A stretch of 63,804 bases of DNA, counting the filler, from a bacterium (GTDB taxonomy: Bacteria > JBBIVP01), in the NCBI GenBank assembly GCA_037439705.1. It is 4 parts of 4 records of this genome, joined end to end, with 100 filler letters (N's around TTAATTAATTAA, not from the genome) between each part and the next. Parts side by side here need not be neighbours in the genome. Positions count along the whole stretch, not along the records: positions 17,597 to 34,973 come from JBBIVP010000021.1; 3 more parts are not named here. One strand, given 5' to 3'. The notes below the pieces were generated by a model. That model worked only from the letters and a program-made list of their open reading frames with translations. It did not search any database and was not told the origin of the DNA. Positions 1 to 63,804 of the stretch are shown one piece after another; within the stretch, counting starts at the first letter, position 1; the number at the start of each line of letters is the position of its first letter. The position numbers and the translations under genes were made by a program.

Positions 1-60
1 CCATCTCCTTTTCCATACCTTACATCCATGGATACTATCTCTTAACCTAAAAGAGAAAAT

Positions 61-89
61 TTGACAGAAATTCTAAAATATGTTATAAT
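61..89 (+). promoter_or_regulatory. Consensus sigma70 promoter with extended -10
   Basis: TTGACA (61-66), 17-nt spacer, TGT-TATAAT (84-89), upstream of GAGGGG RBS and ATG 135. Confidence 0.8.
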
Positions 90-134
90 TTTTCAAAAAA
101 TTATGGGGGTCTGTATTAAAAAGAGGGGAAATAT

Positions 135-1586
135 ATGAAGCATGAGATAAAAAGAATCGGGAAGGAACTTTATAATTTTTTAAAGCACTACAATGTTGAG
201 AAGGTTGAAATTGGAATTTTAAAGAGAGATGATAGAAAATATATTTCCTTTCCGGAGATGGAAAGGATAAAATCTTTTCCATTGCCTTCAAAAATTGAAA
301 AAGAACCCGTGATAAAGGGGAAAAATATCTATATTTTAGAAACAAAAGATGACTGCGAGGTGGTTGTAAGAATCACTGTGAAGAAGGTTAAGAAAGAACA
401 CCTTTCCCTGTTCAAAATTCTTATCCATCTTTTTTACTCCTTGTTGGTTTATATGGATTTGCTCGAAAAATCTGAAACTCTCGGCAAAGAACTTGTCAAT
501 GTTATTCCTCAGGATTCTCCGTCAGAAGCACTTATATGGGCGATGAAAACGAGTGTTGAATTAACTGGCGGCGATGCAGGTTCAATAACTGTCTATGACA
601 AGGTGAGGGGAAAGATGACATTCCCTTATTTTTACAAAATGCCTCCTGAATTGACGAGGTTTGAGGTAGAATTCGGAAAGGGGCTTTCAAGCGACATTGT
701 GAGGAGTAAAAGGGGATACATAATAAATGATTACCCGAATTATCCAAATAGAATTGATGTCTTTGTTAAGGCAGGGGTTCAGAGTATAGCTGGTGCTCCT
801 GTGATATACGGAGAAAATATATATGGAGCGATTGGAGTTTTTGCGTTAAAAAAGAAAAAGAAATTTCTTCTTTCCGACCTTTATCTCACTGAGGCAGTTG
901 GAAGGGTTGCAGGCGCTATTCTTTATAACATATCCCGTGAAAAGGAGATAACCCTTGAGGCAAGGGAGCACATAGACAAGGCTTTCTTCTATGAACATCT
1001 GATTTCCCTCATTACCTCTGAAATCGTTACCCCATTGAGGCTCATACTTGGCTTCAGCTCTCTTCTCAAGGAAGATTTTGAGTGTATGAAAAATGAATCC
1101 ATTTCAAAATTCATAAATGCAATCCATTCATCAGCGTCAAAACTGGAAAACCAGATTTACTGCCTTACGGATTGTATGAGAACGATAACTATATGGGAAC
1201 CCATATCTCCTGTTGATACAAGACAGCTCCTTGAAATCCTCTCAAAAACGGTGGAGAAAACCTATCCTTATGTTGTAGTGCATCTGAAAAATCCTGAAAA
1301 GTTTCCTGTTATACCGACGAGGATGGCTCACCTGAAGTTTGTCTTCAACCAGATTTTCCGATATCTTGCAAAATACCAGGATTACAAGGGAAAGATAAGT
1401 GTTTCAAATTTCAAGAAAAAGGGAATTGAATCGTTCATATTTGAAGGTGGTGGGAAACCTTTTTCAAAAAGGGATGTGGAACTGCTGATACTCCAGAGAT
1501 GTGTTGAAACCTACATGGGAAATATCTGGTGGAAGGCGGAAAAGGGAAGGAATATAATTGCAGTGAACATTAGAACATACGATTGA
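135..1586 (+). CDS. GAF-domain sensor, degenerate histidine kinase-like protein
   Basis: GAF-like segment (GDAGSITVYD...GLSSDIV...SIAGAPV...GAIGV); HisKA-like TSEIVTPLRLILGFSSLL lacks the His; eroded HATPase. Confidence 0.75.
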   Translation: MKHEIKRIGKELYNFLKHYNVEKVEIGILKRDDRKYISFPEMERIKSFPLPSKIEKEPVIKGKNIYILETKDDCEVVVRITVKKVKKEHLSLFKILIHLFYSLLVYMDLLEKSETLGKELVNVIPQDSPSEALIWAMKTSVELTGGDAGSITVYDKVRGKMTFPYFYKMPPELTRFEVEFGKGLSSDIVRSKRGYIINDYPNYPNRIDVFVKAGVQSIAGAPVIYGENIYGAIGVFALKKKKKFLLSDLYLTEAVGRVAGAILYNISREKEITLEAREHIDKAFFYEHLISLITSEIVTPLRLILGFSSLLKEDFECMKNESISKFINAIHSSASKLENQIYCLTDCMRTITIWEPISPVDTRQLLEILSKTVEKTYPYVVVHLKNPEKFPVIPTRMAHLKFVFNQIFRYLAKYQDYKGKISVSNFKKKGIESFIFEGGGKPFSKRDVELLILQRCVETYMGNIWWKAEKGRNIIAVNIRTYD

Positions 1587-1589
1587 ATT

Positions 1590-1964
1590 ATGAGAATCCT
1601 GATAATTGATGATGATGCGGAGGAAATAGAACTTCTTGTCAGGTTTCTCACAAGACACTCTCCCTGTGATATTGATATAGCCTTTGATTTAGAGGAGGTG
1701 AAAATGTGGCTTGAAAAAAAGGATTACGATTTCGTGATTACAGATGCTTTCGTCGGTGAATTCAGTGCGACTGAAGTCATAAAGGCTGTGAAGGAGAGAA
1801 AGTCTTCTCCGCTCATCTACCTTTTCTCGGAAGAGAGCAATCCAGAACTTATTAAAAAATTCTTTGAGGAAGGAGTTAATCTTTATTTTCGCAAGGGATT
1901 TAAAGAGATGGAAAGTATGGTTATTTCTATCAGAAACATATACACAAAATTGAAGAAGGAATGA
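1590..1964 (+). CDS. Single-domain response regulator (receiver)
   Basis: MRILIIDDD...DFVITD...FS...YFRK receiver signature. Confidence 0.85.
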   Translation: MRILIIDDDAEEIELLVRFLTRHSPCDIDIAFDLEEVKMWLEKKDYDFVITDAFVGEFSATEVIKAVKERKSSPLIYLFSEESNPELIKKFFEEGVNLYFRKGFKEMESMVISIRNIYTKLKKE

Positions 1965-3025
1965 CGAAATTTCTCCTCCTGTGGACTTTTTTTGTTCTCT
2001 ATGAAGAGGGTGCGGACCTTTTGAGAAGTTATATTTTTCGCGATTTAAAAAGCGGCGTTGTTGCGGGTTTTTCCTTAAACCGAACGGACAGCAAACTGGG
2101 CGATATTGAAGATACGGAACCAGTTTCAACCGGTGGGTATGAAGGTGGCATTTTTAAAATTTTTGACTTTGGAAACTTTGATACTGGAATTTTTCTTGAT
2201 TTTAAGGACGAATCGTTATATGTATCCGGTCTTTATTCTGATACTTCAATACCGGATTTAACCCTCTATAAACTCATTGAACATGCGGAGGAGGAAGAAG
2301 AAATAAGTGCTGGGGTCCCATTTTTATTAAAAATTTTCAAAAATCTGATGTTCAAATCTTCCCTTGAATTTTCATGGAAAAATGCCTCTCTTCAACACGG
2401 TGATGTATATACCAATTATTCAGCAGAAGTTATAAAATTGAGCAGGAATGAGGTAAATTTTAAGTGGAAAATAGGGGGCGTCTTAAAAACAGGCTTTTTA
2501 AGCCCTTCAATTTCTTTTGGCATTCCCTTATTCTTAAGGGGAGACGCAAAGATGATGAGATATAAGGGAGCAACAATACTTATTGAACCTTTTGTCCAGT
2601 GGGGATACGACCCGAAGCCACCTCCCTTCATAAATACCTCCTTCGGTTTCCGTTCCAGAAATTTCAGTATACTTTTCATCTATTCATTTTATGGAAGATG
2701 GGGAGGAGGTTTTTATGGAATAGATAGAACAGAATACAGGTTAAAAGGCATTCCTTCACACGAGATAGGTGGCATCGCTTCGTTTAGAGTTTCCTCAAAC
2801 GAATTCCTGATGGGATTTAATTATGAAGGAAAGGATTATACCACAGAAAATATCCCTTATTTAACCGGAGATAGATTTCTCATCATTTTAGGGTATGAGA
2901 AAAAAAATCGGTATGTTTATGGAATATTTCTCAAATGCCTGCTTTCGGAAAGGGACTCCAAATTTTTACGAAAGATGAGCGTTTTTCTTACAAGAATAAC
3001 AATGGATTTTTCAATTGGTTTTTAA
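1961..3025 (+). CDS. Hypothetical protein, probable outer-membrane beta-barrel
   Basis: Hydrophobic N-terminus, Gly/aromatic-rich alternating strands, C-terminal Phe (MDFSIGF); ATGA overlap with upstream gene. Confidence 0.55.
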   Translation: MTKFLLLWTFFVLYEEGADLLRSYIFRDLKSGVVAGFSLNRTDSKLGDIEDTEPVSTGGYEGGIFKIFDFGNFDTGIFLDFKDESLYVSGLYSDTSIPDLTLYKLIEHAEEEEEISAGVPFLLKIFKNLMFKSSLEFSWKNASLQHGDVYTNYSAEVIKLSRNEVNFKWKIGGVLKTGFLSPSISFGIPLFLRGDAKMMRYKGATILIEPFVQWGYDPKPPPFINTSFGFRSRNFSILFIYSFYGRWGGGFYGIDRTEYRLKGIPSHEIGGIASFRVSSNEFLMGFNYEGKDYTTENIPYLTGDRFLIILGYEKKNRYVYGIFLKCLLSERDSKFLRKMSVFLTRITMDFSIGF

Positions 3026-3091
3026 AGGAAATTTGACGAATTTTTTTTGTTGATTAAATTTTCAGTAGAAAAAATAAAGGAGGTGATGAAG

Positions 3092-3538
3092 ATGGCGATA
3101 AAAAGATGGAACCCAATGAAGGAATTCCTGCAGATGCAGGAAAGAATGACAAGGCTTTTTGACGAAATCTTCCCCAGAGTGGGAAGAATGGAAATTGAAC
3201 CGTTCGGTGGATGGATTCCTCCTGTGGACATATACGAAACCCCTGACAAGGTTGTGATTGAAGCGGAGGTTCCCGGAGTGGAGAAGGATAACATCAAGAT
3301 AGAATACTCAAACGGAATCCTCACAATCAAGGGGGAGCGCAAACTGGAAAAGGAGGTGAAGGAAGAAGATTATCACAGGCTGGAAAGGGCATATGGAAGC
3401 TTCCAGAGAAGTTTCTCAATTCCCTCCACAGTTGACCCTGACAAGATAAATGCAGTTTACAAAAACGGGATCCTCAAAATAGAACTTCCAAAACAGGAAA
3501 AGGCAAAACCGAAGGAGATAAAGATAGAGGTAAAGTGA
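3092..3538 (+). CDS. Hsp20/alpha-crystallin small heat shock protein
   Basis: WIPPVDIYET...PGV...GILTIKGERK...ERAYGSFQRSF...NGILKIELPK, C-terminal IEVK; AAGGAGGT RBS favours ATG 3092. Confidence 0.95.
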   Translation: MAIKRWNPMKEFLQMQERMTRLFDEIFPRVGRMEIEPFGGWIPPVDIYETPDKVVIEAEVPGVEKDNIKIEYSNGILTIKGERKLEKEVKEEDYHRLERAYGSFQRSFSIPSTVDPDKINAVYKNGILKIELPKQEKAKPKEIKIEVK

Positions 3539-3563
3539 GGGGGAAATTTCCCCCCTCTTTTTT
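3537..3563 (+). terminator. Rho-independent terminator
   Basis: GAGGGGG-AAATTTC-CCCCCTC hairpin followed by T-run right after the Hsp20 stop. Confidence 0.8.
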
Positions 3564-3785
3564 ATTTTGTGGAGGGGGTCTTAAAAAATTGTTGAAAATG
3601 TTATCGGTGTGAGGGTCCAACATTTTTATTTTTTTAGCGAATGGAATAGCTTAGTAATTGAACCTTTTTATACAATTATTCCCTTTTAACTCAAATCTCA
3701 AACCCACTTCCCCCTGGGCACAATGTCCGTGTGTTTCTACACCTTATTGACAATGCCTTCTTTTTGTGAAATAAATTCTATTGAA

Positions 3786-4922
3786 ATGGGGAATAAATTT
3801 AAAATTTTTCCTCCTGTGCTGATGAAATTTGATTCCAACAAAGAACTTATAAATTTTTTAAGAAAAAGTGGATTTCAAGAAAGCAATTTTTCTGATATTG
3901 AGGTTTTATGCATTCATCTGAAATTGAACGGAAAAGGGTTTATACATTTGAAGGAAAAGGTAAAAGACAGAAAAATAGAAATTGCAAGGAATAAAAAAGA
4001 AGAAGTCCTTATAAAAGGTGGAGCAACCGAAATATCAAAAATTATCGGAGAAAAACACCTTTTCAAAACAAGTATTCCCCCACTGAAAATAGGCAAAAAA
4101 ACATTTTGTTTTGGAGAAAAAACATACATAATGGGTGTAATCAACATCACTCCCGATTCCTTTTATTCGGGTTCAAGGTTTCCAGATGTTGAAAAAGCAA
4201 TAGAAAAAGCCATTTCAATGGTGGAAGGAGGAGCAGACATAATTGATATAGGTGGAGAATCAACAAGACCTGGAGCAAGTTCTGTTTCTGCAGAAGAAGA
4301 AATGAAAAGGATTTTGCCCGTAATAAGAGAAATAAAAAAACTTACGGATGTGCCAATCTCAGTGGACACCTATAAATCAAAGGTTGCTGAAAAAGCAATA
4401 GAAAATGGAGCTGATATGATAAACGATATCAGTGGTCTGAAATTTGACAGAAAAATGGTGGATGTAATAAAAAAGTATAAAATGCCGGCAGTTTTGATGC
4501 ATACCTCAGGAAAACCATCTGTAATGCAGAAAAGAACAAAGTATAAGTGGCTTCTTGGAGAAATATCAGCATATTTTCTACAAACATTAAAAAAGTTAAA
4601 TTCACTCTCAGAACTGACAATTCTTGACCCGGGAATAGGCTTCGGAAAAACCCCTGAGCAAAATCTCTACATCATTAAACACCTTGAATTTCTCAAAATT
4701 TTTGGAAGACCGATTCTTATAGGTCCTTCAAGAAAATCCTTTATCGGATATTTTGGGGGCGGAGAAAAACCTGAAGAAAGACTTGAAGGAACAATAGCAG
4801 TAACTTCTCTTTTAGCCTATAAGGGAGTGGACTTTGTAAGAGTCCACGATGTGAAGGAGATAAAAAAAGCCCTTTCAATTGTTGAAGCTTTAAAAGGGGT
4901 GGAAAAAAGGGATGTTTTTTGA
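3786..4922 (+). CDS. folP: Dihydropteroate synthase with N-terminal extension
   Basis: IMGVINITPDSF, DIGGESTRPG, ISVDTYK, DPGIGFGK, SRKSFIG, VRVHDV; exact start uncertain (ORF opens at 3723). Confidence 0.93.
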   Translation: MGNKFKIFPPVLMKFDSNKELINFLRKSGFQESNFSDIEVLCIHLKLNGKGFIHLKEKVKDRKIEIARNKKEEVLIKGGATEISKIIGEKHLFKTSIPPLKIGKKTFCFGEKTYIMGVINITPDSFYSGSRFPDVEKAIEKAISMVEGGADIIDIGGESTRPGASSVSAEEEMKRILPVIREIKKLTDVPISVDTYKSKVAEKAIENGADMINDISGLKFDRKMVDVIKKYKMPAVLMHTSGKPSVMQKRTKYKWLLGEISAYFLQTLKKLNSLSELTILDPGIGFGKTPEQNLYIIKHLEFLKIFGRPILIGPSRKSFIGYFGGGEKPEERLEGTIAVTSLLAYKGVDFVRVHDVKEIKKALSIVEALKGVEKRDVF

Positions 4923-5652
4923 TGTTCTGAAATCAATTTTGGATATCGCTCTCACTGCTTTTATAATTTACGGAATTCTGTTCTTTCTTAAAGGCACAAA
5001 AGCAGGAGAAATAGCATTCGGATTTATGTGCCTTCTCCTCATTTATCTCCTTTCAGATTTTTTTGGCTTGGCCTCTTTAAACTGGCTTCTCGGAGGATTT
5101 GTCGCAAATTTTCTCCTCATCATAGTCATCGTATTTCACCCCGACATAAGGAGATTACTTGGCACACTCGGAGAAAGAGCAAGACTAAAAAGCTCCGCAC
5201 CCCCTCAGAGTTCAAAAATCATTGGGGAAGTAATAAAAGCAGTTATGGCTATGTCCGAAAAGAAAATAGGTGGGATAATTGTGTTTGAAGGAAACATAAA
5301 GTTAGATGACCTTGTGGATATAGGAATAAAAATGGACGCTGAGGTTTCAAAAGAACTCCTTCTTTCCATTTTTTCTCCCCAGTCCCCAATTCATGATGGA
5401 GCAGTTATAATAAGGAATGAAAGGATTGCAATAGCTTCTTGCTTTCTTCCAATGACAAAAAATCCCCATCTTGAGAAAACCTTTGGCTCCAGGCATCGCG
5501 CGGGAATAGGAATTACCGAAGAAACCGATGCCATAGCAATTATTGCGTCCGAGGAAACGGGGAAGATCTCCCTTGCAAAAGGTGGAATGTTGATGATAGA
5601 ACTGGACGAAACAAAATTAAGAAAAGAAATATCCAGTCATTTTAAAATATGA
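4912..5652 (+). CDS. cdaA: Diadenylate cyclase (CdaA/DacA)
   Basis: Three N-terminal TM helices, HDGA and GSRHRAG motifs, SEETG. Confidence 0.93.
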   Translation: MFFDVLKSILDIALTAFIIYGILFFLKGTKAGEIAFGFMCLLLIYLLSDFFGLASLNWLLGGFVANFLLIIVIVFHPDIRRLLGTLGERARLKSSAPPQSSKIIGEVIKAVMAMSEKKIGGIIVFEGNIKLDDLVDIGIKMDAEVSKELLLSIFSPQSPIHDGAVIIRNERIAIASCFLPMTKNPHLEKTFGSRHRAGIGITEETDAIAIIASEETGKISLAKGGMLMIELDETKLRKEISSHFKI

Positions 5653-6539
5653 AGGATATAACTCTCAAACTCCTTTCCCTGTTTCTTGCCATTCTTATCT
5701 GGCTTTATGTATATGGAGTGAAAAAAATGGTTTTTTTCAGAGATGTGCCGATAGATTTTTTAAACCTTCCCCCTGAAAAGGTAATAATTGAATCCAGTGC
5801 ATTTTCTGTAAAAATAAAGTTAAGTGCCTCAAGAAGAATTCTGGAAACTGTAAAGCCTTCCATTCGTGCAGAAATTGACCTTTCCTCAGTAAAGGACGGA
5901 GTAAACATAATTGAAATAACTCCTGGAAATATAAAGGCTCCACCGTATGTAAAAATCCTCTCAGTATCCCCGCAAACGATTGAAATTAAAATTGACTCCG
6001 TCACAGAAAAATCCCTTCCAGTGATTGCAGAAATCCCTGTGGATGAAGATTACATTGTGAATGACCTGAAAACAATTCCTCCGGAGGTAATTGTGGAAAC
6101 TCCAAAATCATTTACGCCTAATGAAAACTTCCTGGTCTTAAAAATAGATAAAAAATGCAATAAAGAGGGAAATTTTGTGTATCAAAGTCCGGTATCATTA
6201 AATTCAGAAAATTTAATACACATAACCCCGAAAGAAATAAAGGTTAAATGGAGATGCGACAAAAAAATGGAGGAAAAGATTATAAAGAATCTGCCTGTCA
6301 TTATAAAAAACAAAAAAGAAGGTATGAAATATTTTTTGAAACCTGATAAAATAAACTTAAAAATTAAAGGCTGGGCAAAGGACATTAAAAATATGAACCT
6401 GAAGGATGCGATAGAAATAAGTGTTGATGTAAAGGATTATAAGAAGGGAAGTTACGAGATATCACCGATAATAAAAACTCCTGATGAAATAGAAGTCCTT
6501 GCTGGAAGTGAAGAAAAATTAAAATTGAGGGTGGAATGA
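5649..6539 (+). CDS. cdaR: CdaR/YbbR-domain protein
   Basis: LKLLSLFLAILIW anchor, YbbR-like repeats, position between cdaA and glmM. Confidence 0.85.
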   Translation: MKDITLKLLSLFLAILIWLYVYGVKKMVFFRDVPIDFLNLPPEKVIIESSAFSVKIKLSASRRILETVKPSIRAEIDLSSVKDGVNIIEITPGNIKAPPYVKILSVSPQTIEIKIDSVTEKSLPVIAEIPVDEDYIVNDLKTIPPEVIVETPKSFTPNENFLVLKIDKKCNKEGNFVYQSPVSLNSENLIHITPKEIKVKWRCDKKMEEKIIKNLPVIIKNKKEGMKYFLKPDKINLKIKGWAKDIKNMNLKDAIEISVDVKDYKKGSYEISPIIKTPDEIEVLAGSEEKLKLRVE

Positions 6540-7885
6540 AGTCTTTGTTCGGAACAGATGGAATAAGAGGAATAACAAACCAGTATCCCATGACACCATG
6601 GATTGCACTTAAGGTGGGAATTGCTTTGGGGAAACTTCTGAAGGGCGGAAGGGTAATAATAGGAAAGGACACGAGATTATCAGGTTACATCTTTGAATAT
6701 GCGATTTCTTCCGGATTGTGCTCCACAGGGCTTGATGTATATCTTGTAGGACCTTTTCCAACGCCCGGAATTGCCTTTCTCGTCCCTGATATGAGGGTTG
6801 AAGCGGGCATTGTTGTTTCGGCATCCCACAATCCCTTTTATTACAACGGAATCAAAATTTTTGGAAAAGATGGATACAAAATTTCTGATGAGGTTGAGGA
6901 TGAAATAGAAAATTTTATAAAAAATGGAGGAGAAGACCCATCAATACTGGCAAATCCAAGAAATACAGGGAAGGCATACAGACTAAAAGAATCAGCAGGC
7001 AGGTACATAGAATTTCTCAAGAATACCCTTCCAAAGGGAACGAGGCTAAAAGGAATAAAAATAGTTATTGATTGTGCAAACGGCGCTACATATAGAATTG
7101 CACAAATGCTCTTTGACGAACTCGGAGCGGAAGTAATAACAATAAATGCTGAGCCTGATGGATTAAATATAAATGAAGGATGTGGTGCCACTGACCCCAC
7201 ATCCCTTAAAGAAGCGGTATTAAAATATGGAGCAGATGCCGGATTTGCATTTGATGGAGACGGAGACAGGTGTATAGCAGTTGATGAAAAGGGAAGGATA
7301 TTAAATGGAGATGACATATTAGCCATATGTGGAGATTTCCTGTTAAAAAAGGGGAAGATTGAGAAAAGAGGAGTTGTTGTAACCCATGCGAGCACAATAG
7401 GTATTGAAAAATTCTTCCATAAAAGAGGGTGTCAGGTAATAAGAACAGATATTGGAGACAGATATGTGGTAGAGGCAATGCTTAAAAATGGATTTCAAAT
7501 TGGAGGTGAAAAATCAGGACACACAGTTTTTTTGAACTACTCAACTACAGGAGACGGACTTCTAACATCCCTTCAGGTGTTAAATGTAATGGTAAATGAA
7601 GACAAACCCCTATCCATCCTTTCTTCATCTTTTGAAAAACCATGTGAATTTTCCATTGATATACCCGTGAAAACAAAAATACCACTTGAAAAGATAGAAG
7701 GATATGAAAAATTTAAAAGGGAGATGGATTCAAAAATAAAAAATGGAAGGATTTACATAAGGTATTCTGGAACAGAGCAGAAACTTAGAGTTCTTGCAGA
7801 AGGATATGACGAAGAAAATGTGGAGATGGTTGGAAAGGAAATAAAAGAATTCTTTTTAAAAAATTTAGACATTCAGGAGGAATAA
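6536..7885 (+). CDS. glmM: Phosphoglucosamine mutase
   Basis: [35 protein letters not shown]. Confidence 0.95.
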
Positions 7886-7886
7886 A

Positions 7887-8627
7887 ATGGTTAGATTAGG
7901 AGTAAATGTTGACCATGTTGCTACGGTGAGGCAAGCAAGAAAAATTGACGAGCCAGACCCTGTGCTTGCAGCTTATCTTGCTGAACTTGCAGGTGCTGAC
8001 AGCATAATATGCCATCTCAGAGAAGATAGAAGGCACATTCAGGACAGATACCTTAAACTCTTAAGGTAAACAGTAAAGACGAAATTGAACCTTGAGATGG
8101 CTCCAACTACAGAAATGGTAAGAATTGCGCTTGAAGTAAAACCCGACCTCTGCACACTCGTTCCAGAAAGAAGAGAAGAACTTACAACAGAGGGAGGACT
8201 GAATGTGGCACTTAACATTGAAAGCTTAAAAAAGACCATTAAACTCCTTCACGATGCGGACATAAAAGTAAGCCTTTTTATAGACCCTGACCCCGAACAG
8301 GTAAAAGCAAGTCACAGATGCGGGACGGATATAATTGAAATCCACACCGGAAGATATGCTGAAGCAAAAAAGGAAAGGGAAATTGAAAAGGAACTGGAGG
8401 AGATTGAAAATGCTGCAAAATTTGCAAGCAAACTGAAATTAGGAGTGAGTGCCGGGCACGGTCTGAATTACAGAAATGTTCCACTTATTTTAAAAATAGA
8501 AGAGATTGAAGAACTGAACATAGGGCATTCCATAGTGGCAAGGGCTGTAATAGTGGGATTTGAAAGGGCTGTGAGGGAAATGAAAGAACTTATTTTGAAT
8601 ACCATTGCTTTGAAAAAAAGTGTTTAA
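7887..8627 (+). CDS. pdxJ: Pyridoxine 5'-phosphate synthase interrupted by in-frame TAA at 8067-8069
   Basis: [11 protein letters not shown]...[10 protein letters not shown], then the same frame continues past TAA as [11 protein letters not shown]...[13 protein letters not shown]...HGLNY...LNIGHS. Confidence 0.9.
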
Positions 8628-9033
8628 AAAGGTTTTAATAGTTGCAATTGTCGGTTTTCTGATATATCCACCGCTGAAAAGCAAATTTCTTTCCATGAAA
8701 TTCAAAAAGGACTTTGAAGAAAAGGTATCACTTTCAATAGAAAAAGTTGTTGAGGGACATCAAGTAGTGGAAAAAACAATAGAGGAATGGATGGCAATTG
8801 AGTCTCCAAAATATCACCTTCTAACGAAGGAGACACCATTAACTTTCTGGTGGGCAGAGGATTCGTTAACAGTAAAAGTAAATTATTCAATTCCTATTGA
8901 TTTTTATATATACAGGCTCTATCCCGAATATTCCCATTCCTACTATGTTGAATTCAAAGAAATAAAAAAAACCCTTGAAATAAAAAGAAAAATTGAAAAG
9001 AAATATCAAACCGGGGAAGATATAGAAAAATAA
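8620..9033 (+). CDS. Hypothetical membrane-anchored protein
   Basis: 137-aa ORF overlapping pdxJ end, N-terminal hydrophobic helix. Confidence 0.65.
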   Translation: MFKKVLIVAIVGFLIYPPLKSKFLSMKFKKDFEEKVSLSIEKVVEGHQVVEKTIEEWMAIESPKYHLLTKETPLTFWWAEDSLTVKVNYSIPIDFYIYRLYPEYSHSYYVEFKEIKKTLEIKRKIEKKYQTGEDIEK

Positions 9034-9035
9034 AC

Positions 9036-9971
9036 CTATTTCCTTGAATATCCGAGCCTCTTCAGGTCATCCTCGTTGACGCTCCATTTTTTTCTCACTT
9101 TTACCGTAAGGTCAAGATAAACTTTCCTTTTCAAAAGAAATTCTATCTCCTCTCTGGCTTTTGTGCCAATGGTTTTCAGCATCCTTCCGCCTTTCCCTAT
9201 CAGGATTCCCTTCTGTGAATCCCTTTCTATAAATATATCTCCCTTTATATAAAGGACACCATTTTCTCTTTCGCTTATTTCTTCTATTAAAACTGCTGTA
9301 GAATATGGAACTTCCTCTTCAAGAAGTTCATAGATTTTTTCCCTTATGAGTTCTGCGAGACGAAAATTCAGATTCTGATCCGTGGTTACTCCTTCATCAT
9401 AAAAATGGGGAGATTCTGGAAGAACCTCTACTATCTTTTTCAAAAGAATATCTATTCCATCTCCTTTAAGGGCTGAAACTGGAATTATTTCAGAATAAAC
9501 ATTGAACGAATTGAAAACTTCAATAACAGGAAGAAGAAGGTTTTTCTTTATAAGGTCTATTTTATTTATGAGAAGAAATACCTTCTTTCCCTCCGGAGAA
9601 AATCCATTCTTTTTCAGAACTTCTGTTATATAGGTAGTCCCCTCGGTTATACCGTGCCACACGCATCCCTCTTCTTCAATTTTTGGATAAACCTCAACCA
9701 TGTGCAGGACAAGGTCGCATTCATCAATCGCTTCCATTGCTTCCTCCACCATAAAGAGATTCAATCCCTTCAGTGCCCTGTGAATTCCCGGAGTATCAAC
9801 AAAAACAATCTGGGCATTATCAATGGTCTTTATTCCCCTTATCCTGTTCCTCGTCGTTTGAGGTTTTTCGGTTACTATTGAAACTTTTTCTCCAATTATC
9901 TTATTGAGAAGAGTGGACTTCCCAACATTCGGTCTTCCGATAATAGCAACAAATCCTGCCTTCTTTTCCAT
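9036..9971 (-). CDS. era: GTPase Era
   Basis: GRPNVGKST, KPQTTR, DTPG, NKID, KH domain with IGKGG. Confidence 0.97.
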   Translation of the reverse strand: MEKKAGFVAIIGRPNVGKSTLLNKIIGEKVSIVTEKPQTTRNRIRGIKTIDNAQIVFVDTPGIHRALKGLNLFMVEEAMEAIDECDLVLHMVEVYPKIEEEGCVWHGITEGTTYITEVLKKNGFSPEGKKVFLLINKIDLIKKNLLLPVIEVFNSFNVYSEIIPVSALKGDGIDILLKKIVEVLPESPHFYDEGVTTDQNLNFRLAELIREKIYELLEEEVPYSTAVLIEEISERENGVLYIKGDIFIERDSQKGILIGKGGRMLKTIGTKAREEIEFLLKRKVYLDLTVKVRKKWSVNEDDLKRLGYSRK

Positions 9972-10002
9972 AAATAATAAAATATCACAGATAAATAAAA
10001 AT

Positions 10003-10024
10003 AAAAAAGGGGGGGATGCCCCCC
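10003..10024 (-). terminator. Rho-independent terminator of the lipoprotein gene
   Basis: G7/C6 hairpin followed by T6 on the minus strand, about 10 nt after the stop at 10034. Confidence 0.7.
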
Positions 10025-10033
10025 AACTAAAAA

Positions 10034-11218
10034 CTACCTGCAGAGATTTCTTCTAATAGAGCAAGAATCTATGCTCTTTTGAGTCCCGTCTGGAAGAATA
10101 AGGGTGGCTTCACAGGAACAGGAATCCTTGAAAACTATTTTTATCTCCTTCTCTCCATTTGAGATAGTGATAGTCCCTCCGCGAGGATTTCTTTGACATT
10201 CCACATCAAGAACCACATCATCTATGCTCACATAGAATGTCCCTCTTGGTCCTGTAATTGTCTCTTCGCCATCAATCACCACTTCTTTAAGAACATCTCC
10301 ATCGTTTGTCTCCCTAACAACTGTGATTTTCCCTTCCCTTGTCCTTTCAATTCCGTCTGTAATTATTGAATCCGATATGTTTATTGTTTTTACATCCCCA
10401 TCTATGGATATTTCCTTGCTCATCTGAATTTCCAGTGATGTTTCTTTCTCTTCAGGTGAGATGTAGTTTATGGTGCCAGAATTCGTTATCTTTATGGATT
10501 TTCCATAAATTACCTCAACTGTCCTCGTTCCGCTCACATCACCTTTTTCTCCGAGGTGGTCTTCAACCTGAAGGTTTTGTGTTGATAGAACAACTTTGTG
10601 CCCATCAATCTTCTTTGTCAAATCTACTGAAATGGAACCATTATACAGAATATATGCTCCCGCGTTTTCTAAAGAAATTTTTAGATTAACAGCAGTTACA
10701 GTATCAGCAAATTCGTTAATTTCTTTCATTTCTACGCTCTGTGTGAGCATCCCTGTAAAATTGAGAACATCTGTTATTCCGCCCGGCAAAGAAATCTCAA
10801 AAGAACAATTCATTGAAAATGTCCTCGTGCATACATCACCGGTCTTAAAAACAGGACAGGTTCCCTCATACTCAACCTGCGCACAGGATGGGGAGTTAAT
10901 GGTGAGATATGTTCCTAAATGAATTGGAGCCTCTATAACCTTAAGAAGAGGAACTCTACAACCTTTCAGAACTTTGTTTGGATTGAGTTTGCGAAGAAGT
11001 CCTTTATCATCAAAAGAAGCAGACATTGGTGAAAGAGGTGGCGCAGAATTTGGAAGTTCAAAAGATTCCTCAAGAAGGTCTTCAGGAGAGAGGTCTTCAA
11101 TTGCCATTTCTCCTGATTCAAAAGCAATGTCTTCATCTATAACCCCTCCTTTTTCTTTTCCACCACATCCCATCGCCAAAAACCCTGCGAAACAAATTGC
11201 TACAAATACCTTTTTCAT
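10034..11218 (-). CDS. Hypothetical lipoprotein, beta-rich with Cys residues
   Basis: Lipobox FLAMGC, AAGGAGGT RBS, Thr/Gly-rich strands. Confidence 0.75.
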   Translation of the reverse strand: MKKVFVAICFAGFLAMGCGGKEKGGVIDEDIAFESGEMAIEDLSPEDLLEESFELPNSAPPLSPMSASFDDKGLLRKLNPNKVLKGCRVPLLKVIEAPIHLGTYLTINSPSCAQVEYEGTCPVFKTGDVCTRTFSMNCSFEISLPGGITDVLNFTGMLTQSVEMKEINEFADTVTAVNLKISLENAGAYILYNGSISVDLTKKIDGHKVVLSTQNLQVEDHLGEKGDVSGTRTVEVIYGKSIKITNSGTINYISPEEKETSLEIQMSKEISIDGDVKTINISDSIITDGIERTREGKITVVRETNDGDVLKEVVIDGEETITGPRGTFYVSIDDVVLDVECQRNPRGGTITISNGEKEIKIVFKDSCSCEATLILPDGTQKSIDSCSIRRNLCR

Positions 11219-11242
11219 ATCAGCACCTCCTTACTTTGTTTT

Positions 11243-11256
11243 TGAGAGCGCTCTCA
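11243..11256. promoter_or_regulatory. Perfect palindrome resembling a LacI/GalR (cre-like) operator
   Basis: TGAGAGCGCTCTCA located between a -10-like TGTTATTAT and the RBS of the lipoprotein gene. Confidence 0.6.
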
Positions 11257-11289
11257 TAAAATAATAACATCCTGATACCACCAAAAATT

Positions 11290-12591
11290 TCACCACCTTC
11301 CTTCACGCCTTTTAAATTTTTTCAGAATTTCCTTCCTTTTTTCAGGCGGAAGATTGTTGAACTTTTTATAGTTCTCAATTATCTTTCTCTTCTTTTCTGG
11401 TGGAAGATTTTTCCACCTTTCGTATCCCTCAATTATCCTCCTCCTTTCTGGTTCGGGCAATTTCCTGAACCTCTTATAGTTTTTTATGATTTCTCTCCTT
11501 TTTTCAGGAGGCATATTCCTTAACCTCTTCCAGTTTTCAATGATTAAAGCCCTCTTTTCAGGAGGAATTTCCTTCCACCTTCTGTAATTCTTCCTGATCC
11601 TCTCCTTCACTTCATCTGGTAAAGAGTTCCAGATTTTCTTTGCAATTGATAACTTTACAATTCCCCTTGCTTTTCTCAGAACTTCAATTTTATCCTCTCT
11701 AATCCTTCTAAATTTTTCCCGTGCCTCCTCAAGAACTTTAAAAGGAATTTCTTCTGGGACTTTTATTCCCCTATTTGAAAGCCTTTCCCTTATTCTTGAT
11801 GAGGTGTTAAAATTTATATTCATAATGGCAAAATTTCTTCTCACCCTTCTTCTCTCCATTTCAATTAAAAATGATATTTTCTCAAGGTCTCCACCCTCTT
11901 TTGAAATTTTTTCGAAATCATCTATGTATCTTTTCAGGTTTTCAAGACCTTCGTTCAGTTTTTCTTTTATAGTTTCTCTTTTGTTCTGGAGTTTTCTTAA
12001 AAATTCCATAAGTTTCTTATCTGAAATCCTCCTCTTTTTAAGGTATTCCATCCATTCCTCTTCTGAATGGAATGGCTTTCTCCTTGAAATTCCTCCCTCT
12101 TCAGAAATCTCCACGGATTCACCTTCCTTTACCGAATAGGAAGTCCCTTCATCACTTTCTATCTCAATCTCTCCCTCATCAACCTCAAAAACTCCACCTC
12201 CATCTTCAGAAGCGGTAGCAGAGAAGGCAGTACCTCTCACCCCTGCGACAGCAGTCATTGTATGAACCTCATACTTCTCAACTCCACCAAGAATTTTTGA
12301 TGCCCTGTTTATTATCCTTCCGAGAAACAAAAAAATTGATGGTCTCTCTTCGGTTTCTTCAAGGGTTATGCAGGTTGATTGTTTTATCTCAAGTTCACTA
12401 CCATCAAAAAGCAGGAGAAAGGCATAAGAATTTTCTCCTGTGCAAACCATTTCATTCGTTTCAACCTGTGCTCCCTCAGAAAGCATCTCCCTCTTTCCAT
12501 CCTTCACCCTGAATACCTCTCCTTTCACCTTTAGAACCTCAGAGGAACCTGCAAGGGACGAAAGGAATAAAACAAAAATTGCTATCTTCAT
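11290..12591 (-). CDS. Secreted FecR-domain protein fused to DUF3106-like repeats
   Basis: Signal peptide; FecR motifs (TGENSYA, TMTAVAGVRGTAF, VDEGEI); six C-terminal 18-aa repeats. Confidence 0.8.
   Translation of the reverse strand: MKIAIFVLFLSSLAGSSEVLKVKGEVFRVKDGKREMLSEGAQVETNEMVCTGENSYAFLLLFDGSELEIKQSTCITLEETEERPSIFLFLGRIINRASKILGGVEKYEVHTMTAVAGVRGTAFSATASEDGGGVFEVDEGEIEIESDEGTSYSVKEGESVEISEEGGISRRKPFHSEEEWMEYLKKRRISDKKLMEFLRKLQNKRETIKEKLNEGLENLKRYIDDFEKISKEGGDLEKISFLIEMERRRVRRNFAIMNINFNTSSRIRERLSNRGIKVPEEIPFKVLEEAREKFRRIREDKIEVLRKARGIVKLSIAKKIWNSLPDEVKERIRKNYRRWKEIPPEKRALIIENWKRLRNMPPEKRREIIKNYKRFRKLPEPERRRIIEGYERWKNLPPEKKRKIIENYKKFNNLPPEKRKEILKKFKRREGRW
11308..11631 (-). repeat. Six tandem 54-nt (18-aa) coding repeats, W/FxxLPPEKRxxIxxNYxR
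   Basis: WNSLPDEVKERIRKNYRR / WKEIPPEKRALIIENWKR / LRNMPPEKRREIIKNYKR / FRKLPEPERRRIIEGYER / WKNLPPEKKRKIIENYKK / FNNLPPEKRKEILKKFKR. Confidence 0.85.
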
Positions 12592-12803
12592 TCTGAAACC
12601 TCCTGAAAGTATAAAATTTCAAAATTCTCTAAAAACTCCATTTCCTCAAGGAGGTCAAGATTTTCCAACAAATCAAGGTAATTTAAAATTTCAAGAAGTT
12701 CTTCATCGCTGATTTGTATTTCCTCTTTCTTTTTATCCTCCGCATGGGCAGGAAGTAATGAGGAAATAAATAACAGAATTGCAAAAATTTTATCCGCCTT
12801 CAT
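12588..12803 (-). CDS. Small secreted acidic protein
   Basis: MKADKIFAILLFISSLLPAHA signal peptide, then acidic helix LDLLENLDLLEEMEFLENFEIL; overlaps both neighbours. Confidence 0.65.
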   Translation of the reverse strand: MKADKIFAILLFISSLLPAHAEDKKKEEIQISDEELLEILNYLDLLENLDLLEEMEFLENFEILYFQEVSE

Positions 12804-13224
12804 TCTCCTGACCCCAGTCCTCAAGAACATGAAGGTTTTCAAAAACCTCAAGGTTTTCGTAAAACTCAATGTCCTGAGAGATAGTTATTTCGTCCTCAAA
12901 AGAGAGTTCTTCAGAATCTTTTTTAAGGAAAAGGAACATAAACAATGCTGCAACAGCAACAAAACCGCCCGCAACCTTCCATATCCTTCTAATTTTTTTT
13001 CTTCTGGATTCTTCCAGTTTTGCTCTGAGAAGAATGGATTCGGGATTCAGAGAGGTTTCTCTTACCGAAAATGCCTTTAAGAAAATTCTCTTTAATTCCA
13101 TCCATTCCATCCATTCCCTTCTGCATTCCTCACAACTTTCAAGATGAACTCTTATTTCTTCTGGAATAGGTTCTGAGAGAAACTTAAGAATTGATTCTCT
13201 TATTTTCTCACATTCCTTTTTCAT
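12790..13224 (-). CDS. Zinc-binding anti-sigma factor (zf-HC2/ZAS) with one TM helix
   Basis: C...HLESCEEC motif, TM helix, acidic periplasmic tail; directly downstream of ECF sigma. Confidence 0.85.
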   Translation of the reverse strand: MKKECEKIRESILKFLSEPIPEEIRVHLESCEECRREWMEWMELKRIFLKAFSVRETSLNPESILLRAKLEESRRKKIRRIWKVAGGFVAVAALFMFLFLKKDSEELSFEDEITISQDIEFYENLEVFENLHVLEDWGQENEGG

Positions 13225-13765
13225 TTTTTAACCTCTTCATCAATTTTTCCTTTGCCCTGAATACAAGGAGTTTTGCCGAATTATAAGAGCATCCGAGAAC
13301 ATAGGCAATCTCCTCATAGGACATACCCTCAAGGAGTGCAAGCTTGATGGCGGTTCTCTGTTTTTCTGGAAGGCTTTCAATTTCGCTCTTTAAGGTTTCT
13401 ATCCTTTCCCTGTCTTCATCCTCTGATTCCACAGAATAAGATGGCTCAACCACTTCAATATCCTCTATGGAAAGATGGGACATATCCTTATACCTTCTGC
13501 TTTTTAGAAAATTTATGCAGGTATTTCGGGCGATTCTGTAAAGATACGCCCTGAATGAAGAGAACGGTTTATACCTTTTTCTTGAAAGGAAAAGTTTTAT
13601 GAATACATCCTGAACTATGTCCTCTACAATTGAATAGTTGCCAACCATTCCGAAAACGAACTTCATAAGTTTCCCCCTGTATCTTTCAAAAAGGATTCTA
13701 AAGGCATCTTCCTCTCCATCTTTCACCTTCATCATCAATTCCTGTTCCTCCTTTATATTAAACAA
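13208..13765 (-). CDS. ECF RNA polymerase sigma factor
   Basis: EDIVQDVFIKL, FRAYLYRIARN, LPEKQR...GMSYEEIA; GAGGGAG RBS before TTG 13765. Confidence 0.92.
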   Translation of the reverse strand: MFNIKEEQELMMKVKDGEEDAFRILFERYRGKLMKFVFGMVGNYSIVEDIVQDVFIKLFLSRKRYKPFSSFRAYLYRIARNTCINFLKSRRYKDMSHLSIEDIEVVEPSYSVESEDEDRERIETLKSEIESLPEKQRTAIKLALLEGMSYEEIAYVLGCSYNSAKLLVFRAKEKLMKRLKNEKGM

Positions 13766-13784
13766 CTTTACTCCCTCTTTTGTG

Positions 13785-15203
13785 TCATATTGAAAGTTCA
13801 ATACCTCCCTGAATCCTGAAAATGACGCCTTCTTTTGGGAAGAAATCACCCGTAAAGAACAGGTCTCCCTCAGCCATAAGGGTAATGAACCTCCAGAGTT
13901 CTTTTTTCATGATTATATCTGTTTCATACCCATAAATCCTTCCAACCTCTATCTCTCCGAATTTTTTGGGGGAAACAGGAGAAAAGAGAAAGGCTTGAAG
14001 GAGCTCCACTTCCAGAAGATACCTGATTTTCGCTCCGAGAACAATGGATATGTTTCCATAAGAAAATAAGCCTGATGGAGATAGCGAACCTGTTGAAAAA
14101 TGAGCATTTATACCTCCTGAATAAAAAATGGATGTTTCTGTGATATATGGATAAAGCCCCAGAAAGCTCTCATATTCATCGCTAAAGTCAAAAGGACTTT
14201 CATTACCGCTCATGAATAAAAACGAAACAAATGGTTCAAATCTTCTGAATTCCTTATAAAAAACCTTCAAAAAACCTGCATAACCCAAAAAATCAAGATG
14301 GGCTGTTCTTTTCTCACCTGTAAATATATCAACATAATCTACATCAGAATCCCCGAATTCCAGTGAGAATCCCCCTTTTATCAAAAAATTCCAAATGTAT
14401 TTTTTACCGTTCAAATTTAACCAGTACAGATTTCCAGAGGAATCCTTAAATGGCTCCTCAAGTATCCTTTCATAAATCTGTTCCATTCTCCATCTTTTTA
14501 GTGGATCTGCCTCCCTTTTCATTCTGTATTCAAGAATCGGAAGAAGAACCTGCTGGATGGCATTGTTCATCATTGTTCCAAAGTAATTGCTCCTATCGTT
14601 GAAAAAAAGAAATGACATAGATGATCCCTCAGCTAAATTGAGGAGGTAATCAACATTCAAAAATACAATCGGGTCAAAAGAATCAGTTCCGAGAAGTTCT
14701 TCGTACTTCTCAGCCTTGTAAACTCCTCCTGAAAAAACAATTGGTATATCCTTCCCTTCATAAAGGTCAATTCCAAAACTAAATCCTAAAAGGTAATTCT
14801 CTAAGACTATGCCCTCAAAGATGCTCAATTTTCTTTTCCCGGCGTAAAAAAATAGGTATTTAACGGGTTTTATTGCTAAATAGAGCTCATTCATAAAATA
14901 GGCTTTTTTCACCCTGACATCCCAAAAATAATCTTCCAGGGTTGATTCTGAGATCTCCCTTGTATCCATCTGAAAAACAAAATCAAAAAAAGAGGAAGAA
15001 TACGAAAAATCGCCTATGAATATACCCTTAAGGATATATCCATCCTCCATAAATGTTTTTAAAAAAGGAACATCACCTATGCTCTGATATCCTCCCCTTC
15101 CTCCAATTAGAACCCCATACTTAACCCAGCCTGAAGAAAATGAGGGATAGAGCAGAAAGATTAAAAGTGCTATTCTTTTGCTCATCTTTTTAAAGATAAA
15201 CAT
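13785..15203 (-). CDS. Probable outer-membrane beta-barrel (alginate-export-like, tentative)
   Basis: Signal peptide, aromatic-rich strands, YGYETDI and IQGGIELSI C-terminal pattern; start may be 15185. Confidence 0.55.
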   Translation of the reverse strand: MFIFKKMSKRIALLIFLLYPSFSSGWVKYGVLIGGRGGYQSIGDVPFLKTFMEDGYILKGIFIGDFSYSSSFFDFVFQMDTREISESTLEDYFWDVRVKKAYFMNELYLAIKPVKYLFFYAGKRKLSIFEGIVLENYLLGFSFGIDLYEGKDIPIVFSGGVYKAEKYEELLGTDSFDPIVFLNVDYLLNLAEGSSMSFLFFNDRSNYFGTMMNNAIQQVLLPILEYRMKREADPLKRWRMEQIYERILEEPFKDSSGNLYWLNLNGKKYIWNFLIKGGFSLEFGDSDVDYVDIFTGEKRTAHLDFLGYAGFLKVFYKEFRRFEPFVSFLFMSGNESPFDFSDEYESFLGLYPYITETSIFYSGGINAHFSTGSLSPSGLFSYGNISIVLGAKIRYLLEVELLQAFLFSPVSPKKFGEIEVGRIYGYETDIIMKKELWRFITLMAEGDLFFTGDFFPKEGVIFRIQGGIELSI

Positions 15204-15222
15204 CTTAAAGGCAATTTTTGTT

Positions 15223-16176
15223 TCATTCCTTATCCGCTAATCTCCAAATTCCCATATAGAGGCTTATAATTCCTCCTGTAATTATAACAGGAAGTATATT
15301 TACGATATGATAAACTAAAGTAAAGGATAGGGCAATTTCCTTTGAATAACCCATCAACATCAAACTGTATGTCCCACCCGCCTCCATTGTTCCTATGTTA
15401 CCGGGTGTCTGAACTGCCAGAATGGAGAGATTTACTGCAACAAGAAACCATATTCCAGTCCACCATTTTTTGATTTCTCCAAGGTTAAAAACAAGAAGAT
15501 AAACAATAGAAATCTGAAGGAGCCATGAGAGAATGGTTATGAGAACAGCAAAAAGTGCCCTTTTTTTCTCAAAAATCGTATTCATTCCCTCTCCAAATTT
15601 TTTTAAAATTCCCTCTTTTTTATTCCTTAAAATTATTGCAGTAGAAAGCACAAGTATAAATAGCAGAAAAACGATGAACAGACTCTTAATGATATGTGTT
15701 GATGGAAAAACAGAATATATAAGGGGAAATGTACAGAGGAAAAAAACAATTCCGTCTGTAAATTTATCAACTACAAGGGCACCGAAAAAGTTAGCCTTTG
15801 AGAAATTTTTCATCCTTGAAAGAAGCACGCCACCCAATATATCTCCACCTCTCATTGGGAAAATTATGTTGTAGAAATACGAGAAGAAAAGGACGAAAAC
15901 GATGTCTTTATATCTTATACCTCTGTCAATTTTCCTTAATAGAACCGTAAGCCTTAAAGCCTTTGCGCAGATGACAAGAATGTTCAGAAAAAGAGAAAGA
16001 ACAAAATAAAGGGGCATAAAATTTTTCAAGGCTCTACCCGTTTCTTTTAAGTCGGTTCCTTTTAAGGATATATATAAAGTGAGTCCTGTAACCGCTAAAA
16101 CACCAATTCTTAAAATCCAGCTTTTATATCTCTTCAAGAGTCCCAAATTCAAATCCCCTCTTCCTGTATTCATCAA
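15223..16176 (-). CDS. Lysylphosphatidylglycerol synthase TM-like / UPF0104 flippase-like protein
   Basis: Multi-TM; NIIFPMRGGD and TPGNIGTMEA motifs. Confidence 0.8.
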   Translation of the reverse strand: MMNTGRGDLNLGLLKRYKSWILRIGVLAVTGLTLYISLKGTDLKETGRALKNFMPLYFVLSLFLNILVICAKALRLTVLLRKIDRGIRYKDIVFVLFFSYFYNIIFPMRGGDILGGVLLSRMKNFSKANFFGALVVDKFTDGIVFFLCTFPLIYSVFPSTHIIKSLFIVFLLFILVLSTAIILRNKKEGILKKFGEGMNTIFEKKRALFAVLITILSWLLQISIVYLLVFNLGEIKKWWTGIWFLVAVNLSILAVQTPGNIGTMEAGGTYSLMLMGYSKEIALSFTLVYHIVNILPVIITGGIISLYMGIWRLADKE

Positions 16177-16885
16177 TTATTGCTGGAAGTGCGGAAAAAA
16201 CCTGTGGAGCAGATTTCTCGTTTCCATCGTGAAGAAGAAGTATCTCTCCATCCTTTACCTTTTTGAAAACCCTCTTTATTATCTCCTCCTCTCCTGGAGC
16301 ATCTGTATCCCATACGCCCTTCGTCCATGTAACAATTCTTAATCCCTTTTTTCTTATTATAAAAGGAAGAAAAAAACTTCTAAATCCGTGAGGGGTTCTC
16401 AAAAGAAATGGCTTTTTACTGGTTATTCTGAAAATCTCGTCTTCGCCCCTTTCAATTTCATCCAGAACCTTTTTGTATGAAAGAAATGGAAGTTTACTAT
16501 GGGTATATGTATGATTTCCAATCATATGTCCTTCTTCCGCAATTCTTTTTACTACCTCCGGATGTCTTTTTACCTTCTTACCCACTAAGAAAAAGGTTGC
16601 TTTAACTTCTTTTTCCTTTAACAGCTCGAGAATTTTTGGCGTCCACTCTCCTGATGGACCATCATCAAATGTTAAATAAATCTTTCCTTTCTTTCCAGTT
16701 TTTATCTCTCCCGGCATCCTGACCTGTGGAAGGAAAAGATACAAAAGAGCAAAAACGAAAATAGCATATAGAATTAAAACTGGCACGAAAACCCAATGAA
16801 ACAGAGAAAAGTAAAAGAAAGTGAGAAGGATTAAGACAGAAATAGTAAATATAAAAACTGCCCTTATCCTAACCCTTAACGGCAA
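16124..16885 (-). CDS. Membrane-anchored polysaccharide deacetylase (NodB/CE4)
   Basis: LTFDDGP, GNHTYTH, RTPHG, LLLHD. Confidence 0.92.
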   Translation of the reverse strand: MPLRVRIRAVFIFTISVLILLTFFYFSLFHWVFVPVLILYAIFVFALLYLFLPQVRMPGEIKTGKKGKIYLTFDDGPSGEWTPKILELLKEKEVKATFFLVGKKVKRHPEVVKRIAEEGHMIGNHTYTHSKLPFLSYKKVLDEIERGEDEIFRITSKKPFLLRTPHGFRSFFLPFIIRKKGLRIVTWTKGVWDTDAPGEEEIIKRVFKKVKDGEILLLHDGNEKSAPQVFSALPAIIDEYRKRGFEFGTLEEI

Positions 16886-17496
16886 CTTTCTTCCTTGAAA
16901 GGATTTTTTCGTAATAGTTTAGAATTTTCTTTGTTATTTTCTCCCAGGAGTATTCCTCTGCTTTTTTTAGACATTTTTCGGACATCTCTTTTCTTAAGGA
17001 GTCGTCCTTCAAAATTTTTACTAATGCAGATTTTATCTCGTTCACATCAGGCTTTATCAAAAGAGCTTCCCCTCCATCTGAAAGGATCTGCCTGAATCCA
17101 ATTATGTCCGATAGAACCATTGGGGTTCCGCATACCATCGCTTCAAGAAGTGTAATTCCAAAGGATGCCTTATCAACAGGATAACAGACCACATCCGCTA
17201 AGTTGTAATAATATGGTCTCTCGTCCTTCATTCCGCCAAGAAAGACCACATCCCTTTTTATCTCCTTAGGAACAAGTCCCTCATAATAGGATTCTCCATA
17301 TCCATATCCGATTATGTAAAGTTTTGCTGATGGAACTTCTTTTTTTACAAATCTAAAAGCAGAGATGAGGAGGTGAAGGTTGTTCCTCGGGTCAAACCTT
17401 CCAATGAAAAGAATCACCTTTCCCTCTTTTTTTACCTCCATTTTCCTGAAAAACTCTGTATTTACACCATTTGGAATTATCTCATATTCAGGTATG
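16869..17496 (-). CDS. Family 4 glycosyltransferase, C-terminal part (5' end lost at contig edge)
   Basis: IIPNGVN, LFIGR, SFGITLLEAM, YSWEKI; frame open to the gap. Confidence 0.85.
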
Positions 17497-17596
17497 NNNN
17501 NNNNNNNNNNNNNNNNNNNNNNNNNNNNNNNNNNNNNNNNTTAATTAATTAANNNNNNNNNNNNNNNNNNNNNNNNNNNNNNNNNNNNNNNNNNNN
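17497..17596. other. Artificial contig linker
   Basis: N44-TTAATTAATTAA-N44, stop codons in all six frames. Confidence 0.97.
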
Positions 17597-18143
17597 AATC
17601 TTTTTTTATCAGTCTCAAAATGCCATGCGAACCTTCGCTGTATTTTTCAAACTGGTCGGTATGAATTTTGTAGTCCTTCATATAATTTTCATCCGAATGA
17701 CATCTTGCACATACTTTAGGAACATTAAGGGGATAGACCATTGACTCAGGGTCATCCTTCTTCCTTATTTCATGGACACCGTGACAATCTGTACATCCAG
17801 CCACCTTTTCGTCGTTCTTTTGAAAAAGCAGAATCCCGTGTTCACTGACCAGATAAATCTTGAACTCATCAACAAATTCACCGTAAATCAGCATCTTTTT
17901 TGGGTCTGAATGACAATTCGCACATAGCCTTACTATCTCCTTTTTGCTTTTAAACTTCCGAAAACCATATTTTAAACTCATCGCCTCCGTTGTGAGAACC
18001 GATGGATTACCTCCATGACATTCCATGCATTCAAATAAAGAATAGTGAACACTTTTAGAATACTTATATGCCTCCCCGCCATGACAGACTCTGCAGGAAT
18101 TAACAGGAGAGGCAAATAATAATATGAGTATCATTTCTATCAT
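17597..18143 (-). CDS. Multiheme cytochrome c, N-terminal part (at least 5 hemes)
   Basis: CRVCH, CMECH, CANCH, CTDCH, CARCH; runs into the gap. Confidence 0.88.
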
Positions 18144-19150
18144 TTAACCACTCCTATTATAGCAAGGACAATATATCCGAAAATAAAGATGATGCCCATA
18201 GTTCTGACTATTATATAGAATTTCCTTTTTTCTTCTGGAATGAAAGGCAAAACTATGTAAACAAGACCTGAAAGAATAAGAAAAATTGAAAATAGCAATA
18301 TTCTGGGAAAAATCCACAGGTTTGGAGGAAAAAAAGTATACACCTTATAGAATGGATAGATATACCATGGAATCCAGGTAACTAAAGGAGGATGAGCTAA
18401 ATCCAGCTCTCGAGGAACTTCTCTGGGCATAAATACTGCCAAAGTCATAAGAATAGAGAATATAAGAAACATAATCGTAAAAGAATCATAGAGGAAAACC
18501 TTCAATTTCGTTCCTTTTTCCGAAATTTCTCCCTTCAGCTTCACAACAGCATATATGTGGTAGGACATTAACATAAAAAAGAAAATAAGGAAAAATATTG
18601 TGTGAAACACATAAAATCTCACAAGCGTCGGAGAAGCCACACTCTGCCCTCCTCTTATAAAAAGTTTCAGGTAATCACCAATTACAGGAAACCTGTCAAT
18701 CTCTTCTGTAAGGCTGTTTACACTCCAGAAAACTTCTTGCCCCCAGGTCAAAAATTCTCCTGTCCACTGCCACATCCATATAAATCCAAAACCAATAAGC
18801 CCCGAAATCCATATATTCCTGAACGAATTCTTAAACTTTTTTCTTAAAAACTTAAGAACAAATTGAACGATGATAAACATAATGAACAATTGACCTCCCC
18901 AGTAGTGAATGCTTCTTACAAGCCAGCCGAAAGGAACTTCATTCATCATAAACTTTATAGTATATAAAGCACCATCAGGAGAAGGCTGATAGTAGAGTGA
19001 CATCCCGAGACCTGTGATAAATTGGATAATAAATATTACAAGGAGAGCAATTCCTGTATAATTGTCATAGCTTAATCCAACCCTCCTATCAAGTAATGAT
19101 TTTAACCTCTCACCTGTTTTTTTCAATAAATCTGGGAAATACTCAATCAT
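18140..19150 (-). CDS. Divergent cytochrome b/b6 of a Rieske/cyt b complex
   Basis: QFITG..MSLYYQPS, GWLVRSIHYWG, TLVRFYVFH...H, IPWY in place of PEWY. Confidence 0.88.
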   Translation of the reverse strand: MIEYFPDLLKKTGERLKSLLDRRVGLSYDNYTGIALLVIFIIQFITGLGMSLYYQPSPDGALYTIKFMMNEVPFGWLVRSIHYWGGQLFIMFIIVQFVLKFLRKKFKNSFRNIWISGLIGFGFIWMWQWTGEFLTWGQEVFWSVNSLTEEIDRFPVIGDYLKLFIRGGQSVASPTLVRFYVFHTIFFLIFFFMLMSYHIYAVVKLKGEISEKGTKLKVFLYDSFTIMFLIFSILMTLAVFMPREVPRELDLAHPPLVTWIPWYIYPFYKVYTFFPPNLWIFPRILLFSIFLILSGLVYIVLPFIPEEKRKFYIIVRTMGIIFIFGYIVLAIIGVVK

Positions 19151-19574
19151 GTATCAAAAAAATTTTCCCATCAGATATTTCCAGATCATAAGTTTTTAAA
19201 GGTTTAGGTGGGGGTCCCATTATCACATTCCCATCTACATCAAAAGCAGCGAGGTGACAGGGACACCTTATTTGACCCGCTCTGCTATCCCATGTTAAAA
19301 AACATCCCATGTGTGTACATATTGATGAAACTGCTGAAATCCTTCCCCCGTAGTTTATGAGCATAACTGGATTACCATTAAAAAATACGATTTTTGATTC
19401 CCCCTCTGATATCTCTTTCACATTAGCTACAGGCATCTTTCTTCTTCTTTTCTCAATAACTTCTTTTGGAGGAAAAAGAAATCTAAAAAGGGGAACACTT
19501 ATAATTAATGCACTGATTCCCCCGAAAATACCCAAGAGCCAGTTCAAAAACCTTCTTCTTTCTTTATTGACCAT
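19143..19574 (-). CDS. Rieske 2Fe-2S subunit
   Basis: RRRFL Tat-like anchor, CTHMGC, CPCH, GPPPKPL. Confidence 0.93.
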   Translation of the reverse strand: MVNKERRRFLNWLLGIFGGISALIISVPLFRFLFPPKEVIEKRRRKMPVANVKEISEGESKIVFFNGNPVMLINYGGRISAVSSICTHMGCFLTWDSRAGQIRCPCHLAAFDVDGNVIMGPPPKPLKTYDLEISDGKIFLIHD

Positions 19575-19635
19575 CTACTTCTCAATAGTAAACTTTTTGT
19601 TCATGTCATCCATGTTTTTTCACTTCATAAAATCT

Positions 19636-20877
19636 TCATCCACCTGAAGACCCGTGAGATTGTAGTTTGCCCATAACGATTGGAACTGCAACTTTTACCA
19701 TCATCGTAAAGAGCAAAAAACCGATGGAAAAAATTCCGGCAGTAATACCAAATTCAGTTATAGTCGGGAAGTACTCATAAATTTCTCCTAATGTGTCAGG
19801 GGTTAGTCCGGGCAAAACCAATCCCATACCTTTTTCAATATAAATTCCAAACCATATCAAAAAACATCCTATATTCATAGTTGTGGGATTTTTTCTTGTT
19901 TGAGGGATAATGAAAAGTAGGAAGGCAGATACGCTCATTAAAACACTTAACCAGCTGTATCCCACGAGTTTTTTGTGCTCCCCGATTCCGAAATAAAGAT
20001 ATCTTATATGCAATAGATGATAGGTATCCGAATAAAATTCTTTGTATATTTCGCATATAATGAAGAATAGATTCATCGCCATAGCGTATGCCATAAGCTC
20101 TGCTATCTTCCATATTGCTTCATTCTTTATGTTAAGCTTTGATGTCTTTTGAAGTATCTGCAGTAAGATAAGAAGTATTGCTGGACCCGAGCAGAATGCA
20201 GACGCCAAAAACCTTGGAGCCAGAATTGAGGCATTCCAGAATGGACGCGCGGGAATCCCGTTGTAAATAAAAGCTGTGACTGTATGAATGCTCGCAGCAA
20301 GTGGAATGGAAAAAATCACGAGAGGATTAACAAATTTTCCGCTTGGTTCTTTTCCATAGTATGATTGATAGATGATGTAAGTAGCAATGCTCAAATTGAG
20401 TAAAAGATAAAAAGTCAACACCAGTACATCCCATGCCAGAATGGAATGTAAATTCAAATTTCCGATGAGGGGAATAAGGTGCCAAAAACGGTCAGGACGC
20501 CCTATATCAACAGAAACAAAAAGCAAGCACATCACAATTGCCGATATAGCAAGCAGTTCACCTATAAGAACAATTTCCTTTACGGGTTCCCACTTGTAAA
20601 TGTATGCAGGAATAACGAGCACAACCGCAGATGCAGCAACTCCTACAAGAAATGTGAAATTTCCAATATACAAACCCCACATAACCTGAGAGCGCATCGC
20701 TGTAACGATAAGACCNNNNNNNNNNAGCTGATTGATATAAAAGTATACTCCACAGGCTATTAAAAATAAGAGAAATCCAACCCAGAGATAGTATAAAGAA
20801 GAACCTCGAATTATTAATTTGAAGCTGTATTTCCAGAAGTCAAGAAATTCGTAAATAAACTTTCCTTTCTTATCCAT
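19636..20877 (-). CDS. NrfD/PsrC-family membrane subunit (DsrP/QrcD-like); contains N10 gap
   Basis: WGLYIGNFTFLVGVAA, DIGRPDRFWH, HTVTAF..G..ARPFW; about 10 TM. Confidence 0.88.
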   Translation of the reverse strand: MDKKGKFIYEFLDFWKYSFKLIIRGSSLYYLWVGFLLFLIACGVYFYINQXXXXGLIVTAMRSQVMWGLYIGNFTFLVGVAASAVVLVIPAYIYKWEPVKEIVLIGELLAISAIVMCLLFVSVDIGRPDRFWHLIPLIGNLNLHSILAWDVLVLTFYLLLNLSIATYIIYQSYYGKEPSGKFVNPLVIFSIPLAASIHTVTAFIYNGIPARPFWNASILAPRFLASAFCSGPAILLILLQILQKTSKLNIKNEAIWKIAELMAYAMAMNLFFIICEIYKEFYSDTYHLLHIRYLYFGIGEHKKLVGYSWLSVLMSVSAFLLFIIPQTRKNPTTMNIGCFLIWFGIYIEKGMGLVLPGLTPDTLGEIYEYFPTITEFGITAGIFSIGFLLFTMMVKVAVPIVMGKLQSHGSSGG

Positions 20878-21751
20878 AGTAGTAGAAAAATTTTGGTAAA
20901 GTATTTAATTCTTCTTTGAGGACGAATATGCGCTTATTTTCAATTATGTACCGGATCTCGCTTTTTGGGTCAAGAAGATTTCCAAATTTCCTTGCGCCAA
21001 CAGGGCAGACTTCTACACAGGCAGGATAACGCCCCAATCTAACTCTATGTATACAGAATGTGCACTTCTCAACCACCCCTTTATAACGCGGGCGATTGCC
21101 CAAAAGATGTGTATTTGTATTGATTTCATCCGGTGGGAGATATGGCTCGGTCCAGTTAAAATGCCTTGCTCCATAAGGGCATGCAACCATACAATACCGA
21201 CAGCCTATACACCAGTTGTAATCTATAACCACAATTCCATCTCTTTCTTTCCATGTCGCACCAACAGGACAAACCTTAACACATGGTGGGTTTTCGCACT
21301 GATGACACTGAACTGGCATGTAAAAATGACCTTCCTGCGGAACTTCTTCGGGGTTATAATAAAGGTTTGCTTCTACAAAATCTACTCCTTTTCTTTTATC
21401 CATTTCAAAGACCTTTATCCAGTGGACTGGCATATTGTGTTTTTCGCTTCCACCTCGCGATTGATTATTTTCACGAACACATGCATAAACACATCTACGA
21501 CATCCAATACATCTATTGAGGTCAAGAGCGTAACCAAAAAGCGTTCCTTCCTGCGGTGGTGTGCTGTAAACTTTTATTTCCTTCCCATACTTTTTCCTGT
21601 ATTCTCTTTCAAGACGAGCCAGAGTTTCTTTCAACTCCTCACGATTCATTTCCCGAAGTCTCTTTCGAGGAACAAGTAGTTTACCACAACCAAGCGCACT
21701 TAATGCAAAAAACGAAGTAAGAGTTTTTACGAATTCTCGACGGTTAATCAT
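20870..21751 (-). CDS. NrfC/DmsB-like 4Fe-4S protein (Tat signal, possible lipobox)
   Basis: INRREF...LGC; CIGCRRCVYAC, CHQCENPPCVKVCP, CIGCRYCMVACP, KCTFC...PACVEVCP. Confidence 0.92.
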   Translation of the reverse strand: MINRREFVKTLTSFFALSALGCGKLLVPRKRLREMNREELKETLARLEREYRKKYGKEIKVYSTPPQEGTLFGYALDLNRCIGCRRCVYACVRENNQSRGGSEKHNMPVHWIKVFEMDKRKGVDFVEANLYYNPEEVPQEGHFYMPVQCHQCENPPCVKVCPVGATWKERDGIVVIDYNWCIGCRYCMVACPYGARHFNWTEPYLPPDEINTNTHLLGNRPRYKGVVEKCTFCIHRVRLGRYPACVEVCPVGARKFGNLLDPKSEIRYIIENKRIFVLKEELNTLPKFFYYYG

Positions 21752-22332
21752 CTGATATCCTCCGGTCTTGCTGGTGGCGGTTTTGGTTTCAAAGGTTTAA
21801 AACGTGGAGAATGTGGATTGTGACAGTGGGCGCACAAAAGATATTCCTTCTCACCCTTCCACATTCCTGTGCGTTTTCCATGAACTCCAACTTTCCAATC
21901 TCTATATTGTGGACCATGACATTGTCCACATAATCTGTAAGATTCCTCAAAACCAATTAACTCTCCGTTCGCAAGCCTTAGTTTATCTCTATTTTTAATA
22001 TCGTGGCAATCAAGACACCACCTGTGCTCTTCATCATGCTCGAAAACAATGTCTTCATGAAATTCAAGCTTGCGCCTTTTTGGATTTGGTTCAATCTCGG
22101 CATGACAGGAAGAACATGGGTATATGCCTTCAGAAAGAGGTGGCGGAGGAACTGGAAATTGTTCTTTCTTTTCCTTTTCTTCTTTCTGAATCGGTATAAG
22201 CCCGCGTTCCTGAGGAGGAAGAGGAGGATTCTCTGCATGAAATGGGTCTACTCCCTCTATTGCCCTGTGCTCCTTTTCGCATGCTGTCGGTAAAACCAGA
22301 AAGATAATGGCAAATAACCATCTGAGCATCAC
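21748..22332 (-). CDS. Tetraheme cytochrome c lipoprotein
   Basis: LPTAC lipobox; CSSCH, CLDCH, CGQCH, CAHCH. Confidence 0.88.
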   Translation of the reverse strand: MMLRWLFAIIFLVLPTACEKEHRAIEGVDPFHAENPPLPPQERGLIPIQKEEKEKKEQFPVPPPPLSEGIYPCSSCHAEIEPNPKRRKLEFHEDIVFEHDEEHRWCLDCHDIKNRDKLRLANGELIGFEESYRLCGQCHGPQYRDWKVGVHGKRTGMWKGEKEYLLCAHCHNPHSPRFKPLKPKPPPARPEDIR

Positions 22333-22334
22333 TT

Positions 22335-23543
22335 TTATCCTCCGTTTTCAATACTTCTCAACTCCATCCAGGGTGGGAGAATTTTTGTAAGGATATAAAG
22401 AATAAGGAAAGGAAGGACAAGAAATAGTAAGGCGACCAATAATCCTTCAACTCCCAAAAGTTCCATTTTGTAAACAGTCAAACCCCTGAAGCTTTTTGAA
22501 AAGAGTTGACCCCCTATAACCACATTCCACCTTGTAGCAAAAATACCAATCTGAACCAAAATGGCAACTATGAAATATAGAAGTCTTCTCAACTCATCCG
22601 GTGGGGTGAATATCTTGATTAAAATAAGAACTGTTAAAGGAAAAATTGTCCCTATAAGTATCTGAATCACAACAAGGCTTATAAACAGTCTTGAGGTAAC
22701 AAGCTTTGAAAGGATATGTATTGATTCCTCTGCCTGATAAAGCCTGTGTATAAAGTCAAGCATTTCAAGAGAGAAATCAACTATTATTGAATACAATATG
22801 AAATCAGCAAGCCTGTCCACACACTTCATATCAACTTCTTTCCTGCGAAGAAGAGTAATTAAAATGTAAAGGAAAAGAACAAGTGCTATTCCCGAAACAA
22901 TAGCGGAAAATAGAAAAACTACCGGCATTAAAACACTGCTCCACCACGGATTGGCTTTAACTGACCCGAATATAAAACCTACATATCCGTGCAGTAAAAA
23001 AGCAGAAGGAATACCAATTATGGTTATCACCTTCACTGTTTTTTTATCCAGATTTACTGCAGATGGCGAAACATCTGTGGTAAAAAGAGTAATCGCCCTA
23101 TGAATGAATTTTCTCAATCCACTCTCATTCTGAGCCCACATTATAAGGTCCTTCCTGTAATCAAACCACATCTCAAGAAGTAAAACAACCATAAGATACC
23201 ACAGATAAACTATCCCGTACATCTACATAGGAGTACGAAGGTGGGGTGTGAGGAAAATTTCTATTGAGCGTGCTGGATGACCGAGATGGGCAAGAAGCGG
23301 AAGAGGAGCAACAAGTAAAAATGCTAAAGCAGTAAGCAATGAAAGTCTGTAGGTTGGAGCCACATCCTTAACATTGAAGACCTTGACAAGAGAGGCAAGT
23401 ATAAATGCTCCTGCAACAAGTCCTGTAATGTAGGGATAAACAACTATCAATATACTCCAGTGAAGTTCAATTTCGTTAGGATATATAAATCCTGTAATGT
23501 GCTGAAGTGCTGAAGAAAGTTGTTCTACAAGATGCTCCATCAC
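22335..23543 (-). CDS. NrfD/PsrC-family membrane subunit interrupted by in-frame TAG at 23223-23225
   Basis: ORFs 23223-23543 and 22335-23222 are in one frame; WSILIVVYPYITGLVAG, HLGHP, LHGYVGFIFG, RWNVVIGGQ. Confidence 0.85.
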
Positions 23544-24277
23544 CTTACCTCTCCATCAAGATTGGCATAAAAAACCTTCGGTTCTGTATTCATACCAGGT
23601 TTTAACACATGTATTTCGTTCATCCTCATAAACCTCACAAGGGGACTGCTTCTTTTAGTTAAATCTCCAAAGACCCTCGCATGTGTTGGACACACTTCAA
23701 CACAAGCAGGTTTCAAACCTTTCGTTATTCTGTGGTAGCAGAATGTGCACTTGTCCGCCACCCTTTTTTCAGGATGAAGGTATCTTGCTCCATAGGGACA
23801 TGCCTGAATACAGTATCTGCAGCCAATACAGTAATCAGGATCTACAAGAATTACACCCTCAGGACTCTTAAATGTTGCACCTACAGGACAAACCTGAACA
23901 CAGGGCGGATTATCACATTGATTGCAAAGTTTCGGAACAAAAAAACTTCTTAGAATCTGTTTTTCTCTCTTTTCAACAGAATAAGGACTTTTCGTACTTC
24001 TATCTAAGGTTTCCACTTCTACTTCACCATCTTTATAAATGGTATACCTCTCAACCCATGTTCTGTAAAAGAAAGGATATTTTGGCACATTATTTTCCAG
24101 CTTACATGCCTCAACACATTTTCCACATCCGACACATCTCTTTATGTATATTCCCATCCCATACCGGGGAGAGCGGTCGTTTTCTTTACTCATCCTGGGT
24201 AACGCTAATACCTCCTTTCCACTGAGGAAAAGAACTGCCAAACCAAATGTATCCCTTATAAAGTTCCTGCGATTCAT
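23540..24277 (-). CDS. NrfC-like 4Fe-4S protein (Tat signal)
   Basis: MNRRNF; four Cys groups including FVPKLCNQCDNPPCVQVCP and KCTFC. Confidence 0.92.
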   Translation of the reverse strand: MNRRNFIRDTFGLAVLFLSGKEVLALPRMSKENDRSPRYGMGIYIKRCVGCGKCVEACKLENNVPKYPFFYRTWVERYTIYKDGEVEVETLDRSTKSPYSVEKREKQILRSFFVPKLCNQCDNPPCVQVCPVGATFKSPEGVILVDPDYCIGCRYCIQACPYGARYLHPEKRVADKCTFCYHRITKGLKPACVEVCPTHARVFGDLTKRSSPLVRFMRMNEIHVLKPGMNTEPKVFYANLDGEVR

Positions 24278-24280
24278 CCT

Positions 24281-25033
24281 TTAGCCTCCTTCAGGAGAAT
24301 GTGGATAATGACATTCCCAGCATAGGTATCCTTCAGAATGAGAATCAACCTCTATTTTTGGAATATAATCTGGAGTTTTTGCAGTCTCCGAGTGACACCT
24401 TTCACACACATCAGTGTTTGTAGGTTTTGTCGGACGCTGAGACCTCGGGTCAAATTTATGATGTGAAGGCGTTTTATGACATACCGTGCATTCAAGGGAA
24501 GCATGGGGTGAAATAGATTTCATACTTGAAATAGTCCTGTGACACACCTGACAATCTGTAGGAGGATGCGGTGGAGTTGGATCGTGCGGATTGTGACACT
24601 CCGTGCACTGTTTAGGGGGATTGTGCAGATAAGGGTCAACCTGCGGGAATCCAGTGGGACGAGATACAATATATTCATGACATTTCAAACACTCCTCTCT
24701 CTTTCGGGGTATAATTATCTCTCCTTCTCCTTCTGCATGTTTCAATCCCGGACCATGACAGGTTTCACATGAAAGCAGTTTATGATAAGAGTTTTCTATT
24801 TTTGATACCTCTTCTTCATGACATTCCTCACACTTCTCCCTGCCAGCATAAACAAGAGGCTTATTTTTTTCGTTAACAAGTGCGCTGGTTCTGTAATGCC
24901 CGAGCTCTCCGAAGTCTGATGGAATAAATTGCTCTCTCAAAAAAATCACGGTTAAAAATCCACCTATTATTAAGATTCCGAGCCTTCTGTACTGCTCTGG
25001 TATCTTTTTCCAGATTTTAAGCGGGGTAACCAA
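24281..25033 (-). CDS. Membrane-anchored octaheme cytochrome c
   Basis: N-terminal TM; CEECH, CETCH, CLKCH, CTECH, CQVCH, CTVCH, CERCH, CWECH; AAGGAGG RBS before TTG. Confidence 0.88.
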   Translation of the reverse strand: MVTPLKIWKKIPEQYRRLGILIIGGFLTVIFLREQFIPSDFGELGHYRTSALVNEKNKPLVYAGREKCEECHEEEVSKIENSYHKLLSCETCHGPGLKHAEGEGEIIIPRKREECLKCHEYIVSRPTGFPQVDPYLHNPPKQCTECHNPHDPTPPHPPTDCQVCHRTISSMKSISPHASLECTVCHKTPSHHKFDPRSQRPTKPTNTDVCERCHSETAKTPDYIPKIEVDSHSEGYLCWECHYPHSPEGG

Positions 25034-25295
25034 ATTCTGCCTCCTTCACCAATCCTTCCTCCCACCGGGGTGAATTTTGAAACATTCCTTTTCCCTTCGC
25101 TTCTAAAAATTCAAAATCTCTTACCTTTTTTGCTCTATCATTCACTATAAATTCTCCTCTACCTGAGTCCTCAATCGTTGTTTTTAATTTTCTAAATCAG
25201 ATTAATTTTGTCAAGAAAAATGAGAAACTTTGATTTTATCAGATTTATCAATAAAATGGTTTTTTATGAAATAAAATTGTAGTAAAATTCAAAAA

Positions 25296-25688
25296 ATGAA
25301 GAAGAAAAAAGCAATGAAATTTTCGGAGCTCAAGGAAGGCGAAGAGTTTCCTCCTGTCTATTACGAGATAAGCGACGAAAAAGTAAAAGAGTATAAAAAA
25401 ATTTTTGGCGATTCAGAAACACAGATTCCTCCATTTTTATGTTTTCTTTACTCTTTCAGGTGTATTTTTGAAAAGTATTCCATCCAGCCCGGGACAATCC
25501 ATGCCTTTCAGGAAGTTGAATTGTTTAAAGAAATAAAAATGGAAGAGCGCTGTTTCAAGTCTTATGGAAGAGTCAAGGAGAAATACACAAGAAGGAATAA
25601 AAACTATGCTGTTTTTGAGATTACAACCGAGGATTCAAAAGGAAATTTGGTAAACAGGATAAAATTTGGTTTTGTGCTACCGGAGTAA
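25296..25688 (+). CDS. MaoC-like hotdog-fold protein (probably non-catalytic partner)
   Basis: GTIHAFQEVEL, GRVKEKY pattern; paired with the downstream MaoC. Confidence 0.7.
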   Translation: MKKKKAMKFSELKEGEEFPPVYYEISDEKVKEYKKIFGDSETQIPPFLCFLYSFRCIFEKYSIQPGTIHAFQEVELFKEIKMEERCFKSYGRVKEKYTRRNKNYAVFEITTEDSKGNLVNRIKFGFVLPE

Positions 25689-25690
25689 AA

Positions 25691-26098
25691 ATGAAACCCG
25701 GCGATAAATTGAAGGAAATAAGGTTCAAAATAACCCAGGAAAAGATAAATGAATTCGCCAAATTTTCTGGAGATTTCAACCCCATTCATGTGGACGAAGA
25801 ATTTGCAAAAAGTGTGGGGTTGGGAGGAACTATAGCTCACGGAGCAATAGGAATGGCTTACATAATGAAGATGCTCCATTCAGAGTTTGGAAGGAATTTT
25901 TATGAAAATGGAAAATTTATAATAAAATTTATTTCTCCTATGAGACCTGGTTATGAATTAAGAACCTTTGGTGAGGTTAAGAAGATTTCAGATGAAGAAA
26001 TTTATCTTTCCATCGGATTTGAAAAAGTTGATGACAATTCAAAACTTGTGGTTGGAGAGGCATGGATAAAAAAAGGCGCCCATAGCTCAGATGGATAG
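25691..26098 (+). CDS. MaoC-family (R)-hydratase/dehydratase
   Basis: FAKFSGDFNPIH...IAHG hydratase motif. Confidence 0.9.
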   Translation: MKPGDKLKEIRFKITQEKINEFAKFSGDFNPIHVDEEFAKSVGLGGTIAHGAIGMAYIMKMLHSEFGRNFYENGKFIIKFISPMRPGYELRTFGEVKKISDEEIYLSIGFEKVDDNSKLVVGEAWIKKGAHSSDG

Positions 26099-26149
26099 AG
26101 CGTGGGACTCCGGCTCCCGAGGTCGGGGGTTCAAATCCCCCTGGGCGCT
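26076..26149 (+). tRNA. tRNA-Arg (CCG), CCA not encoded
   Basis: Acceptor GCGCCCA/TGGGCGC, D-arm GCTC/GAGC with A20, anticodon loop CTCCGGC, T-arm GGGGG-TTCAAAT-CCCCC. Confidence 0.95.
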
Positions 26150-26162
26150 TTACCTGAACATT

Positions 26163-26216
26163 GCAAAATTCAAAATGCAAAGTGAAAAATGCAAAATTTT
26201 GTATCTTATATTTTGC
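26163..26216. repeat. Degenerate 7-mer tandem array with inverted copies
   Basis: GCAAAAT TCAAAAT GCAAAGT GAAAAAT GCAAAAT, overlapping ATTTTGT ATCTTAT ATTTTGC. Confidence 0.6.
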
Positions 26217-26241
26217 GGCGATGAATAGTTATCTCCATTTT

Positions 26242-27159
26242 TCATTTGGAGTAAAGCGACTTAGAAATTTTCTTCCCATCAAGAAAAACTTCAACCTTCT
26301 CATCAGCAGAAACAAAAAAATAAAACACTCTTCCCCCTTCAACCGTATCTCTAAACAGGCTCATCTTCCAATCTTCATAATTTATATTTACTACAAGAAA
26401 TTTTTTTAGAAACCCGTATGGAATTTTAATTTTTAACACCCTACCTTCTGCTGGACTTCCGGGAACGATAACTTCAACCCCGTCTTTATCAGAAATTTTC
26501 ATACCGGGTGAAGGAAACTGTTGAAAAACTGTATAAGGCACCCCTATTTCAGGATAGACATATTGTATTTTTAGATGAATTTCATAAGAAGAAAAAAAAT
26601 TTTGCAAATCTTCAATCCCCATTCCACTGAAGTCTGAGGAAACATAATTTTTGGGATGTGCTCCCATACTTATCAGGACCGATAAATCCCTAAAAGAAAC
26701 TTCGCTTCCTGGAGGAGGATACTGCCCTATAACCTCATTTTCCGGTTTTGAAGAATGAACCTTAAGAATGCTCTTCAAATTCAAACCTGATTCTTCAATA
26801 ATTACTTTTGCCATTTCAAAATCAAGAGCTATAATATCTGGAATATAAAACTTCTGAGGACCGAGTGAAAGAACAACAAAAACCGCTCTTTTTTTCTCAA
26901 TTTTTTCACCTGCCTTTGGTTTCTGCTCAATAATGACATACTTTGGAACCGTTTCCGAATACTGAAAAGATTCAATTTTTAGTTCCAGCGATCCCCTTCT
27001 TAAAATCTGCCATGCCTCTATAAGCTCTTTCCCTTTCACATCTGGAACCAGAACAAAAATTTTTTCTCTTAACAAAATTTTTGAAATAATAAATGAAGAA
27101 AGCACTATACCGCCCACAAATGCACATAAAAAGACGAAAAACAAAAATGCCTTCTTCAC
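26242..27159 (-). CDS. PASTA-domain membrane protein
   Basis: TM then three PASTA-like units (VPDVKG...IIEQKP; IPDI...VIGQYP; VFQQFP). Confidence 0.85.
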   Translation of the reverse strand: MKKAFLFFVFLCAFVGGIVLSSFIISKILLREKIFVLVPDVKGKELIEAWQILRRGSLELKIESFQYSETVPKYVIIEQKPKAGEKIEKKRAVFVVLSLGPQKFYIPDIIALDFEMAKVIIEESGLNLKSILKVHSSKPENEVIGQYPPPGSEVSFRDLSVLISMGAHPKNYVSSDFSGMGIEDLQNFFSSYEIHLKIQYVYPEIGVPYTVFQQFPSPGMKISDKDGVEVIVPGSPAEGRVLKIKIPYGFLKKFLVVNINYEDWKMSLFRDTVEGGRVFYFFVSADEKVEVFLDGKKISKSLYSK

Positions 27160-28097
27160 CTTATTGTCTCAAAAATATCGCCGTGTTTTATAAGCCTTCC
27201 TCTCACCATCTCCTCAACATCCATCTCTCTCTTTCCTTCCATCTGAAGCCTCTTGAGCAACAGCTTCCCCTTTCCACACTCCACGGTTAGTTCTTCTTTT
27301 GAAATGGAAATCAATCCTGGTATTTCTCCCTCACTATCCTCTTCTTTAATATATGCCTTGAAAATTTTTATAAGTTTTCCTCTCAGGTAAGTATACGCAG
27401 ATGGCCACGGCTGAAACCCCCTTATCATGTTGTAAATCTCCCGTGAAGTCCTTTTCCAGTCTATTAACCCGTCCTCTTTTTTGATAATTGGAGCATAAGT
27501 GGCTTCTTCCTCCCTCTGTGGAATAAATTTTGCCTCATTTCTTTTTAGAACCTCCATCGCTTTTTCCATGAGTTTAATCCCGACAGGAATAAGTTTTTGA
27601 AAAAGGGTTGGAGTTGTATCTTCGGAAGAAATAGGAACTTTTTCTGAAAGAAGAATGTCACCAGCATCCATTCTTTCATTCATCCTTATTATGGTAACCC
27701 CTGTCTCAGACTCTCCGTTGACTATAGCCCATTGAACTGGAGCAGCCCCTCTATATTTCGGAAGAAGAGAAAAATGAACATTTAATGGTGCGATCTTTGG
27801 AATTTCAAGAACCTGTTGCGGGAGAATTTTTCCGTAAGCAACAACCAGTATTATATCGGGCTCAAATTTTTTCAGAAATTCAATGGACTCTTCATTTTTA
27901 AGAGAAGATGGCTGCCACACTTCAATTCCTAATTTCCTGGCACAAATCTTTACAGGAGGTTCAATCTCCTCTCCCCTTCTACCTGACTTTTCCTCTTTTG
28001 TAACTACAAGAACCACCTCTTCCAGTTCTTTTAATCGTTCAAGAAAAGGGACGGATATTTCCGGCGTCCCCATAAAAATGCATCTAAACTTTTCCAT
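27156..28097 (-). CDS. fmt: Methionyl-tRNA formyltransferase
   Basis: FMGTPE, VVAYGKILP, NVHFSLLPKYRGAAP, MDAGDI, PWPSAYT. Confidence 0.96.
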   Translation of the reverse strand: MEKFRCIFMGTPEISVPFLERLKELEEVVLVVTKEEKSGRRGEEIEPPVKICARKLGIEVWQPSSLKNEESIEFLKKFEPDIILVVAYGKILPQQVLEIPKIAPLNVHFSLLPKYRGAAPVQWAIVNGESETGVTIIRMNERMDAGDILLSEKVPISSEDTTPTLFQKLIPVGIKLMEKAMEVLKRNEAKFIPQREEEATYAPIIKKEDGLIDWKRTSREIYNMIRGFQPWPSAYTYLRGKLIKIFKAYIKEEDSEGEIPGLISISKEELTVECGKGKLLLKRLQMEGKREMDVEEMVRGRLIKHGDIFETIR

Positions 28098-29067
28098 AAT
28101 ACATTACTCCGTTTTTTTCCTCACAAAATACAAGACCATTTAACTCATATTCTTTAAGAATACAAAGCACAATTGTCCAGGAAAAAAGAATTTGCCACTC
28201 CTGCAAATCCGGATTTATTTTTTTTGTAATATCAAAAACTGAAAGGGGCTTTCCAGATGAATCAAGAACATCTAGCACTTTTTCCCTTGTTGTTTCTATA
28301 AACTCCTTCTTTTTTTTAATTGTCTCCTCTACATTTATCAAAATTTTTCTATGACCGGGCGCAATAAAATTTATCTTTGTTTTTAAAATTTCATCAAGTG
28401 AAGATTCATATTTTTTAAGAATCTGGAAATCAAATCTCCCGGTAATGGTCATATCATAAAGGGGATTGAACTGAAGAAGTGGCATAATGTGGTCACCAGT
28501 GAAAAGAATTCCGCTTTTCTCCAGATAATATCCAGTATGTCCTGCAGTATGTCCTGAAAGAGGAAAGGCAATGACCTTTTCGTCACCCACATCTATTTTA
28601 TCACCACATTTCAAAGGAATACAGTTTTTGATTGGCTCCGAAAGCTGGGAATTATGTTCTGGTATGAATTCTATAACAGGGAAAAGGGATTCTGGAATTC
28701 CTATGGATTGGAAAAAATTCCTTTTCTCTTTTATCATCCGAGTCATGGAATCAAAAAATCCGTTGCTCACTTTTGGTATCTCCATTTCCGGAACGAAAAT
28801 CTCGGCCCCTGTTTTTTCAGATAGATACTCTGCAAATCCATAATGGTCAGTATGTCCATGGGTGAGAAAAATTTTTTTTATCTTCTCCAACTCTACTCCT
28901 GATGATTTCAGTCCCTCAAAGAATTGAAAGATTGACTCCTCAGTTTTTACTCCCACATCTATCAAAAAAAATTCTCCTCTTTCAACGAGATAAAGGTTGG
29001 TAGGTCCAATAGCCCATGGAGTAGGACATCTTATAATGTGTATTCCAAATTCTTTAATCTCTCCCAT
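28084..29067 (-). CDS. MBL-fold metallo-hydrolase
   Basis: THGHTDH, GHTAGH, FTGDH, PGH. Confidence 0.9.
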   Translation of the reverse strand: MGEIKEFGIHIIRCPTPWAIGPTNLYLVERGEFFLIDVGVKTEESIFQFFEGLKSSGVELEKIKKIFLTHGHTDHYGFAEYLSEKTGAEIFVPEMEIPKVSNGFFDSMTRMIKEKRNFFQSIGIPESLFPVIEFIPEHNSQLSEPIKNCIPLKCGDKIDVGDEKVIAFPLSGHTAGHTGYYLEKSGILFTGDHIMPLLQFNPLYDMTITGRFDFQILKKYESSLDEILKTKINFIAPGHRKILINVEETIKKKKEFIETTREKVLDVLDSSGKPLSVFDITKKINPDLQEWQILFSWTIVLCILKEYELNGLVFCEEKNGVMYYGKV

Positions 29068-29144
29068 TTCTTACATTTTACAGAAAATGAGCTTTCGTTC
29101 AATAAGTCATCCCTTGCACCGCAGGAGAATTTTTGCAAAAAATC

Positions 29145-29176
29145 TTGAAACAAAATTTATGTGCAATTAAATTTTG
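29145..29176 (+). promoter_or_regulatory. Promoter with overlapping palindromic operator candidate
   Basis: TTGAAA-17-TAAATT; CAAAATTTA-N8-TAAATTTTG at 29151-29176. Confidence 0.55.
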
Positions 29177-29190
29177 ATAAAGGAGTGAGG

Positions 29191-31158
29191 ATGAGGCCGC
29201 CATTTTATGAAATAACAATGATGAAAGCTAAATATCTTCCGGAAGATTTTCCTGCGGTAACATATGGTGAAAAAAAGATAACCTGGAAGACTCTCGGAAA
29301 AAGGGTAAACAAGCTCGGAAACGCTTTTAAAGAAATGGGATTAAAAAAGGGTGAAATATGTGCCCTTATGTTCTACAATCGTCCCGAATTTATTGAAACA
29401 TGCCTTGCAGTTCAGGCACTTGGGGCAATTCCAGTTACTGTAAATTACAGATATGTAAGTTCAGAACTGGAATATGTTCTTAACAACTGTGAGGCAAAAT
29501 TTTTTCTGTTTGATGGCGATTTAGCAGAAATAGTTGAGAGTGCCAGAAAGAACATTCCTTCTGTAAAAAATTATGTATGCAGAGGAAACAAATTATCATG
29601 GGCTGAAGATTATGAATCCCTCATAAAGAATTCGGAGAATAATGAAATCAAAACAGAGGTCACATACGATGACCCGTTGGTGATAATATATACAGGTGGG
29701 ACCACCGGAATGCCAAAAGGTGTAATTCTAACCTATGGAAATATACATGCAAATCAGGATTCCATTGCAGGATATCTAATTCACCTCCTTCCAAAATGGG
29801 AAGAAAAGGACAAAAAATTTTCAAGTCTGGAGAGGAAAATTCAGGGAGTTGGAAGAGACCTGTTCACCGCTGTAAACAAGATATTCTCCTCAAAATCCCT
29901 TGAAAATAAAGTGATCGTAATTCAGGTTGATAAAGAAAAAGGGGTAAAGTTTCCACCTGTCACCGCTGTAAAGGAAAATGGGGAAATAAAAATTTTTTCT
30001 TCTGCCCATCCGAATCCTGATATTGAGATGAGAATAAAAATTAAGGAAACATTGAGGGAGTTTTTCGGACTTGAGATTTACAGCTCATCACTCAAAGGGA
30101 AAATCAAGCTCTTTCCAATTCTTCTTAAAAAACAACTCAGTAAGGAAATAGAAACAAAAACAAAATTCTCGTTGAGACTTGCCATGGCAAAAGCAAACCT
30201 TGCTTCATACATACCACCTCCCAATTACCTCCTTATAGTTCCTCCTATGTTTCACCTTGCGAGCTTCGCAGTATGGCTCAATCACTGGAATTACCCCTTC
30301 GGCAGCATAATTTTTCCCTCCCAGAAAAGTTTTGACCCATTAGAAATCCTCCAACTCATAGAGCTTTATAAAGTCAATGAAGTTTTCATGGTTCCAACTA
30401 TGTGGAAAAGGGTTATTGAAAGCCTTTCTGTCAGATTCTATGACACATCCTCAGTAAAAATAGCGTTGAGTGGAGCAGCTGTTCTTCATGCAGATGTAAA
30501 AAAGGAAATCCTCTCCAGTTTTCCAAATGCCCTTCTTCTTGATGCATTCGGACAAACAGAAATGGCTCCTGTAACAACAGTCAGGGTTGATGCGGATGAA
30601 GAAACTCTGAAAGAAAGATGTGTGGGAAAGCCACTTCCCGGAGTGGAAGTAAAGATAGTTGGAGAAGATGGAAGAAAACTTCCTCCAGGAGAAGTAGGAG
30701 AAATATGGTATCGCTCGGAGAGTTTGATGAAGGGATATTTGAAAGATGAGAAGAAAACAAAAGAGGTCATCCTTGAAAATGGATGGTTCAAATCCGGTGA
30801 CCTCGGATACATGGGAAAGAACGGGGAGATTTATATTGTTGAAAGAAAGAGTGAGTGCATAAATACAGGAGGAGAAAAGGTCTATCCTGGAGAGGTAGAA
30901 GAAGTAATTGCCACACATCCTAAAGTGGCTCAGGTATGTGTAATTGGAATTCCTGATGAAACATGGGGAGAGATTGTTTCTGCACTTGTTGTCCTTAAAG
31001 AAGGTGAGACCTGTGATGAAGAAGAAATTATAAAGTGGTGTGATGGGAAAATAGCCTCATACAAAAAACCCAGGAAAGTAAAATTTGTGAGTGAATTGCC
31101 GATTTCTCCTGTTGGTAAGGTTCAGAGAAAGTTGGCAAAGGAAATGTTCAGGAAATAA
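29191..31158 (+). CDS. Acyl-CoA synthetase (AMP-forming) with a large internal insertion
   Basis: YTGGTTGMPKG, FGQTE, GWFKSGDLG, GGEKVYP, GKV; AAGGAG RBS supports ATG 29191. Confidence 0.9.
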   Translation: MRPPFYEITMMKAKYLPEDFPAVTYGEKKITWKTLGKRVNKLGNAFKEMGLKKGEICALMFYNRPEFIETCLAVQALGAIPVTVNYRYVSSELEYVLNNCEAKFFLFDGDLAEIVESARKNIPSVKNYVCRGNKLSWAEDYESLIKNSENNEIKTEVTYDDPLVIIYTGGTTGMPKGVILTYGNIHANQDSIAGYLIHLLPKWEEKDKKFSSLERKIQGVGRDLFTAVNKIFSSKSLENKVIVIQVDKEKGVKFPPVTAVKENGEIKIFSSAHPNPDIEMRIKIKETLREFFGLEIYSSSLKGKIKLFPILLKKQLSKEIETKTKFSLRLAMAKANLASYIPPPNYLLIVPPMFHLASFAVWLNHWNYPFGSIIFPSQKSFDPLEILQLIELYKVNEVFMVPTMWKRVIESLSVRFYDTSSVKIALSGAAVLHADVKKEILSSFPNALLLDAFGQTEMAPVTTVRVDADEETLKERCVGKPLPGVEVKIVGEDGRKLPPGEVGEIWYRSESLMKGYLKDEKKTKEVILENGWFKSGDLGYMGKNGEIYIVERKSECINTGGEKVYPGEVEEVIATHPKVAQVCVIGIPDETWGEIVSALVVLKEGETCDEEEIIKWCDGKIASYKKPRKVKFVSELPISPVGKVQRKLAKEMFRK

Positions 31159-31266
31159 AAATCCTGGTTTGAACCTCCGCCCTGACCTGTGGAATGGTGA
31201 AAATTTCTTGTTATAATTTTATGACGGAATGGATAACAATTTTCATAGCAGGAGCGATTGGTTTAA

Positions 31267-31829
31267 TGAAACTTGCACGCGGAGATAAAGCACCCAAATT
31301 CAGTGCCACTGATGTGCATGGAAATTCCTTCTCCATTGAGGCGGCGCTAAAAAACCACAATCTCGCAATTTTTTTCTTGAGATATATAGGTTGTGCCTTC
31401 TGTCAGGTTGAAATAATAGAGGTAAAAAAGAAGGAAGGGGAATTCAAAAGAAGAAACATTTATCCTGTATTTGTTGTGAACAGTGAAAGAAAAGTTCTAA
31501 AAAACTACATTGAAAAGAAACCAGAACTCAATTTTACCTTCATTCCAGATGTAGAACTTAACCTATACAAACTTTATCACCTCAATATAGATGGAGGTAT
31601 AAAAAGTATAGTTTCATGGAATGTACTTAAGAAATTCTTAAAGTTTATATGGAAGGATATAAAAGACTACAAAGGGATATCAAAAGGGTTAGAGGGAGCA
31701 CATTACCTTCTGCCAGCCTGCTTTGGAATTAACATGGATGGAATAATAGTTTATTCTCATTATGGAAAAGATATAACAGATGGCTGTAAAATAGACGAAC
31801 TTTTGAAGGCATTTTCAGACAATCTGTAA
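31267..31829 (+). CDS. Peroxiredoxin-like AhpC/TSA-family protein
   Basis: GDKAPKF, FLRYIGCAFC, LPACF; start uncertain (31221 or 31267). Confidence 0.75.
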
Positions 31830-31899
31830 AGGGATTATTTTAACGAAAAATTTGCACAAGTTAAACCTGTAAATTATCACAAACTTTTTTCACAACTCC

Positions 31900-33099
31900 T
31901 CACACAATCCCCTCTTTTTTCAGGAATTCAAGTTCCGAGGGAGAAAGTCCGAGAAGTTTTAAATAAACCTATTCGTTGTGTTCTCCAAGCTCAGGGGCGG
32001 GGGTTTTAACCTTTCCGGGCGTTTCTGTAAGAACGACAGGAACGCCTGGCACACCTATTTTTCCAAACCTTTTGTGTTCAACCTCATTGAGCATTCCCCT
32101 TGCTTTCAGTTGAGGGTCATCAAGAAGGGTCTGTGCTGTATTAACCTCTCCACAGGGAACCCTTGCTTTATCAAGTTCTGCAGTAACTTCTTTGACCGTT
32201 CTCTCTCCTACCCATTGCTGAATTTCATTTATTAAAAATTCCGAGTTTTTAACCCTTTCGGGAAGAAAGGCGTATTTTTCTCCAAGTTCAGGCTTTCCAA
32301 TCACTTCCATAAGTTTTCTCCATTGCTTATCCATAAGGGCAACAATAACCACATATCCGTCCTTTGCTTTATAAACATTCCAGAACGCAACCCGCCTGTT
32401 CTCATCCATAAGGCTTTCCGGAGTTATTCCGAACTGTCCCATCACCTCCTCTGTAAGTTCTGCTCCAAATGCCCTCCTTATCTGGGTTCTGTAATTGTGA
32501 AAGTACATCACATCCTGCATTGATATATCAACCATCTGCCCTTTTCCAGTTTTTGACCTCGCTATAAGTGCTGTAAGGATTCCTATTGCCAAGTAAGCAC
32601 CACTCACAAGGTCTGCAAAAAATACGGTTGGAGTCTTGTCGGGTCTTCTCATAGCATCCATAATTCCACCCGTAGCCTGTCCTATTATGTCAAAAGCCTG
32701 TCTGAAGGAATATGGACCCGTGTAACCAAAACCAGAAATGGAGCCATAAATGAGCAAGGGATTTATTCTGGAAAGTTCTTTATATCCTATTCCATATCTG
32801 TCAAGAACCCCTGGAGTATAGTTTTCCACAAACACATCCGCCTTTTCAACGAGTTTTTTCAGAATTTCTGCTCCCTTTTCCGTGAAGAAATTAAGTGTAA
32901 TGCCCTTTTTGTTCCTGTTTATAACAGAATAGCCCCTTTCGGTCTTTGGATTAAAAGCCATAAGTATTCTCAGAGCCTCTCCCTGTGGTGGTTCTACTTT
33001 TATCACCTCGGCACCGAGGTCTGCAAGTATCTGCGTGCACCTCGGTCCTGAAAGGTATTGTGAAACATCAATAACCCTTATTCCTTCAAGTGGTTCCAT
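31900..33099 (-). CDS. Family III CoA-transferase (CaiB/BaiF), in-frame TAG at 31969-31971 near the C-terminus
   Basis: PLEGIRVID, LADLGAEVIKVE, NRNKK, ADVFVEN; frame continues past TAG as VYLKLLGLSPSELEFLKKEGIV. Confidence 0.9.
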
Positions 33100-33100
33100 T

Positions 33101-34429
33101 TCAACCTCCCAGTGCCTTAATTATTATCTCATTCACATTTATCTTTGCCTTCAAAAATTTTCCAAGTCCGAGAAGCAAACCCATAACCCTTCCCATAAGT
33201 AGAAAATCGGATGGAATTTTCACAAGGGGGTATTTTCTAACAAGTTCAAGGATTTCGGAAGAAATCTCCTGAATGTTCAAGTTTCTTGGATTTCTGTATA
33301 CTACCTGAGGAGCATATTTCACCACTATATCAGCAAACTTTTTGAATCCCTCTGTGCCTCCGTTTACCGCTGAAAAACCTATCTCCTTAAAGGCGAGAGC
33401 AAGTTCTTCCGGATTCCTTTCTGCGACCGCCCTTGCCATTCTTCCAAATCCATTTATGGCTTCCCTTTTGACTTCCCTTGAAAGACCAAAATCAAGAAGG
33501 GCAATTCTTCCATCCCTCAGGACAAATATGTTTCCGGGATGCGGGTCAGCCTGAAAGAATCCTTTTGAGAATATCATCCTGAAGTAAAGGTCAAGAACCT
33601 TTTTCATAACCTCTTCCTTTTTTATTCCGAGTTCTTCATAGGAAGCATAATCAGTAACCTTTATTCCATTTATGTATTCAAGGGTTAAAACCCTCTTTGT
33701 CGTGAACTTCCATATAACTCGCGGGACAACAACCCACTCTATATCCTTAAAATCCTCCTTAATCCTTTCTGCATTCTTTCCCTCGTTTATGTAGTCAAGC
33801 TCAAGAAAAACGAATTCCTTAAACTCTTCAAGGAGAATCTTCCACTGAAGGTTCCTTCTGAAGATTCCGAAAAATTTTAAGATAATTCTGAGCACCTTGA
33901 GGTCGGTCTCAACAATTTTCTCTATTCCTGGATATTGAACCTTTACTGCTACCACAAGACCATTTTTAAGTTTTGCTCTGTGAACCTGTCCAAGTGAGGC
34001 TGAAGCAATTGGTTCTTTTTCAAAGTCAGAAAATATGTTTTCTATATCTCCAAGTTCCTCTCTCAACCTTCTTTCTATTTCTTTAAAATCATGAGGAGGA
34101 ACCTGATCCTGCAACTTTGAAAGCTCTTTTGTATAGGGACGGGGAAGGAGGTCAACCCTCATGCTCAAAAACTGCCCTACCTTTATGAAAAGCCCCCTGA
34201 GTTTCAGTATGGTTCTGTAAAGGAGAATCGCATTTTTTGTGTGATGGTTTAAAGCAAATTCTTTAAACCTTTCTCTTCCCAGAAAAGGTCTTATCACTTT
34301 CAGAAGAAAGTTTATTCTTAACCATATATAAATCACAACAAGCAAACAATAATAGAGCCTCAAACGGGGGTTCTTCTCAAAACTGAATTTTTCCTTGAAA
34401 TTAAACTTCTTTATTATAATATAGGACAT
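33101..34429 (-). CDS. ABC1/UbiB/AarF-family atypical kinase
   Basis: FIKVGQ, LQDQVPP, ASASLGQVH, VKVQYP, ADPHPGN, LLDFG. Confidence 0.93.
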   Translation of the reverse strand: MSYIIIKKFNFKEKFSFEKNPRLRLYYCLLVVIYIWLRINFLLKVIRPFLGRERFKEFALNHHTKNAILLYRTILKLRGLFIKVGQFLSMRVDLLPRPYTKELSKLQDQVPPHDFKEIERRLREELGDIENIFSDFEKEPIASASLGQVHRAKLKNGLVVAVKVQYPGIEKIVETDLKVLRIILKFFGIFRRNLQWKILLEEFKEFVFLELDYINEGKNAERIKEDFKDIEWVVVPRVIWKFTTKRVLTLEYINGIKVTDYASYEELGIKKEEVMKKVLDLYFRMIFSKGFFQADPHPGNIFVLRDGRIALLDFGLSREVKREAINGFGRMARAVAERNPEELALAFKEIGFSAVNGGTEGFKKFADIVVKYAPQVVYRNPRNLNIQEISSEILELVRKYPLVKIPSDFLLMGRVMGLLLGLGKFLKAKINVNEIIIKALGG

Positions 34430-34476
34430 TTGATACTATAGTAATAAATGGAAGAAAAAATGTCAAGGAGGAAAGG

Positions 34477-34973
34477 ATGTATAAACCAACATTAAAATTT
34501 CCCTTTCAAATCAAAACAAAGATAATTTATGGACAGGGAAGCATGAAGGAATTGAAGATTGAAATGGATGGGAAAGGAAAAAAAAGGGCTTTGATTGTCA
34601 CCGATGAATTTCTCTACAAAAACACAAATTTCATAACACATGCGGAAGAAATCCTCGGAAATTACTTGGTAGATGTATTTAGCGAAGTTCAGCCCGATTC
34701 TTCCTTTGAAATTGTGGATAAAGGTGCAAAAATTGCTGAAGAGAAAAAAATTGATACGGTGATAAGCATAGGAGGTGGAAGCAGTATTGATACCGCAAAA
34801 GGAATATGTGCTGTACTTTCAACCGGAAAATCCATCAAAGAACTGATGGGTTTTGGAGGAGTGGGAAGTTCAAAAATTTTTCATATCGCTGTTCCAACCA
34901 CTGCAGGAACTGGAAGTGAGGCAACATCAATGGCGGTTATAAAAGATAGAACAAGTGGAAAAAAACTTGTGGT
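34477..34973 (+). CDS. Iron-containing alcohol dehydrogenase, N-terminal part
   Basis: GGGSSIDTAK, PTTAGTGSE; truncated by the gap. Confidence 0.9.
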
Positions 34974-35073
34974 NNNNNNNNNNNNNNNNNNNNNNNNNNN
35001 NNNNNNNNNNNNNNNNNTTAATTAATTAANNNNNNNNNNNNNNNNNNNNNNNNNNNNNNNNNNNNNNNNNNNN
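34974..35073. other. Artificial contig linker
   Basis: N44-TTAATTAATTAA-N44. Confidence 0.97.
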
Positions 35074-35074
35074 A

Positions 35075-36283
35075 TACAGAGAGTATGACCTTCCTGAAAT
35101 AGGTGGAACATCAAAAGGAATATACGGGTTTGGCACTTCCTATTTGAGGGAAAGAAGAACAGAAATTTACGACCTGATGAATGTCCCGCCTTTTCTGTTC
35201 TATGTAAAAGATGAAAAAGAGGATGGAGAGGTTGAGGTTCTCGCTCAATCTTTTTATATTTTTGGAGGCATAAGTTATTCTTTCTCAGAGAAATTTGCCA
35301 TATCTCCAAACCTCCTTGTTGGATACCAGAACTCCTCAATTGACGGGGAAGGAATATACGAAAACAAAAAATACCTTAATGATGCAGACGAAATATATTC
35401 AGAGGCTTATACATCAGCATCATCCATAAATTCTTCGAGCCCGATTTTTGGAACAGCAGTAAAGTTTTATTTGAAACCCGGAGAGCATGAGGTCATACTT
35501 GATGTGGGTTATTTGAGATTCCCTCAAAAGATATCGGATGGAAAAGCAGAAGAAAACCTTTCTATAAAAAAAGAAGAAATAATTGAAAGGTCTGAAGAGG
35601 TTAATGGAGAATACTCGGGCGGATGGATGGATTCAAGAAGCAGATTTGTAATAAATTTAAGGGACACTTACAAAGGATGGAAAAGGATAAAAATAGGTTA
35701 TGGAATTGAATATGTGAGGGAAAAAACCACATATCAAAAGGGAAAAATTCAATATTCTTATAGCCTGAGGGAGATATTCAACGATGGAGATGAGGAAGTA
35801 GCAGACCCTGATGATTATGAAAAGACAGCGTCTGCAAAAATGGGGAGAAAAATCATGGATACATTGCTCGTTCAGGAGGTGGGCATTCCAATTGCTGTAA
35901 TAATGGACCTCGGAGGAGGTTTTGAAATCCTTGCAGGAGTGAAGCACATAATAAAAAAAACTGAAATAATGAAGGGTTCGCTTATTTCTGGTGAAGTGCT
36001 TCAGTATTCCCAGAAGACCGTTTATGGAGATGGAAGGATTGAGTATTCAAACGAACTTCCTCCTGAACTTGAAGGAAAATGGCTTGACAGAAATAGCACC
36101 ACATACGAATCCCTTGAACAGGGGCAGAAAACAGAAAGCATAACAAGAATAAGGTTTGGAATATCAATAAACAGGTTTGAAAATCTTCTCATTGAATTCA
36201 TGGTAGATACAGGGACAGGAGATGGAATGCATTCCGCACTGGACCTGACAAAATTTTATCTTTCAGGAATCTTCATCTTCTGA
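35075..36283 (+). CDS. Probable outer-membrane beta-barrel, 5'-truncated
   Basis: Frame open from contig edge (YREYDLPEIGG...), amphipathic strands, C-terminal LSGIFIF. Confidence 0.6.
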   Translation, partial: YREYDLPEIGGTSKGIYGFGTSYLRERRTEIYDLMNVPPFLFYVKDEKEDGEVEVLAQSFYIFGGISYSFSEKFAISPNLLVGYQNSSIDGEGIYENKKYLNDADEIYSEAYTSASSINSSSPIFGTAVKFYLKPGEHEVILDVGYLRFPQKISDGKAEENLSIKKEEIIERSEEVNGEYSGGWMDSRSRFVINLRDTYKGWKRIKIGYGIEYVREKTTYQKGKIQYSYSLREIFNDGDEEVADPDDYEKTASAKMGRKIMDTLLVQEVGIPIAVIMDLGGGFEILAGVKHIIKKTEIMKGSLISGEVLQYSQKTVYGDGRIEYSNELPPELEGKWLDRNSTTYESLEQGQKTESITRIRFGISINRFENLLIEFMVDTGTGDGMHSALDLTKFYLSGIFIF

Positions 36284-37626
36284 TGAGAAAATACATACTC
36301 ATAATTCTTTTATTACTCCTTTCCTGCAGTGAAAGAGAAGAATTAAAGACAAAGCTCCAGGAGTTTTTGCCAGCAGAAGAACCCTCCCTTTTAACAATTC
36401 TTTCCGATCCAGCAGATTCAATAATACCGCTTCCGGGCGGTATTTTTATCATAAAAGTAGAGTTTTCAAAACCAGTTGACCCATCATCCCTTTCAGGGAA
36501 CATTCTCGTCCATCCTGTTATTGGCGACACTCAGGATGGTGAAAACAGAATGGGAGATGGAGTAGTTCTAAAAAACTGGTCGTTGAGCGATGATAAAAAA
36601 AACCTTTTCATTTCTCTATCGTTGCAAGACGGTGAATATATCCTCCATCTCAAAAAAGAGATAAAAAGCATTGACGGAAAAAATCTTGACGGGATATGCG
36701 ATTTTAAGGATGAAACATCTGATGCCTATTCTTCCGGATTTTCCACAGGAGGAGAGGAAACCTTTGTTACAAAGGCATTCTGTAAAGCAAATCCATTTAT
36801 TTCATATCTTGGACCTGTTGGAGGAGGAATGGAATTTAAAGACCACAGCGGATGTTCCGGAAAGGTAAACCTGGGATTTCCCACGCAACTTGATTTTGAG
36901 CTGAGGTTCTCCTTTCCAACAGGAACGACGAGCAATTATTTCCTCTCAAAAGAAGTCGGCAGAAATATAGAAATGATTGACCTCACAACGGACGAAAGAG
37001 TCCCCATTTATTTCTCCCTTGACAACAGAATAACATGGAAGGATGACATTGAAAAATTTGAAATTGAAAATATCACGAATGATTTCCCGGTTTACATAAG
37101 ACCGCAAAACCTATCCCCCCTTCACAGGTTCGCCATAAAGATAAACCGCTTTGAAGATTTGAAGGACAGATATGAGCTCCCTTTTTCCGATGAACACCCT
37201 GACGAGGATATGATTTATGAAGTATGTTTTACCACCGCTGGGATTTCAAGCACACTGAGGGTTAAAGAAATAACAATTGAAAGAAAGGATGGATACATAT
37301 CAGAAATGAAAATAACCTTTCTGACCCCTGACCCTGGAAGCGATAAAATGGACGAAGAAACAATTATTCCTCAAAACTTTTCCATAATGAATTCAAAATT
37401 TGAAAGTATTCCTTTTAAACTTGAACTCCACAGGGAAGTTATATTCATGCAGGAGGTTGATGTGGTTCTTTTGAGAATTCCAGAAGGATATTTAGGAGCA
37501 GATGAACCATTTGGGCTCAAAATAAGTTACAGGGTATCGGATGAAAGAGGAAATACTTTAGACGGAAATGAAGACGGATATATTGAAGAAAACGGCAATG
37601 ATGATTATCTGAGGATTTTTCAATGA
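36283..37626 (+). CDS. Lipoprotein with Ig-like (Big_5/SbsA-like) domains
   Basis: LLLSC lipobox, VEFSKPVDPSS, IKSIDGKNLDG, DGNEDG. Confidence 0.7.
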   Translation: MRKYILIILLLLLSCSEREELKTKLQEFLPAEEPSLLTILSDPADSIIPLPGGIFIIKVEFSKPVDPSSLSGNILVHPVIGDTQDGENRMGDGVVLKNWSLSDDKKNLFISLSLQDGEYILHLKKEIKSIDGKNLDGICDFKDETSDAYSSGFSTGGEETFVTKAFCKANPFISYLGPVGGGMEFKDHSGCSGKVNLGFPTQLDFELRFSFPTGTTSNYFLSKEVGRNIEMIDLTTDERVPIYFSLDNRITWKDDIEKFEIENITNDFPVYIRPQNLSPLHRFAIKINRFEDLKDRYELPFSDEHPDEDMIYEVCFTTAGISSTLRVKEITIERKDGYISEMKITFLTPDPGSDKMDEETIIPQNFSIMNSKFESIPFKLELHREVIFMQEVDVVLLRIPEGYLGADEPFGLKISYRVSDERGNTLDGNEDGYIEENGNDDYLRIFQ

Positions 37627-39317
37627 AAAGGATTTTTGCAATAATTCTTTTATTAACTGCCTGCGAATCCCTTAAAGAGGAGGAGGCTATTTTTCCTCAA
37701 ATTCAGGGAAGAAATGAAGAACCTCCGTATGTGGTGGAATGTGAAACGGAGAGAGGAAATGCGGAAATAGACCCTTATGCACATATATGGAAGATAAAAA
37801 TCAGATTTTCAAAAAGCATGGATAAGGAATCAGTTGAAAAAAATATACTGGTGGGTGAGGCGGACGGGTTAAAGGAGGGGGTAAATAATATCGTAAATGA
37901 GATTATACCCAAAGAAATCTCATGGGACTACGATGGAACTGTCATGTTTCTTACAATTCAACTCTACTGGGGAAAATGGTTCTTTATAAAAATAGGGAAA
38001 GAAGCAAAAGATATTTATGGTAACTTTCTTGATGGAAGGGTATCAAAAGGCTCAAGACCGGATGATGACTTTTCATCAAGCCCGTCCGATTTTTACTCCC
38101 TTCCCTTCAGGGTAGGAGGTGCTTCAACAACGGTTCCATTATTAAAAGAAGGAATAATGACCCCGCTCCCTGGAAGGTTCACATATTCTCCATTCATAGA
38201 AAAGGTTAAAATTTTTCACAGGAAAGAGGTTGATGGTTTCTTCAGAGACAATTCCTACATTTCCCTTGACGGAATGTACGGAAAGGGAATAATACTCTAT
38301 CCGGATGAAGTATCATTCACCATATTTTTTAAGGTTCCATCAAAGGGGAAAATCTCTGCTCCAACCTTTTCTGCAAAAATTCTTGACCTATCAAAAAATA
38401 AAGAGATTCCACTGCTCTTCAGAAATGAGTCAACCGGGGAATGGTTTGAATATCCGGATGAACTATCCGATTTTACAAGCATATCTATAAAATCAGAAAC
38501 TTTAGAACCATCAACCTTTTACATGCTGAAGATAAACACGGATGAAAAACTTTCGGATGAATACGGAATAAAATTCGTGGACCTTCAAGAAGATGAAGAT
38601 AACCTCTACGCATTGTATTTCGCAACAAGTCCTATACCATTTTCTTCACCAGTTCCGCCATCCCTTCTCCTTTTCTCTCTTTCAGAGGGAGTTTACTCAT
38701 TTATAGTGCCCGATGGAGGTTTGTTTCACAGAATAGACCTTGAAAATCTATACCAGAAAATAAAAACCGATAAACTCTTAAGTTATGGAGAGGAATTATT
38801 TCCATCACCGAATGCTCCACATACCCCGACTTTGAGAACTGTTTTCAGAGGAGATGCCATAGAATTCTCCGACCAGATATCGGCAGGAGATGAAAGACTG
38901 GATACAGATGGAGATGGTATATCGGGCGGAAGATTCAGAAAATCAATTTCATCAACATCCATCCCTGTTCTTTTAGACCCGTATGAACCCGATGATACAA
39001 TTTTTCAGGCATATCCTTTAAGTTTAACATCTTCCTGTGAAGAAAATGAAAGACTCCTTCCAGCATGGGATACAGATTTTTTCTCCTTTTCACTTGAAGT
39101 CACATCAACAGTAAGCATTTCAAACCTCAACGGGATTGATATAGCAATAAGGCTCTATGATGAAAATTTGAAGCCTCTTAAAGAAGATATAAAAGGAGAA
39201 GGAGTTTCGGATGAAATTCCACCCGGAAAATATTACATTCAGGTAGTCCCTCAATACCCCCCTCTCTGGAATGAATACAACCCTCCCTTTTACATCCTGA
39301 AGGTCTGTAATCAATAA
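37623..39317 (+). CDS. Lipoprotein with Ig-like domains and C-terminal PPC-like domain
   Basis: LLTAC lipobox, IRFSKSMD, KDIYGNFLDG, DTDGDG, DPYEPDD...DTDFF...PGKYYIQV. Confidence 0.7.
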   Translation: MKRIFAIILLLTACESLKEEEAIFPQIQGRNEEPPYVVECETERGNAEIDPYAHIWKIKIRFSKSMDKESVEKNILVGEADGLKEGVNNIVNEIIPKEISWDYDGTVMFLTIQLYWGKWFFIKIGKEAKDIYGNFLDGRVSKGSRPDDDFSSSPSDFYSLPFRVGGASTTVPLLKEGIMTPLPGRFTYSPFIEKVKIFHRKEVDGFFRDNSYISLDGMYGKGIILYPDEVSFTIFFKVPSKGKISAPTFSAKILDLSKNKEIPLLFRNESTGEWFEYPDELSDFTSISIKSETLEPSTFYMLKINTDEKLSDEYGIKFVDLQEDEDNLYALYFATSPIPFSSPVPPSLLLFSLSEGVYSFIVPDGGLFHRIDLENLYQKIKTDKLLSYGEELFPSPNAPHTPTLRTVFRGDAIEFSDQISAGDERLDTDGDGISGGRFRKSISSTSIPVLLDPYEPDDTIFQAYPLSLTSSCEENERLLPAWDTDFFSFSLEVTSTVSISNLNGIDIAIRLYDENLKPLKEDIKGEGVSDEIPPGKYYIQVVPQYPPLWNEYNPPFYILKVCNQ

Positions 39318-40405
39318 CTGCTACAATACAGCCTTATTGCTGAACAGGCTCCACATCTTAAACATCCTGCCCTGAAATTTTCAGGATTCAATTTAAAAAG
39401 ATGAAGAATTTCTGCTGTTCTTTCGTAAAGCATCTTCATCCTTTCCGGCTCAGGTGGAGTAAATTTTTCATAAAAAGGCGTCCCCGGAATTGGTCTAAAT
39501 GGAACTAAAAAAGGAAATACACCGATAGAAGAAAGCATTTTTATCCCGTTCAGCGTCTTTTTCAAATCCTCTCCAAAACCTATTATTACAAAACTTGAAA
39601 CCTGCCCCCATCCAAACACCTCAACCCCCTTTTCCCAGTTCCTCAAAAAATTTTTCAAACCAATATCACTTTTCCATGGAGAGATTATCTTCAAAACATC
39701 CTCATCAAGGGTTTCTATGTGAATAGCTATTGTATCAACTCCCATATCCTTTATTTCTTCAAAAATTTTAACATCATCTACAGGAGAAAACTGAATGTGA
39801 ACATTGAGACCAGCCTTTCTTGCATAATTCCCAGCACGGGCAAGGCTCAAAACCTCTTTCCTTCTATCTTTCTGTGTTCCTGTGGTTATCGTTATATGCT
39901 TGACCCCATCCAGCATGGAGGCTGTTTTTGCTGTGATGTATATCTCTTCTGGCTTTTTAAAGGGAATGGTCTTATTATCTTTTAAAGATATCCCTATACC
40001 GCAAAACTTACATCCTTCATCTTTTCCGTAGTGAACGCAGGTCTGAAAAATGGTTGTTCCTATACAATCCTTACCGTGAAGAAGGGCTATCTTCCAGAAA
40101 GGCACTCCCTCCTCGGTTTTGAATCTGTAATAATGTGGTTCCCCTCTCATTTTGACCTTTAACCCTGTATCAATTCCATTTTTGAAGATTTTCAAAATCT
40201 CTCCTTCATTTTTCAAAGTAAAAGGAGAACTGGAAACATAGTGTGAATAAAACGGAATGTTAACAGGAATTTCCTCCCCATCTCTTACAATCAGCAGGGT
40301 AATTCCCTCAGATGGTCCTGCTCCACCCTTCCTTCCCGATATTTCCACATCGCTCTTTAACCCGTAGGACTGAAGTTCTACAATGATATCCTTTAGGTCC
40401 ATCAT
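39311..40405 (-). CDS. Radical SAM protein, MSMEG_0568-like family
   Basis: RKGGAGPS, KIALLHGKD, QTCx8CKFC, GQVSS, VPFRP, C-terminal GCLRCGAC. Confidence 0.8.
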   Translation of the reverse strand: MMDLKDIIVELQSYGLKSDVEISGRKGGAGPSEGITLLIVRDGEEIPVNIPFYSHYVSSSPFTLKNEGEILKIFKNGIDTGLKVKMRGEPHYYRFKTEEGVPFWKIALLHGKDCIGTTIFQTCVHYGKDEGCKFCGIGISLKDNKTIPFKKPEEIYITAKTASMLDGVKHITITTGTQKDRRKEVLSLARAGNYARKAGLNVHIQFSPVDDVKIFEEIKDMGVDTIAIHIETLDEDVLKIISPWKSDIGLKNFLRNWEKGVEVFGWGQVSSFVIIGFGEDLKKTLNGIKMLSSIGVFPFLVPFRPIPGTPFYEKFTPPEPERMKMLYERTAEILHLFKLNPENFRAGCLRCGACSAIRLYCSSY

Positions 40406-41628
40406 TTTACAGACCTTATTAACAGTTCTGTAACATCCCTTATCTTCAAATAAGAGTTCTTCCTCTGGATTGAAAGCATTAAACTCTGATAACAGAAGGG
40501 ACAGGCTGTAACGAGTTCATCGGCACCTGTGCTTTCCGCATCATCTATCCTCATATCGCTCATAGCGTTATTTATTGAAGGAAATCCCGCCTTCACTCCT
40601 CCACCTGCTCCACAACATCTTGAAAACTCCCTTGACCTCTTCATCTCAATAAGTTCAATTCCAGGAATCCTTTTCAATATCTCCCTTGGTTCATCGTAAA
40701 GCCTGTTGTGCCTTCCTAAATGGCACGGGTCATGGTATGTAATTTTTAATGGAACTTCTTTAACCGGAATGAGTTTTTTTTCCTCTATAAGCTCGAGCAG
40801 AAACTGAACGAGATGAACTGTTCTGAAAGGAAGTTTCTGGAGTTCCCTGTAATCCTGATTCATCGTCTTGAAACAGCCTGAACACGAAAAAACCACTGTG
40901 TGAACCTGAAGTTCGGTAAAAAGCTTTATGTTTGCGAGCGCCTGTTCTTCAAATGTTTTATAATCTCCTATTCTTAAAGGGGTGCTTCCGCAGCATTTTT
41001 CTCTGGGGCCAAGGATTCCAAACTCAATCCCGGCTATGTTCATAAGTTCAACGAAATTTATTGCAACCTCTGTAATGTTCTGGTCGTATGAGGCTGTGCA
41101 TCCAACATAATAAAGAACCTTTGCCCTGTTTTTTGTAATATCCTGAACCTGTTTTGAAATTCTTCCCTCTTTAAAAGCCCTATCAGCCCACTTTCCTCTC
41201 ATTGCCCTCGGCTGCATCCACGGGTTGTCATAATTTTTTATGCTCTGAGAAATGGTTTTCTGCTGGGGAAGTGGTCCATATCCAGAAGAAACCATACCTG
41301 CTCTTATCCTCTCCCATAATTTCGGTGTATCAATCCCTGCAGGACACACCTCCCTGCACTGAGCACAGACTGAACACTCATAAAGGGCGGAGAGAAAATC
41401 CATTATTTCTTTCTCCCTCACCCTCGGTCCGAAAAGTAAAGCCAATAAACCCCTTTCTTTTTTCAGAATTGAATTCAAGGTTTTCAGTTTTTCCCTCGGC
41501 GTGAGAACCTTTCTTCTGTCAACATCGTAAACAGGACAGTAAAGATAGCATTCCCTGCAACTTGCACAGGCAGAAATATCCAGAAGGTCAAAAATAGAAA
41601 GGTTCTCTGAAAGATTAATTTCCGGCAT
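40402..41628 (-). CDS. HdrD/GlpC-like Fe-S protein (2x4Fe-4S plus two CCG domains)
   Basis: CASCRECYLYCP, CSVCAQCREVCP, EKCCG, YHDPCHLGR, CCGAGGG, TACPFC. Confidence 0.9.
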   Translation of the reverse strand: MPEINLSENLSIFDLLDISACASCRECYLYCPVYDVDRRKVLTPREKLKTLNSILKKERGLLALLFGPRVREKEIMDFLSALYECSVCAQCREVCPAGIDTPKLWERIRAGMVSSGYGPLPQQKTISQSIKNYDNPWMQPRAMRGKWADRAFKEGRISKQVQDITKNRAKVLYYVGCTASYDQNITEVAINFVELMNIAGIEFGILGPREKCCGSTPLRIGDYKTFEEQALANIKLFTELQVHTVVFSCSGCFKTMNQDYRELQKLPFRTVHLVQFLLELIEEKKLIPVKEVPLKITYHDPCHLGRHNRLYDEPREILKRIPGIELIEMKRSREFSRCCGAGGGVKAGFPSINNAMSDMRIDDAESTGADELVTACPFCYQSLMLSIQRKNSYLKIRDVTELLIRSVK

Positions 41629-42310
41629 TCTCCCTTCCGAAAACCTCTTTAAGTGGAAGCATGAGAATGTGAATCATTTTTGTCCATGGTATTGAAGCAA
41701 CAAAAATGAGAACGAGCATCACATGGATGTATAGAAGGGGAACAAAAGAAAGATTAACCCCCATGTTATCAAAAAGCCAAGTTCCAAATTTTCCGAGAAA
41801 AAATTCTCCCTTCCTCGCTGTTTTTTCAATGCTCTGAATTTTGGAAATTTGAAGGAGAAATCCGCTGAGCCATATTCCAAAAAGCATTGAGAGGGAATAA
41901 AAATCCTCAAATTCTCCCCTTGTATCCTTCCTTGAAAAAAATCTCCTCAAAAAGGCAATTGAAATCCCTGAAAAAAGGGCTAACGAAAACAGATCGTGAA
42001 GGACAAAAACTGTCTTCTCATTTAGTCCCGAAGATTTTATAACCCAGGGAAACCAGTAGAAGAAAAGGAACCAGAGAAAAGAAAGGAAAATGAGAAAATG
42101 GGCTGTCCACCGCGAAAGTCCGAGTTTCATTATTCCTGTCTGGAATGGAACCCTGAAAAAAATCCCTCTTAAAAATTTTTTAATTCCTCCCTCTCTTTCC
42201 TCAACGAGCCCGTCCATCCATACCAGAATGTGGGAGGAGATGCCGACGAGAAGGATAAAATAGACTCCAAGTTTAAGATATTTTAGATAGCTTAAAAGCT
42301 CCATCTTCAC
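41615..42310 (-). CDS. NarI/HdrE-like membrane cytochrome b subunit
   Basis: About 5 TM; WTAH, LYIH, IPWTKMIH His pattern. Confidence 0.72.
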   Translation of the reverse strand: MKMELLSYLKYLKLGVYFILLVGISSHILVWMDGLVEEREGGIKKFLRGIFFRVPFQTGIMKLGLSRWTAHFLIFLSFLWFLFFYWFPWVIKSSGLNEKTVFVLHDLFSLALFSGISIAFLRRFFSRKDTRGEFEDFYSLSMLFGIWLSGFLLQISKIQSIEKTARKGEFFLGKFGTWLFDNMGVNLSFVPLLYIHVMLVLIFVASIPWTKMIHILMLPLKEVFGRENAGN

Positions 42311-43544
42311 CCTTTCTGAAATATGCCCTTAAAAAAATTTTTAAAGCAGTTTTCAAAGAAGAAATGAGAAGGTCCATCCTTTCCTCGGATGTGGACGGGG
42401 TGAGTTGAAAAAGAATTTCCTTTGAAATCCTGAGGCTCTCTTCAAGAATTTTTGTTTCCTCGTCCTCCACGAAAATCTTCTTTTTAAATATCCGCTTGTG
42501 AATTGCTCTGGCGAATACGAGGAGATGCTCGGGCATGTAATACTTTTCACCTATCTTCCAGAAAGCCTTCATATCACCTATGGAGAGTGCTTTCATGAAT
42601 ATATCCGAAACGAGCCTCCTTACGGAGTCCGAAAGTTTCACCGGGAAACCTCTGAAAAGTAGTTCTGGATTTGAATTCCTTTTTCTCATCTTTCCAGTAT
42701 TGTAGGCTATTATTTTGAGAAGAACGGAATTTGCCGATTTGAAGGAAGGATGTTCAAGGTGCGGACCGAAAAGATAGAATGCTCCTTCCCCGATTTTCCA
42801 CTCAACAATTGCCGGTTTTCCCGGAAGAATCCTTTCTGCTATATCCCTGTCAAAGAGAAAAATTGTCCTGTCAGTAAATGAGGAAAACCTTGCGAGAACC
42901 CTCCCCTTTTTTTCTGGCTCTTTAAAAACAGGACCTCCAAAAATTGGCGCTGAGATTTTTTCTTTTAAAAAGATGGGCGGAAAGGGCGATGTCTCTATTA
43001 TCACCTCATCTCGAACCGGATGAATGATAAAACAACAGGCATATCTGTTGAAGGCTTTCTCCTGCATGGCTCTTACAGGTGGAAGTTCGCTTTCAAAATT
43101 TGCAATCTCAACAGGAACAAAGTTAAAAAAATTTAAAGGAGGTTTTGATGTATATAATACAAGATAGGCTCCTGCACAGGAACCTATGTATATTCCCCCT
43201 TCCATCACAAATTTTTTTATTGCGGATGCACCATCGCTCCCAAGACCTTCGGCAAGGGCAAATGTGTCTCCACCCGCCACGAACAGAAAATCAAAATCCG
43301 AAATAAGATGGCTTTCATCTTCACTGAATGGAACAATGAACTCAAAACCGTATCTCTCAAATGTATCCACTGCCCAGAGCCAGGAATGAGAAGCCCCCTT
43401 TCCTGTATAAATGCCTATAAGAGGAATTCTTAATTCAAGTGGAGATTGAAGGGTGTCCGGGGATTCAGAAAAAGTTCCTGATATTTCATCCATAAATGCG
43501 ACTCCTCCCTCCTTTATTCTCATCATAGCAGAAAAAACATCCAT
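42273..43544 (-). CDS. BPL-N / class I glutamine amidotransferase-like protein
   Basis: AGGDTF, GGIYIGSCAGAY, FGGP, GPHLE; alternative RBS-led start at 43493. Confidence 0.75.
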   Translation of the reverse strand: MDVFSAMMRIKEGGVAFMDEISGTFSESPDTLQSPLELRIPLIGIYTGKGASHSWLWAVDTFERYGFEFIVPFSEDESHLISDFDFLFVAGGDTFALAEGLGSDGASAIKKFVMEGGIYIGSCAGAYLVLYTSKPPLNFFNFVPVEIANFESELPPVRAMQEKAFNRYACCFIIHPVRDEVIIETSPFPPIFLKEKISAPIFGGPVFKEPEKKGRVLARFSSFTDRTIFLFDRDIAERILPGKPAIVEWKIGEGAFYLFGPHLEHPSFKSANSVLLKIIAYNTGKMRKRNSNPELLFRGFPVKLSDSVRRLVSDIFMKALSIGDMKAFWKIGEKYYMPEHLLVFARAIHKRIFKKKIFVEDEETKILEESLRISKEILFQLTPSTSEERMDLLISSLKTALKIFLRAYFRKGEDGAFKLSKIS

Positions 43545-43567
43545 AATTTTAATTATATCAATACCTT

Positions 43568-44575
43568 TCAGAAGTTTAAATAAGACTTATCGGTTTGCAG
43601 GGCAACTCTGAAGAAAAGAGGGCATATTCCATAGTTCAAAAGTTCCTTAACTACTGCTCCATCCACTCCTGCAAACTCCATAAACGATGATGGAATCTCC
43701 TCCTCTTTCAAACCAGATGGATGTACACCCTTTCTCAACATGTCCATTGTTGATTTCGGATTGCCTTCCTTCAAATAATTCGGGTCAAGGGCTATAAATC
43801 CCGGCTCTTTCTTTTCAGATTCCTTTAAAATTTTTGGGTCATCCTCAATCATAAAAAATGGATAACAGTTCAAACCACAATTAAAACACGCACTTCTCCT
43901 GTGAACAAATTTTTTCAATTCCTCACCGATACTCAACCCAATCTCCTTTCCCCTTGGAAGTTTCAACATCTTCTTGAATGACTCTTCAGATATGGAAATG
44001 GAACCCATTCCCCTCACGCACACTGCTTTCAGATTCTTTTTCCTGAATTCCTCACCCGCACCGATTGAATCAAATCCTCCCCAGTATCCCTGAGAAAGAG
44101 CGGATGGAGACCCGGTGCCTGTTACAAGAGCCTGGACCTTTTCATCTCCGTGGTCTTCCTTCAGAAAATCCAGTGTTTCCCATACATCTTTATTGCTCAA
44201 ATTTTCAGCAGAAAGGATATCGCATATCCCGTCCCTTATCCAGAGACGAACAGGAGAGGAAGAACTGTTTTTTATAACAAGAAAGTCAAATCCTGTGAGT
44301 TTGAATTCAACGGGGAAAAACCAGTTGAGAGGAAGGCAAAAACTTTTCCCGTTCCTTTTCCAGAGAACAAATCCCATACATCCTGAGGGGAAGAAACTCG
44401 CTGTCCAGGTTCCTGTTCCTATTACAATAGGCTCAGCATCAGCAAACCTCTTTAAAAGTTCAACCACGATTTCATAACCGCCTTTGAGAGAGGAAATAAG
44501 GTCTTCAATCTCAAAATCCTCCACCTCTCCTTTGCCGAGGTCAACCATTAAAGCTTTTCCATTCCAGAATTCCAT
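43568..44575 (-). CDS. Shortened aldehyde:ferredoxin oxidoreductase-like protein
   Basis: AOR N-domain (GKALMVDL, ELK-like FKLTGFD, KNLKAVCVRG), CFNCGLNC and GICP; only 335 aa. Confidence 0.72.
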   Translation of the reverse strand: MEFWNGKALMVDLGKGEVEDFEIEDLISSLKGGYEIVVELLKRFADAEPIVIGTGTWTASFFPSGCMGFVLWKRNGKSFCLPLNWFFPVEFKLTGFDFLVIKNSSSSPVRLWIRDGICDILSAENLSNKDVWETLDFLKEDHGDEKVQALVTGTGSPSALSQGYWGGFDSIGAGEEFRKKNLKAVCVRGMGSISISEESFKKMLKLPRGKEIGLSIGEELKKFVHRRSACFNCGLNCYPFFMIEDDPKILKESEKKEPGFIALDPNYLKEGNPKSTMDMLRKGVHPSGLKEEEIPSSFMEFAGVDGAVVKELLNYGICPLFFRVALQTDKSYLNF

Positions 44576-44576
44576 T

Positions 44577-44918
44577 TCATCCCTCCTCTACCTGAAGGCA
44601 TCCTGTAGGACATAAAACCACACAGAAACGGAACTCCTCATCCCTGCACAGATCACAGGGTTCCCTCATCACAATTGGCTTGCTTGATGCTCCACCACCT
44701 GCTGATTCGCCTGGCTTCAAAGTTTCAGGACCCTCGGGTCTTGCAAGATAAATGTCCTTTTCTCTTTTCAGAATCACCCCGAAATAATCCTTTTTTTCAA
44801 CCCTGTGAAGCATTATTGATGAACTCATTGCATTGAACTCCCTGTCCCTGTGATATCCACAGGCATACTCGCATATTCCGCAGGCATTACATTTGATTGT
44901 ATCTATCTTTATCTTCAT
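44577..44918 (-). CDS. Ferredoxin-like 4Fe-4S protein
   Basis: CNACGICEYAC and CDLC...CVVLCPTGC. Confidence 0.85.
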   Translation of the reverse strand: MKIKIDTIKCNACGICEYACGYHRDREFNAMSSSIMLHRVEKKDYFGVILKREKDIYLARPEGPETLKPGESAGGGASSKPIVMREPCDLCRDEEFRFCVVLCPTGCLQVEEG

Positions 44919-46142
44919 CTATACCTCCATTGACTCAATCAATAGCTCCTCCACATCCATAACCTTTATCCTTCCTCCCATAGAGTCTGCAGCAGGAGAA
45001 AGGTTCAGTTCACAGAAAGGACATACGCTTGCAAGAATCTCAGCACCTGTAGCCAGTGCTTCCTCTATCCTCTTTCTTGCAACCCATTGCGCATAATCCG
45101 GATATGCAGTCCTAACACCTCCACCTGCTCCACAACAGAACGACCACTCCCTGATCCTCTCCATTTCAACAAATTCAACTCCTGGAATTGCCTTCAGAAC
45201 CTCCCTTGGAGGGTCGTATATTCCTGCATATCTTCCAACATGACAGGGGTCATGATAGGTAACCTTTTTATTCAACTCCTTTTTAAATGGAAACCCCTTA
45301 TCTTTAAGCCTTTCGTAAATAAACTCAATGATGTGAACTACCCTCGGTTTCAAATCACCTTCGTATGAATGAAGAAATGTGGAATAACATCCAGCACAGG
45401 CAGTAACAATCGTTTCAACCCCCAAGGAATTCAAAACCTCAAGCGTTTTTCTTTTCTGTTTTTCAAACGCTTTACTATCACCAATTCTTATTATTGTGGA
45501 GCCACAGCATGCCTCATTCTTTCCGAGTATTCCAAAATCAATTCCCATGATGGAAAGAAGTTTTATGGTAGCCTCAGAAACTCTCATATATGCAGGGTCA
45601 AAACTTCCAGTGCATCCCACAAAATAAAGGACCTGAGCCTTCTCCTTTGGAAGTTCCTTTACAGAAATTCCAAGCCTTCTTACCCATCTATCCCTTTCCG
45701 TTCTTGGCTTCATCCATGGATTATCATAATTTTCAATGCTTTTAATAAGGGGCTGGTGCTCTTTGGGAGGACCGTATCCATTTCTTACAAGAAATTCCCT
45801 GAGAGCCATAATAGCACTTACAGGTTCAAGCCCTTTTGTAGAGTTGCATATAGCGAAACAATTCCCGCAGAGGGTGCATGTAAAAGCAATATGAATCAAC
45901 TTCTCAGTAATCGGAATTTCAGGAGGATCCTGAAGCAAAGCCCTTATTATCTCATGCCTTCCTGATGCATAATACGCTTCAAATCCGAACCTTGTTCCCG
46001 ACGGACAGTTATCAGAAAAACGATGACTCTTCAATTTCTCGGGATTTGTCATTCCACACATCCTGCATCTGACACACTTCATTGCCATTGTTCTGAATGC
46101 GGAAAGTGGTTTTACCTCAACTATCTTTGCACCCTCAGCCAT
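44919..46142 (-). CDS. HdrD/GlpC-like Fe-S protein (CCG domains)
   Basis: CVRCRMC...CP, CTLCGNC..IC, EACCG, YHDPCHVGR, CCGAGGG, CPFC. Confidence 0.9.
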   Translation of the reverse strand: MAEGAKIVEVKPLSAFRTMAMKCVRCRMCGMTNPEKLKSHRFSDNCPSGTRFGFEAYYASGRHEIIRALLQDPPEIPITEKLIHIAFTCTLCGNCFAICNSTKGLEPVSAIMALREFLVRNGYGPPKEHQPLIKSIENYDNPWMKPRTERDRWVRRLGISVKELPKEKAQVLYFVGCTGSFDPAYMRVSEATIKLLSIMGIDFGILGKNEACCGSTIIRIGDSKAFEKQKRKTLEVLNSLGVETIVTACAGCYSTFLHSYEGDLKPRVVHIIEFIYERLKDKGFPFKKELNKKVTYHDPCHVGRYAGIYDPPREVLKAIPGVEFVEMERIREWSFCCGAGGGVRTAYPDYAQWVARKRIEEALATGAEILASVCPFCELNLSPAADSMGGRIKVMDVEELLIESMEV

Positions 46143-46164
46143 ATTGTATCTCCTTTTTGTAATA

Positions 46165-46203
46165 TACCTCTATTAGAGTATCTCTTTTAGAGGTAATTGT
46201 CAA
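46165..46203 (-). promoter_or_regulatory. Sigma70 promoter overlapped by a 31-bp imperfect palindrome
   Basis: Minus strand TTGACA-17-TACTCT; TACCTCTA...TAGAGGTA arms at 46165-46195. Confidence 0.6.
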
Positions 46204-46223
46204 GCGATTTTTTTATTGAACCT

Positions 46224-47816
46224 TTAAAGTCTTACCTGAACAACAGATATTATATTTGGCAATTTGCCGAGCTCCTCAAGAACATCTTTGGAAGCTGGAG
46301 TATCTATGTGGACAAGGGCTATCGCCTGTCCACCCGGAGCCATCCTTCCTATGTGCATGTGGGCAATGTTTATCCCGTTTTTTCCAAGGGTTGAGCCAAT
46401 ATTACCTATCACGCCCGGTCTATCCCAGTTTCTCAGAATTATTATTGTTCCTTCGGGAACCGCTTCAAGGTGAAAATCATCAATTCTCACTATTCTCGGG
46501 TGTCTCTTCCCAAAAACAGCACCCGCTACAGTTCCCTCTTTTGAATCAAGTTTAACCTTTATTGTGACCAAAGAGGCATAATCGCTGCAAACCTCAGTTT
46601 TTCTTTCAAAAATGTTTATACCCCTTTCTTTTGCTATGAATGTGGAGTTTATCAGATTCACATTCTCACCCACAAAACGAATAAGGAATCCCTTCAAAAA
46701 GGACTTTGTGAGGTAATCAGTAGAAAGCCTTGCCACTTCTCCCTCGTATGTTATCTCAATTGTATGAATTGGTCCAGGAAATATCTGGGAAACCAAAAGG
46801 CCAAGTTTTTCGGTAAGTTCCATATAAGGAGAAAGTATATAATAAACCTCTTCCGAAAGAGAAGGAAGGTTGAACGCATTTCGCACAATTCCCCTTACAA
46901 AATAATCCACTACCTGATTGGCTATATCTACAGAAACATTCCTCTGTGCCTCAACAGTTGAAGCGCCGAGGTGGGGGGTGGCAACAACATTTTCAAGTTT
47001 TGCAAGTTCCCACTTTACTGGTGGTTCTTATTCCCAGACATCAATTGCTGCACCCGCAATTCTTTTCTGAACCAGAGCCTCGTAAAGGTCATCCTCATTT
47101 ACAATTCCACCCCTTGCACAATGAAGGAGCATGGCAGATGGTTTCATTTTTTCAATGGCAGATTTATTTATTAGATTCCTCGTCTCCTCATTAAGTGGAA
47201 CATGGATTGAAATGAAATCCGAAGTCCTCAAAAGTTCATCAAGGGAAACCATCTTCACCCCCATCTTCTTCGCCCTTTCCTCAGGAATGTATGGGTCGTA
47301 GGCTATTAGGTTCATTTTCAGCCCAATAGCCCTCTCAGCAACAACTGAACCTATGTTACCGAGCCCGATTATTCCAAGGGTTTTGTTAAAGAGTTCAACC
47401 CCCTCCAACTTTTTCTTCTCCCATTTCTCCTCCTTCATCAACCTGTCAGCTAAAGGGATTTTTCTTGCAAGAGCAAAAAGCATTGCTAGGGTATGTTCAG
47501 CAGTGGTTATTGTATTTCCAAGTGGAGTGTTCATAACGATAATTCCCTTTTTGGTAGCATATTCAACATCCACATTGTCAAGCCCTATCCCTGCCCTTCC
47601 TATGAGCTTTAACCTCTTTCCCCTATCAATTACATCCTTTGTGACCTTTGTTGCGCTTCTCACAATTATCGCATCGTATTCTCCTATGAGCTCAAGAAGT
47701 TCCTCTTTTGTAGTTCCTTTTCTCACATCAATTGAGATAAAATCCTTATAGTTCTCAAATATCTTTACTCCCTCGGGGGCGAGACCATCTGTTGCTATAA
47801 CTCTAACCTTTTCCAT
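46224..47816 (-). CDS. serA: D-3-phosphoglycerate dehydrogenase interrupted by in-frame TAA at 47028-47030
   Basis: VRSATK, RAGIGLDN, GLGNIG, ARGG, DVWE*EPP...TPHLGAST.EAQ, then ASB and ACT domains (DRPGVIG, INIA); 531 codons in one frame. Confidence 0.92.
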
Positions 47817-48966
47817 CTCTCATTGCCTCCCAGTATATCTCCATCGCCCTCTTCACACCATTGCCAAAAGAAAACTCATATCCCATATCCTTTAAAGCCA
47901 TCTCAACTGCTGAAAGGGTAAGTATCATATCAAATGGGTCGTAATAGCCTATGTGTGCAATCCTGAATATCTTTCCCTTTAATCTGTCCTGTCCACCAGC
48001 AATTATTATCTTAAACTTCTCCCTCAAATACTTCACCACCTTCTGTCCGTCAATTCCTTCAGGACAAATAGCCGCTGTGACCGCTTCTGATGGAGAATCC
48101 TCAGCAAGGAGTTTCAAACCTATTGCCTTCAATCCCTCCCTTACCCCCCTTGAAAGGATTCTGTGCCTTTCAAAAATTTTCCCAAGCCCTTCCTCCTTAA
48201 GCATATCAAGGGACTTTGAAAGACCGACTATGAGGGAAACTGCAGGTGTATAGGCTGTCTGTGCCTTCAACTGATTCTTTTTTTCTTTTTTTAAGTCAAG
48301 GTAATATCTTGGAAGATTGGATATTTCGGAAAGCTTCCAGGCTTTTTCACTAACTGAAATAAAGGCGAGCCCTGGTGGAAGCATCAATGCCTTCTGTGAA
48401 CCCCCTACAACTATATCAAGACCCCAATCATCTGTTTTCACATCAAAAACTCCAAGTGCAGTTATAGCATCAACTACGATTATTGTTCCATCCCTTCCTT
48501 TAAGGAGTTCTGCAATTTCTTTTACAGGATGTTTAACGCCTGTTGATGTTTCAGATGCCTGAATGTAAACAGCCCTTGCCTCCGGATTCTCCTTCAAAGC
48601 CTTCTCCACAAGAGATGGGGCAACTGCTTTTCCCCATTCCACATCTATGTTGATCGGAACGCAACCGTAAGCGGTGAGAATTTCAGACCATCTTTCTCCG
48701 AACTTTCCACCCCGAACAACAATTGCCTTATCACCCCTCTTCAAGAAGTTTGAAACTGCACTCTCCATCGCAGCAGTTCCTGATGAAGCAAGAATGAGAA
48801 CATCATTCCTTGTCTGAAAGAGCCATTTCAGGTCTTCCCGGACCTTCTCAAAAAGTGGGATGAAATCATCTGAACGGTGATGTGGAACAGTTTTTGCCAT
48901 TGAAAGCAAAACCTCAGGAGGAACCTCGGTTGGTCCCGGAGCAACAAGATGCCCTTTAAATCTCAT
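47803..48966 (-). CDS. Class V aminotransferase (serine-pyruvate/alanine-glyoxylate type; likely phosphoserine aminotransferase role)
   Basis: PGPT, SSGTAAME, ETSTG, VDA, GSQKALMLPPG; coupled to serA. Confidence 0.9.
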   Translation of the reverse strand: MRFKGHLVAPGPTEVPPEVLLSMAKTVPHHRSDDFIPLFEKVREDLKWLFQTRNDVLILASSGTAAMESAVSNFLKRGDKAIVVRGGKFGERWSEILTAYGCVPINIDVEWGKAVAPSLVEKALKENPEARAVYIQASETSTGVKHPVKEIAELLKGRDGTIIVVDAITALGVFDVKTDDWGLDIVVGGSQKALMLPPGLAFISVSEKAWKLSEISNLPRYYLDLKKEKKNQLKAQTAYTPAVSLIVGLSKSLDMLKEEGLGKIFERHRILSRGVREGLKAIGLKLLAEDSPSEAVTAAICPEGIDGQKVVKYLREKFKIIIAGGQDRLKGKIFRIAHIGYYDPFDMILTLSAVEMALKDMGYEFSFGNGVKRAMEIYWEAMRDGKG

Positions 48967-49054
48967 CTTTAGCCTCCTTAATTGATGAAATAAAATATAG
49001 CAAAAGAATTTATTATTTCAATAATATTCACCATTTTTTCTTTCTGGAAAAAAT

Positions 49055-49080
49055 AAAAAAGGGGGCGAAAAGCCCCCTTT
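49055..49080 (-). terminator. Rho-independent terminator (possibly bidirectional)
   Basis: AAAGGGGGC-GAAAA-GCCCCCTTT with flanking A/T runs, downstream of the large surface protein. Confidence 0.8.
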
Positions 49081-49105
49081 CTCTTCTCAAGAAAAAAGAA
49101 CTAAA

Positions 49106-52100
49106 TTATGAGCTTCTCCTCCAGATGAGAGGAACGAAAAGAAGAATGAGACCAATTCCGAGCCCTGTTGAGCTCACAACTGAACATCCAAATCCAGATG
49201 CGGATGTTGATACCTTGAAGACCATTGATGCAGTTGAGATATTCCCAAGGTCGTCCTTAGCCCTCACCTCAAGCCTGTGAAGACCCTCATCAAGTCCTGA
49301 AAGGGTTATTGTCCTAACTTTTGCGAATGGTGTCCAGTCAGAACCATCAACCCTGTAAGAGACTGTCACAAGTTCATCAGGAGCCTGTGCATCCCTTGCA
49401 TCAATGTAGAATGTTGGAGATGATGTGGCAACTATGTTCATATCTCCAGCGCCATGTATTATTATTGATGGTCCGAGGGAGTCAATCCTGAAGGTATAAA
49501 CTGCTGGGGTTGGGTCCATATTTCCATCTGAGTCAACTGCACGAACCTCAAGGATGTGGTTCCCTTCATAGAGGTATGAGAATACTGCTGATTTCTGGGG
49601 AATGAATGGTGTCCAGAACCCCTTATCAAGCCTCCATGCGTATCTTATTGTATCGCCTGTGTCATAATCATCGTATGCATCAAAGACAAATCCCGCATCC
49701 ATTGCGGTTAGTTTTTCAGCAGGGATTATCCTCGTTTCAGGTGGATTGAACCCATCAAATCCATCAGATGGGCTCAAACCGAGACCACCAAGCGCTCCAC
49801 CTTCAAGGAGGTTTATTATGATGGCTGATGTTAATCTACCATAAAGCATGGTTGAAATGCCGAGCCAGTCAGGTGGATTCATCCAGTTGAGGTCTGTAGG
49901 ATACCACATTAAGGGGGTTGAGTTTGTTGCAGAGAGGAGATAAACAGGCATCCTCCATGTTATTGTGCTTCCTGACATGAAACTTCTTGCCGGTCCTATT
50001 GGCATAATTGAGGCTGCTGGACAGGTTCTTGTTCCAGGGGCTGTGCATACGCTATCATCCGTAACCCTGAAGGTTATGGGCATATTCAGGGCTTTTCCAA
50101 GGTCAAAACCTATATCTGCTGTGAAACCTATTGCCATTGATAGGATTGTTGGGATGAGGTTTGAAAGGATTCCGTTGAGGTCCCTCCTTGAAAGCCCTGT
50201 CAGTGCCTCATAGTATTCAAGGTAATAATTGATGCCAGAAGAAAGCATACCACCTATATGAAGAACCCTTCCTGTTCTCATTGCTACACCGCCAAAGTCC
50301 CACAGGTCAAACCTTGCGTCATTCCTCAGAAGTTCAATGTCAAGTCCTAATAGCATTCCGAAGTCAAGACCGAATACCCTCTGAGCACCCCATGCTGTTG
50401 CACCCGCAGGAAAGACATGGAAGTCAAGGTGGAGGTGAGGTATTCCAATGGTGAGGTCAGCCTGTGTCTGGGTTGTGATTGATGTTGCGAAATTCGGATA
50501 ACCATTTGTTATATAAACTATAGACCTCCCACCTGTTAGAATGAAAGGAACCTGTGCAATTCCTGTTGCGTTCACCTGATATATTGGAGAATATGTTCTC
50601 GGACCTGTTGTTGTTGGAGGATATGCCTGCTCAAATAAAGGTGTGTAATCCAATCCCGCTGGGTCAGGACTCTTGAATGATGGGACAACCCTTATTTGCA
50701 TATCGTTATCCCCATACAATTCCTGAAGTTTCGGCATAAGCATGCCAAATGTCTGGGTGTTTAAAATTCCTGATAGAAACTCACCTATTGTTGGAGTATT
50801 TCCATCAATGACCATACACAGTGCACCTGACCTTATAATTGATGTTATTGCCCTTGAGAAGAAGTTGTGATGAAGGGCAATTCCAAGGTGATACGGGAAT
50901 GTGTTTGTTGTTGTTCCAACTGTATAACTCAATTGCTTGAATTCAGCAGTAGTAGTTGTTGTGTTTAAGAGCCGGTCTGTATAAGTTCCTGTTGACTGAC
51001 CTGTAACAAATTCGGTGACAGTGCAGGCATATCCAGGGAGAGTATAGTACTTCTGGTCATAACAGACCTGTGAGACAACAGGTGTTATTTGACCAGTATA
51101 ACCACCTGCTGTATGCTGAAGGGTAACGCAGGATGTCATTGGCTCAAGGTTTGGTGCGGATGGTGTTCCTGCATTTCTTGTGTAATATATGTCAAGACCG
51201 AGGTCTCCTGGAAGGAGAACGCCAACCGAATCTGCCCAGAGGTCAAACCTTGCTCCTAGATCTATGTATATCGGGTCTGTTGCTTGGGTTAATGGGTGGT
51301 CAAAAGATATTGTGTCAAGGGTTGGTGAGAGGTCCATTGAAAGGGTTGAGGCGAGGTAATAACCAACGCATCCTGGGTCACTTGCTGGATATATCTCATC
51401 ACCGCAGGCAGGGTTTGTTCCTGCCCTTGATGTGGTTGTCCCAGGGATTGTGCACTCATTTGCATCAGGTGTGCATATATTTCCATCGTTTCCACCAGGG
51501 AATGTCCCGTAGGTGCACTCGCAGGTGAATACATCCTGAAGTCTTGCCATTATTTGTGCCTCAAGGAATGGAAGGGTTCCACCTATGTTCTGGGATGGAT
51601 TGTAATTCGGGTCATCATACATATCCCCACACCTGTTGTTCCCGTTTCTGTCGCAGAAGGCTATTCTTTCTGCAGTAAATGTTGAAGGGCAGGCAAATCC
51701 ACCCCATGGACCACAGCAGGAAGTGACCGTTGTTCCTGTTGGAGAAGTTGATGGTCCTGAAAATAGGGTATTAGGGTCGCTACCTCCTCCAAAAACCTGA
51801 TAGCAACCAGGGGTAGTGCATATAAGGTTTGGATTCCTCTGCCACTGGAAATAGACATTTGCATAGAGGTTAAGTCCTGCGATATTAACCCTCAAAAACT
51901 TTCTGTGGCATCCACCCGCTCCAAAGTCATTATCCGGATCTCTATCAGGGTCGCACCATGCACCGCTGTCATTAGCACCCGTCGGAGATTTGTAATTAAC
52001 ATGTGTCTGGCTAACACCTCCAACTGTTAAATCGTCATAATCCATCCATGCCCTCACTGATGTGGAAAGGATAATCGGGGCAACTGCTGTTCCACACAAA

Positions 52101-52417
52101 GATGATGCCATATCCTCTGGACCACCTGTTAGGTTTGGGTCATTAGCGCATCCTAAAAGAATTTTTGCCCTCATTGTTGGATAGTTTGAGAGGTCCTCTT
52201 CAGCAACATAATTGTCCTGAAGGTCAAGTTCTCTGCAGGTCCGAGGGTCTGATGTTGAGCCGAGGCAGGCTGGACCATCTTCAAGGGTTGATGAGCAGGT
52301 ATCCCATTGAACTCTATAATTGGTTTCCTGCTCATCTATTGTTGTTGATGGAAATGTGAACAAGACATCAAGGGAGATGTCTGCAATGTAAATACTCAGG
52401 GCAAGGGAGTCATCATA
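49106..52417 (-). CDS. Large Cys/Thr-rich surface protein with MYXO-CTERM-like sorting signal, 5'-truncated
   Basis: Frame open to contig edge; two Ig-like units (YAWRLD..WTPF; SYRVDG..WTPF...GLHRLEVRAKD); ends SGFGCS-TM-WRRSS. Confidence 0.75.
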   Translation of the reverse strand, partial: YDDSLALSIYIADISLDVLFTFPSTTIDEQETNYRVQWDTCSSTLEDGPACLGSTSDPRTCRELDLQDNYVAEEDLSNYPTMRAKILLGCANDPNLTGGPEDMASSLCGTAVAPIILSTSVRAWMDYDDLTVGGVSQTHVNYKSPTGANDSGAWCDPDRDPDNDFGAGGCHRKFLRVNIAGLNLYANVYFQWQRNPNLICTTPGCYQVFGGGSDPNTLFSGPSTSPTGTTVTSCCGPWGGFACPSTFTAERIAFCDRNGNNRCGDMYDDPNYNPSQNIGGTLPFLEAQIMARLQDVFTCECTYGTFPGGNDGNICTPDANECTIPGTTTSRAGTNPACGDEIYPASDPGCVGYYLASTLSMDLSPTLDTISFDHPLTQATDPIYIDLGARFDLWADSVGVLLPGDLGLDIYYTRNAGTPSAPNLEPMTSCVTLQHTAGGYTGQITPVVSQVCYDQKYYTLPGYACTVTEFVTGQSTGTYTDRLLNTTTTTAEFKQLSYTVGTTTNTFPYHLGIALHHNFFSRAITSIIRSGALCMVIDGNTPTIGEFLSGILNTQTFGMLMPKLQELYGDNDMQIRVVPSFKSPDPAGLDYTPLFEQAYPPTTTGPRTYSPIYQVNATGIAQVPFILTGGRSIVYITNGYPNFATSITTQTQADLTIGIPHLHLDFHVFPAGATAWGAQRVFGLDFGMLLGLDIELLRNDARFDLWDFGGVAMRTGRVLHIGGMLSSGINYYLEYYEALTGLSRRDLNGILSNLIPTILSMAIGFTADIGFDLGKALNMPITFRVTDDSVCTAPGTRTCPAASIMPIGPARSFMSGSTITWRMPVYLLSATNSTPLMWYPTDLNWMNPPDWLGISTMLYGRLTSAIIINLLEGGALGGLGLSPSDGFDGFNPPETRIIPAEKLTAMDAGFVFDAYDDYDTGDTIRYAWRLDKGFWTPFIPQKSAVFSYLYEGNHILEVRAVDSDGNMDPTPAVYTFRIDSLGPSIIIHGAGDMNIVATSSPTFYIDARDAQAPDELVTVSYRVDGSDWTPFAKVRTITLSGLDEGLHRLEVRAKDDLGNISTASMVFKVSTSASGFGCSVVSSTGLGIGLILLFVPLIWRRSS

Positions 52418-52418
52418 A

Positions 52419-52518
52419 NNNNNNNNNNNNNNNNNNNNNNNNNNNNNNNNNNNNNNNNNNNNTTAATTAATTAANNNNNNNNNNNNNNNNNNNNNNNNNN
52501 NNNNNNNNNNNNNNNNNN
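52419..52518. other. Artificial contig linker
   Basis: N44-TTAATTAATTAA-N44. Confidence 0.97.
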
Positions 52519-52691
52519 GGCCAAAATTCAAGCACGACAACAAAAACACAGGTCTATACACAGGAAATCCATATCCAGCGTGGTAAATTGCATTGTTTTT
52601 AAGAAAGAAAGCGAAAAGAAAAATAATTGAAAGAAGGTCAAACAGTCTCTTGCCACTTACTTTTAAAAAACATAATGGTTGTCAAAAATGA

Positions 52692-54101
52692 TTAAAATTT
52701 CATCTTGTTTATGGAAAAGAAGGCATGACGGAAGCCGAGAATCTGTTTAAAGTATCCAATTTTGTCGAAGGGATAATCTTTGAAAACCCTTATTATTCTT
52801 GGCGGATAACCGTAAAATAAAAGGTAAGCCTTCATGTAAAGCCTTTTTAAAGTTTTATCATCAACATTGGAAAGGTTTAGGTGGGTATAATGGTAGTGAT
52901 AATTCTTGAAATCCTTGAACTCCCTTCCCTCTCCATACATTTCATAAAGGTCTGTATTCTCAAATGGAGTAACAATAAAGAAACCGGCTGTATGAAGTTT
53001 TGATGTAACAGCAAATTTTATCGTCCGATTTATCTCTTCCTTTGTTTCCGTTGGAAATCCAATCATGAAGTAGCCTGTTGCAAAAATTCCGTTTTTGACC
53101 CCTATCTCAATTGCCTTTCTCGCCTTTTCAATATCAAGGTTCTTCCTTATCAGTTTCTGAATCCTTTCGGATGCAGATTCAATTGCAAAACTTATATAAT
53201 ATGTCCCGCACCTTCTCAAAAGCTTTAAGGTTTCCTCGGTCAATATATCAGACCTCAATCCATTCGGAAATGAAAGGATTGTCTTCCATCCCCTTTTGAG
53301 TATTCCTTCACATATAGCATGTGTCCTTGCTGTATCCACATTGAATATGTCGTCAACAATTTCAAATCTTCTTATCCCGAATCTTTTCATTATATATTCC
53401 ATCTCCTGAAGGACATTTTCTGGAGACCTTTTTCTCACTATCCTTCCAGAAAGCTTGTGGCAATAGATACAGCTGTAAGGGCACCCCCTCTCTGTATACA
53501 TTGCCACATAGGGAATTTCTAATCTTGTTCCTGAAAACTTTCTCTCTTTCGCATACCTCTCAATGGGAAGGAGGTCCCATGCTGGAAATGGTATATCATC
53601 AGGATTTTCAACTACCTCTCCTGGCGGATTAATTACTATTTCTCCATTATTATTTCTATATACGATTCCATTTATTTCTCTTCCATCCTTTCCGCTTGCC
53701 AGTGCGTTTATAAGTTTGTGAAATGTCTTCTCACCCTCTCCCCTCACTGCATAATCAATGTTCATGTCAGAAATGGTATCTTCAGGAAAAAGAGATGGAT
53801 GCGGTCCACCAGCTATAACTTTGATTTTTGGAGAAACCCTTTTTGTCATCAGAGCAATTCTGTGCATCTCATGGGCTTCCATCGTTATAGAACTTATCCC
53901 CACCACATCTGGAGAAAATTCCTTTATAACCGAATAGAGCTGATTGTCATCGGGTTTCTCAATACGGATATCATAGAGTTTTAACTTCATATACGGTTCC
54001 TTTTCTCTGAGATAAGAGGCAAGGTAGGCTATTCCGAGAGGAGTGGTTATAACATTAAATCTTTCTGGAACAAAACCTGCTTTTATAAGGAAAACCCTCA
54101 T
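52692..54101 (-). CDS. Cobalamin-binding radical SAM protein
   Basis: PLGIAYLAS, AGGPHP, GEGE, PFPAW, RGCPYSCIYC, VDDIF, FMIGFPTET. Confidence 0.92.
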   Translation of the reverse strand: MRVFLIKAGFVPERFNVITTPLGIAYLASYLREKEPYMKLKLYDIRIEKPDDNQLYSVIKEFSPDVVGISSITMEAHEMHRIALMTKRVSPKIKVIAGGPHPSLFPEDTISDMNIDYAVRGEGEKTFHKLINALASGKDGREINGIVYRNNNGEIVINPPGEVVENPDDIPFPAWDLLPIERYAKERKFSGTRLEIPYVAMYTERGCPYSCIYCHKLSGRIVRKRSPENVLQEMEYIMKRFGIRRFEIVDDIFNVDTARTHAICEGILKRGWKTILSFPNGLRSDILTEETLKLLRRCGTYYISFAIESASERIQKLIRKNLDIEKARKAIEIGVKNGIFATGYFMIGFPTETKEEINRTIKFAVTSKLHTAGFFIVTPFENTDLYEMYGEGREFKDFKNYHYHYTHLNLSNVDDKTLKRLYMKAYLLFYGYPPRIIRVFKDYPFDKIGYFKQILGFRHAFFSINKMKF

Positions 54102-54165
54102 AATTTTATTCTAATTGATTATATAGATTTAATCAAGCGACTCTTTCGGTTGCTCGTACAAATCC

Positions 54166-54194
54166 TTGAAACCTATAACGCAATGTGTTAAAAT
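54166..54194 (+). promoter_or_regulatory. Sigma70 promoter, predicted leaderless transcript
   Basis: TTGAAA-17-TAAAAT with TG extension, 6 nt before GTG 54201. Confidence 0.65.
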
Positions 54195-54200
54195 GCGGGT

Positions 54201-54710
54201 GTGAAGGTCATAAAAAAGTATAAAAATCGCAAGCTTTATGATATGGACGAAAGCAGGTATGTTACTTTGAACGAAATAAAGGAAATAATGAAAAAGGGTG
54301 AAGAGGTTCAGATAATAGACGATGCTACGGGAGAGGACATAACATCAGTTGTCCTCACGCAAATCCTGCACACCGTAGAGAAGAAGGAAAGAGCTCTTCC
54401 ACAGGAAGGTTTGAAATGGCTGTTAAAGTACGGAGGAGAGGCTCTTGAGGAGCTGATTTCAAATATTCAGAACATAAGAAAGGAGGCAGAAAAACAAATA
54501 AAGACATTTGTAAAAAAGGGGAAAGAATCCGCTTCAGAAGAGATAAAAAAGACATTCTTTGATGCTCTAAAAGAAATAAGAAACACAATAAAGAGTTTCA
54601 TACCCATCTCCACTGATTACAAAAAGACTCTTGGTGAGATAAAAGAAATTAAAAAGAGGCTGAAAAGAATGGAGAAAAGAATTTTAAAACTTGAAAAAAA
54701 TAGAAAATAA
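54201..54710 (+). CDS. PhaR-like (PHA synthesis regulator DNA-binding domain) protein
   Basis: IKKYKNRKLYD..SRYVTL...TGEDIT..VLTQI, followed by coiled coil. Confidence 0.85.
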   Translation: MKVIKKYKNRKLYDMDESRYVTLNEIKEIMKKGEEVQIIDDATGEDITSVVLTQILHTVEKKERALPQEGLKWLLKYGGEALEELISNIQNIRKEAEKQIKTFVKKGKESASEEIKKTFFDALKEIRNTIKSFIPISTDYKKTLGEIKEIKKRLKRMEKRILKLEKNRK

Positions 54711-54713
54711 ATC

Positions 54714-56093
54714 ATGGAAGGAGAGAGGGGAAACATCTTAATAGTTGACGACGAGCAAAGCTTCTGTGATGTGTTAAAGGAAATTTTTGAAGAGATGAGA
54801 TGGAATGTTGATACATGTGGAACCATTAAAGAAGGACTGGAAAAACTGAAAAGTGGCGCTTACGATGTGGTGATTACTGACCTGAAACTTCCTGATGGAA
54901 GGGGGGAGGATTTTCTAAAAATTGTGAAGGAGACAAATCCCGATACAGAAGTAATTGTGTTAACCGCATACGGAACGGTTGAATCTGCTGTAGAGGCAAT
55001 GAAGAGTGGCGCATTTCATTACATTCTCAAAGGAGGAAAGGTGAGCATAGAGGAACTGAAGCTCACCTCCATAAAGGCTCTTGAAAGGAAGAAATTGAAG
55101 GAAGAAAACAGAAGACTGTGGCGAGAGCTCTACAGGGAATTTTCCTTTGAAAACATTGTTGGACGCTCAAAGGCGATGCAGGAGATTTTTGAGCTCATAA
55201 GAAGAGTTTCACTTGTGGATACTCCTGTTCTTATTGAGGGAGAAAGTGGAACAGGAAAGGAACTTGTCGCAAGGGCAATCCATCACAACTCTCCAAGAAG
55301 GCTGAAACCTTTTGTAGCAATCAACTGTGCTTCAATTCCAGAAACCCTCGTTGAAAGTGAACTCTTCGGACACATAAAGGGTGCTTTCACCGGAGCATAC
55401 ACATCAAAAAAGGGACTTTTTGAAGTGGCTGACGGAGGGACGGTATTTCTTGATGAAATAGGAGACCTTTCTTTACCTGTCCAGGCAAAACTTCTGAGAT
55501 TTCTTCAGGAAAAGACATTTCAGCCAATTGGAAGCACAGAGGAAAAAAAAGTGGATGTCCGAATAATATGTGCTACGAACAAGAACCTGAAAGATGAAAT
55601 GCTGAGTGGAAGGTTCAGGGAAGACCTGTTCTACAGGATAAATGTGGTATCAATAAAACTTCCTCCTCTCAGGGAAAGAAAAGAAGACATTCCACTTCTG
55701 GTTCGCCATTTTGTTGAAAAGTTTTCAAAGGAATTGAAGAAGGAGATAAAAAGGGTTTCTGACGAAGCCATGGAAATGCTCCTGAATTATTCCTACCCAG
55801 GAAATGTCAGGGAACTGGAAAACATCATAATAGGTGCTATAACCCTTGAAAGCTCTGACCTGATTCAGGCAGAAACCCTTCTTCTGTTAAAGAAAAACAG
55901 AGAAGGAACGGAAATTGCACTTGACCCTTTAAGGGAAGGATTTAATCTTGAAAAGGTAATTGCAGAAACAGAAAAGAAGTATGTTAAAATGGCTCTTGAA
56001 AAGGCAAATGGAAAACAGGCAAAGGCAGCTGAAATTTTGGGAATCACACCAAGGCAATTGAGATACCTCATGGATAAATACGGGATTAAGTAA
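54714..56093 (+). CDS. Sigma54-dependent response regulator (NtrC/PilR family)
   Basis: Receiver; [44 protein letters not shown]. Confidence 0.95.
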
Positions 56094-56105
56094 AATTCAT
56101 CAACT

Positions 56106-56837
56106 ATGAAGATAAAAGTAGGAACATGTGGATTTCCCGCTCAAAAGGAGAAACTCTTTTCAGAACTTGATGCAATTGAAATCCAGCAAACCTTTTACCA
56201 TCCTCCTGAAGCACAGACCCTTAAAAAATGGAAGGAGGAAGCAAAGGGAATGGTTGAGTTTACTCTCAAGGCATGGCAGTTAATAACCCATCTTCCCTCA
56301 AGCCCCACCTACAAAAAATTAAAGGGAGAACTCAAAGAAAAAATATCAAAAATCTCGGATAAACTCGGCTTTTTCAAAAACACAAAAGAGGTTTTCAGAG
56401 CGTATGAAAAAACATTGGAATCCTGTGAGGCAGTTGGAGGAAAGGTAATCATTTTTCAATCACCATCTTCTTTCAGGGAGAACGAGGAAAACATAAGAAA
56501 TATGAGAAATTTTTTTAAAAATGCCTACAGACCGAAAGGGATTACATTTGTCTGGGAACCAAGGGGAAGGTGGAATACTGAAATTTTGAAAGAAATCTCA
56601 AAGGATTGCGAAATTTTAATAGGAGGGGATCCTCTTGGAGGTGGTTATCTTATGGGTGAGGTCTTTTATTTGAGACTTCACGGAATCGGTGGATTCAGAT
56701 ACAAATTTAAAGAGGAGGATTTCAGAAAGATTTCTGAAATAATTGGAAATAAGAAAACTTATGTTATGTTCAACAACATAAGCATGTTTGAGGATGCTTT
56801 GAAATTTAAAAAATTTATAAGCGGGAGGAAAAAATGA
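56106..56837 (+). CDS. DUF72 family protein
   Basis: VGTCG, EIQQTFY, FTLKA, WEPRG, YLRLHG, FNN. Confidence 0.88.
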   Translation: MKIKVGTCGFPAQKEKLFSELDAIEIQQTFYHPPEAQTLKKWKEEAKGMVEFTLKAWQLITHLPSSPTYKKLKGELKEKISKISDKLGFFKNTKEVFRAYEKTLESCEAVGGKVIIFQSPSSFRENEENIRNMRNFFKNAYRPKGITFVWEPRGRWNTEILKEISKDCEILIGGDPLGGGYLMGEVFYLRLHGIGGFRYKFKEEDFRKISEIIGNKKTYVMFNNISMFEDALKFKKFISGRKK

Positions 56838-58150
56838 ATGAAAAAGAATGGAACGAAATAAAGGAAGAGGCAATTGAGGTCCTTTCAAAATTCATTCAGT
56901 TCAACACCACAAATCCTCCAGGAAACGAGTTTCCAGCCTGCGAATTTCTCGGAAGCATCTTAAAAAGAGAAAATATAGAGTTTAAAATTGAAAAGACCGC
57001 GGAGAACAGGGCAAATTTATATGCTGAAATATCAGGCGGAAAAGACCCTCTTGTAATTCTTTTAAACCACATTGATGTGGTTCAGGCGGATCCGAAAGAA
57101 TGGAGCGTTGGCCCTTTTTCGGGAGTTTTTAAGGACTCTTATATATGGGGAAGAGGAGCACTGGATTGTAAAGGGCTCGGAATTATGGAACTTTTCGCCT
57201 TTATCCTCTTGAAAAGAAAAGGAAATCTAAAAAGAAATATCATCTTCTGCGCCACTGCGGATGAAGAGATGGGAGGGAGGTTCGGAGCATACATAGCTGC
57301 TGAAAGGCTTTCTCAGAGATTAAAAAACGCATTTGTTCCAAATGAAGGAGGACTTGGAATAAAAAGGATGCTCTTCGGAAAAAACCTGTATTCACCTGAT
57401 TTCGGAGAGAAGGGACCGGTATGGATTGAACTTGTTGCAACAGGAAAGGCGGGACATGGTTCAATGCCCCATCCTGACAATGCAAACCTGAAACTCATAA
57501 ATGCCGTAGAAGAAATTCTGAAAAGTAAAAAGGAAATGAAGGTGATTCCAGAAATTCGTTCAGCCCTTAACTTTCTAAAAAAAGAATCAGGAAGAGTAAA
57601 ATTCTTTCCTTTTGTATTCAGACTTTTACCAAAATTTCTTCTGAAGAAAGCACTATCAAAAAATTACAGGCTTTCTGCCATGTTCCATAATACCTTTGCC
57701 CTTACCATACTTAACGGAGGATATAAGGAAAATGTAATACCCGGAAGTTCAAGGGCAGTTATTGACATAAGGCTTCTCCCGGGAGAATCTCCTGATAAAG
57801 TGATTGAAGAAATAAAAAAGAAGGTGGAAAAATATGGAGTTTCGGTAAATGTTTTAGCAAAAGAAATGCCATCCCTTTCAGACCCACAGACAAAATATAT
57901 GGAGTGTATAAGAGAAGTAATAAAAAGAAAATATCCGGATGCTCTGTTTCTTCCACTTCTTGTTCCCGGTTTCACTGATTCAAGATTTTTCAGGGCAAAA
58001 GGAGCGATAGCATACGGATTTATTCCCTGCACCTTTGAGCAGGAGGAGATTGACAGGGTTCATGGCGTAAATGAAAGAATCTCAGAAGAATCTCTGCTTG
58101 AAGGAATAAAAAATATATATGAAATAGTAAAGGCAGTTCAGGAAGTATGA
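56834..58150 (+). CDS. M20-family metallopeptidase/amidohydrolase
   Basis: NHIDVV, GRGALDCK, ADEE, NEGG, FTDSR, HGVNE. Confidence 0.92.
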   Translation: MNEKEWNEIKEEAIEVLSKFIQFNTTNPPGNEFPACEFLGSILKRENIEFKIEKTAENRANLYAEISGGKDPLVILLNHIDVVQADPKEWSVGPFSGVFKDSYIWGRGALDCKGLGIMELFAFILLKRKGNLKRNIIFCATADEEMGGRFGAYIAAERLSQRLKNAFVPNEGGLGIKRMLFGKNLYSPDFGEKGPVWIELVATGKAGHGSMPHPDNANLKLINAVEEILKSKKEMKVIPEIRSALNFLKKESGRVKFFPFVFRLLPKFLLKKALSKNYRLSAMFHNTFALTILNGGYKENVIPGSSRAVIDIRLLPGESPDKVIEEIKKKVEKYGVSVNVLAKEMPSLSDPQTKYMECIREVIKRKYPDALFLPLLVPGFTDSRFFRAKGAIAYGFIPCTFEQEEIDRVHGVNERISEESLLEGIKNIYEIVKAVQEV

Positions 58151-58518
58151 TACTCGGTCTTGGAATTGATGAGGTTGAAATAGAAAGGGTGATAGATATG
58201 CTTGAAAGATATGGTGAAAAGTTTAAAAAAAGGTTTTTTTCTGATGAGGAACTCCATATAGTTGGAAATTTCCCTCAAAAAATGGCTGGAAGGATTGCTG
58301 GAAAAGAGGCGGTTTATAAAGCAATATCTCCCGGTCAAATTGGACTGAGGTGGAGGGAGATAAAAATTCTGGAGAAAGATGGAAAACCTGTTGTATTTCT
58401 TTCAGGAAAAACAAGAGAAATCTCTGAAAAAACGGGAATAAAAAATCTTCACATCTCCATCTCACACACCTCAACCCTCGCCATAGCGGTGGCAATTGCC
58501 GAAGGGGAAATCTCATAA
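58147..58518 (+). CDS. acpS: Holo-[acyl-carrier-protein] synthase
   Basis: GLGID, AGRIAGKEAVYKA, GKP, HISISH. Confidence 0.93.
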   Translation: MILGLGIDEVEIERVIDMLERYGEKFKKRFFSDEELHIVGNFPQKMAGRIAGKEAVYKAISPGQIGLRWREIKILEKDGKPVVFLSGKTREISEKTGIKNLHISISHTSTLAIAVAIAEGEIS

Positions 58519-58790
58519 TCACCTTTTAACTCCACAAACCCCGAAAAAAACTGATTTACAAAAATTGTCCGTTAAGTAAAAAGGTAAGAGACAGATTTAA
58601 AAAATTAATTTAAAATTAGTAAAAAACTGTTCTACATTGTCAGTTTGATTTAATTTTTTAAACTAAAAAAGAACCTTTTTCCCCAACAAACTGGAAAAGT
58701 TAAGATATGAGCGACATTAAGGAGTGAGAGGGAGAGATGAAACAAATCCCTTGTTCAAAAAGCCCCTTAAATTTTCTCATTCAAACTCAT

Positions 58791-58854
58791 AAAATGTCGC
58801 ATAAGTATATAACTTATACATTTTCTTGACTTTTTTGACACAATGCGTTATAAT
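58791..58854 (+). promoter_or_regulatory. Palindrome plus sigma70 promoter, predicted leaderless transcript
   Basis: AAAATGT..ATAAGT-N5-ACTTAT ACATTTT (58791-58824); TTGACT-17-TATAAT ending 6 nt before ATG 58861. Confidence 0.6.
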
Positions 58855-58860
58855 TATTGT

Positions 58861-59217
58861 ATGATGAATGTAAAAGAAATAATGGTCAACATAAAAAAGG
58901 TAGATGTGGAGGAAATTTTTTCCTCCCTTCTGGTCGTCTTTCTTACAGTCTCTCTTCTCGTTTCAAGCGGGCTTTACTATTTTTTTGTGGGAAAGAATTA
59001 TAAAGAAATGATTGAGCTCTTCTATTTTCCACCCATTCTTTCCCTTCAATTCCTTCTCACCCTTCTTTCCATATTCTCTCTCTGGATTTTAAAGAATAAA
59101 CCGATCTCTTACGCAAAGCCGTTCAACCTCTTCCTTTTCGCCAATATCCTTATGGTGAATCTCAACCTCTTTGTTTCAGTCCTTCTGGTCATAATAGGGC
59201 TTTTATCCTATTTCTGA
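58861..59217 (+). CDS. Hypothetical small membrane protein (3 TM)
   Basis: Three hydrophobic helices; adjacent to tldD. Confidence 0.6.
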   Translation: MMNVKEIMVNIKKVDVEEIFSSLLVVFLTVSLLVSSGLYYFFVGKNYKEMIELFYFPPILSLQFLLTLLSIFSLWILKNKPISYAKPFNLFLFANILMVNLNLFVSVLLVIIGLLSYF

Positions 59218-59218
59218 A

Positions 59219-60562
59219 TTGGGACTGAATTTCTCCTCATTACCCCTTGAGGAATCTCTGAAAAAAGTTCTGAAAGAATATGAAGATGGCGATATATTTA
59301 TTGAGCGGAAGGGAGGATTTAGAATAAAATTTGAAAACAAAAAGCCAGAACTAATACTTCAATTAAACGAAGAAGGTTTCGGAATAAGGGGAAGAAAGGA
59401 TAAGGAAATCGCATATTTTTATTCAACAGGAATAATACCCGCTCGCCTTCTGGAAGGCGCAAAAAACCTGAAAGAAGGAAAGATACATGGCTATGATATT
59501 CCTCAGGAGAAACCTTCAGGAAAAGAAAAGGAGTATTCAAGAGAATCTGTCCTGAATGCAATAAGCTCTTCTCTGAAACTTCTTGAAAGGAAGGAAATTC
59601 TTTCATCAACTGTATTTTATGAATTTTTGGAAAGGGAAATAGGAATTTTTACAAAGAGAGGATTGGTGACGGAAATTCAGAGAAGGGGATTCATGTTTTC
59701 AAAAGTTATTGTGTCGAATGGAAAAATTTTTCAGACAGGTTATGAAATTGAGGGAGCCTCCTCGGATGCTCCGTTGAGAGGAATAAATCCGGAAAGGGTT
59801 ATTGAAATTTCCATTGAAAGAGCCCTCACAAATTTTAAAGCTTTACCCCCTCCTCTCGGAAGGATGCCCGTGGTTATAGGAGGTGAAGCGGGTGGAACAA
59901 TGATACATGAAGCTGTAGGACATGGATTTGAAGCAGACCATGTAGTTAAAAAAAGTTCTGTTTATGCTGGAAAAATAGGAGAAATGGTAGCATCTCCTCT
60001 TATAACAGTAGTTGATGACCCGACAATTGAGGGGATGAGGGGAAGTTACTTATATGACGATGAGGGAATGCCCGCCAGAAGGGTTGTTTTAATAGAAAAG
60101 GGGATTTTGAAGGATTACCTCTATGATAGTGCGTGGGCTGGAATGGCTGGAAGGGAAAGCAACGGGCATGGAAGAAGGGAATCCTACAGGTATCTGCCAA
60201 TTCCGAGGATGTCCAATACATTTATAGAAAGGGGAAGCATGAAAAAAGATGAAATTATCAGGGGGGTATGGAAAGGGGTATATGTGAAGAAAATGGGAGG
60301 TGGTGAGGTAAATACTGTAAACGGCAACTTCGTTTTTCATGTCCTTGAGGGCTACAGGATTGAGAACGGAAAAATTGGGGAACCGATTCAGAATTTTTCA
60401 ATCTCAGGAAATGGTCCTGAGGTGTTAAAAATTATAGATGCAGTGGGAAATGACATTGGCTGGTCAGTAGGAAATTGCGGAAAAGCTGGACAACTGGTTC
60501 CTGTATCTGACGGCATGCCAACAATAAGAATACCCGAAATGATTGTTGGGGGGATTGAATAA
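59219..60562 (+). CDS. tldD: TldD-family metalloprotease
   Basis: HEAVGHGFEAD, DDEG, NGHGRR...PRMSNT, GGGEV, CGKAGQ. Confidence 0.9.
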   Translation: MGLNFSSLPLEESLKKVLKEYEDGDIFIERKGGFRIKFENKKPELILQLNEEGFGIRGRKDKEIAYFYSTGIIPARLLEGAKNLKEGKIHGYDIPQEKPSGKEKEYSRESVLNAISSSLKLLERKEILSSTVFYEFLEREIGIFTKRGLVTEIQRRGFMFSKVIVSNGKIFQTGYEIEGASSDAPLRGINPERVIEISIERALTNFKALPPPLGRMPVVIGGEAGGTMIHEAVGHGFEADHVVKKSSVYAGKIGEMVASPLITVVDDPTIEGMRGSYLYDDEGMPARRVVLIEKGILKDYLYDSAWAGMAGRESNGHGRRESYRYLPIPRMSNTFIERGSMKKDEIIRGVWKGVYVKKMGGGEVNTVNGNFVFHVLEGYRIENGKIGEPIQNFSISGNGPEVLKIIDAVGNDIGWSVGNCGKAGQLVPVSDGMPTIRIPEMIVGGIE

Positions 60563-60593
60563 AGGGCAATTTATCAATCCTGCAAAATAAAAA

Positions 60594-62036
60594 TTATTTC
60601 CCCAAAATCATAAATGGAGTGATTGAAAGAAATCTGATGAGGTGGGCAGGATAGAGACCGAAATAGAGGATTTTAATAGAAAGGAGGAGGAGTGAAAATC
60701 TGAGAACCCATCTTTTTTCAATAACTTCATCTTTTGAAGGGGAATAGAAGAAAGAATAGATGAGAATTTTGAGATAATAGTAAAGAGCAACAACCGCACC
60801 CAGTAGAAGTAGTACCACAGGAAGGATGTAACCGGAAGAAAGGGCAGATTTGAGCACATAAAACTTTGCCCAGAAGCCCGCTGTGGGAGGAATTCCTGCT
60901 AAGGAAAAGGCAAAAACGAGGAGCATGAAAGCAATGAACGGGTCTTTTTTGAATAAACCGCTCAAAGAATCTATAGAGGTCCTTTCAGAAGTTTCTGTTG
61001 AAAGGGCTGTTACAATTCCAAAGGCTCCGATGTTCATAAGCGAATAGATGATGATGTAAAAGCTTGCTGATTTTCCGCCATCTGATAGGTCTAACAGAGC
61101 AATCAGTATGAACCCAGCATGCACTATACTTGAGTATCCGAGAAGTCTTTTGAAATCCTCCTGAACTATACCGAGAAGACTTCCCCATATAACGGTCAGG
61201 ATTGAAAAGACATATACGGTCTGCTCCCAGACAGGAGAAAGACTTTGAAAAGCACCGTTGAGAAGCCTCAAAAGAACAGGAAAAGCAGAAGCTTTGACAG
61301 CAACGGACATAAATCCTGCTACAGGAGAGGGCGAACCCTGATAAACATCAGGAGCCCATATATGGAATGGAACGATTGCTATCTTGAAAAAGATGCCACT
61401 TACAAGGAATATATATCCAGCATAGATTAAAAGTGAATTCGGGTTAGATGAAATCCTCGCGGTGATATCTTTAAGAAGAACAAAACCCGTTCCACCAAAG
61501 GTAAATGCAATTCCCATAAGGAAAATAGCAGATGCAAATGAACCGAGGAGGAAATACTTTACACCCGCTTCAAAAGATGCCTCATCGTCCCTCAAAAATC
61601 CAGCAAGGATGTATAAAGGTAAAGATGTGAGTTCCAGCCCTATGAATATGGCAATCAGACTTCCTCCTCCAGCAAGAACGAGCATTCCGGCAGAACTGAA
61701 AAGGAGAAGGGCATAATATTCGGGCTTTCTTTTCAGCCTTCTTTCATATTCAAATCCTGTAAGGACTGTAAATATGAGCGCAACAACCACAGAAACCTGG
61801 GCAGCAAGCGTGAGCCCATCGTGAATGAAAGAATAATTCAATACGGTCAACGGATTTTTTGGAAGGAAGAAGAGCACAAAGAAAGAACCAAGTCCGGAAA
61901 TAAGAGCAACAAACTTTGAAAGGTTTTCAAGAGTTCTTATCCTTGCAAAGAGAAGAATTAGCAAAGAAGATACAGAAAGAATTATAAATGGAATAAGGGG
62001 AAGAAGCGTTTTAACCTCAGAAGTTAATCTGAACAC
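60594..62036 (-). CDS. nuoN: NADH-quinone oxidoreductase subunit N
   Basis: GLELTSLPLY, EAGVKYF, PFHIWAPDVYQG, KRLLGYSSI, SLAGIPPTAGF. Confidence 0.93.
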   Translation of the reverse strand: MFRLTSEVKTLLPLIPFIILSVSSLLILLFARIRTLENLSKFVALISGLGSFFVLFFLPKNPLTVLNYSFIHDGLTLAAQVSVVVALIFTVLTGFEYERRLKRKPEYYALLLFSSAGMLVLAGGGSLIAIFIGLELTSLPLYILAGFLRDDEASFEAGVKYFLLGSFASAIFLMGIAFTFGGTGFVLLKDITARISSNPNSLLIYAGYIFLVSGIFFKIAIVPFHIWAPDVYQGSPSPVAGFMSVAVKASAFPVLLRLLNGAFQSLSPVWEQTVYVFSILTVIWGSLLGIVQEDFKRLLGYSSIVHAGFILIALLDLSDGGKSASFYIIIYSLMNIGAFGIVTALSTETSERTSIDSLSGLFKKDPFIAFMLLVFAFSLAGIPPTAGFWAKFYVLKSALSSGYILPVVLLLLGAVVALYYYLKILIYSFFYSPSKDEVIEKRWVLRFSLLLLSIKILYFGLYPAHLIRFLSITPFMILGK

Positions 62037-62037
62037 C

Positions 62038-63528
62038 TCAAAAACCTCCGTATGGTTTTAATCCTTTAACAACATCAATGAAATTTCTAATTGATGGCTC
62101 TATTTTATCAAGAAATGTTGACGGATAGATTCCTATCCACAGAACGAAGAGGATTATGGAAAGGATTATAAAAATTTCAACAGGATTCAAGTCTTTAAGA
62201 GTTTTGTTCTCTTCAACCGTAATCTCTCCATGGAAAACCTTTTTGTAAGCCCAGAGCATATATCCTGCTGCGAATATCACTCCACTTGCACATATAATTC
62301 CATATACCTGTTTGAATTTTATTGCACCAGTTATAATCAGAAATTCACCTACAAATCCGTTTGTTCCCGGAAGACCTATGGAGGAAAGGGCGATTATAAG
62401 AAAAAGTCCGCCATATACGGGCATTACCTTTCCAAGTCCGCCAAATTCAGAAAACATCCTCGTGTGTCTCCTGTCGTATATCATTCCCACAAGAAAAAAG
62501 AGGGCACCTGTTGAGAGTCCGTGATTTATCATCTGAAGCGTTGCACCTGTCAGGGACTGGAGGTTCATTCCAGAAATGCCAAGCACCACAAAACCCATGT
62601 GACTGACAGATGAGAAGGCAATNNNNNNNNNNGGTTGAACCATCGCAACCAAAGCTCCATAAATGATACCTATAAGGGAAAGGATTGCAATGTAATCAAC
62701 CAAGGAAGTAAATGCGTGAGGAAAGAGGGAGACCGCAAATCTCAGAATTCCGTATGTACCCATCTTCAAAAGAATTGCTGCGAGGACAACACTTCCACCT
62801 GTTGGTGCCTCGGTGTGAGCATCCGGTAGCCATGTGTGAAAAGGAAAAATCGGAACCTTGATTGCAAAGGCAATAAAGAACGCGAGGAAAAGGAGCATTT
62901 CTTCTTTCGGGGTTAATAAAAGTTGATAAAAACTATAGAGTTCAAAGGAATAGAATCCAAACTGCTGGAAGTGTTTTATATAAAGGAATATAATTCCTGC
63001 AAGCATCAAAACGCTTCCGAAAAAGGTGTAGAGGAAAAACTTTATTGTTGCATAAATTCTCCTTTCTCCTCCCCATATTCCTATTATGAGATACATCGGA
63101 ATTAGCGAACCTTCCCAGAAGATGTAAAACAAAAATAGATTAAGCGATGAAAATGTTCCTATCAAAAATGTCTCCATGAGTAAAAACAGTGCTATGTATT
63201 CCTTGAGGTGATTCTTTATTGAGTTTATAGCACCTAAAATAACAAGTGGTGTGAGGAAGGTTGTAAGGAGGATGAGAAGAAGGCTCAGCCCGTCAATACC
63301 GATGTGGAAGGTTATTCCAAGGTCAGAAACCCAGGGAATATTTCTCTCAAACTGAATTCCTTCATGTGGTGAAAATTTTAAAAAAATTGGAATAGAGAGC
63401 GCGAAGACAACAGAAGAAACCAGGATGCCGAGCGCTCTATAGACTCTCTCAAGCCTTGATGGAATCAAAAGAATTATAACGCCTGCAATTGCTGGAAGGA
63501 AAATAATTGTAGCAAGAAGGTCTATCAT
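62038..63528 (-). CDS. nuoM: NADH-quinone oxidoreductase subunit M (contains N10 gap)
   Basis: IDGLS, FYIFWE, PFHTWLPDAHTEAPT, LLKMG, SSVSHMG, GLPGTNGFVGEF. Confidence 0.94.
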   Translation of the reverse strand: MIDLLATIIFLPAIAGVIILLIPSRLERVYRALGILVSSVVFALSIPIFLKFSPHEGIQFERNIPWVSDLGITFHIGIDGLSLLLILLTTFLTPLVILGAINSIKNHLKEYIALFLLMETFLIGTFSSLNLFLFYIFWEGSLIPMYLIIGIWGGERRIYATIKFFLYTFFGSVLMLAGIIFLYIKHFQQFGFYSFELYSFYQLLLTPKEEMLLFLAFFIAFAIKVPIFPFHTWLPDAHTEAPTGGSVVLAAILLKMGTYGILRFAVSLFPHAFTSLVDYIAILSLIGIIYGALVAMVQXXXXIAFSSVSHMGFVVLGISGMNLQSLTGATLQMINHGLSTGALFFLVGMIYDRRHTRMFSEFGGLGKVMPVYGGLFLIIALSSIGLPGTNGFVGEFLIITGAIKFKQVYGIICASGVIFAAGYMLWAYKKVFHGEITVEENKTLKDLNPVEIFIILSIILFVLWIGIYPSTFLDKIEPSIRNFIDVVKGLKPYGGF

Positions 63529-63532
63529 CTCT

Positions 63533-63804
63533 TCACCTCAAAATGAAGTAAAGAATTATAATTGTAAGGACCATAAAAAATCCGTATCTTGCGAACTCTT
63601 TTCCCTGAATCCTTTTTAGAATCCTCCCTGAAAAGTCCATTATTCTCGCTGTCCAGTGGAGTGTGCCATCAATACATGTTTCATCCGTTACATTCTTGAA
63701 GAAATATGTGGAAACGAGAACCAACGGTTTAACTATGAAGAAATCATATATCTCATCCACATAGAATTTGTTGTAAACGAGCGTATAAAGACCTTTGAGT
63801 GCCT
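63533..63804 (-). CDS. nuoL: NADH-quinone oxidoreductase subunit L, C-terminal fragment
   Basis: NKFYVDEIYD...D...IDG...RIQG; directly upstream of nuoM. Confidence 0.85.
   Translation of the reverse strand, partial: ALKGLYTLVYNKFYVDEIYDFFIVKPLVLVSTYFFKNVTDETCIDGTLHWTARIMDFSGRILKRIQGKEFARYGFFMVLTIIILYFILR

Follow-up and report, generated by a model that had tools for sequence, protein, structure and literature searches.

A ten-gene bacterial operon combining two NrfCD modules, multiheme cytochromes and a Rieske unit with a divergent cytochrome b

The respiratory operon of an uncultured bacterium at positions 17597-25033 of the window (the whole 63,804-nucleotide stretch analysed, in which four contigs are joined by N-linkers) is a patchwork of known modules, the unusual part being a cytochrome b with a broken Q-cycle (cyt b*). 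Judged from gene content and conservation, it is read here, with somewhat more confidence than doubt, as a bank of co-expressed, largely separate membrane-bound quinol:cytochrome c modules that would feed unlinked reductases. An NrfD module and a Rieske/cytochrome b complex are normally regarded as alternative solutions. In this case, the two have stayed at one locus in deeply diverging lineages, and cyt b* comes from a very small clade whose members persist despite the loss of Q-cycle features, making it a testable case for the role of a one-heme cytochrome b of the bc family. This raises the question of whether an NrfD protein can replace a bc-type quinol site, as recently reported for DsrP and DsrM.

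Operon structure and assembly

Position 17597 is the start of contig G000:C21 and follows the linker between contigs C20 and C21 (17497..17596), which is artificial and not biological. The gene order given by the sequence-only reading holds: octaheme cytochrome c, NrfC, NrfD, tetraheme lipoprotein, NrfC, NrfD, Rieske protein, cytochrome b and a truncated multiheme cytochrome, all nine on the minus strand and carrying 17 CxxCH motifs (8+4+5). Intergenic spacing runs from -8 to +3 nt, with 61 nt ahead of the Rieske gene as the sole exception, bearing out the claim of one tightly packed, co-oriented operon. The last gene, cut by the contig end, encodes the N-terminal part of a nonaheme cytochrome c (17597..18143; 5 CxxCH). 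Its remainder, with four hemes and a C-terminal membrane helix, lies on contig C19 (G000:C19:2-628), where the next gene encodes an 11-heme NapC/NirT-like cytochrome (C19:631-2019). This continuation follows from homologs in genome G023 and locus L107, where both parts occupy one 9-heme ORF ahead of the same 11-heme gene (70-74% identity); the ends of C21 and C19 appear ~1 base apart, in frame. The complete operon across both contigs comprises ten genes with 32 CxxCH motifs (8+4+9+11). As first claimed, no molybdopterin or hydrogenase gene occurs within 17597-25033, and the recovered downstream contig still leaves the operon without a catalytic subunit. Upstream of the operon, an intergenic promoter-like site (25187..25214, minus strand; perfect -35 hexamer, 10/12 matches) is a candidate by position only, the 21 such sites found in the region representing no enrichment over a shuffle mean of 21.3.

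The two NrfCD modules

Module 1 comprises a membrane-anchored octaheme cytochrome c (24281..25033; 8 CxxCH, one N-terminal hydrophobic segment), an NrfC/TtrB-like iron-sulfur protein (23540..24277; Pfam Fer4_11, twin-arginine signal, 16 Cys) and NrfD-1 (22335..23543; ~8 membrane helices). Each half of the octaheme protein can be aligned with a Desulfuromonadales tetraheme of 162 aa (34% over 148 aa and 28% over 90 aa), and the protein looks in sequence like a doubled tetraheme of CbcS size. The best NCBIfam matches of the NrfC are TtrB (215 bits; cut-off 416) and DsrO (187 bits; cut-off 200). NrfD-1, 75-77% identical to intact homologs, contains an in-frame TAG (23223-23225) that was initially missed, with PF03916 matched on the pieces either side. 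Run X1 contains a 226-base contig whose only differences from the window are seven positions within 23211-23234, where it carries the stop-free family consensus (one contig, depth 2.8); PylS had no match in the genome, and the TAG is probably an assembly error. NrfD-1 clusters with NrfDs encoded in tetraheme-NrfC-NrfD cassettes of Desulfuromonadales (support 100/100), and its intact homolog gave no match to the QrcD and HmcC models at E 1e-5. A comparable system is Cbc4 of Geobacter sulfurreducens (CbcSTU, GSU0068-0070), proposed as a menaquinol:cytochrome c oxidoreductase without a catalytic subunit (bioRxiv 10.1101/2025.04.14.648717). As described there, Cbc4 shares with module 1 an anchored multiheme cytochrome c, a four-[4Fe-4S] protein and an NrfD-type subunit. 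CbcS, however, is a tetraheme of ~160 aa, whereas module 1 has an octaheme and shares its operon with another module and with Rieske/cyt b genes; with no G. sulfurreducens protein named among the 120 matches listed, the likeness to GSU0068-0070 is one of architecture.

Module 2 consists of a tetraheme cytochrome c lipoprotein (21748..22332; 4 CxxCH, lipobox-like signal) with 5,676 homologous clusters, a DsrO-like iron-sulfur protein (20870..21751; twin-arginine signal, 17 Cys, DsrO model 193 bits against a cut-off of 200) that shares 39% identity with the NrfC of module 1, and the DsrP-like NrfD-2 (19636..20877). NrfD-2 passes the DsrP model (364.8 bits; NCBIfam cut-off 350), scores 30.8 bits against the QrcD model (cut-off 570) and contains a 10-N scaffold gap (20716-20725) not noticed at first. 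Its clade in the trees is linked to tetrahemes and is the sister group of canonical DsrP, and a topology uniting it with four canonical DsrP proteins, a group picked after the first tree was seen, was rejected (p-AU 9e-9). Across 80 tetraheme loci, NrfC comes next in 79 and NrfD after it in 78, both misses falling at contig ends, while bc genes are near such a cassette in 1/80. The closest relative (L023, in the complete chromosome G401) has one NrfD only, and the three cytochrome b genes of G401 are 0.58-1.9 Mb away. By its distribution, module 2 is a widespread stand-alone three-gene cassette. It matches by description the DsrOhPh-tetrahaem locus of cable bacteria and others, which occurs apart from dsrMKJ, also in organisms without Dsr metabolism, and is reported as of unknown function (PMC13047784); both combine a tetrahaem cytochrome with DsrO-like and DsrP-like proteins, are separate from dsrMKJ and are each placed in a clade beside canonical DsrP. 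Unlike the locus as described, module 2 lies within a larger operon and no TMH1 gene was seen. Discussed so far mainly for cable bacteria, the DsrOP-like-tetraheme cassette is, by this survey, very widespread and moves between operons.

Both NrfDs possess quinone-site residues (alignment against Table 2 of PMC8076601). The phylogeny proposed in the sequence-only reading separated the two into distant clades, each with its own NrfC, and away from ActC/ActF/QrcD/HmcC. Identification as QrcD or HmcC/HybB proteins was rejected, neither grouping with these, as was an ActC/ActF pair, whose second NrfD has no quinone site, since neither joins the ActC-like clade (labelled from gene context) and both keep quinone-site residues.

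The Rieske protein and divergent cytochrome b

The Rieske [2Fe-2S] protein (19143..19574; PF00355, E 4e-17) has a Tat anchor and both ligand boxes intact, as in a Q-cycling complex, with ligands invariant in 8/8 aligned sequences; it presumably lacks the Ser and Tyr positions that raise potential. Cyt b* (18140..19150), for which Foldseek finds a cytochrome b fold (TM ~0.6-0.75; model pLDDT 67), does not share the four-His heme ligation of such complexes: H82 and H183 of heme bL are kept, Gln96 replaces the helix-B bH His and PEWY is absent, both overlooked at first. Together with its relatives, cyt b* makes up a single clade of five (SH-aLRT 100, quick tree), in which Gln96 occurs in 3/5 (window, G023, P0002) and His96 in L106 and L107, whereas among 142 other aligned cytochromes b His96 occurs in 131 and all four ligand His (82, 96, 183, 197) in 129. 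PEWY and RxPRE are lost in all five, the Qo motif being IPWY in the window, with its Trp kept, and VEWY, ISWY and VFWF in relatives. From a dN/dS of ~0.12 between L106 and L107, the clade is under purifying selection. Without the helix-B bH His and PEWY, cyt b* as predicted cannot be a normal Q-cycle subunit in this genome. However, its Qo site may still work, given that xPWY is a natural variant in the APWY clade (PMC4122944). Replacement of a heme-binding His is also described for cyanobacterial cytochrome b subfamily K (helix 2 His to Glu/Gln; PMC5600118) and a Pyrobaculum cytochrome b (PMC4122944), both of obscure function. These differ from cyt b* in being short b6-like or archaeal proteins, and the passages describing them make no tie to NrfCD modules or multiheme cytochromes.

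Conservation of the operon core

The expectation that bc-type genes would be co-conserved with an NrfCD module was borne out for module 1. The core (octaheme-NrfC-NrfD-1, Rieske, cyt b*, 9-heme and 11-heme genes) is present in 4/4 cyt b* loci (window, G023, L106 and L107), its order kept across deeply separated lineages. Module 2 is present in one of these (the window), and its insertion between NrfD-1 and the Rieske gene is found in this genome only, among all loci fetched. By this comparison the operon is a mosaic in which an independent cassette of three genes lies within an old core. The only NrfD of G023 is that of module 1, and G023 gives no molybdopterin enzyme match, so that the core would need no linked Mo partner. 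Among 11 further close loci, bc genes are absent from the fetched region in six, and module 1 adjoins canonical Rieske/cyt b genes in five, where the cytochromes b have four His and order and orientation vary. The conserved core order with cyt b*, and the proximity of module 1 to canonical genes in those 5/11 loci, are more readily explained by physical partnership than by simple co-regulation. Integration is also suggested by L106 and L107, in which cytochrome b6 and its subunit IV flank module 1. These observations count against the reading preferred here.

Proposed function and alternatives

In the proposed scheme, the modules would take electrons from the (mena)quinol pool and pass them to multiheme cytochromes anchored in the membrane at its periplasmic face, serving terminal reductases encoded elsewhere. 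Each NrfD would oxidise quinol at a periplasmic site, with protons released outside and electrons passing via four Fe-S clusters to its own cytochrome. In this genome the Rieske/cyt b*/nonaheme unit would be unable to carry electrons from one side of the membrane to the other, so it may serve as a scaffold relay or as a branch that uses heme bL alone and runs no Q-cycle. The 11-heme NapC-like protein might either provide one more site for quinol or act as a shared collector. Parallel modules might allow the cell to match acceptors of different potential, and potential-dependent branching of such modules has been described for Geobacter (PMC13591261).

Co-conservation in all four cyt b* loci, and the retention of a low dN/dS despite loss of PEWY and RxPRE throughout and of the bH His in 3/5, also suit one complex of module 1 and the Rieske/cyt b*/nonaheme unit, with NrfD-1 as quinol site, cyt b* as scaffold or one-heme relay and module 2 optional. 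A reported precedent is DsrMKJOP, in which quinol oxidation falls to DsrP, the corresponding site of DsrM being blocked (bioRxiv 10.64898/2026.08.25.746951). This alternative is possible but doubtful: some loci have module 1 with no bc genes, others have it beside four-His cytochromes b in varying arrangement, only four cyt b* loci are known and the Qo site may be functional. Equally tentative is the proposal of a respiratory complex not described before, built from module 1 together with the Rieske/cyt b*/9-heme/11-heme unit, in which cyt b* left the Q-cycle and NrfD took over quinol chemistry. If true, this would be a natural hybrid of both complex III designs into which a second NrfCD cassette can plug; on the cyt b* side, heme bH has gone from some lineages and the Qo and Qi motifs have decayed, with purifying selection persisting. 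If the genes are merely co-regulated, the operon would be one more respiratory island of Geobacter or Polytropus type.

The sequence-only reading had gone further, envisaging a hybrid supercomplex in which up to three membrane subunits interact with quinone and feed a heme wire, taken here as one obligate assembly of NrfD-1, NrfD-2 and cytochrome b. Tight, co-oriented packing of ten genes agrees with it, as does co-occurrence of modules 1 and 2 in 14/80 tetraheme loci and in G122 (L224), but those 14 have the reversed order and no bc genes in the locus. With module 2 missing from 3/4 cyt b* loci and each NrfD having its own Fe-S partner and quinone site, unlike ActC/ActF, a fixed assembly of all three is quite improbable. 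Uptake from periplasmic or external donors through the hemes to menaquinone, as in Qrc, is likewise improbable. NrfD modules can run either way (PMC8076601 Table 1), and Pro at the second Qo position has been linked to reverse-running complexes (PMC4122944), although this proline is absent in other clade members. Moreover, the genome looks, from 12 acyl-CoA dehydrogenase-like matches, like that of an organic-acid oxidiser, and its one clear NiFe hydrogenase is presumably cytoplasmic, judging by its group. Decay or artefact, whereby module 2 is displacing a module 1 that has become a pseudogene, or was brought here by mis-assembly, would account for the TAG, the gap in NrfD-2 and the module 2 junctions, both unbridged among the X1 pieces listed. 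It is highly improbable given the open NrfD-1 frame of the X1 contig, junctions in gap-free sequence with operon-like spacing, uniform GC3 (0.29-0.38) and a reported contamination of 1.3% (genome 88% complete).

Relation to known systems and candidate acceptors

Set against described complexes, the parts are known modules and islands of Ca. Polytropus are similar; the degenerate cyt b* is unusual. In the archaeal Ca. Polytropus marinifundus, 'three contiguous operons' likewise bring together a bc1-like Rieske/cytochrome b complex, another two electron-transfer complexes of the membrane and multiheme cytochromes; in that account the bc complex is suggested to be Q-cycling, with NrfD and a degenerate cytochrome b unmentioned in the passages concerned (Boyd et al. 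2019, PMC6474303). With DsrMKJOP as reported, the operon would share the pairing of a disabled-site cytochrome b with an NrfD-type quinol oxidase; it differs in lacking DsrM, DsrK, triheme DsrJ and DsrA, and cyt b* is of the bc rather than the NarI family. In the 88% complete genome, DsrM had no match, DsrK-domain matches were partial and on other contigs, and no DsrA exceeded the cut-off. Alternative complex III (ActABCDEF) and QrcABCD similarly employ NrfD, Fe-S and multiheme subunits for quinol/cytochrome c exchange, whereas the operon has no ActB/QrcB, ActD or ActE; the only match to an ActB-like query is an unlinked Mo enzyme on C100. Candidate customers elsewhere in the genome, linked to the operon by co-occurrence and, in one locus (L106), by adjacency, are an NO reductase, a Tat-exported PhsA/ArrA-like molybdoenzyme without its own membrane anchor and an HAO-family octaheme protein.

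Operon organization and conservation

The window consists of four contigs with N-linkers between them, and the operon lies on the minus strand at the start of one of these, contig C21 of the source genome (G000). ORF listing and family scans bear out the gene order of the sequence-only reading, which runs from an octaheme cytochrome c through an NrfC-like protein, an NrfD-like protein, a tetraheme lipoprotein, a second NrfC-like and NrfD-like pair, a Rieske protein and a cytochrome b to a truncated multiheme cytochrome c, as well as its heme count (17 CxxCH motifs within the window span). Genes overlap or are spaced by no more than 3 nt throughout, except for 61 nt ahead of the Rieske gene. 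Scanning of this gap found no terminator-like site, with the promoter and terminator scans overall giving site numbers no better than chance. The operon end was recovered on contig C19, joined to C21 by homology, not by reads, which begins with a 4-heme fragment carrying a terminal membrane helix, then an 11-heme protein and an opposite-strand gene. Because both nonaheme fragments form a single 9-heme ORF, with the same 11-heme gene next, in another genome (G023) and in metagenome locus L107, the operon would comprise ten genes with 32 CxxCH motifs (8+4+9+11) and one possible CX4CH. As proposed, it contains no catalytic subunit, even with the C19 end added. The 11-heme protein has an N-terminus of NapC/NirT type and scores 61 bits against the NrfH model, under the cut-off of 134. 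The CxxCHxM pattern of its first heme, as in NrfH and CymA, suggests that it may offer a further quinol site.

Two blemishes interrupt the NrfD genes. NrfD-1 (NrfD1, first module) has an in-frame TAG at 23223-23225. One sequencing run, X1, was listed as containing the genome, with a share of 0.07, and no RNA run was listed. X1 has the same organism at low depth, the four listed pieces having 0-1 differences from the window. A further 226-base X1 contig shows seven differences, all in 23211-23234, and carries the family consensus with no stop; this evidence is one contig of depth 2.8. An error is improbable as the source of the X1 reading, since consensus is restored at five codons, and the stop is probably an assembly error. 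Amber read-through was rejected, with no PylS match in G000 (88% complete) and an open frame in X1. NrfD-2 (NrfD2, second module) is interrupted by a 10-N scaffold gap, and none of the X1 pieces listed spans the junctions of module 2.

The divergent operon cytochrome b (cyt b*; 18140..19150, minus strand) was found with gene context at four loci, namely the window, G023, L106 and L107, the last two being two of the seven loci of a metagenome scan. All four share the core order octaheme-NrfC-NrfD1, Rieske, cyt b*, 9-heme, 11-heme, so that the Rieske and cyt b* genes are co-conserved with module 1; module 2 is present in the window only. The core is common to G000 and G023 at 43-77% protein identity; among the genomes compared, the closest rank at which G000 has relatives is the domain, and G023 has none within its own phylum. 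G023 (97% complete) encodes one NrfD and gave no molybdopterin-enzyme match. L106 and L107 carry subunit IV and another 9-heme gene in the slot after NrfD1, and a canonical Rieske protein and cytochrome b6 upstream of module 1. Module 1 thereby sits between cytochrome b6 and subunit IV (L106:4021-13556, L107:742-10262), and canonical and degenerate Rieske/cytochrome b units lie within a single operon, which makes them candidate partners in an asymmetric bc heterodimer.

More widely, NrfD1 matches occur in 31 of 401 genomes, and wide regions, several of them short contigs and with three of the genomes belonging to one family, were fetched for 20 of the 33 places. A Rieske protein and canonical four-His cytochrome b are encoded in the region at 5 of the 11 loci with 54-71% NrfD1 identity, in varying order and orientation relative to module 1 (one 10 kb off, one divergent), and bc genes at none of the nine loci with 44-47% identity. 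Module 1 is repeatedly, though not obligately, accompanied by bc genes. Fisher tests (p 0.038 and 6e-5) were given no weight because kin are non-independent.

The module 2 cassette (tetraheme, DsrO-like, DsrP-like) is common. Its tetraheme protein has 5,676 homologous clusters, and a GTDB scan with it confirmed 205 relatives. Among the best 80 of the 205 loci, the tetraheme gene is followed by NrfC in 79 and by NrfD in 78, with both misses located where a contig stops; in 14 the cassette has a module 1-type NrfD downstream of it and in none upstream, and Rieske or cytochrome b genes are nearby in one (0/43 with long flanks). The closest NrfD-2 relative (76%, L023) is the sole NrfD of its complete chromosome, where the cytochrome b genes are 0.58-1.9 Mb off. 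The double-NrfD feature of the window operon is a lineage-specific addition, and the operon is a mosaic. Elsewhere, the tetraheme-DsrO-like-DsrP-like cassette followed by a module 1-type NrfC-NrfD recurs in L024-L028, L032, L034, L039, L041, L049, L062, L063, L073 and L224, forming a conserved double-NrfCD unit that has no bc genes; its module 1-type part usually has its own tetraheme, and the loci are mostly from Desulfuromonadales.

The two NrfD proteins

Two trees were built, a quick one of 107 rows and a careful one of 29 rows, and in them neither NrfD fell among ActC-like, QrcD or HmcC/HybB rows. NrfD1 grouped with the NrfDs of multiheme-NrfC-NrfD cassettes, Desulfuromonadales included (100/100), and NrfD2 belonged to a clade linked to tetrahemes (90/89), with canonical DsrP as its sister group. 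A single group of NrfD2 and four canonical DsrP, picked after the first tree, was rejected (p-AU 9e-9). By comparison with Table 2 of PMC8076601, all four quinone-site residues of DsrP1 are present in NrfD2. Of the Escherichia coli NrfD residues, NrfD1 retains Tyr, His and the second Tyr and lacks Thr; the Ser at its quinone site is present in intact homologs. In the available text of that paper, ActF is the sole case of a second NrfD within one complex and lacks a quinone site, a description that does not match the operon's NrfDs. A PDB sequence search gave no match for NrfD1 and only weak ActC matches for NrfD2, a plasmid search returned haloarchaeal NrfDs only, and Atlas searches gave generic family names.

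A divergent, maintained cytochrome b

The predicted fold of cyt b* is that of a bc-family cytochrome b (model pLDDT 67). When 1.84 billion representatives were searched with a profile, three matches exceeded 500 bits, all from within or close to the query alignment; two more scored 266-275 and the remainder 183 or below, so that the clade is tiny. In a quick tree, its five distinct sequences fall into a single clade on a long stem (SH-aLRT 100). All five keep the heme bL ligands and have lost the RxPRE, GYLLPW and canonical Qo motifs, the last replaced by IPWY, VEWY, ISWY or VFWF (twice). Gln replaces the helix-B bH His in three of the five, the window among them; this Gln96 is not invariant, His being retained in L106 and L107. 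In P0002 the helix-D bH His is missing as well. The operon bc unit does not have all four histidines expected of a Q-cycling complex.

The helix-B bH His is also missing in 11 of 142 other aligned cytochromes b. Arg occupies the position in P0163, P0172, P0182, P0183, P0233 and P0256, a separate, well-supported clade and an independent loss. Cytochromes b without that His are described in the available parts of PMC5600118 and PMC4122944; according to the latter, if either heme is lost, transfer across the membrane stops and the Q-cycle stays incomplete. Since its available text also records APWY as a natural Qo variant, the Qo site of cyt b* may still function. The gene is not decaying, given a dN/dS of ~0.12 (L106 vs L107), and diverges faster than its neighbours (38-44% vs 49-77% identity between lineages).

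Proposed function and alternatives

The observation behind the sequence-only reading is real, and is upheld and extended here. We lean towards a bank of modules with quinol:cytochrome c activity, by which menaquinol would be drained into ~32 anchored hemes, the NrfCD modules delivering the electrons and the Rieske/cyt b* unit serving as a non-Q-cycling branch or relay. Such an operon would work like the Geobacter Cbc-type quinol:cytochrome c oxidoreductases; it differs from ACIII, Qrc and DsrMKJOP and is not one of them. In the available text of PMC8076601, NrfD/NrfC pairs exchange electrons between periplasmic-side quinone and four Fe-S clusters. The available portions of two other sources describe Cbc4 as proposed to hand electrons to periplasmic cytochromes (bioRxiv 10.1101/2025.04.14.648717) and SirCD as able to substitute for CymA as general quinol dehydrogenase (PMC11434368). 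We consider modules run in the uptake direction improbable.

The constant company of module 1 and the Rieske/cyt b* genes is what a true single complex of NrfCD1, Rieske and cyt b*, comparable to the pairing of DsrP with DsrM, would predict; the variable placement of bc genes around other NrfD1 loci suits it less, and we hold it doubtful, if worth keeping in mind. The hybrid supercomplex of both modules and the bc unit originally envisaged draws on the tight gene spacing and would require a module 2 that, of the four cyt b* loci, only the window has and that is seldom near bc genes, which makes it very improbable. The stop and scaffold gap could be taken to mean that the arrangement is artefact or decay, an explanation hardly credible beside the open frame of the X1 contig. 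What deserves experiment in this operon is its cytochrome b, degenerate yet maintained and linked to module 1.

Module 2 corresponds in gene layout to the DsrOhPh-tetrahaem architecture in the available text of PMC13047784. Ca. Polytropus has a bc-like complex next to multiheme cytochromes and a pair of membrane electron-transfer complexes, as far as the accessible text of PMC6474303 relates, and Methanoperedenaceae have, in the partial sources available, both kinds of complex in separate clusters. No description of the window operon or of the cyt b* clade was found in the open literature, subscription papers and bioRxiv supplements lying outside the search.

Acceptor-side genes elsewhere in the genome

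The acceptor side of G000 includes an NO reductase, a PhsA/ArrA-like molybdoenzyme that is Tat-exported and has no NrfD anchor, and an HAO-family octaheme; cytochrome bd had no match in G000. An HLWVEG motif points to NO reductase, and the NO-reductase-type heme-copper protein is encoded at L119:7516-8523 (contig C88). The molybdoenzyme cluster (L114:4228-7858, contig C100, and L021:1-3200, contig C6) encodes the enzyme with an Fe-S subunit and a diheme lipoprotein, and onward a TorD-like chaperone, a 415-aa porin-like protein without a Pfam match, an octaheme and moaA. It is possibly an outer-membrane reductase; structure prediction for the porin-like protein reached pLDDT 30, and G000 gave no MtrB_PioB match. 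In L106, the operon has the tail of such a cluster immediately upstream.

Contig C2 (L020:5867-8390, minus strand) encodes another Rieske/cytochrome b, which is canonical, with four His and PEWY, and the HAO-family octaheme (PF13447) comes directly after it. Against the hydrazine dehydrogenase model the octaheme gave an E of 1e-13, far under the cut-off; the layout resembles that of anammox bc complexes. Contig C139 (L002:1-5661) encodes an 8-heme protein, an FdnI-like cytochrome b, another 8-heme protein and FdnI-like cytochrome b, and a 16-heme protein that is a paralog of the operon's 11-heme protein; a similar cluster (L106:15914-20839) lies 2.4 kb downstream of the operon in L106. G000 also has 12 acyl-CoA dehydrogenase-like matches and a NiFe hydrogenase, cytoplasmic by appearance (L123, contig C33), and positions 11290-13849 of the window encode an ECF sigma factor, an anti-sigma-like protein and a FecR-like protein with a C-terminal repeat, all named from translations.

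Follow-up and report, generated by a model that had tools for sequence, protein, structure and literature searches.

A compact seven-gene iron-sulfur operon is a reduced form of a Thermodesulfobacteriota cluster with an MSMEG_0568-type radical SAM enzyme

Results

The window analysed here is a 63,804-nucleotide stretch of bacterial DNA in which N linkers connect at least four contigs. On the contig at positions 35074-52418, the minus strand of the interval 39311-46142 is completely filled by seven ORFs, g1 to g7, that abut, overlap or are tightly spaced. Pfam and NCBIfam profiles (TIGR04043, BPL_N, AFOR_N, CCG) and, for g2, cysteine motifs identified them, in order, as an HdrD-like protein, a ferredoxin, a truncated aldehyde:ferredoxin oxidoreductase (AOR), a BPL_N-like protein, a NarI/HdrE-like cytochrome b, a second HdrD-like protein and a TIGR04043 radical SAM enzyme. 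g1 and g2 abut, gaps of 1 and 23 nt separate g2/g3 and g3/g4, and the remaining junctions overlap by 38 (g4/g5), 14 (g5/g6) and 4 nt (g6/g7). The ORFs thus cover the span exactly, confirming the co-oriented unit reported in a preliminary description of this DNA, whose gene calls and family names were also correct.

The 81-nt region upstream of g1 contains a 41-nt promoter/operator-like block (46164-46204, minus strand), recognised by its sequence and its conservation in relatives, with TTGACA at 46198-46203 and nested inverted repeats. A Shine-Dalgarno sequence, AGGAG, precedes g1 at 46150-46154. The block was not listed by a consensus promoter scan because its -10 region is poor; the scan also found promoter-like hexamers in the g3/g4 gap.

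Gene order is kept in four related metagenome contigs, L001-L004. In L002-L004 the full set of seven is present in unchanged order, with amino-acid identities of 66-90%, and L001, cut at its end, has g4-g7. Ratios of dN/dS were 0.03-0.16 across g1-g7 (0.03-0.05 for g1 alone) with dS >1.2, and purifying selection acts on each of the genes. The 41-nt block is the same in the window and L002-L004 save one A/T position, and the flanking intergenic DNA is unalignable. Synteny ends right after g7, where L002-L004 go on with rimP-nusA-infB and the window with convergent unrelated genes.

The two HdrD-like proteins each have two CCG domains plus Fer4. g1 (44919-46142, minus strand, 407 aa; CCG 133.5 bits, plus Fer4_8) has no hydrophobic segment in its sequence and is a soluble Fe-S protein of the GlcF-like branch. 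Its 18 cysteines include two motifs for cubane clusters and two complete CCG motifs (C177/C212/C213/C249/C252 and C300/C336/C337/C374/C377), and its top NCBIfam match is TfrB (218.8 bits, under the cut-off of 385). g6 (40402-41628, minus strand, 408 aa; CCG 123.8 bits), the partner of g5, likewise has two cubane and two complete CCG motifs and a sub-cut-off TfrB as top NCBIfam match. Among solved structures, the mycobacterial ETF:menaquinone oxidoreductase EtfD (9ojn_A; 209 bits by profile, 156 by single sequence) is nearest to g6, but g6 has CC where EtfD has C-T, and EtfD's His ligand is absent. In g1 and g6 all ten cysteines of the Hdr-type set are retained, unlike EtfD, with its Thr and His substitutions in the cluster ligands. 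The EtfD report (PMC13083937) states that these substitutions render its clusters non-catalytic, and in EtfD and the related EMO the non-cubane clusters serve electron transfer, not disulfide chemistry; electron transfer in the EMO of S. aciditrophicus likewise runs via non-cubane clusters.

In a tree of CCG proteins with modest backbone support and long branches, g1 clustered with proteins adjoining GlcD-type FAD-linked oxidases (SH-aLRT 90), and g6 fell in a clade with NarI-associated HdrD-like proteins of the larger cluster described below (SH-aLRT 97). The possibility that the CCG proteins are dehydrogenase subunits whose flavoprotein lies elsewhere, named in the preliminary description as counting against its proposal, is supported for g1 but not for g6. 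No GlcD-type flavoprotein gene was detected in the window (tblastn, E<=1e-6).

g2 (44577-44918, minus strand, 113 aa) is a 2x[4Fe-4S] ferredoxin by its cysteine motifs, C10xxC13xxC16xxxC20 and C88xxC91x7C99xxxC103P, which flank an insert of ~65 residues; its Fer4 Pfam matches were weak and sub-threshold. g3 (43568-44575, minus strand, 335 aa) consists of AOR domain 1 (AFOR_N, 66.9 bits) and a short remnant with no AFOR_C match in Pfam. Its profile matched AOR, FOR, BamB and WOR5 chains across domain 1, and its model (pLDDT 67.3) retrieved only AOR-family chains with Foldseek (E<=1e-11). C230, C233 and C237 align with the CxxCxxxC of full-length AOR; the window lineage retains all three, whereas Thermodesulfobacteriota homologues retain only the first. 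g3 has kept the [4Fe-4S] cysteines of AOR and lost the pterin domains, so aldehyde oxidation by g3 is unlikely.

g4 (42273-43544, minus strand, 423 aa) has a GATase-1 fold and is nominally BPL_N (41.3 bits, with just 42 residues aligned), with Peptidase_S51 at 26.9 bits. Its triad Cys123-His262-Glu264, within GSCAG and PHLE, is invariant in 26/26 sequences, and C170 is a second invariant cysteine. In the model (pLDDT 89.7), which has a C-terminal helical domain, C123 sits at a strand-to-helix turn; Foldseek matched GATase subunits, Pdx2, ThuA-like proteins and the GH42 middle domain. The family numbers 131 representatives at E<=1e-30 among 1.84 billion. g5 (41615-42310, minus strand, 231 aa) is a NarI/HdrE/DsrM-type membrane cytochrome b (Nitrate_red_gam, 27.8 bits against a cut-off of 22.9) with hydrophobic segments, and H71, H196 and H214 are invariant in 8/8 sequences.

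The last gene, g7 (39311-40405, minus strand, 364 aa), encodes an MSMEG_0568/NitD-type radical SAM enzyme scoring slightly over the TIGR04043 cut-off (312.2 bits against 303.7). The variant motif C123-x8-C132-x2-C135 and a C-terminal C348-x2-C351-x2-C354 occur in 11/11 aligned family members; thus the motifs named earlier for g4 and g7 are all present and invariant. The C-terminal CxxCxxC is likely to bind an auxiliary cluster. Biotin synthase and LipS2-type sulfur-inserting enzymes are distant relatives of g7. In the tree of the radical SAM family, again with long branches and modest backbone support, the window clade (SH-aLRT 100) sits on a long stem within the anaerobe half of the family, outside the cyanobacterial/actinobacterial nitrilase half.

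A g4 profile retrieved 240 loci in species-representative genomes, and genes within +-10 kb of this anchor were counted in the best 80 of 240. These loci contained genes for HdrD-like (67), AOR-like (66), ferredoxin (65) and NarI-like (65) domains, the ferredoxin immediately preceding the AOR-like gene in 65/80 and the NarI-like domain immediately preceding the HdrD-like gene in 65/80. The radical SAM gene was present in 29/80, and in 25/39 of those loci at least 19 kb long; an FMN-reductase/flavodoxin-like gene lies directly ahead of it in 13/80. The order is constant: ferredoxin, AOR-like, BPL_N-like, membrane module, HdrD-like, ABC importer, radical SAM, GNAT, AIR-synthase-like. Some 13 of the 65 NarI-positive loci are without AOR-like and ferredoxin genes, so g1-g3 may be an add-on rather than core.

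Thermodesulfobacteriota loci combine all seven families with cytochromes, an ABC importer and the MSMEG_0568/NitD partners GNAT and AIR-synthase-like. Further genes in the relatives' clusters encode a GntR/FCD regulator, an aldehyde dehydrogenase, a FAD oxidase of the GlcD-like type and an SsuA-type ABC importer, and L040 has a full-length AOR. Most relatives have a Tmc/Hmc-like cytochrome c/cytochrome b module, and a g1-like gene on the opposite strand adjoining the GlcD-like gene. One carrier of the cluster, Desulfosarcina cetonica (L218), is cultured. Co-occurrence of the seven families, the first check that the preliminary description set for its proposal, extends to many genomes, as well as to L002-L004. 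The preliminary description had treated the system as separate from the MSMEG_0568 operon; this did not hold, since Thermodesulfobacteriota have the same genes clustered with the radical SAM, GNAT and AIR-synthase-like genes. We conclude that the window holds a pared-down version of the Thermodesulfobacteriota cluster and no stand-alone novelty.

Nitrilase, GNAT and AIR-synthase-like genes, said earlier not to adjoin the operon, were found nowhere in the whole window (tblastn, E<=1e-6), and the same window-wide search found no ABC importer, GlcD-like or aldehyde dehydrogenase gene. Lacking the five gene types other than nitrilase, the compact operon has no obvious dehydrogenase in the window to feed its electron wire. 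Across a set of 240 loci, nitrilase occurred in 81, a BPL_N-like gene in 89 and both together in 0; nitrilase was in 66/80 radical-SAM-anchored genome loci versus 0/80 BPL_N-anchored loci. Nitrilase loci belong to Cyanobacteriota or Actinomycetota and BPL_N loci mostly to Thermodesulfobacteriota, so this exclusivity is confounded by taxonomy and is no proof of functional replacement. In the cited passages, Nit1C is a conserved cluster containing the MSMEG_0568/NitD radical SAM family (PMC1199592) and is said to be needed by Pseudomonas pseudoalcaligenes to assimilate cyanide (PMC8567248). As far as these passages describe it, aerobic Nit1C has a nitrilase and no membrane/Fe-S module, in contrast to the window operon, with such a module and no nitrilase.

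Discussion

The explanation we prefer, and hold tentatively, is that g1-g7 form one membrane-attached, quinone-linked Fe-S enzyme system and represent, in minimal form, the core of an anaerobic counterpart to Nit1C/MSMEG_0568 that has no nitrilase. The haem-b protein g5 and the HdrD-type g6 would make up a quinone-linked module of the HdrDE, DsrMK or EtfD kind, and g1 (GlcF branch), the g2 ferredoxin and the g3 AOR remnant a soluble Fe-S protein set. The NitD-type g7 and the Cys-His-Glu hydrolase g4 would work in succession on a small nitrogen-containing substrate, g4 hydrolysing a C-N bond with release of ammonia, the step that would be the nitrilase's in aerobic Nit1C clusters. Through g1-g3 and g5-g6, the pathway's redox step would be linked with the menaquinone pool, a role held in aerobes by the O2-dependent flavoprotein NitH. 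In favour of this explanation are the family and motif assignments, the conserved gene order under purifying selection, the synteny break after g7, the co-occurrence counts, the separation of nitrilase from BPL_N loci, the place of g7 among anaerobes and the similarity of g6 to EtfD. Against it weigh the taxonomic confounding of that separation, the missing dehydrogenase, the loss of the pterin domains from g3, the NarI-positive loci without AOR-like and ferredoxin genes, and the modest support of both trees.

We judge electron flow from substrate to quinone (catabolic, scavenging) to be slightly more probable than flow in the other direction; what suggests catabolism is the regulator, aldehyde dehydrogenase, GlcD-like oxidase and importer of the relatives' clusters and the L040 AOR. 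Tmc/Hmc/DsrMK-type modules of sulfate reducers are usually taken to bring electrons into the cytoplasm. This convention and the complete Hdr-type cysteine set of g1 and g6 favour a reductive or disulfide reading, against our preferred explanation. Here g7 and g4 would make or process a thiol cofactor or carrier whose disulfide or persulfide would be reduced at g6, its non-cubane clusters fed by quinol via g5 (compare HdrDE and DsrMK), and at g1, fed by ferredoxin via g2 and g3. With all ten CCG cysteines and none of the substitutions given for EtfD in the cited part of PMC13083937, g1 and g6 could still perform disulfide chemistry, and their top match, though sub-cut-off, is the thiol-oxidising TfrB. 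The kinship of g7 with sulfur inserters, its C-terminal CxxCxxC, C170 of g4 and the relatives' Tmc/Hmc-like module, tied in sulfate reducers to cytoplasmic disulfide reduction, also fit. However, DsrC, TusA, DsrE and lipoyl-type carriers were absent from the annotated genes of the window contig and six relative loci (L003, L017, L040, L084, L179, L218), the non-cubane clusters of both solved enzymes, EMO and EtfD, only transfer electrons in the accounts cited, and g1 clusters with GlcF-like partners of flavoprotein dehydrogenases. None of the findings points to the thiol cofactor or carrier pathway of the preliminary description, and we regard it as unlikely.

It is quite improbable that the membrane module and soluble Fe-S proteins serve to supply the radical SAM cluster of g7 with low-potential electrons, from quinol through g5-g6 to ferredoxin, g3 and g1, possibly driven by proton-motive force, with g4 as sole other catalytic partner. 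Such anaerobes normally own general low-potential ferredoxins, and four dedicated Fe-S proteins plus the relatives' multihaem cytochromes are more than a single electron per turnover calls for; aerobic Nit1C clusters, as described in the cited passages, manage without such a module. This is set against the dedicated ferredoxin gene, the FMN-reductase/flavodoxin-like gene ahead of the radical SAM gene in 13/80 loci, and EMO, a NarI/HdrD-type module able, in the part of its description cited, to couple electron transfer to proton-motive force. We also give little credence to a purely historical co-transcription of g4-g7 with a separate GlcDF/AOR-type dehydrogenase remnant, g1-g3, whose flavoprotein or catalytic subunit lies elsewhere. 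Loci such as L084, L086, L175, L190, L213 and L218 do combine the BPL_N-like gene with those for NarI, HdrD and the radical SAM enzyme while lacking AOR-like and ferredoxin genes, the g1-like gene adjoins a GlcD-like gene on the opposite strand in most relatives, and the 23-nt g3/g4 gap, counted as the operon's only intergenic gap, holds promoter-like hexamers. Yet in most loci a ferredoxin gene is followed directly by the AOR-like gene and then by the BPL_N-like one (AOR-like in 66/80), the compact operon retained exactly these genes and lost all others, and the single conserved upstream block lies ahead of g1.

Taken together, these results partly support the earlier interpretation as a whole. 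The cluster is common in sulfate-reducer-type bacteria, the window operon is its stripped-down core, and it parallels the aerobic Nit1C nitrogen-scavenging cluster.

Results

Seven co-oriented genes are conserved as a unit

Seven minus-strand ORFs, g1 to g7, fill positions 39311-46142 exactly. They abut, overlap by 38, 14 and 4 nt, or are separated by gaps of at most 23 nt, and encode two HdrD-like proteins (g1 and g6), a ferredoxin (g2), a truncated AOR (g3), a BPL_N-like protein (g4), a NarI/HdrE-like protein (g5) and a radical SAM protein (g7). Using a clade-specific radical SAM alignment, we retrieved four close metagenome contigs (L001-L004; 69-74% identity). Three of them (L002-L004) carry all seven genes, together with the upstream aminotransferase gene and serA, in unchanged order; L001 begins inside g4. 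Identity to these relatives was 90% for g1, 86-88% for g2, 75-77% for g3, 75-78% for g4, 66-70% for g5, 87-90% for g6 and 69-74% for g7. Comparison with L003 and L004 gave dN/dS values of 0.03-0.16 for all seven genes at dS >1.2 (one g2 comparison gave no dS). Upstream of g1, a 41-nt promoter-region block (46164-46204, minus strand) containing TTGACA and nested inverted repeats is the same in the window and L002-L004 save for one A/T position, and the flanking intergenic DNA could not be aligned. Promoter-like hexamers also precede g4 at 43552-43580, and in the relatives a possible upstream g4 start overlaps that stretch. Downstream of g7 the relatives carry rimP-nusA-infB-rbfA-truB-pnp and the window carries unrelated convergent genes; since synteny differs directly after g7, the unit ends there. 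With the motifs, models and wider comparisons given below, these data show that g1-g7 are real, co-oriented genes under selection, with recognisable folds and ligand motifs, recurrently associated with one another and with a NitD-type radical SAM protein.

The genes converging on g7 are three plus-strand ORFs of 379, 447 and 564 aa (35144-39317). Apart from a sub-threshold PPC domain they matched no Pfam or NCBIfam family, and they had no homologue in any of the loci collected around radical SAM or g4 anchors. On the other side of the operon, serA (46224-47816, minus strand) is a single 531-codon frame interrupted by one TAA at 47028-47030, where L003 and L004 have AAG (Lys) in intact genes. 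Stop-codon recoding was rejected as the cause of the split, given this single in-frame TAA against AAG in both relatives; the TAA reads as a nonsense mutation or a sequencing error.

The radical SAM protein belongs to the anaerobe half of its family

The family assignments of the preliminary description (TIGR04043 for g7, AFOR_N for g3, CCG for g1 and g6, BPL_N for g4) all held, the last on a short stretch only. g7 scored 312.2 bits against the curated TIGR04043 cut-off of 303.7 (NCBIfam), a marginal membership, and scores fall from 588.4 bits in a cyanobacterium (L124) through ~350 in Thermodesulfobacteriota to 312 in the window. The two cysteine motifs already pointed out in g7 proved real: C114, C123, C132, C135, C348, C351 and C354 were invariant in 11/11 sequences spanning 42-100% identity. 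A Cx8Cx2C variant with a C-terminal CxxCxxC would thus be the family-wide pattern, as read from the alignment and not from a curated definition.

We built a radical SAM tree from 92 of 185 rows: all 5 window-clade, all 29 BPL_N-context and all 6 CCG-context rows, with random samples of the nitrilase-context (22/81) and no-context (30/64) rows. The tree separated a nitrilase/actinobacterial half from an anaerobe half, each side having an SH-aLRT of 88. The window clade itself (SH-aLRT 100, on a stem of 0.8) belongs to the anaerobe half, where it and the clade typified by L084 and L086 share an unresolved group.

All seven families belong to a wider cluster in Thermodesulfobacteriota

By tblastn of the window proteins against 160 radical-SAM-anchored loci, we found BPL_N-like, HdrD-like, AOR-like, ferredoxin or NarI-like genes adjoining an MSMEG_0568-type radical SAM gene in the more distant loci L011, L013, L017, L025, L040, L084 and L086. 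In L017 and L084 the order, from NCBIfam assignments, is BPL_N-like, membrane module, HdrD-like, SsuA-family ABC importer, radical SAM (350 bits to TIGR04043), GNAT (TIGR04045) and AIR-synthase-like, the last scoring near both TIGR04049 and 'methanogenesis marker 2'.

An alignment of g4 homologues served as an independent anchor and yielded 240 loci in species-representative genomes, the best 80 of which were used (L161-L240). These came nearly all from Thermodesulfobacteriota or 'delta' MAGs, along with Desulfosarcina cetonica JCM 12296. Within 10 kb either side of the anchor, the best 80 of 240 contained genes for HdrD-like (67/80), AOR-like (66/80), ferredoxin (65/80), multihaem cytochrome c (63/80), cytochrome b561 (59/80), SsuA-type binding (42/80), radical SAM (29/80), GNAT (24/80) and AIR-synthase-like (14/80) proteins. 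For the 39 of these 80 loci that reach at least 19 kb, the figures were 37/39 for HdrD-like, 35/39 for AOR-like and 25/39 for radical SAM; in several of the others the radical SAM gene probably lies beyond the examined flank. Gene order is nearly invariant across the BPL_N-anchored loci. A NarI-like domain directly precedes the HdrD-like gene in 65/80 (best 80 of 240), mostly as the C-terminal half of a 484-523-aa multihaem protein. A divergent operon in the relatives encodes a GntR/FCD regulator, an aldehyde dehydrogenase, a GlcD-like FAD oxidase and a GlcF-like CCG protein. Since the seven families co-occur at both BPL_N- and radical-SAM-anchored loci, all seven window families are members of one Thermodesulfobacteriota cluster, in agreement with the co-occurrence expected in the preliminary description. 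The window has no importer, cytochrome c, GNAT, AIR-synthase-like, GlcD-like, aldehyde dehydrogenase or regulator gene of this wider cluster.

Several loci hold additional genes. In L179 (12890-14344), as in most of L161-L240, the gene before the HdrD-like one joins an N-terminal multihaem cytochrome c to a C-terminal membrane domain of NarI type; ahead of this fusion come another multihaem cytochrome c and a cytochrome b561. In D. cetonica JCM 12296 (L218, 5085-9899), genes for a MoxR-type AAA protein, a VWA protein, an FGE-sulfatase-domain protein and two histone-deacetylase-family amidohydrolases, the latter being further C-N hydrolases near GNAT, are inserted between a g1-like/FAD_binding_4 pair and the BPL_N-like gene. 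In the metagenome locus L040 (3743-6061 and 11542-15782), a full-length AOR (AFOR_N and AFOR_C) and a polyferredoxin replace the truncated AOR and the BPL_N-like protein. This locus also encodes an FAD oxidoreductase, a PaaK-like AMP-forming ligase and two DUF2148 ferredoxin-domain proteins, and its extra genes sit between a radical SAM-GNAT fusion and the AIR-synthase-like gene. Finally, 64 of 189 radical-SAM-positive loci (L006-L007, L019, L030-L053 and others, mostly metagenomic) have no nitrilase, BPL_N-like or CCG gene in the stretch of DNA covered; GNAT occurs in 22/64 and AIR-synthase-like in 29/64 of them. These context-poor loci may represent a third cluster architecture, or may merely be short contigs.

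A GATase-fold protein as a possible counterpart of the Nit1C nitrilase

The Nit1C cluster (NitB-NitH; MSMEG_0565-0572 or sll0783-0787) shares with the window its radical SAM family, TIGR04043. As given by Podar et al. 2005 (PMC1199592), it consists of a hypothetical protein, nitrilase, radical SAM, GNAT, AIR-synthase-like protein, small protein and flavin oxidoreductase. PMC8567248 gives these genes the names NitA-NitH in Pseudomonas pseudoalcaligenes and describes the cluster as one that this species needs to assimilate cyanide. The same GNAT (TIGR04045) and AIR-synthase-like (TIGR04049) genes follow the radical SAM gene in window relatives (L017, L084). Unlike Nit1C, the window and the best 80 of 240 BPL_N-anchored loci are without the subfamily-1 nitrilase (TIGR04048) and NitB/MSMEG_0572; the window has instead five iron-sulfur or haem proteins and a GATase-fold hydrolase.

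We confirmed the canonical Nit1C set in the cyanobacterial locus L124 and used its nitrilase and MSMEG_0572 proteins as queries. They matched 66/80 and 65/80, respectively, of the radical-SAM-anchored genome loci, and neither matched any of the best 80 of 240 BPL_N-anchored loci (0/80), L001-L004 (0/4) or the ~64-kb window. GNAT and AIR-synthase-like proteins likewise gave no tblastn match at E<=1e-6 in the window or L001-L004, in line with the earlier remark that nitrilase, AIR-synthase-like and GNAT genes are not adjacent here. Over all 240 L loci from both anchors together, nitrilase occurred in 81, a BPL_N-like gene in 89, and both in none. This exclusivity follows taxonomic lines; replacement of the nitrilase by the GATase-fold hydrolase is therefore suggested and not proven.

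The Pfam match of g4 to BPL_N / Peptidase_S51 covers only a short stretch (residues 87-128 for BPL_N). The Cys-His-Glu triad proposed for it was upheld: C123 (in GSC123AG), H262 and E264 (H262-x-E264) were invariant in 26/26 sequences. The predicted model (pLDDT 89.7) has a GATase-1 fold with a helical C-terminal domain and places C123 at the strand-helix elbow, at the end of strand 118-123. Foldseek matched GATase subunits and Pdx2 (both at probability 1.00), as well as ThuA-like proteins and the middle domain of GH42, with E-values of ~1e-6; sequence matches in the PDB were weak S51 peptidases only. Model and alignment together make g4 a class I GATase-like protein, with a nucleophile-elbow cysteine and a His-x-Glu pair. 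The family is small, with 131 representatives at E<=1e-30 among 1.84 billion, and its Atlas clusters are labelled BPL_N and come mainly from Thermodesulfobacteriota. No fused form was found among proteins of 801-2285 aa, which is weak evidence.

g5 and g6 resemble quinone-linked HdrDE- and EtfD-type modules

Both g1 and g6 carry ferredoxin-type motifs and two Pfam CCG domains, arranged as two cubane motifs followed by two complete five-Cys CCG motifs, and in g6 the CCG cysteines were invariant in 26/26 homologues. Their best NCBIfam model was TfrB, at ~220 bits, under its cut-off. g5 is a member of the NarI family (Nitrate_red_gam, 27.8 bits against 22.9) with hydrophobic segments and no Cys; only three His, H71, H196 and H214, were invariant in 8 homologues. 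NarI has four His.

The two-gene architecture of g5 and g6 is like that of HdrDE of methanogens and DsrMK of sulfate reducers, with a NarI-family partner carrying conserved His and the same two-cubane, two-CCG cysteine pattern in g6. In contrast to those systems, the window host is bacterial and no CoM/CoB or DsrC context was seen; the DsrK equivalog scored 56.9 bits against a cut-off of 400, and every NCBIfam equivalog was far under its cut-off. Most Thermodesulfobacteriota relatives recall the Tmc and Hmc complexes of sulfate reducers in having consecutive genes for multihaem cytochrome c, cytochrome b561, a cytochrome c-NarI fusion and an HdrD-like protein. The window differs in having a plain NarI-like gene only and no cytochrome c genes, and g6 matched TmcB at 101.5 bits and HmcF at 78.1 bits, with cut-offs of 735 and 750.

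The best solved homologue of g6 is EtfD of Mycobacterium, which with EMO of Syntrophus represents the ETF:(methyl)menaquinone oxidoreductases. M. smegmatis EtfD (9ojn_A) was matched at 209 bits by profile and 156 bits by single sequence, followed by HdrB chains at 30-58 bits. The combination of membrane haem b, cubane and non-cubane domains is shared with g5-g6. EtfD is one fused 1042-residue polypeptide, whereas g5 and g6 are separate genes. According to PMC13083937, its clusters are rendered non-catalytic by Thr539 and His583. These ligands are missing from g6, where Cys and Gly align with them: EtfD has C-T and C-P-H-C, and g6 has CC and C-S-G-C. g1 has C-x-G-C like g6. The EMO preprint states that in EMO electrons pass from ETF to methylmenaquinone through the non-cubane clusters, and that HdrDE, TfrB, BamD, GlcF and GlpC also carry the domain.

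The CCG tree comprised 67 rows. The 9 window-clade and the 9 other proteins were included in full, together with 22 of 41 'next to GlcD-like' and 27 of 58 'after BPL_N-like' proteins. g6 grouped with the 'after BPL_N' proteins (SH-aLRT 97), and g1 with the 'next to GlcD-like' proteins (SH-aLRT 90, on long branches). The nearest g1 relatives (in L040 and D. cetonica L218) adjoin FAD_binding_4 genes, and no GlcD-like gene is present in the window. The preliminary description counted a grouping of the CCG proteins with known lactate, glycolate or glycerol-3-phosphate dehydrogenase subunits, their flavoprotein encoded elsewhere, against its reading; g1 may show such a grouping, and g6 does not.

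g3 is a shortened AOR-family protein

g3 scored 66.9 bits against AFOR_N (Pfam cut-off 29.8) and by profile matched 1aor, 4z3w and 6x1o at E 1e-38 to 1e-26, and no AFOR_C, the region of domains 2 and 3 that encloses the tungstopterin, was found at E<=0.01 (Pfam). The full AOR of L040 (AFOR_C 402 bits) is 611 aa long and g3 only 335 aa; of the C-terminal region, a short remnant alone aligns. Its predicted model is mediocre (pLDDT 67.3) and poor in the C-terminal third; the strong structural matches were AOR-family chains only, including BamB, WOR5 and AOR. C230-x2-C233-x3-C237 aligns with the CxxCxxxC cluster motif of the L040 enzyme, and C318 is a further cysteine. The motif is retained in the window clade only, the other 21 aligned homologues, of Thermodesulfobacteriota type, keeping at most its first Cys. 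Further AOR-like clusters of ~320-335 aa occur in the Atlas.

g2 is a small ferredoxin with the motifs C-x2-C-x2-C-x3-C and C-x2-C-x7-C-x3-C-P. The composition of g3, g2 and g1 matches that of AOR, ferredoxin and CCG assemblies (BamB/BamC/BamD, WOR5, AorAB). The Bam subunits comprise an AOR homologue, a polyferredoxin and an HdrD-like protein. BamD is listed among the non-cubane-cluster proteins in the EMO preprint. BamB, WOR5 and AOR enzymes have ~605-650 aa, in contrast to g3 with its 335 aa and no detectable AFOR_C; because g3 is short and has no AFOR_C, a tungstopterin active site is unlikely.

The host lineage and the extent of the window

N runs with a 44-12-44 pattern link the contigs at 17497-17596, 34974-35073 and 52419-52518, and further N runs lie at 20716-20725 and 62623-62632; the operon contig (35074-52418) is 17,345 nt. 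Because the window consists of joined contigs, absence from it means absence from ~64 kb of one bin and not from a contiguous neighbourhood. A linker interrupts an iron-dependent alcohol dehydrogenase gene (34477-35025), and genes across linkers are not necessarily adjacent.

Genes for a sigma-54 activator, FecR/DUF3106 and GlmM indicate that the host is a bacterium. GlmM has few metagenome relatives (57-86% identity), and its nearest named relatives, 47-52% identical, are from Thermodesulfatator, Thermosulfurimonas and 'Deltaproteobacteria' MAGs. Single-protein scans with g7 and with GlmM found no relative of the window lineage in species-representative genomes, from which, at the level such scans reach, it appears to be missing. 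The host may be placed loosely near Thermodesulfobacteriota, as an uncultured, deep-branching lineage. A quinone-based membrane redox chain would be consistent with the NrfD-type, UbiB/ABC1 and Nuo/Mrp-type genes found in other parts of the window. On a different contig from the operon, the gene for the NrfD-family membrane protein (19636-20877) lies inside a co-oriented minus-strand run (17541-25033) that probably encodes another quinone-interacting respiratory complex.

Discussion

In the main texts of freely accessible papers we found no description of this anaerobic architecture, only papers on aerobic Nit1C or unrelated subjects. Our best explanation, put forward tentatively as possible and short of probable, is that the operon is an anaerobic, nitrilase-free counterpart of Nit1C with a quinone-linked iron-sulfur system. 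g7 and g4 would be the catalytic partners and work on a small nitrogenous substrate, g4 taking the place of the nitrilase. g1, g2 and g3 could provide a soluble iron-sulfur wire, composed like AOR-ferredoxin-CCG assemblies such as BamBCD, and g5-g6 a quinone-linked module of the HdrDE/EtfD type. The iron-sulfur and haem proteins would replace the aerobic flavoprotein NitH.

We lean towards electrons flowing from the pathway to quinone because oxidative and catabolic genes abound in the extended clusters (importer, GntR/FCD, aldehyde dehydrogenase, GlcD-like and, in L040, a full AOR) and because EtfD and EMO run in that direction. The preliminary description had proposed a thiol cofactor or carrier, cycled between a soluble CCG/ferredoxin arm and a membrane HdrED-like arm. 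The complete Hdr-type cysteine sets would fit such a reductive, disulfide-type reaction, as would the Tmc/Hmc-like modules of the relatives, and a compact operon with no evident dehydrogenase weighs against quinone-ward flow. It is on account of these three points that the nitrilase-free Nit1C counterpart is advanced with such caution and that the thiol reading, improbable as we judge it, is kept. In a broader reading, which we regard as rather doubtful when taken as a whole, the seven genes would be the irreducible core of an undescribed anaerobic system, one that a couple of hundred Thermodesulfobacteriota species or more possess and in which a NitD-type radical SAM protein and a novel Cys-His-Glu hydrolase are directly coupled to respiratory quinones or periplasmic cytochromes through Hdr-type non-cubane proteins and an AOR-derived subunit.

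The Nit1C/MSMEG_0568 cluster has been known since 2005 and responds to nitrogen starvation or cyanide. To it is added a second, anaerobic architecture, which has no nitrilase and combines a GATase-fold Cys hydrolase, two Hdr-like proteins, a NarI-like protein, a ferredoxin and an AOR remnant. In the window lineage this architecture is cut down to those genes and the radical SAM gene, a minimal set that narrows the partners truly needed by the radical SAM enzyme. It also places non-cubane (CCG) iron-sulfur proteins, for which functions other than heterodisulfide reduction are just beginning to be worked out, in a new setting, and offers testable targets in cultured strains such as Desulfosarcina cetonica. 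If the broader reading is true, these organisms would possess a respiration-linked route that cleaves or makes an unusual C-N (or C-S) bond, and the role of the long-unexplained radical SAM/GNAT/AIR-synthase triad of Nit1C would be revealed.
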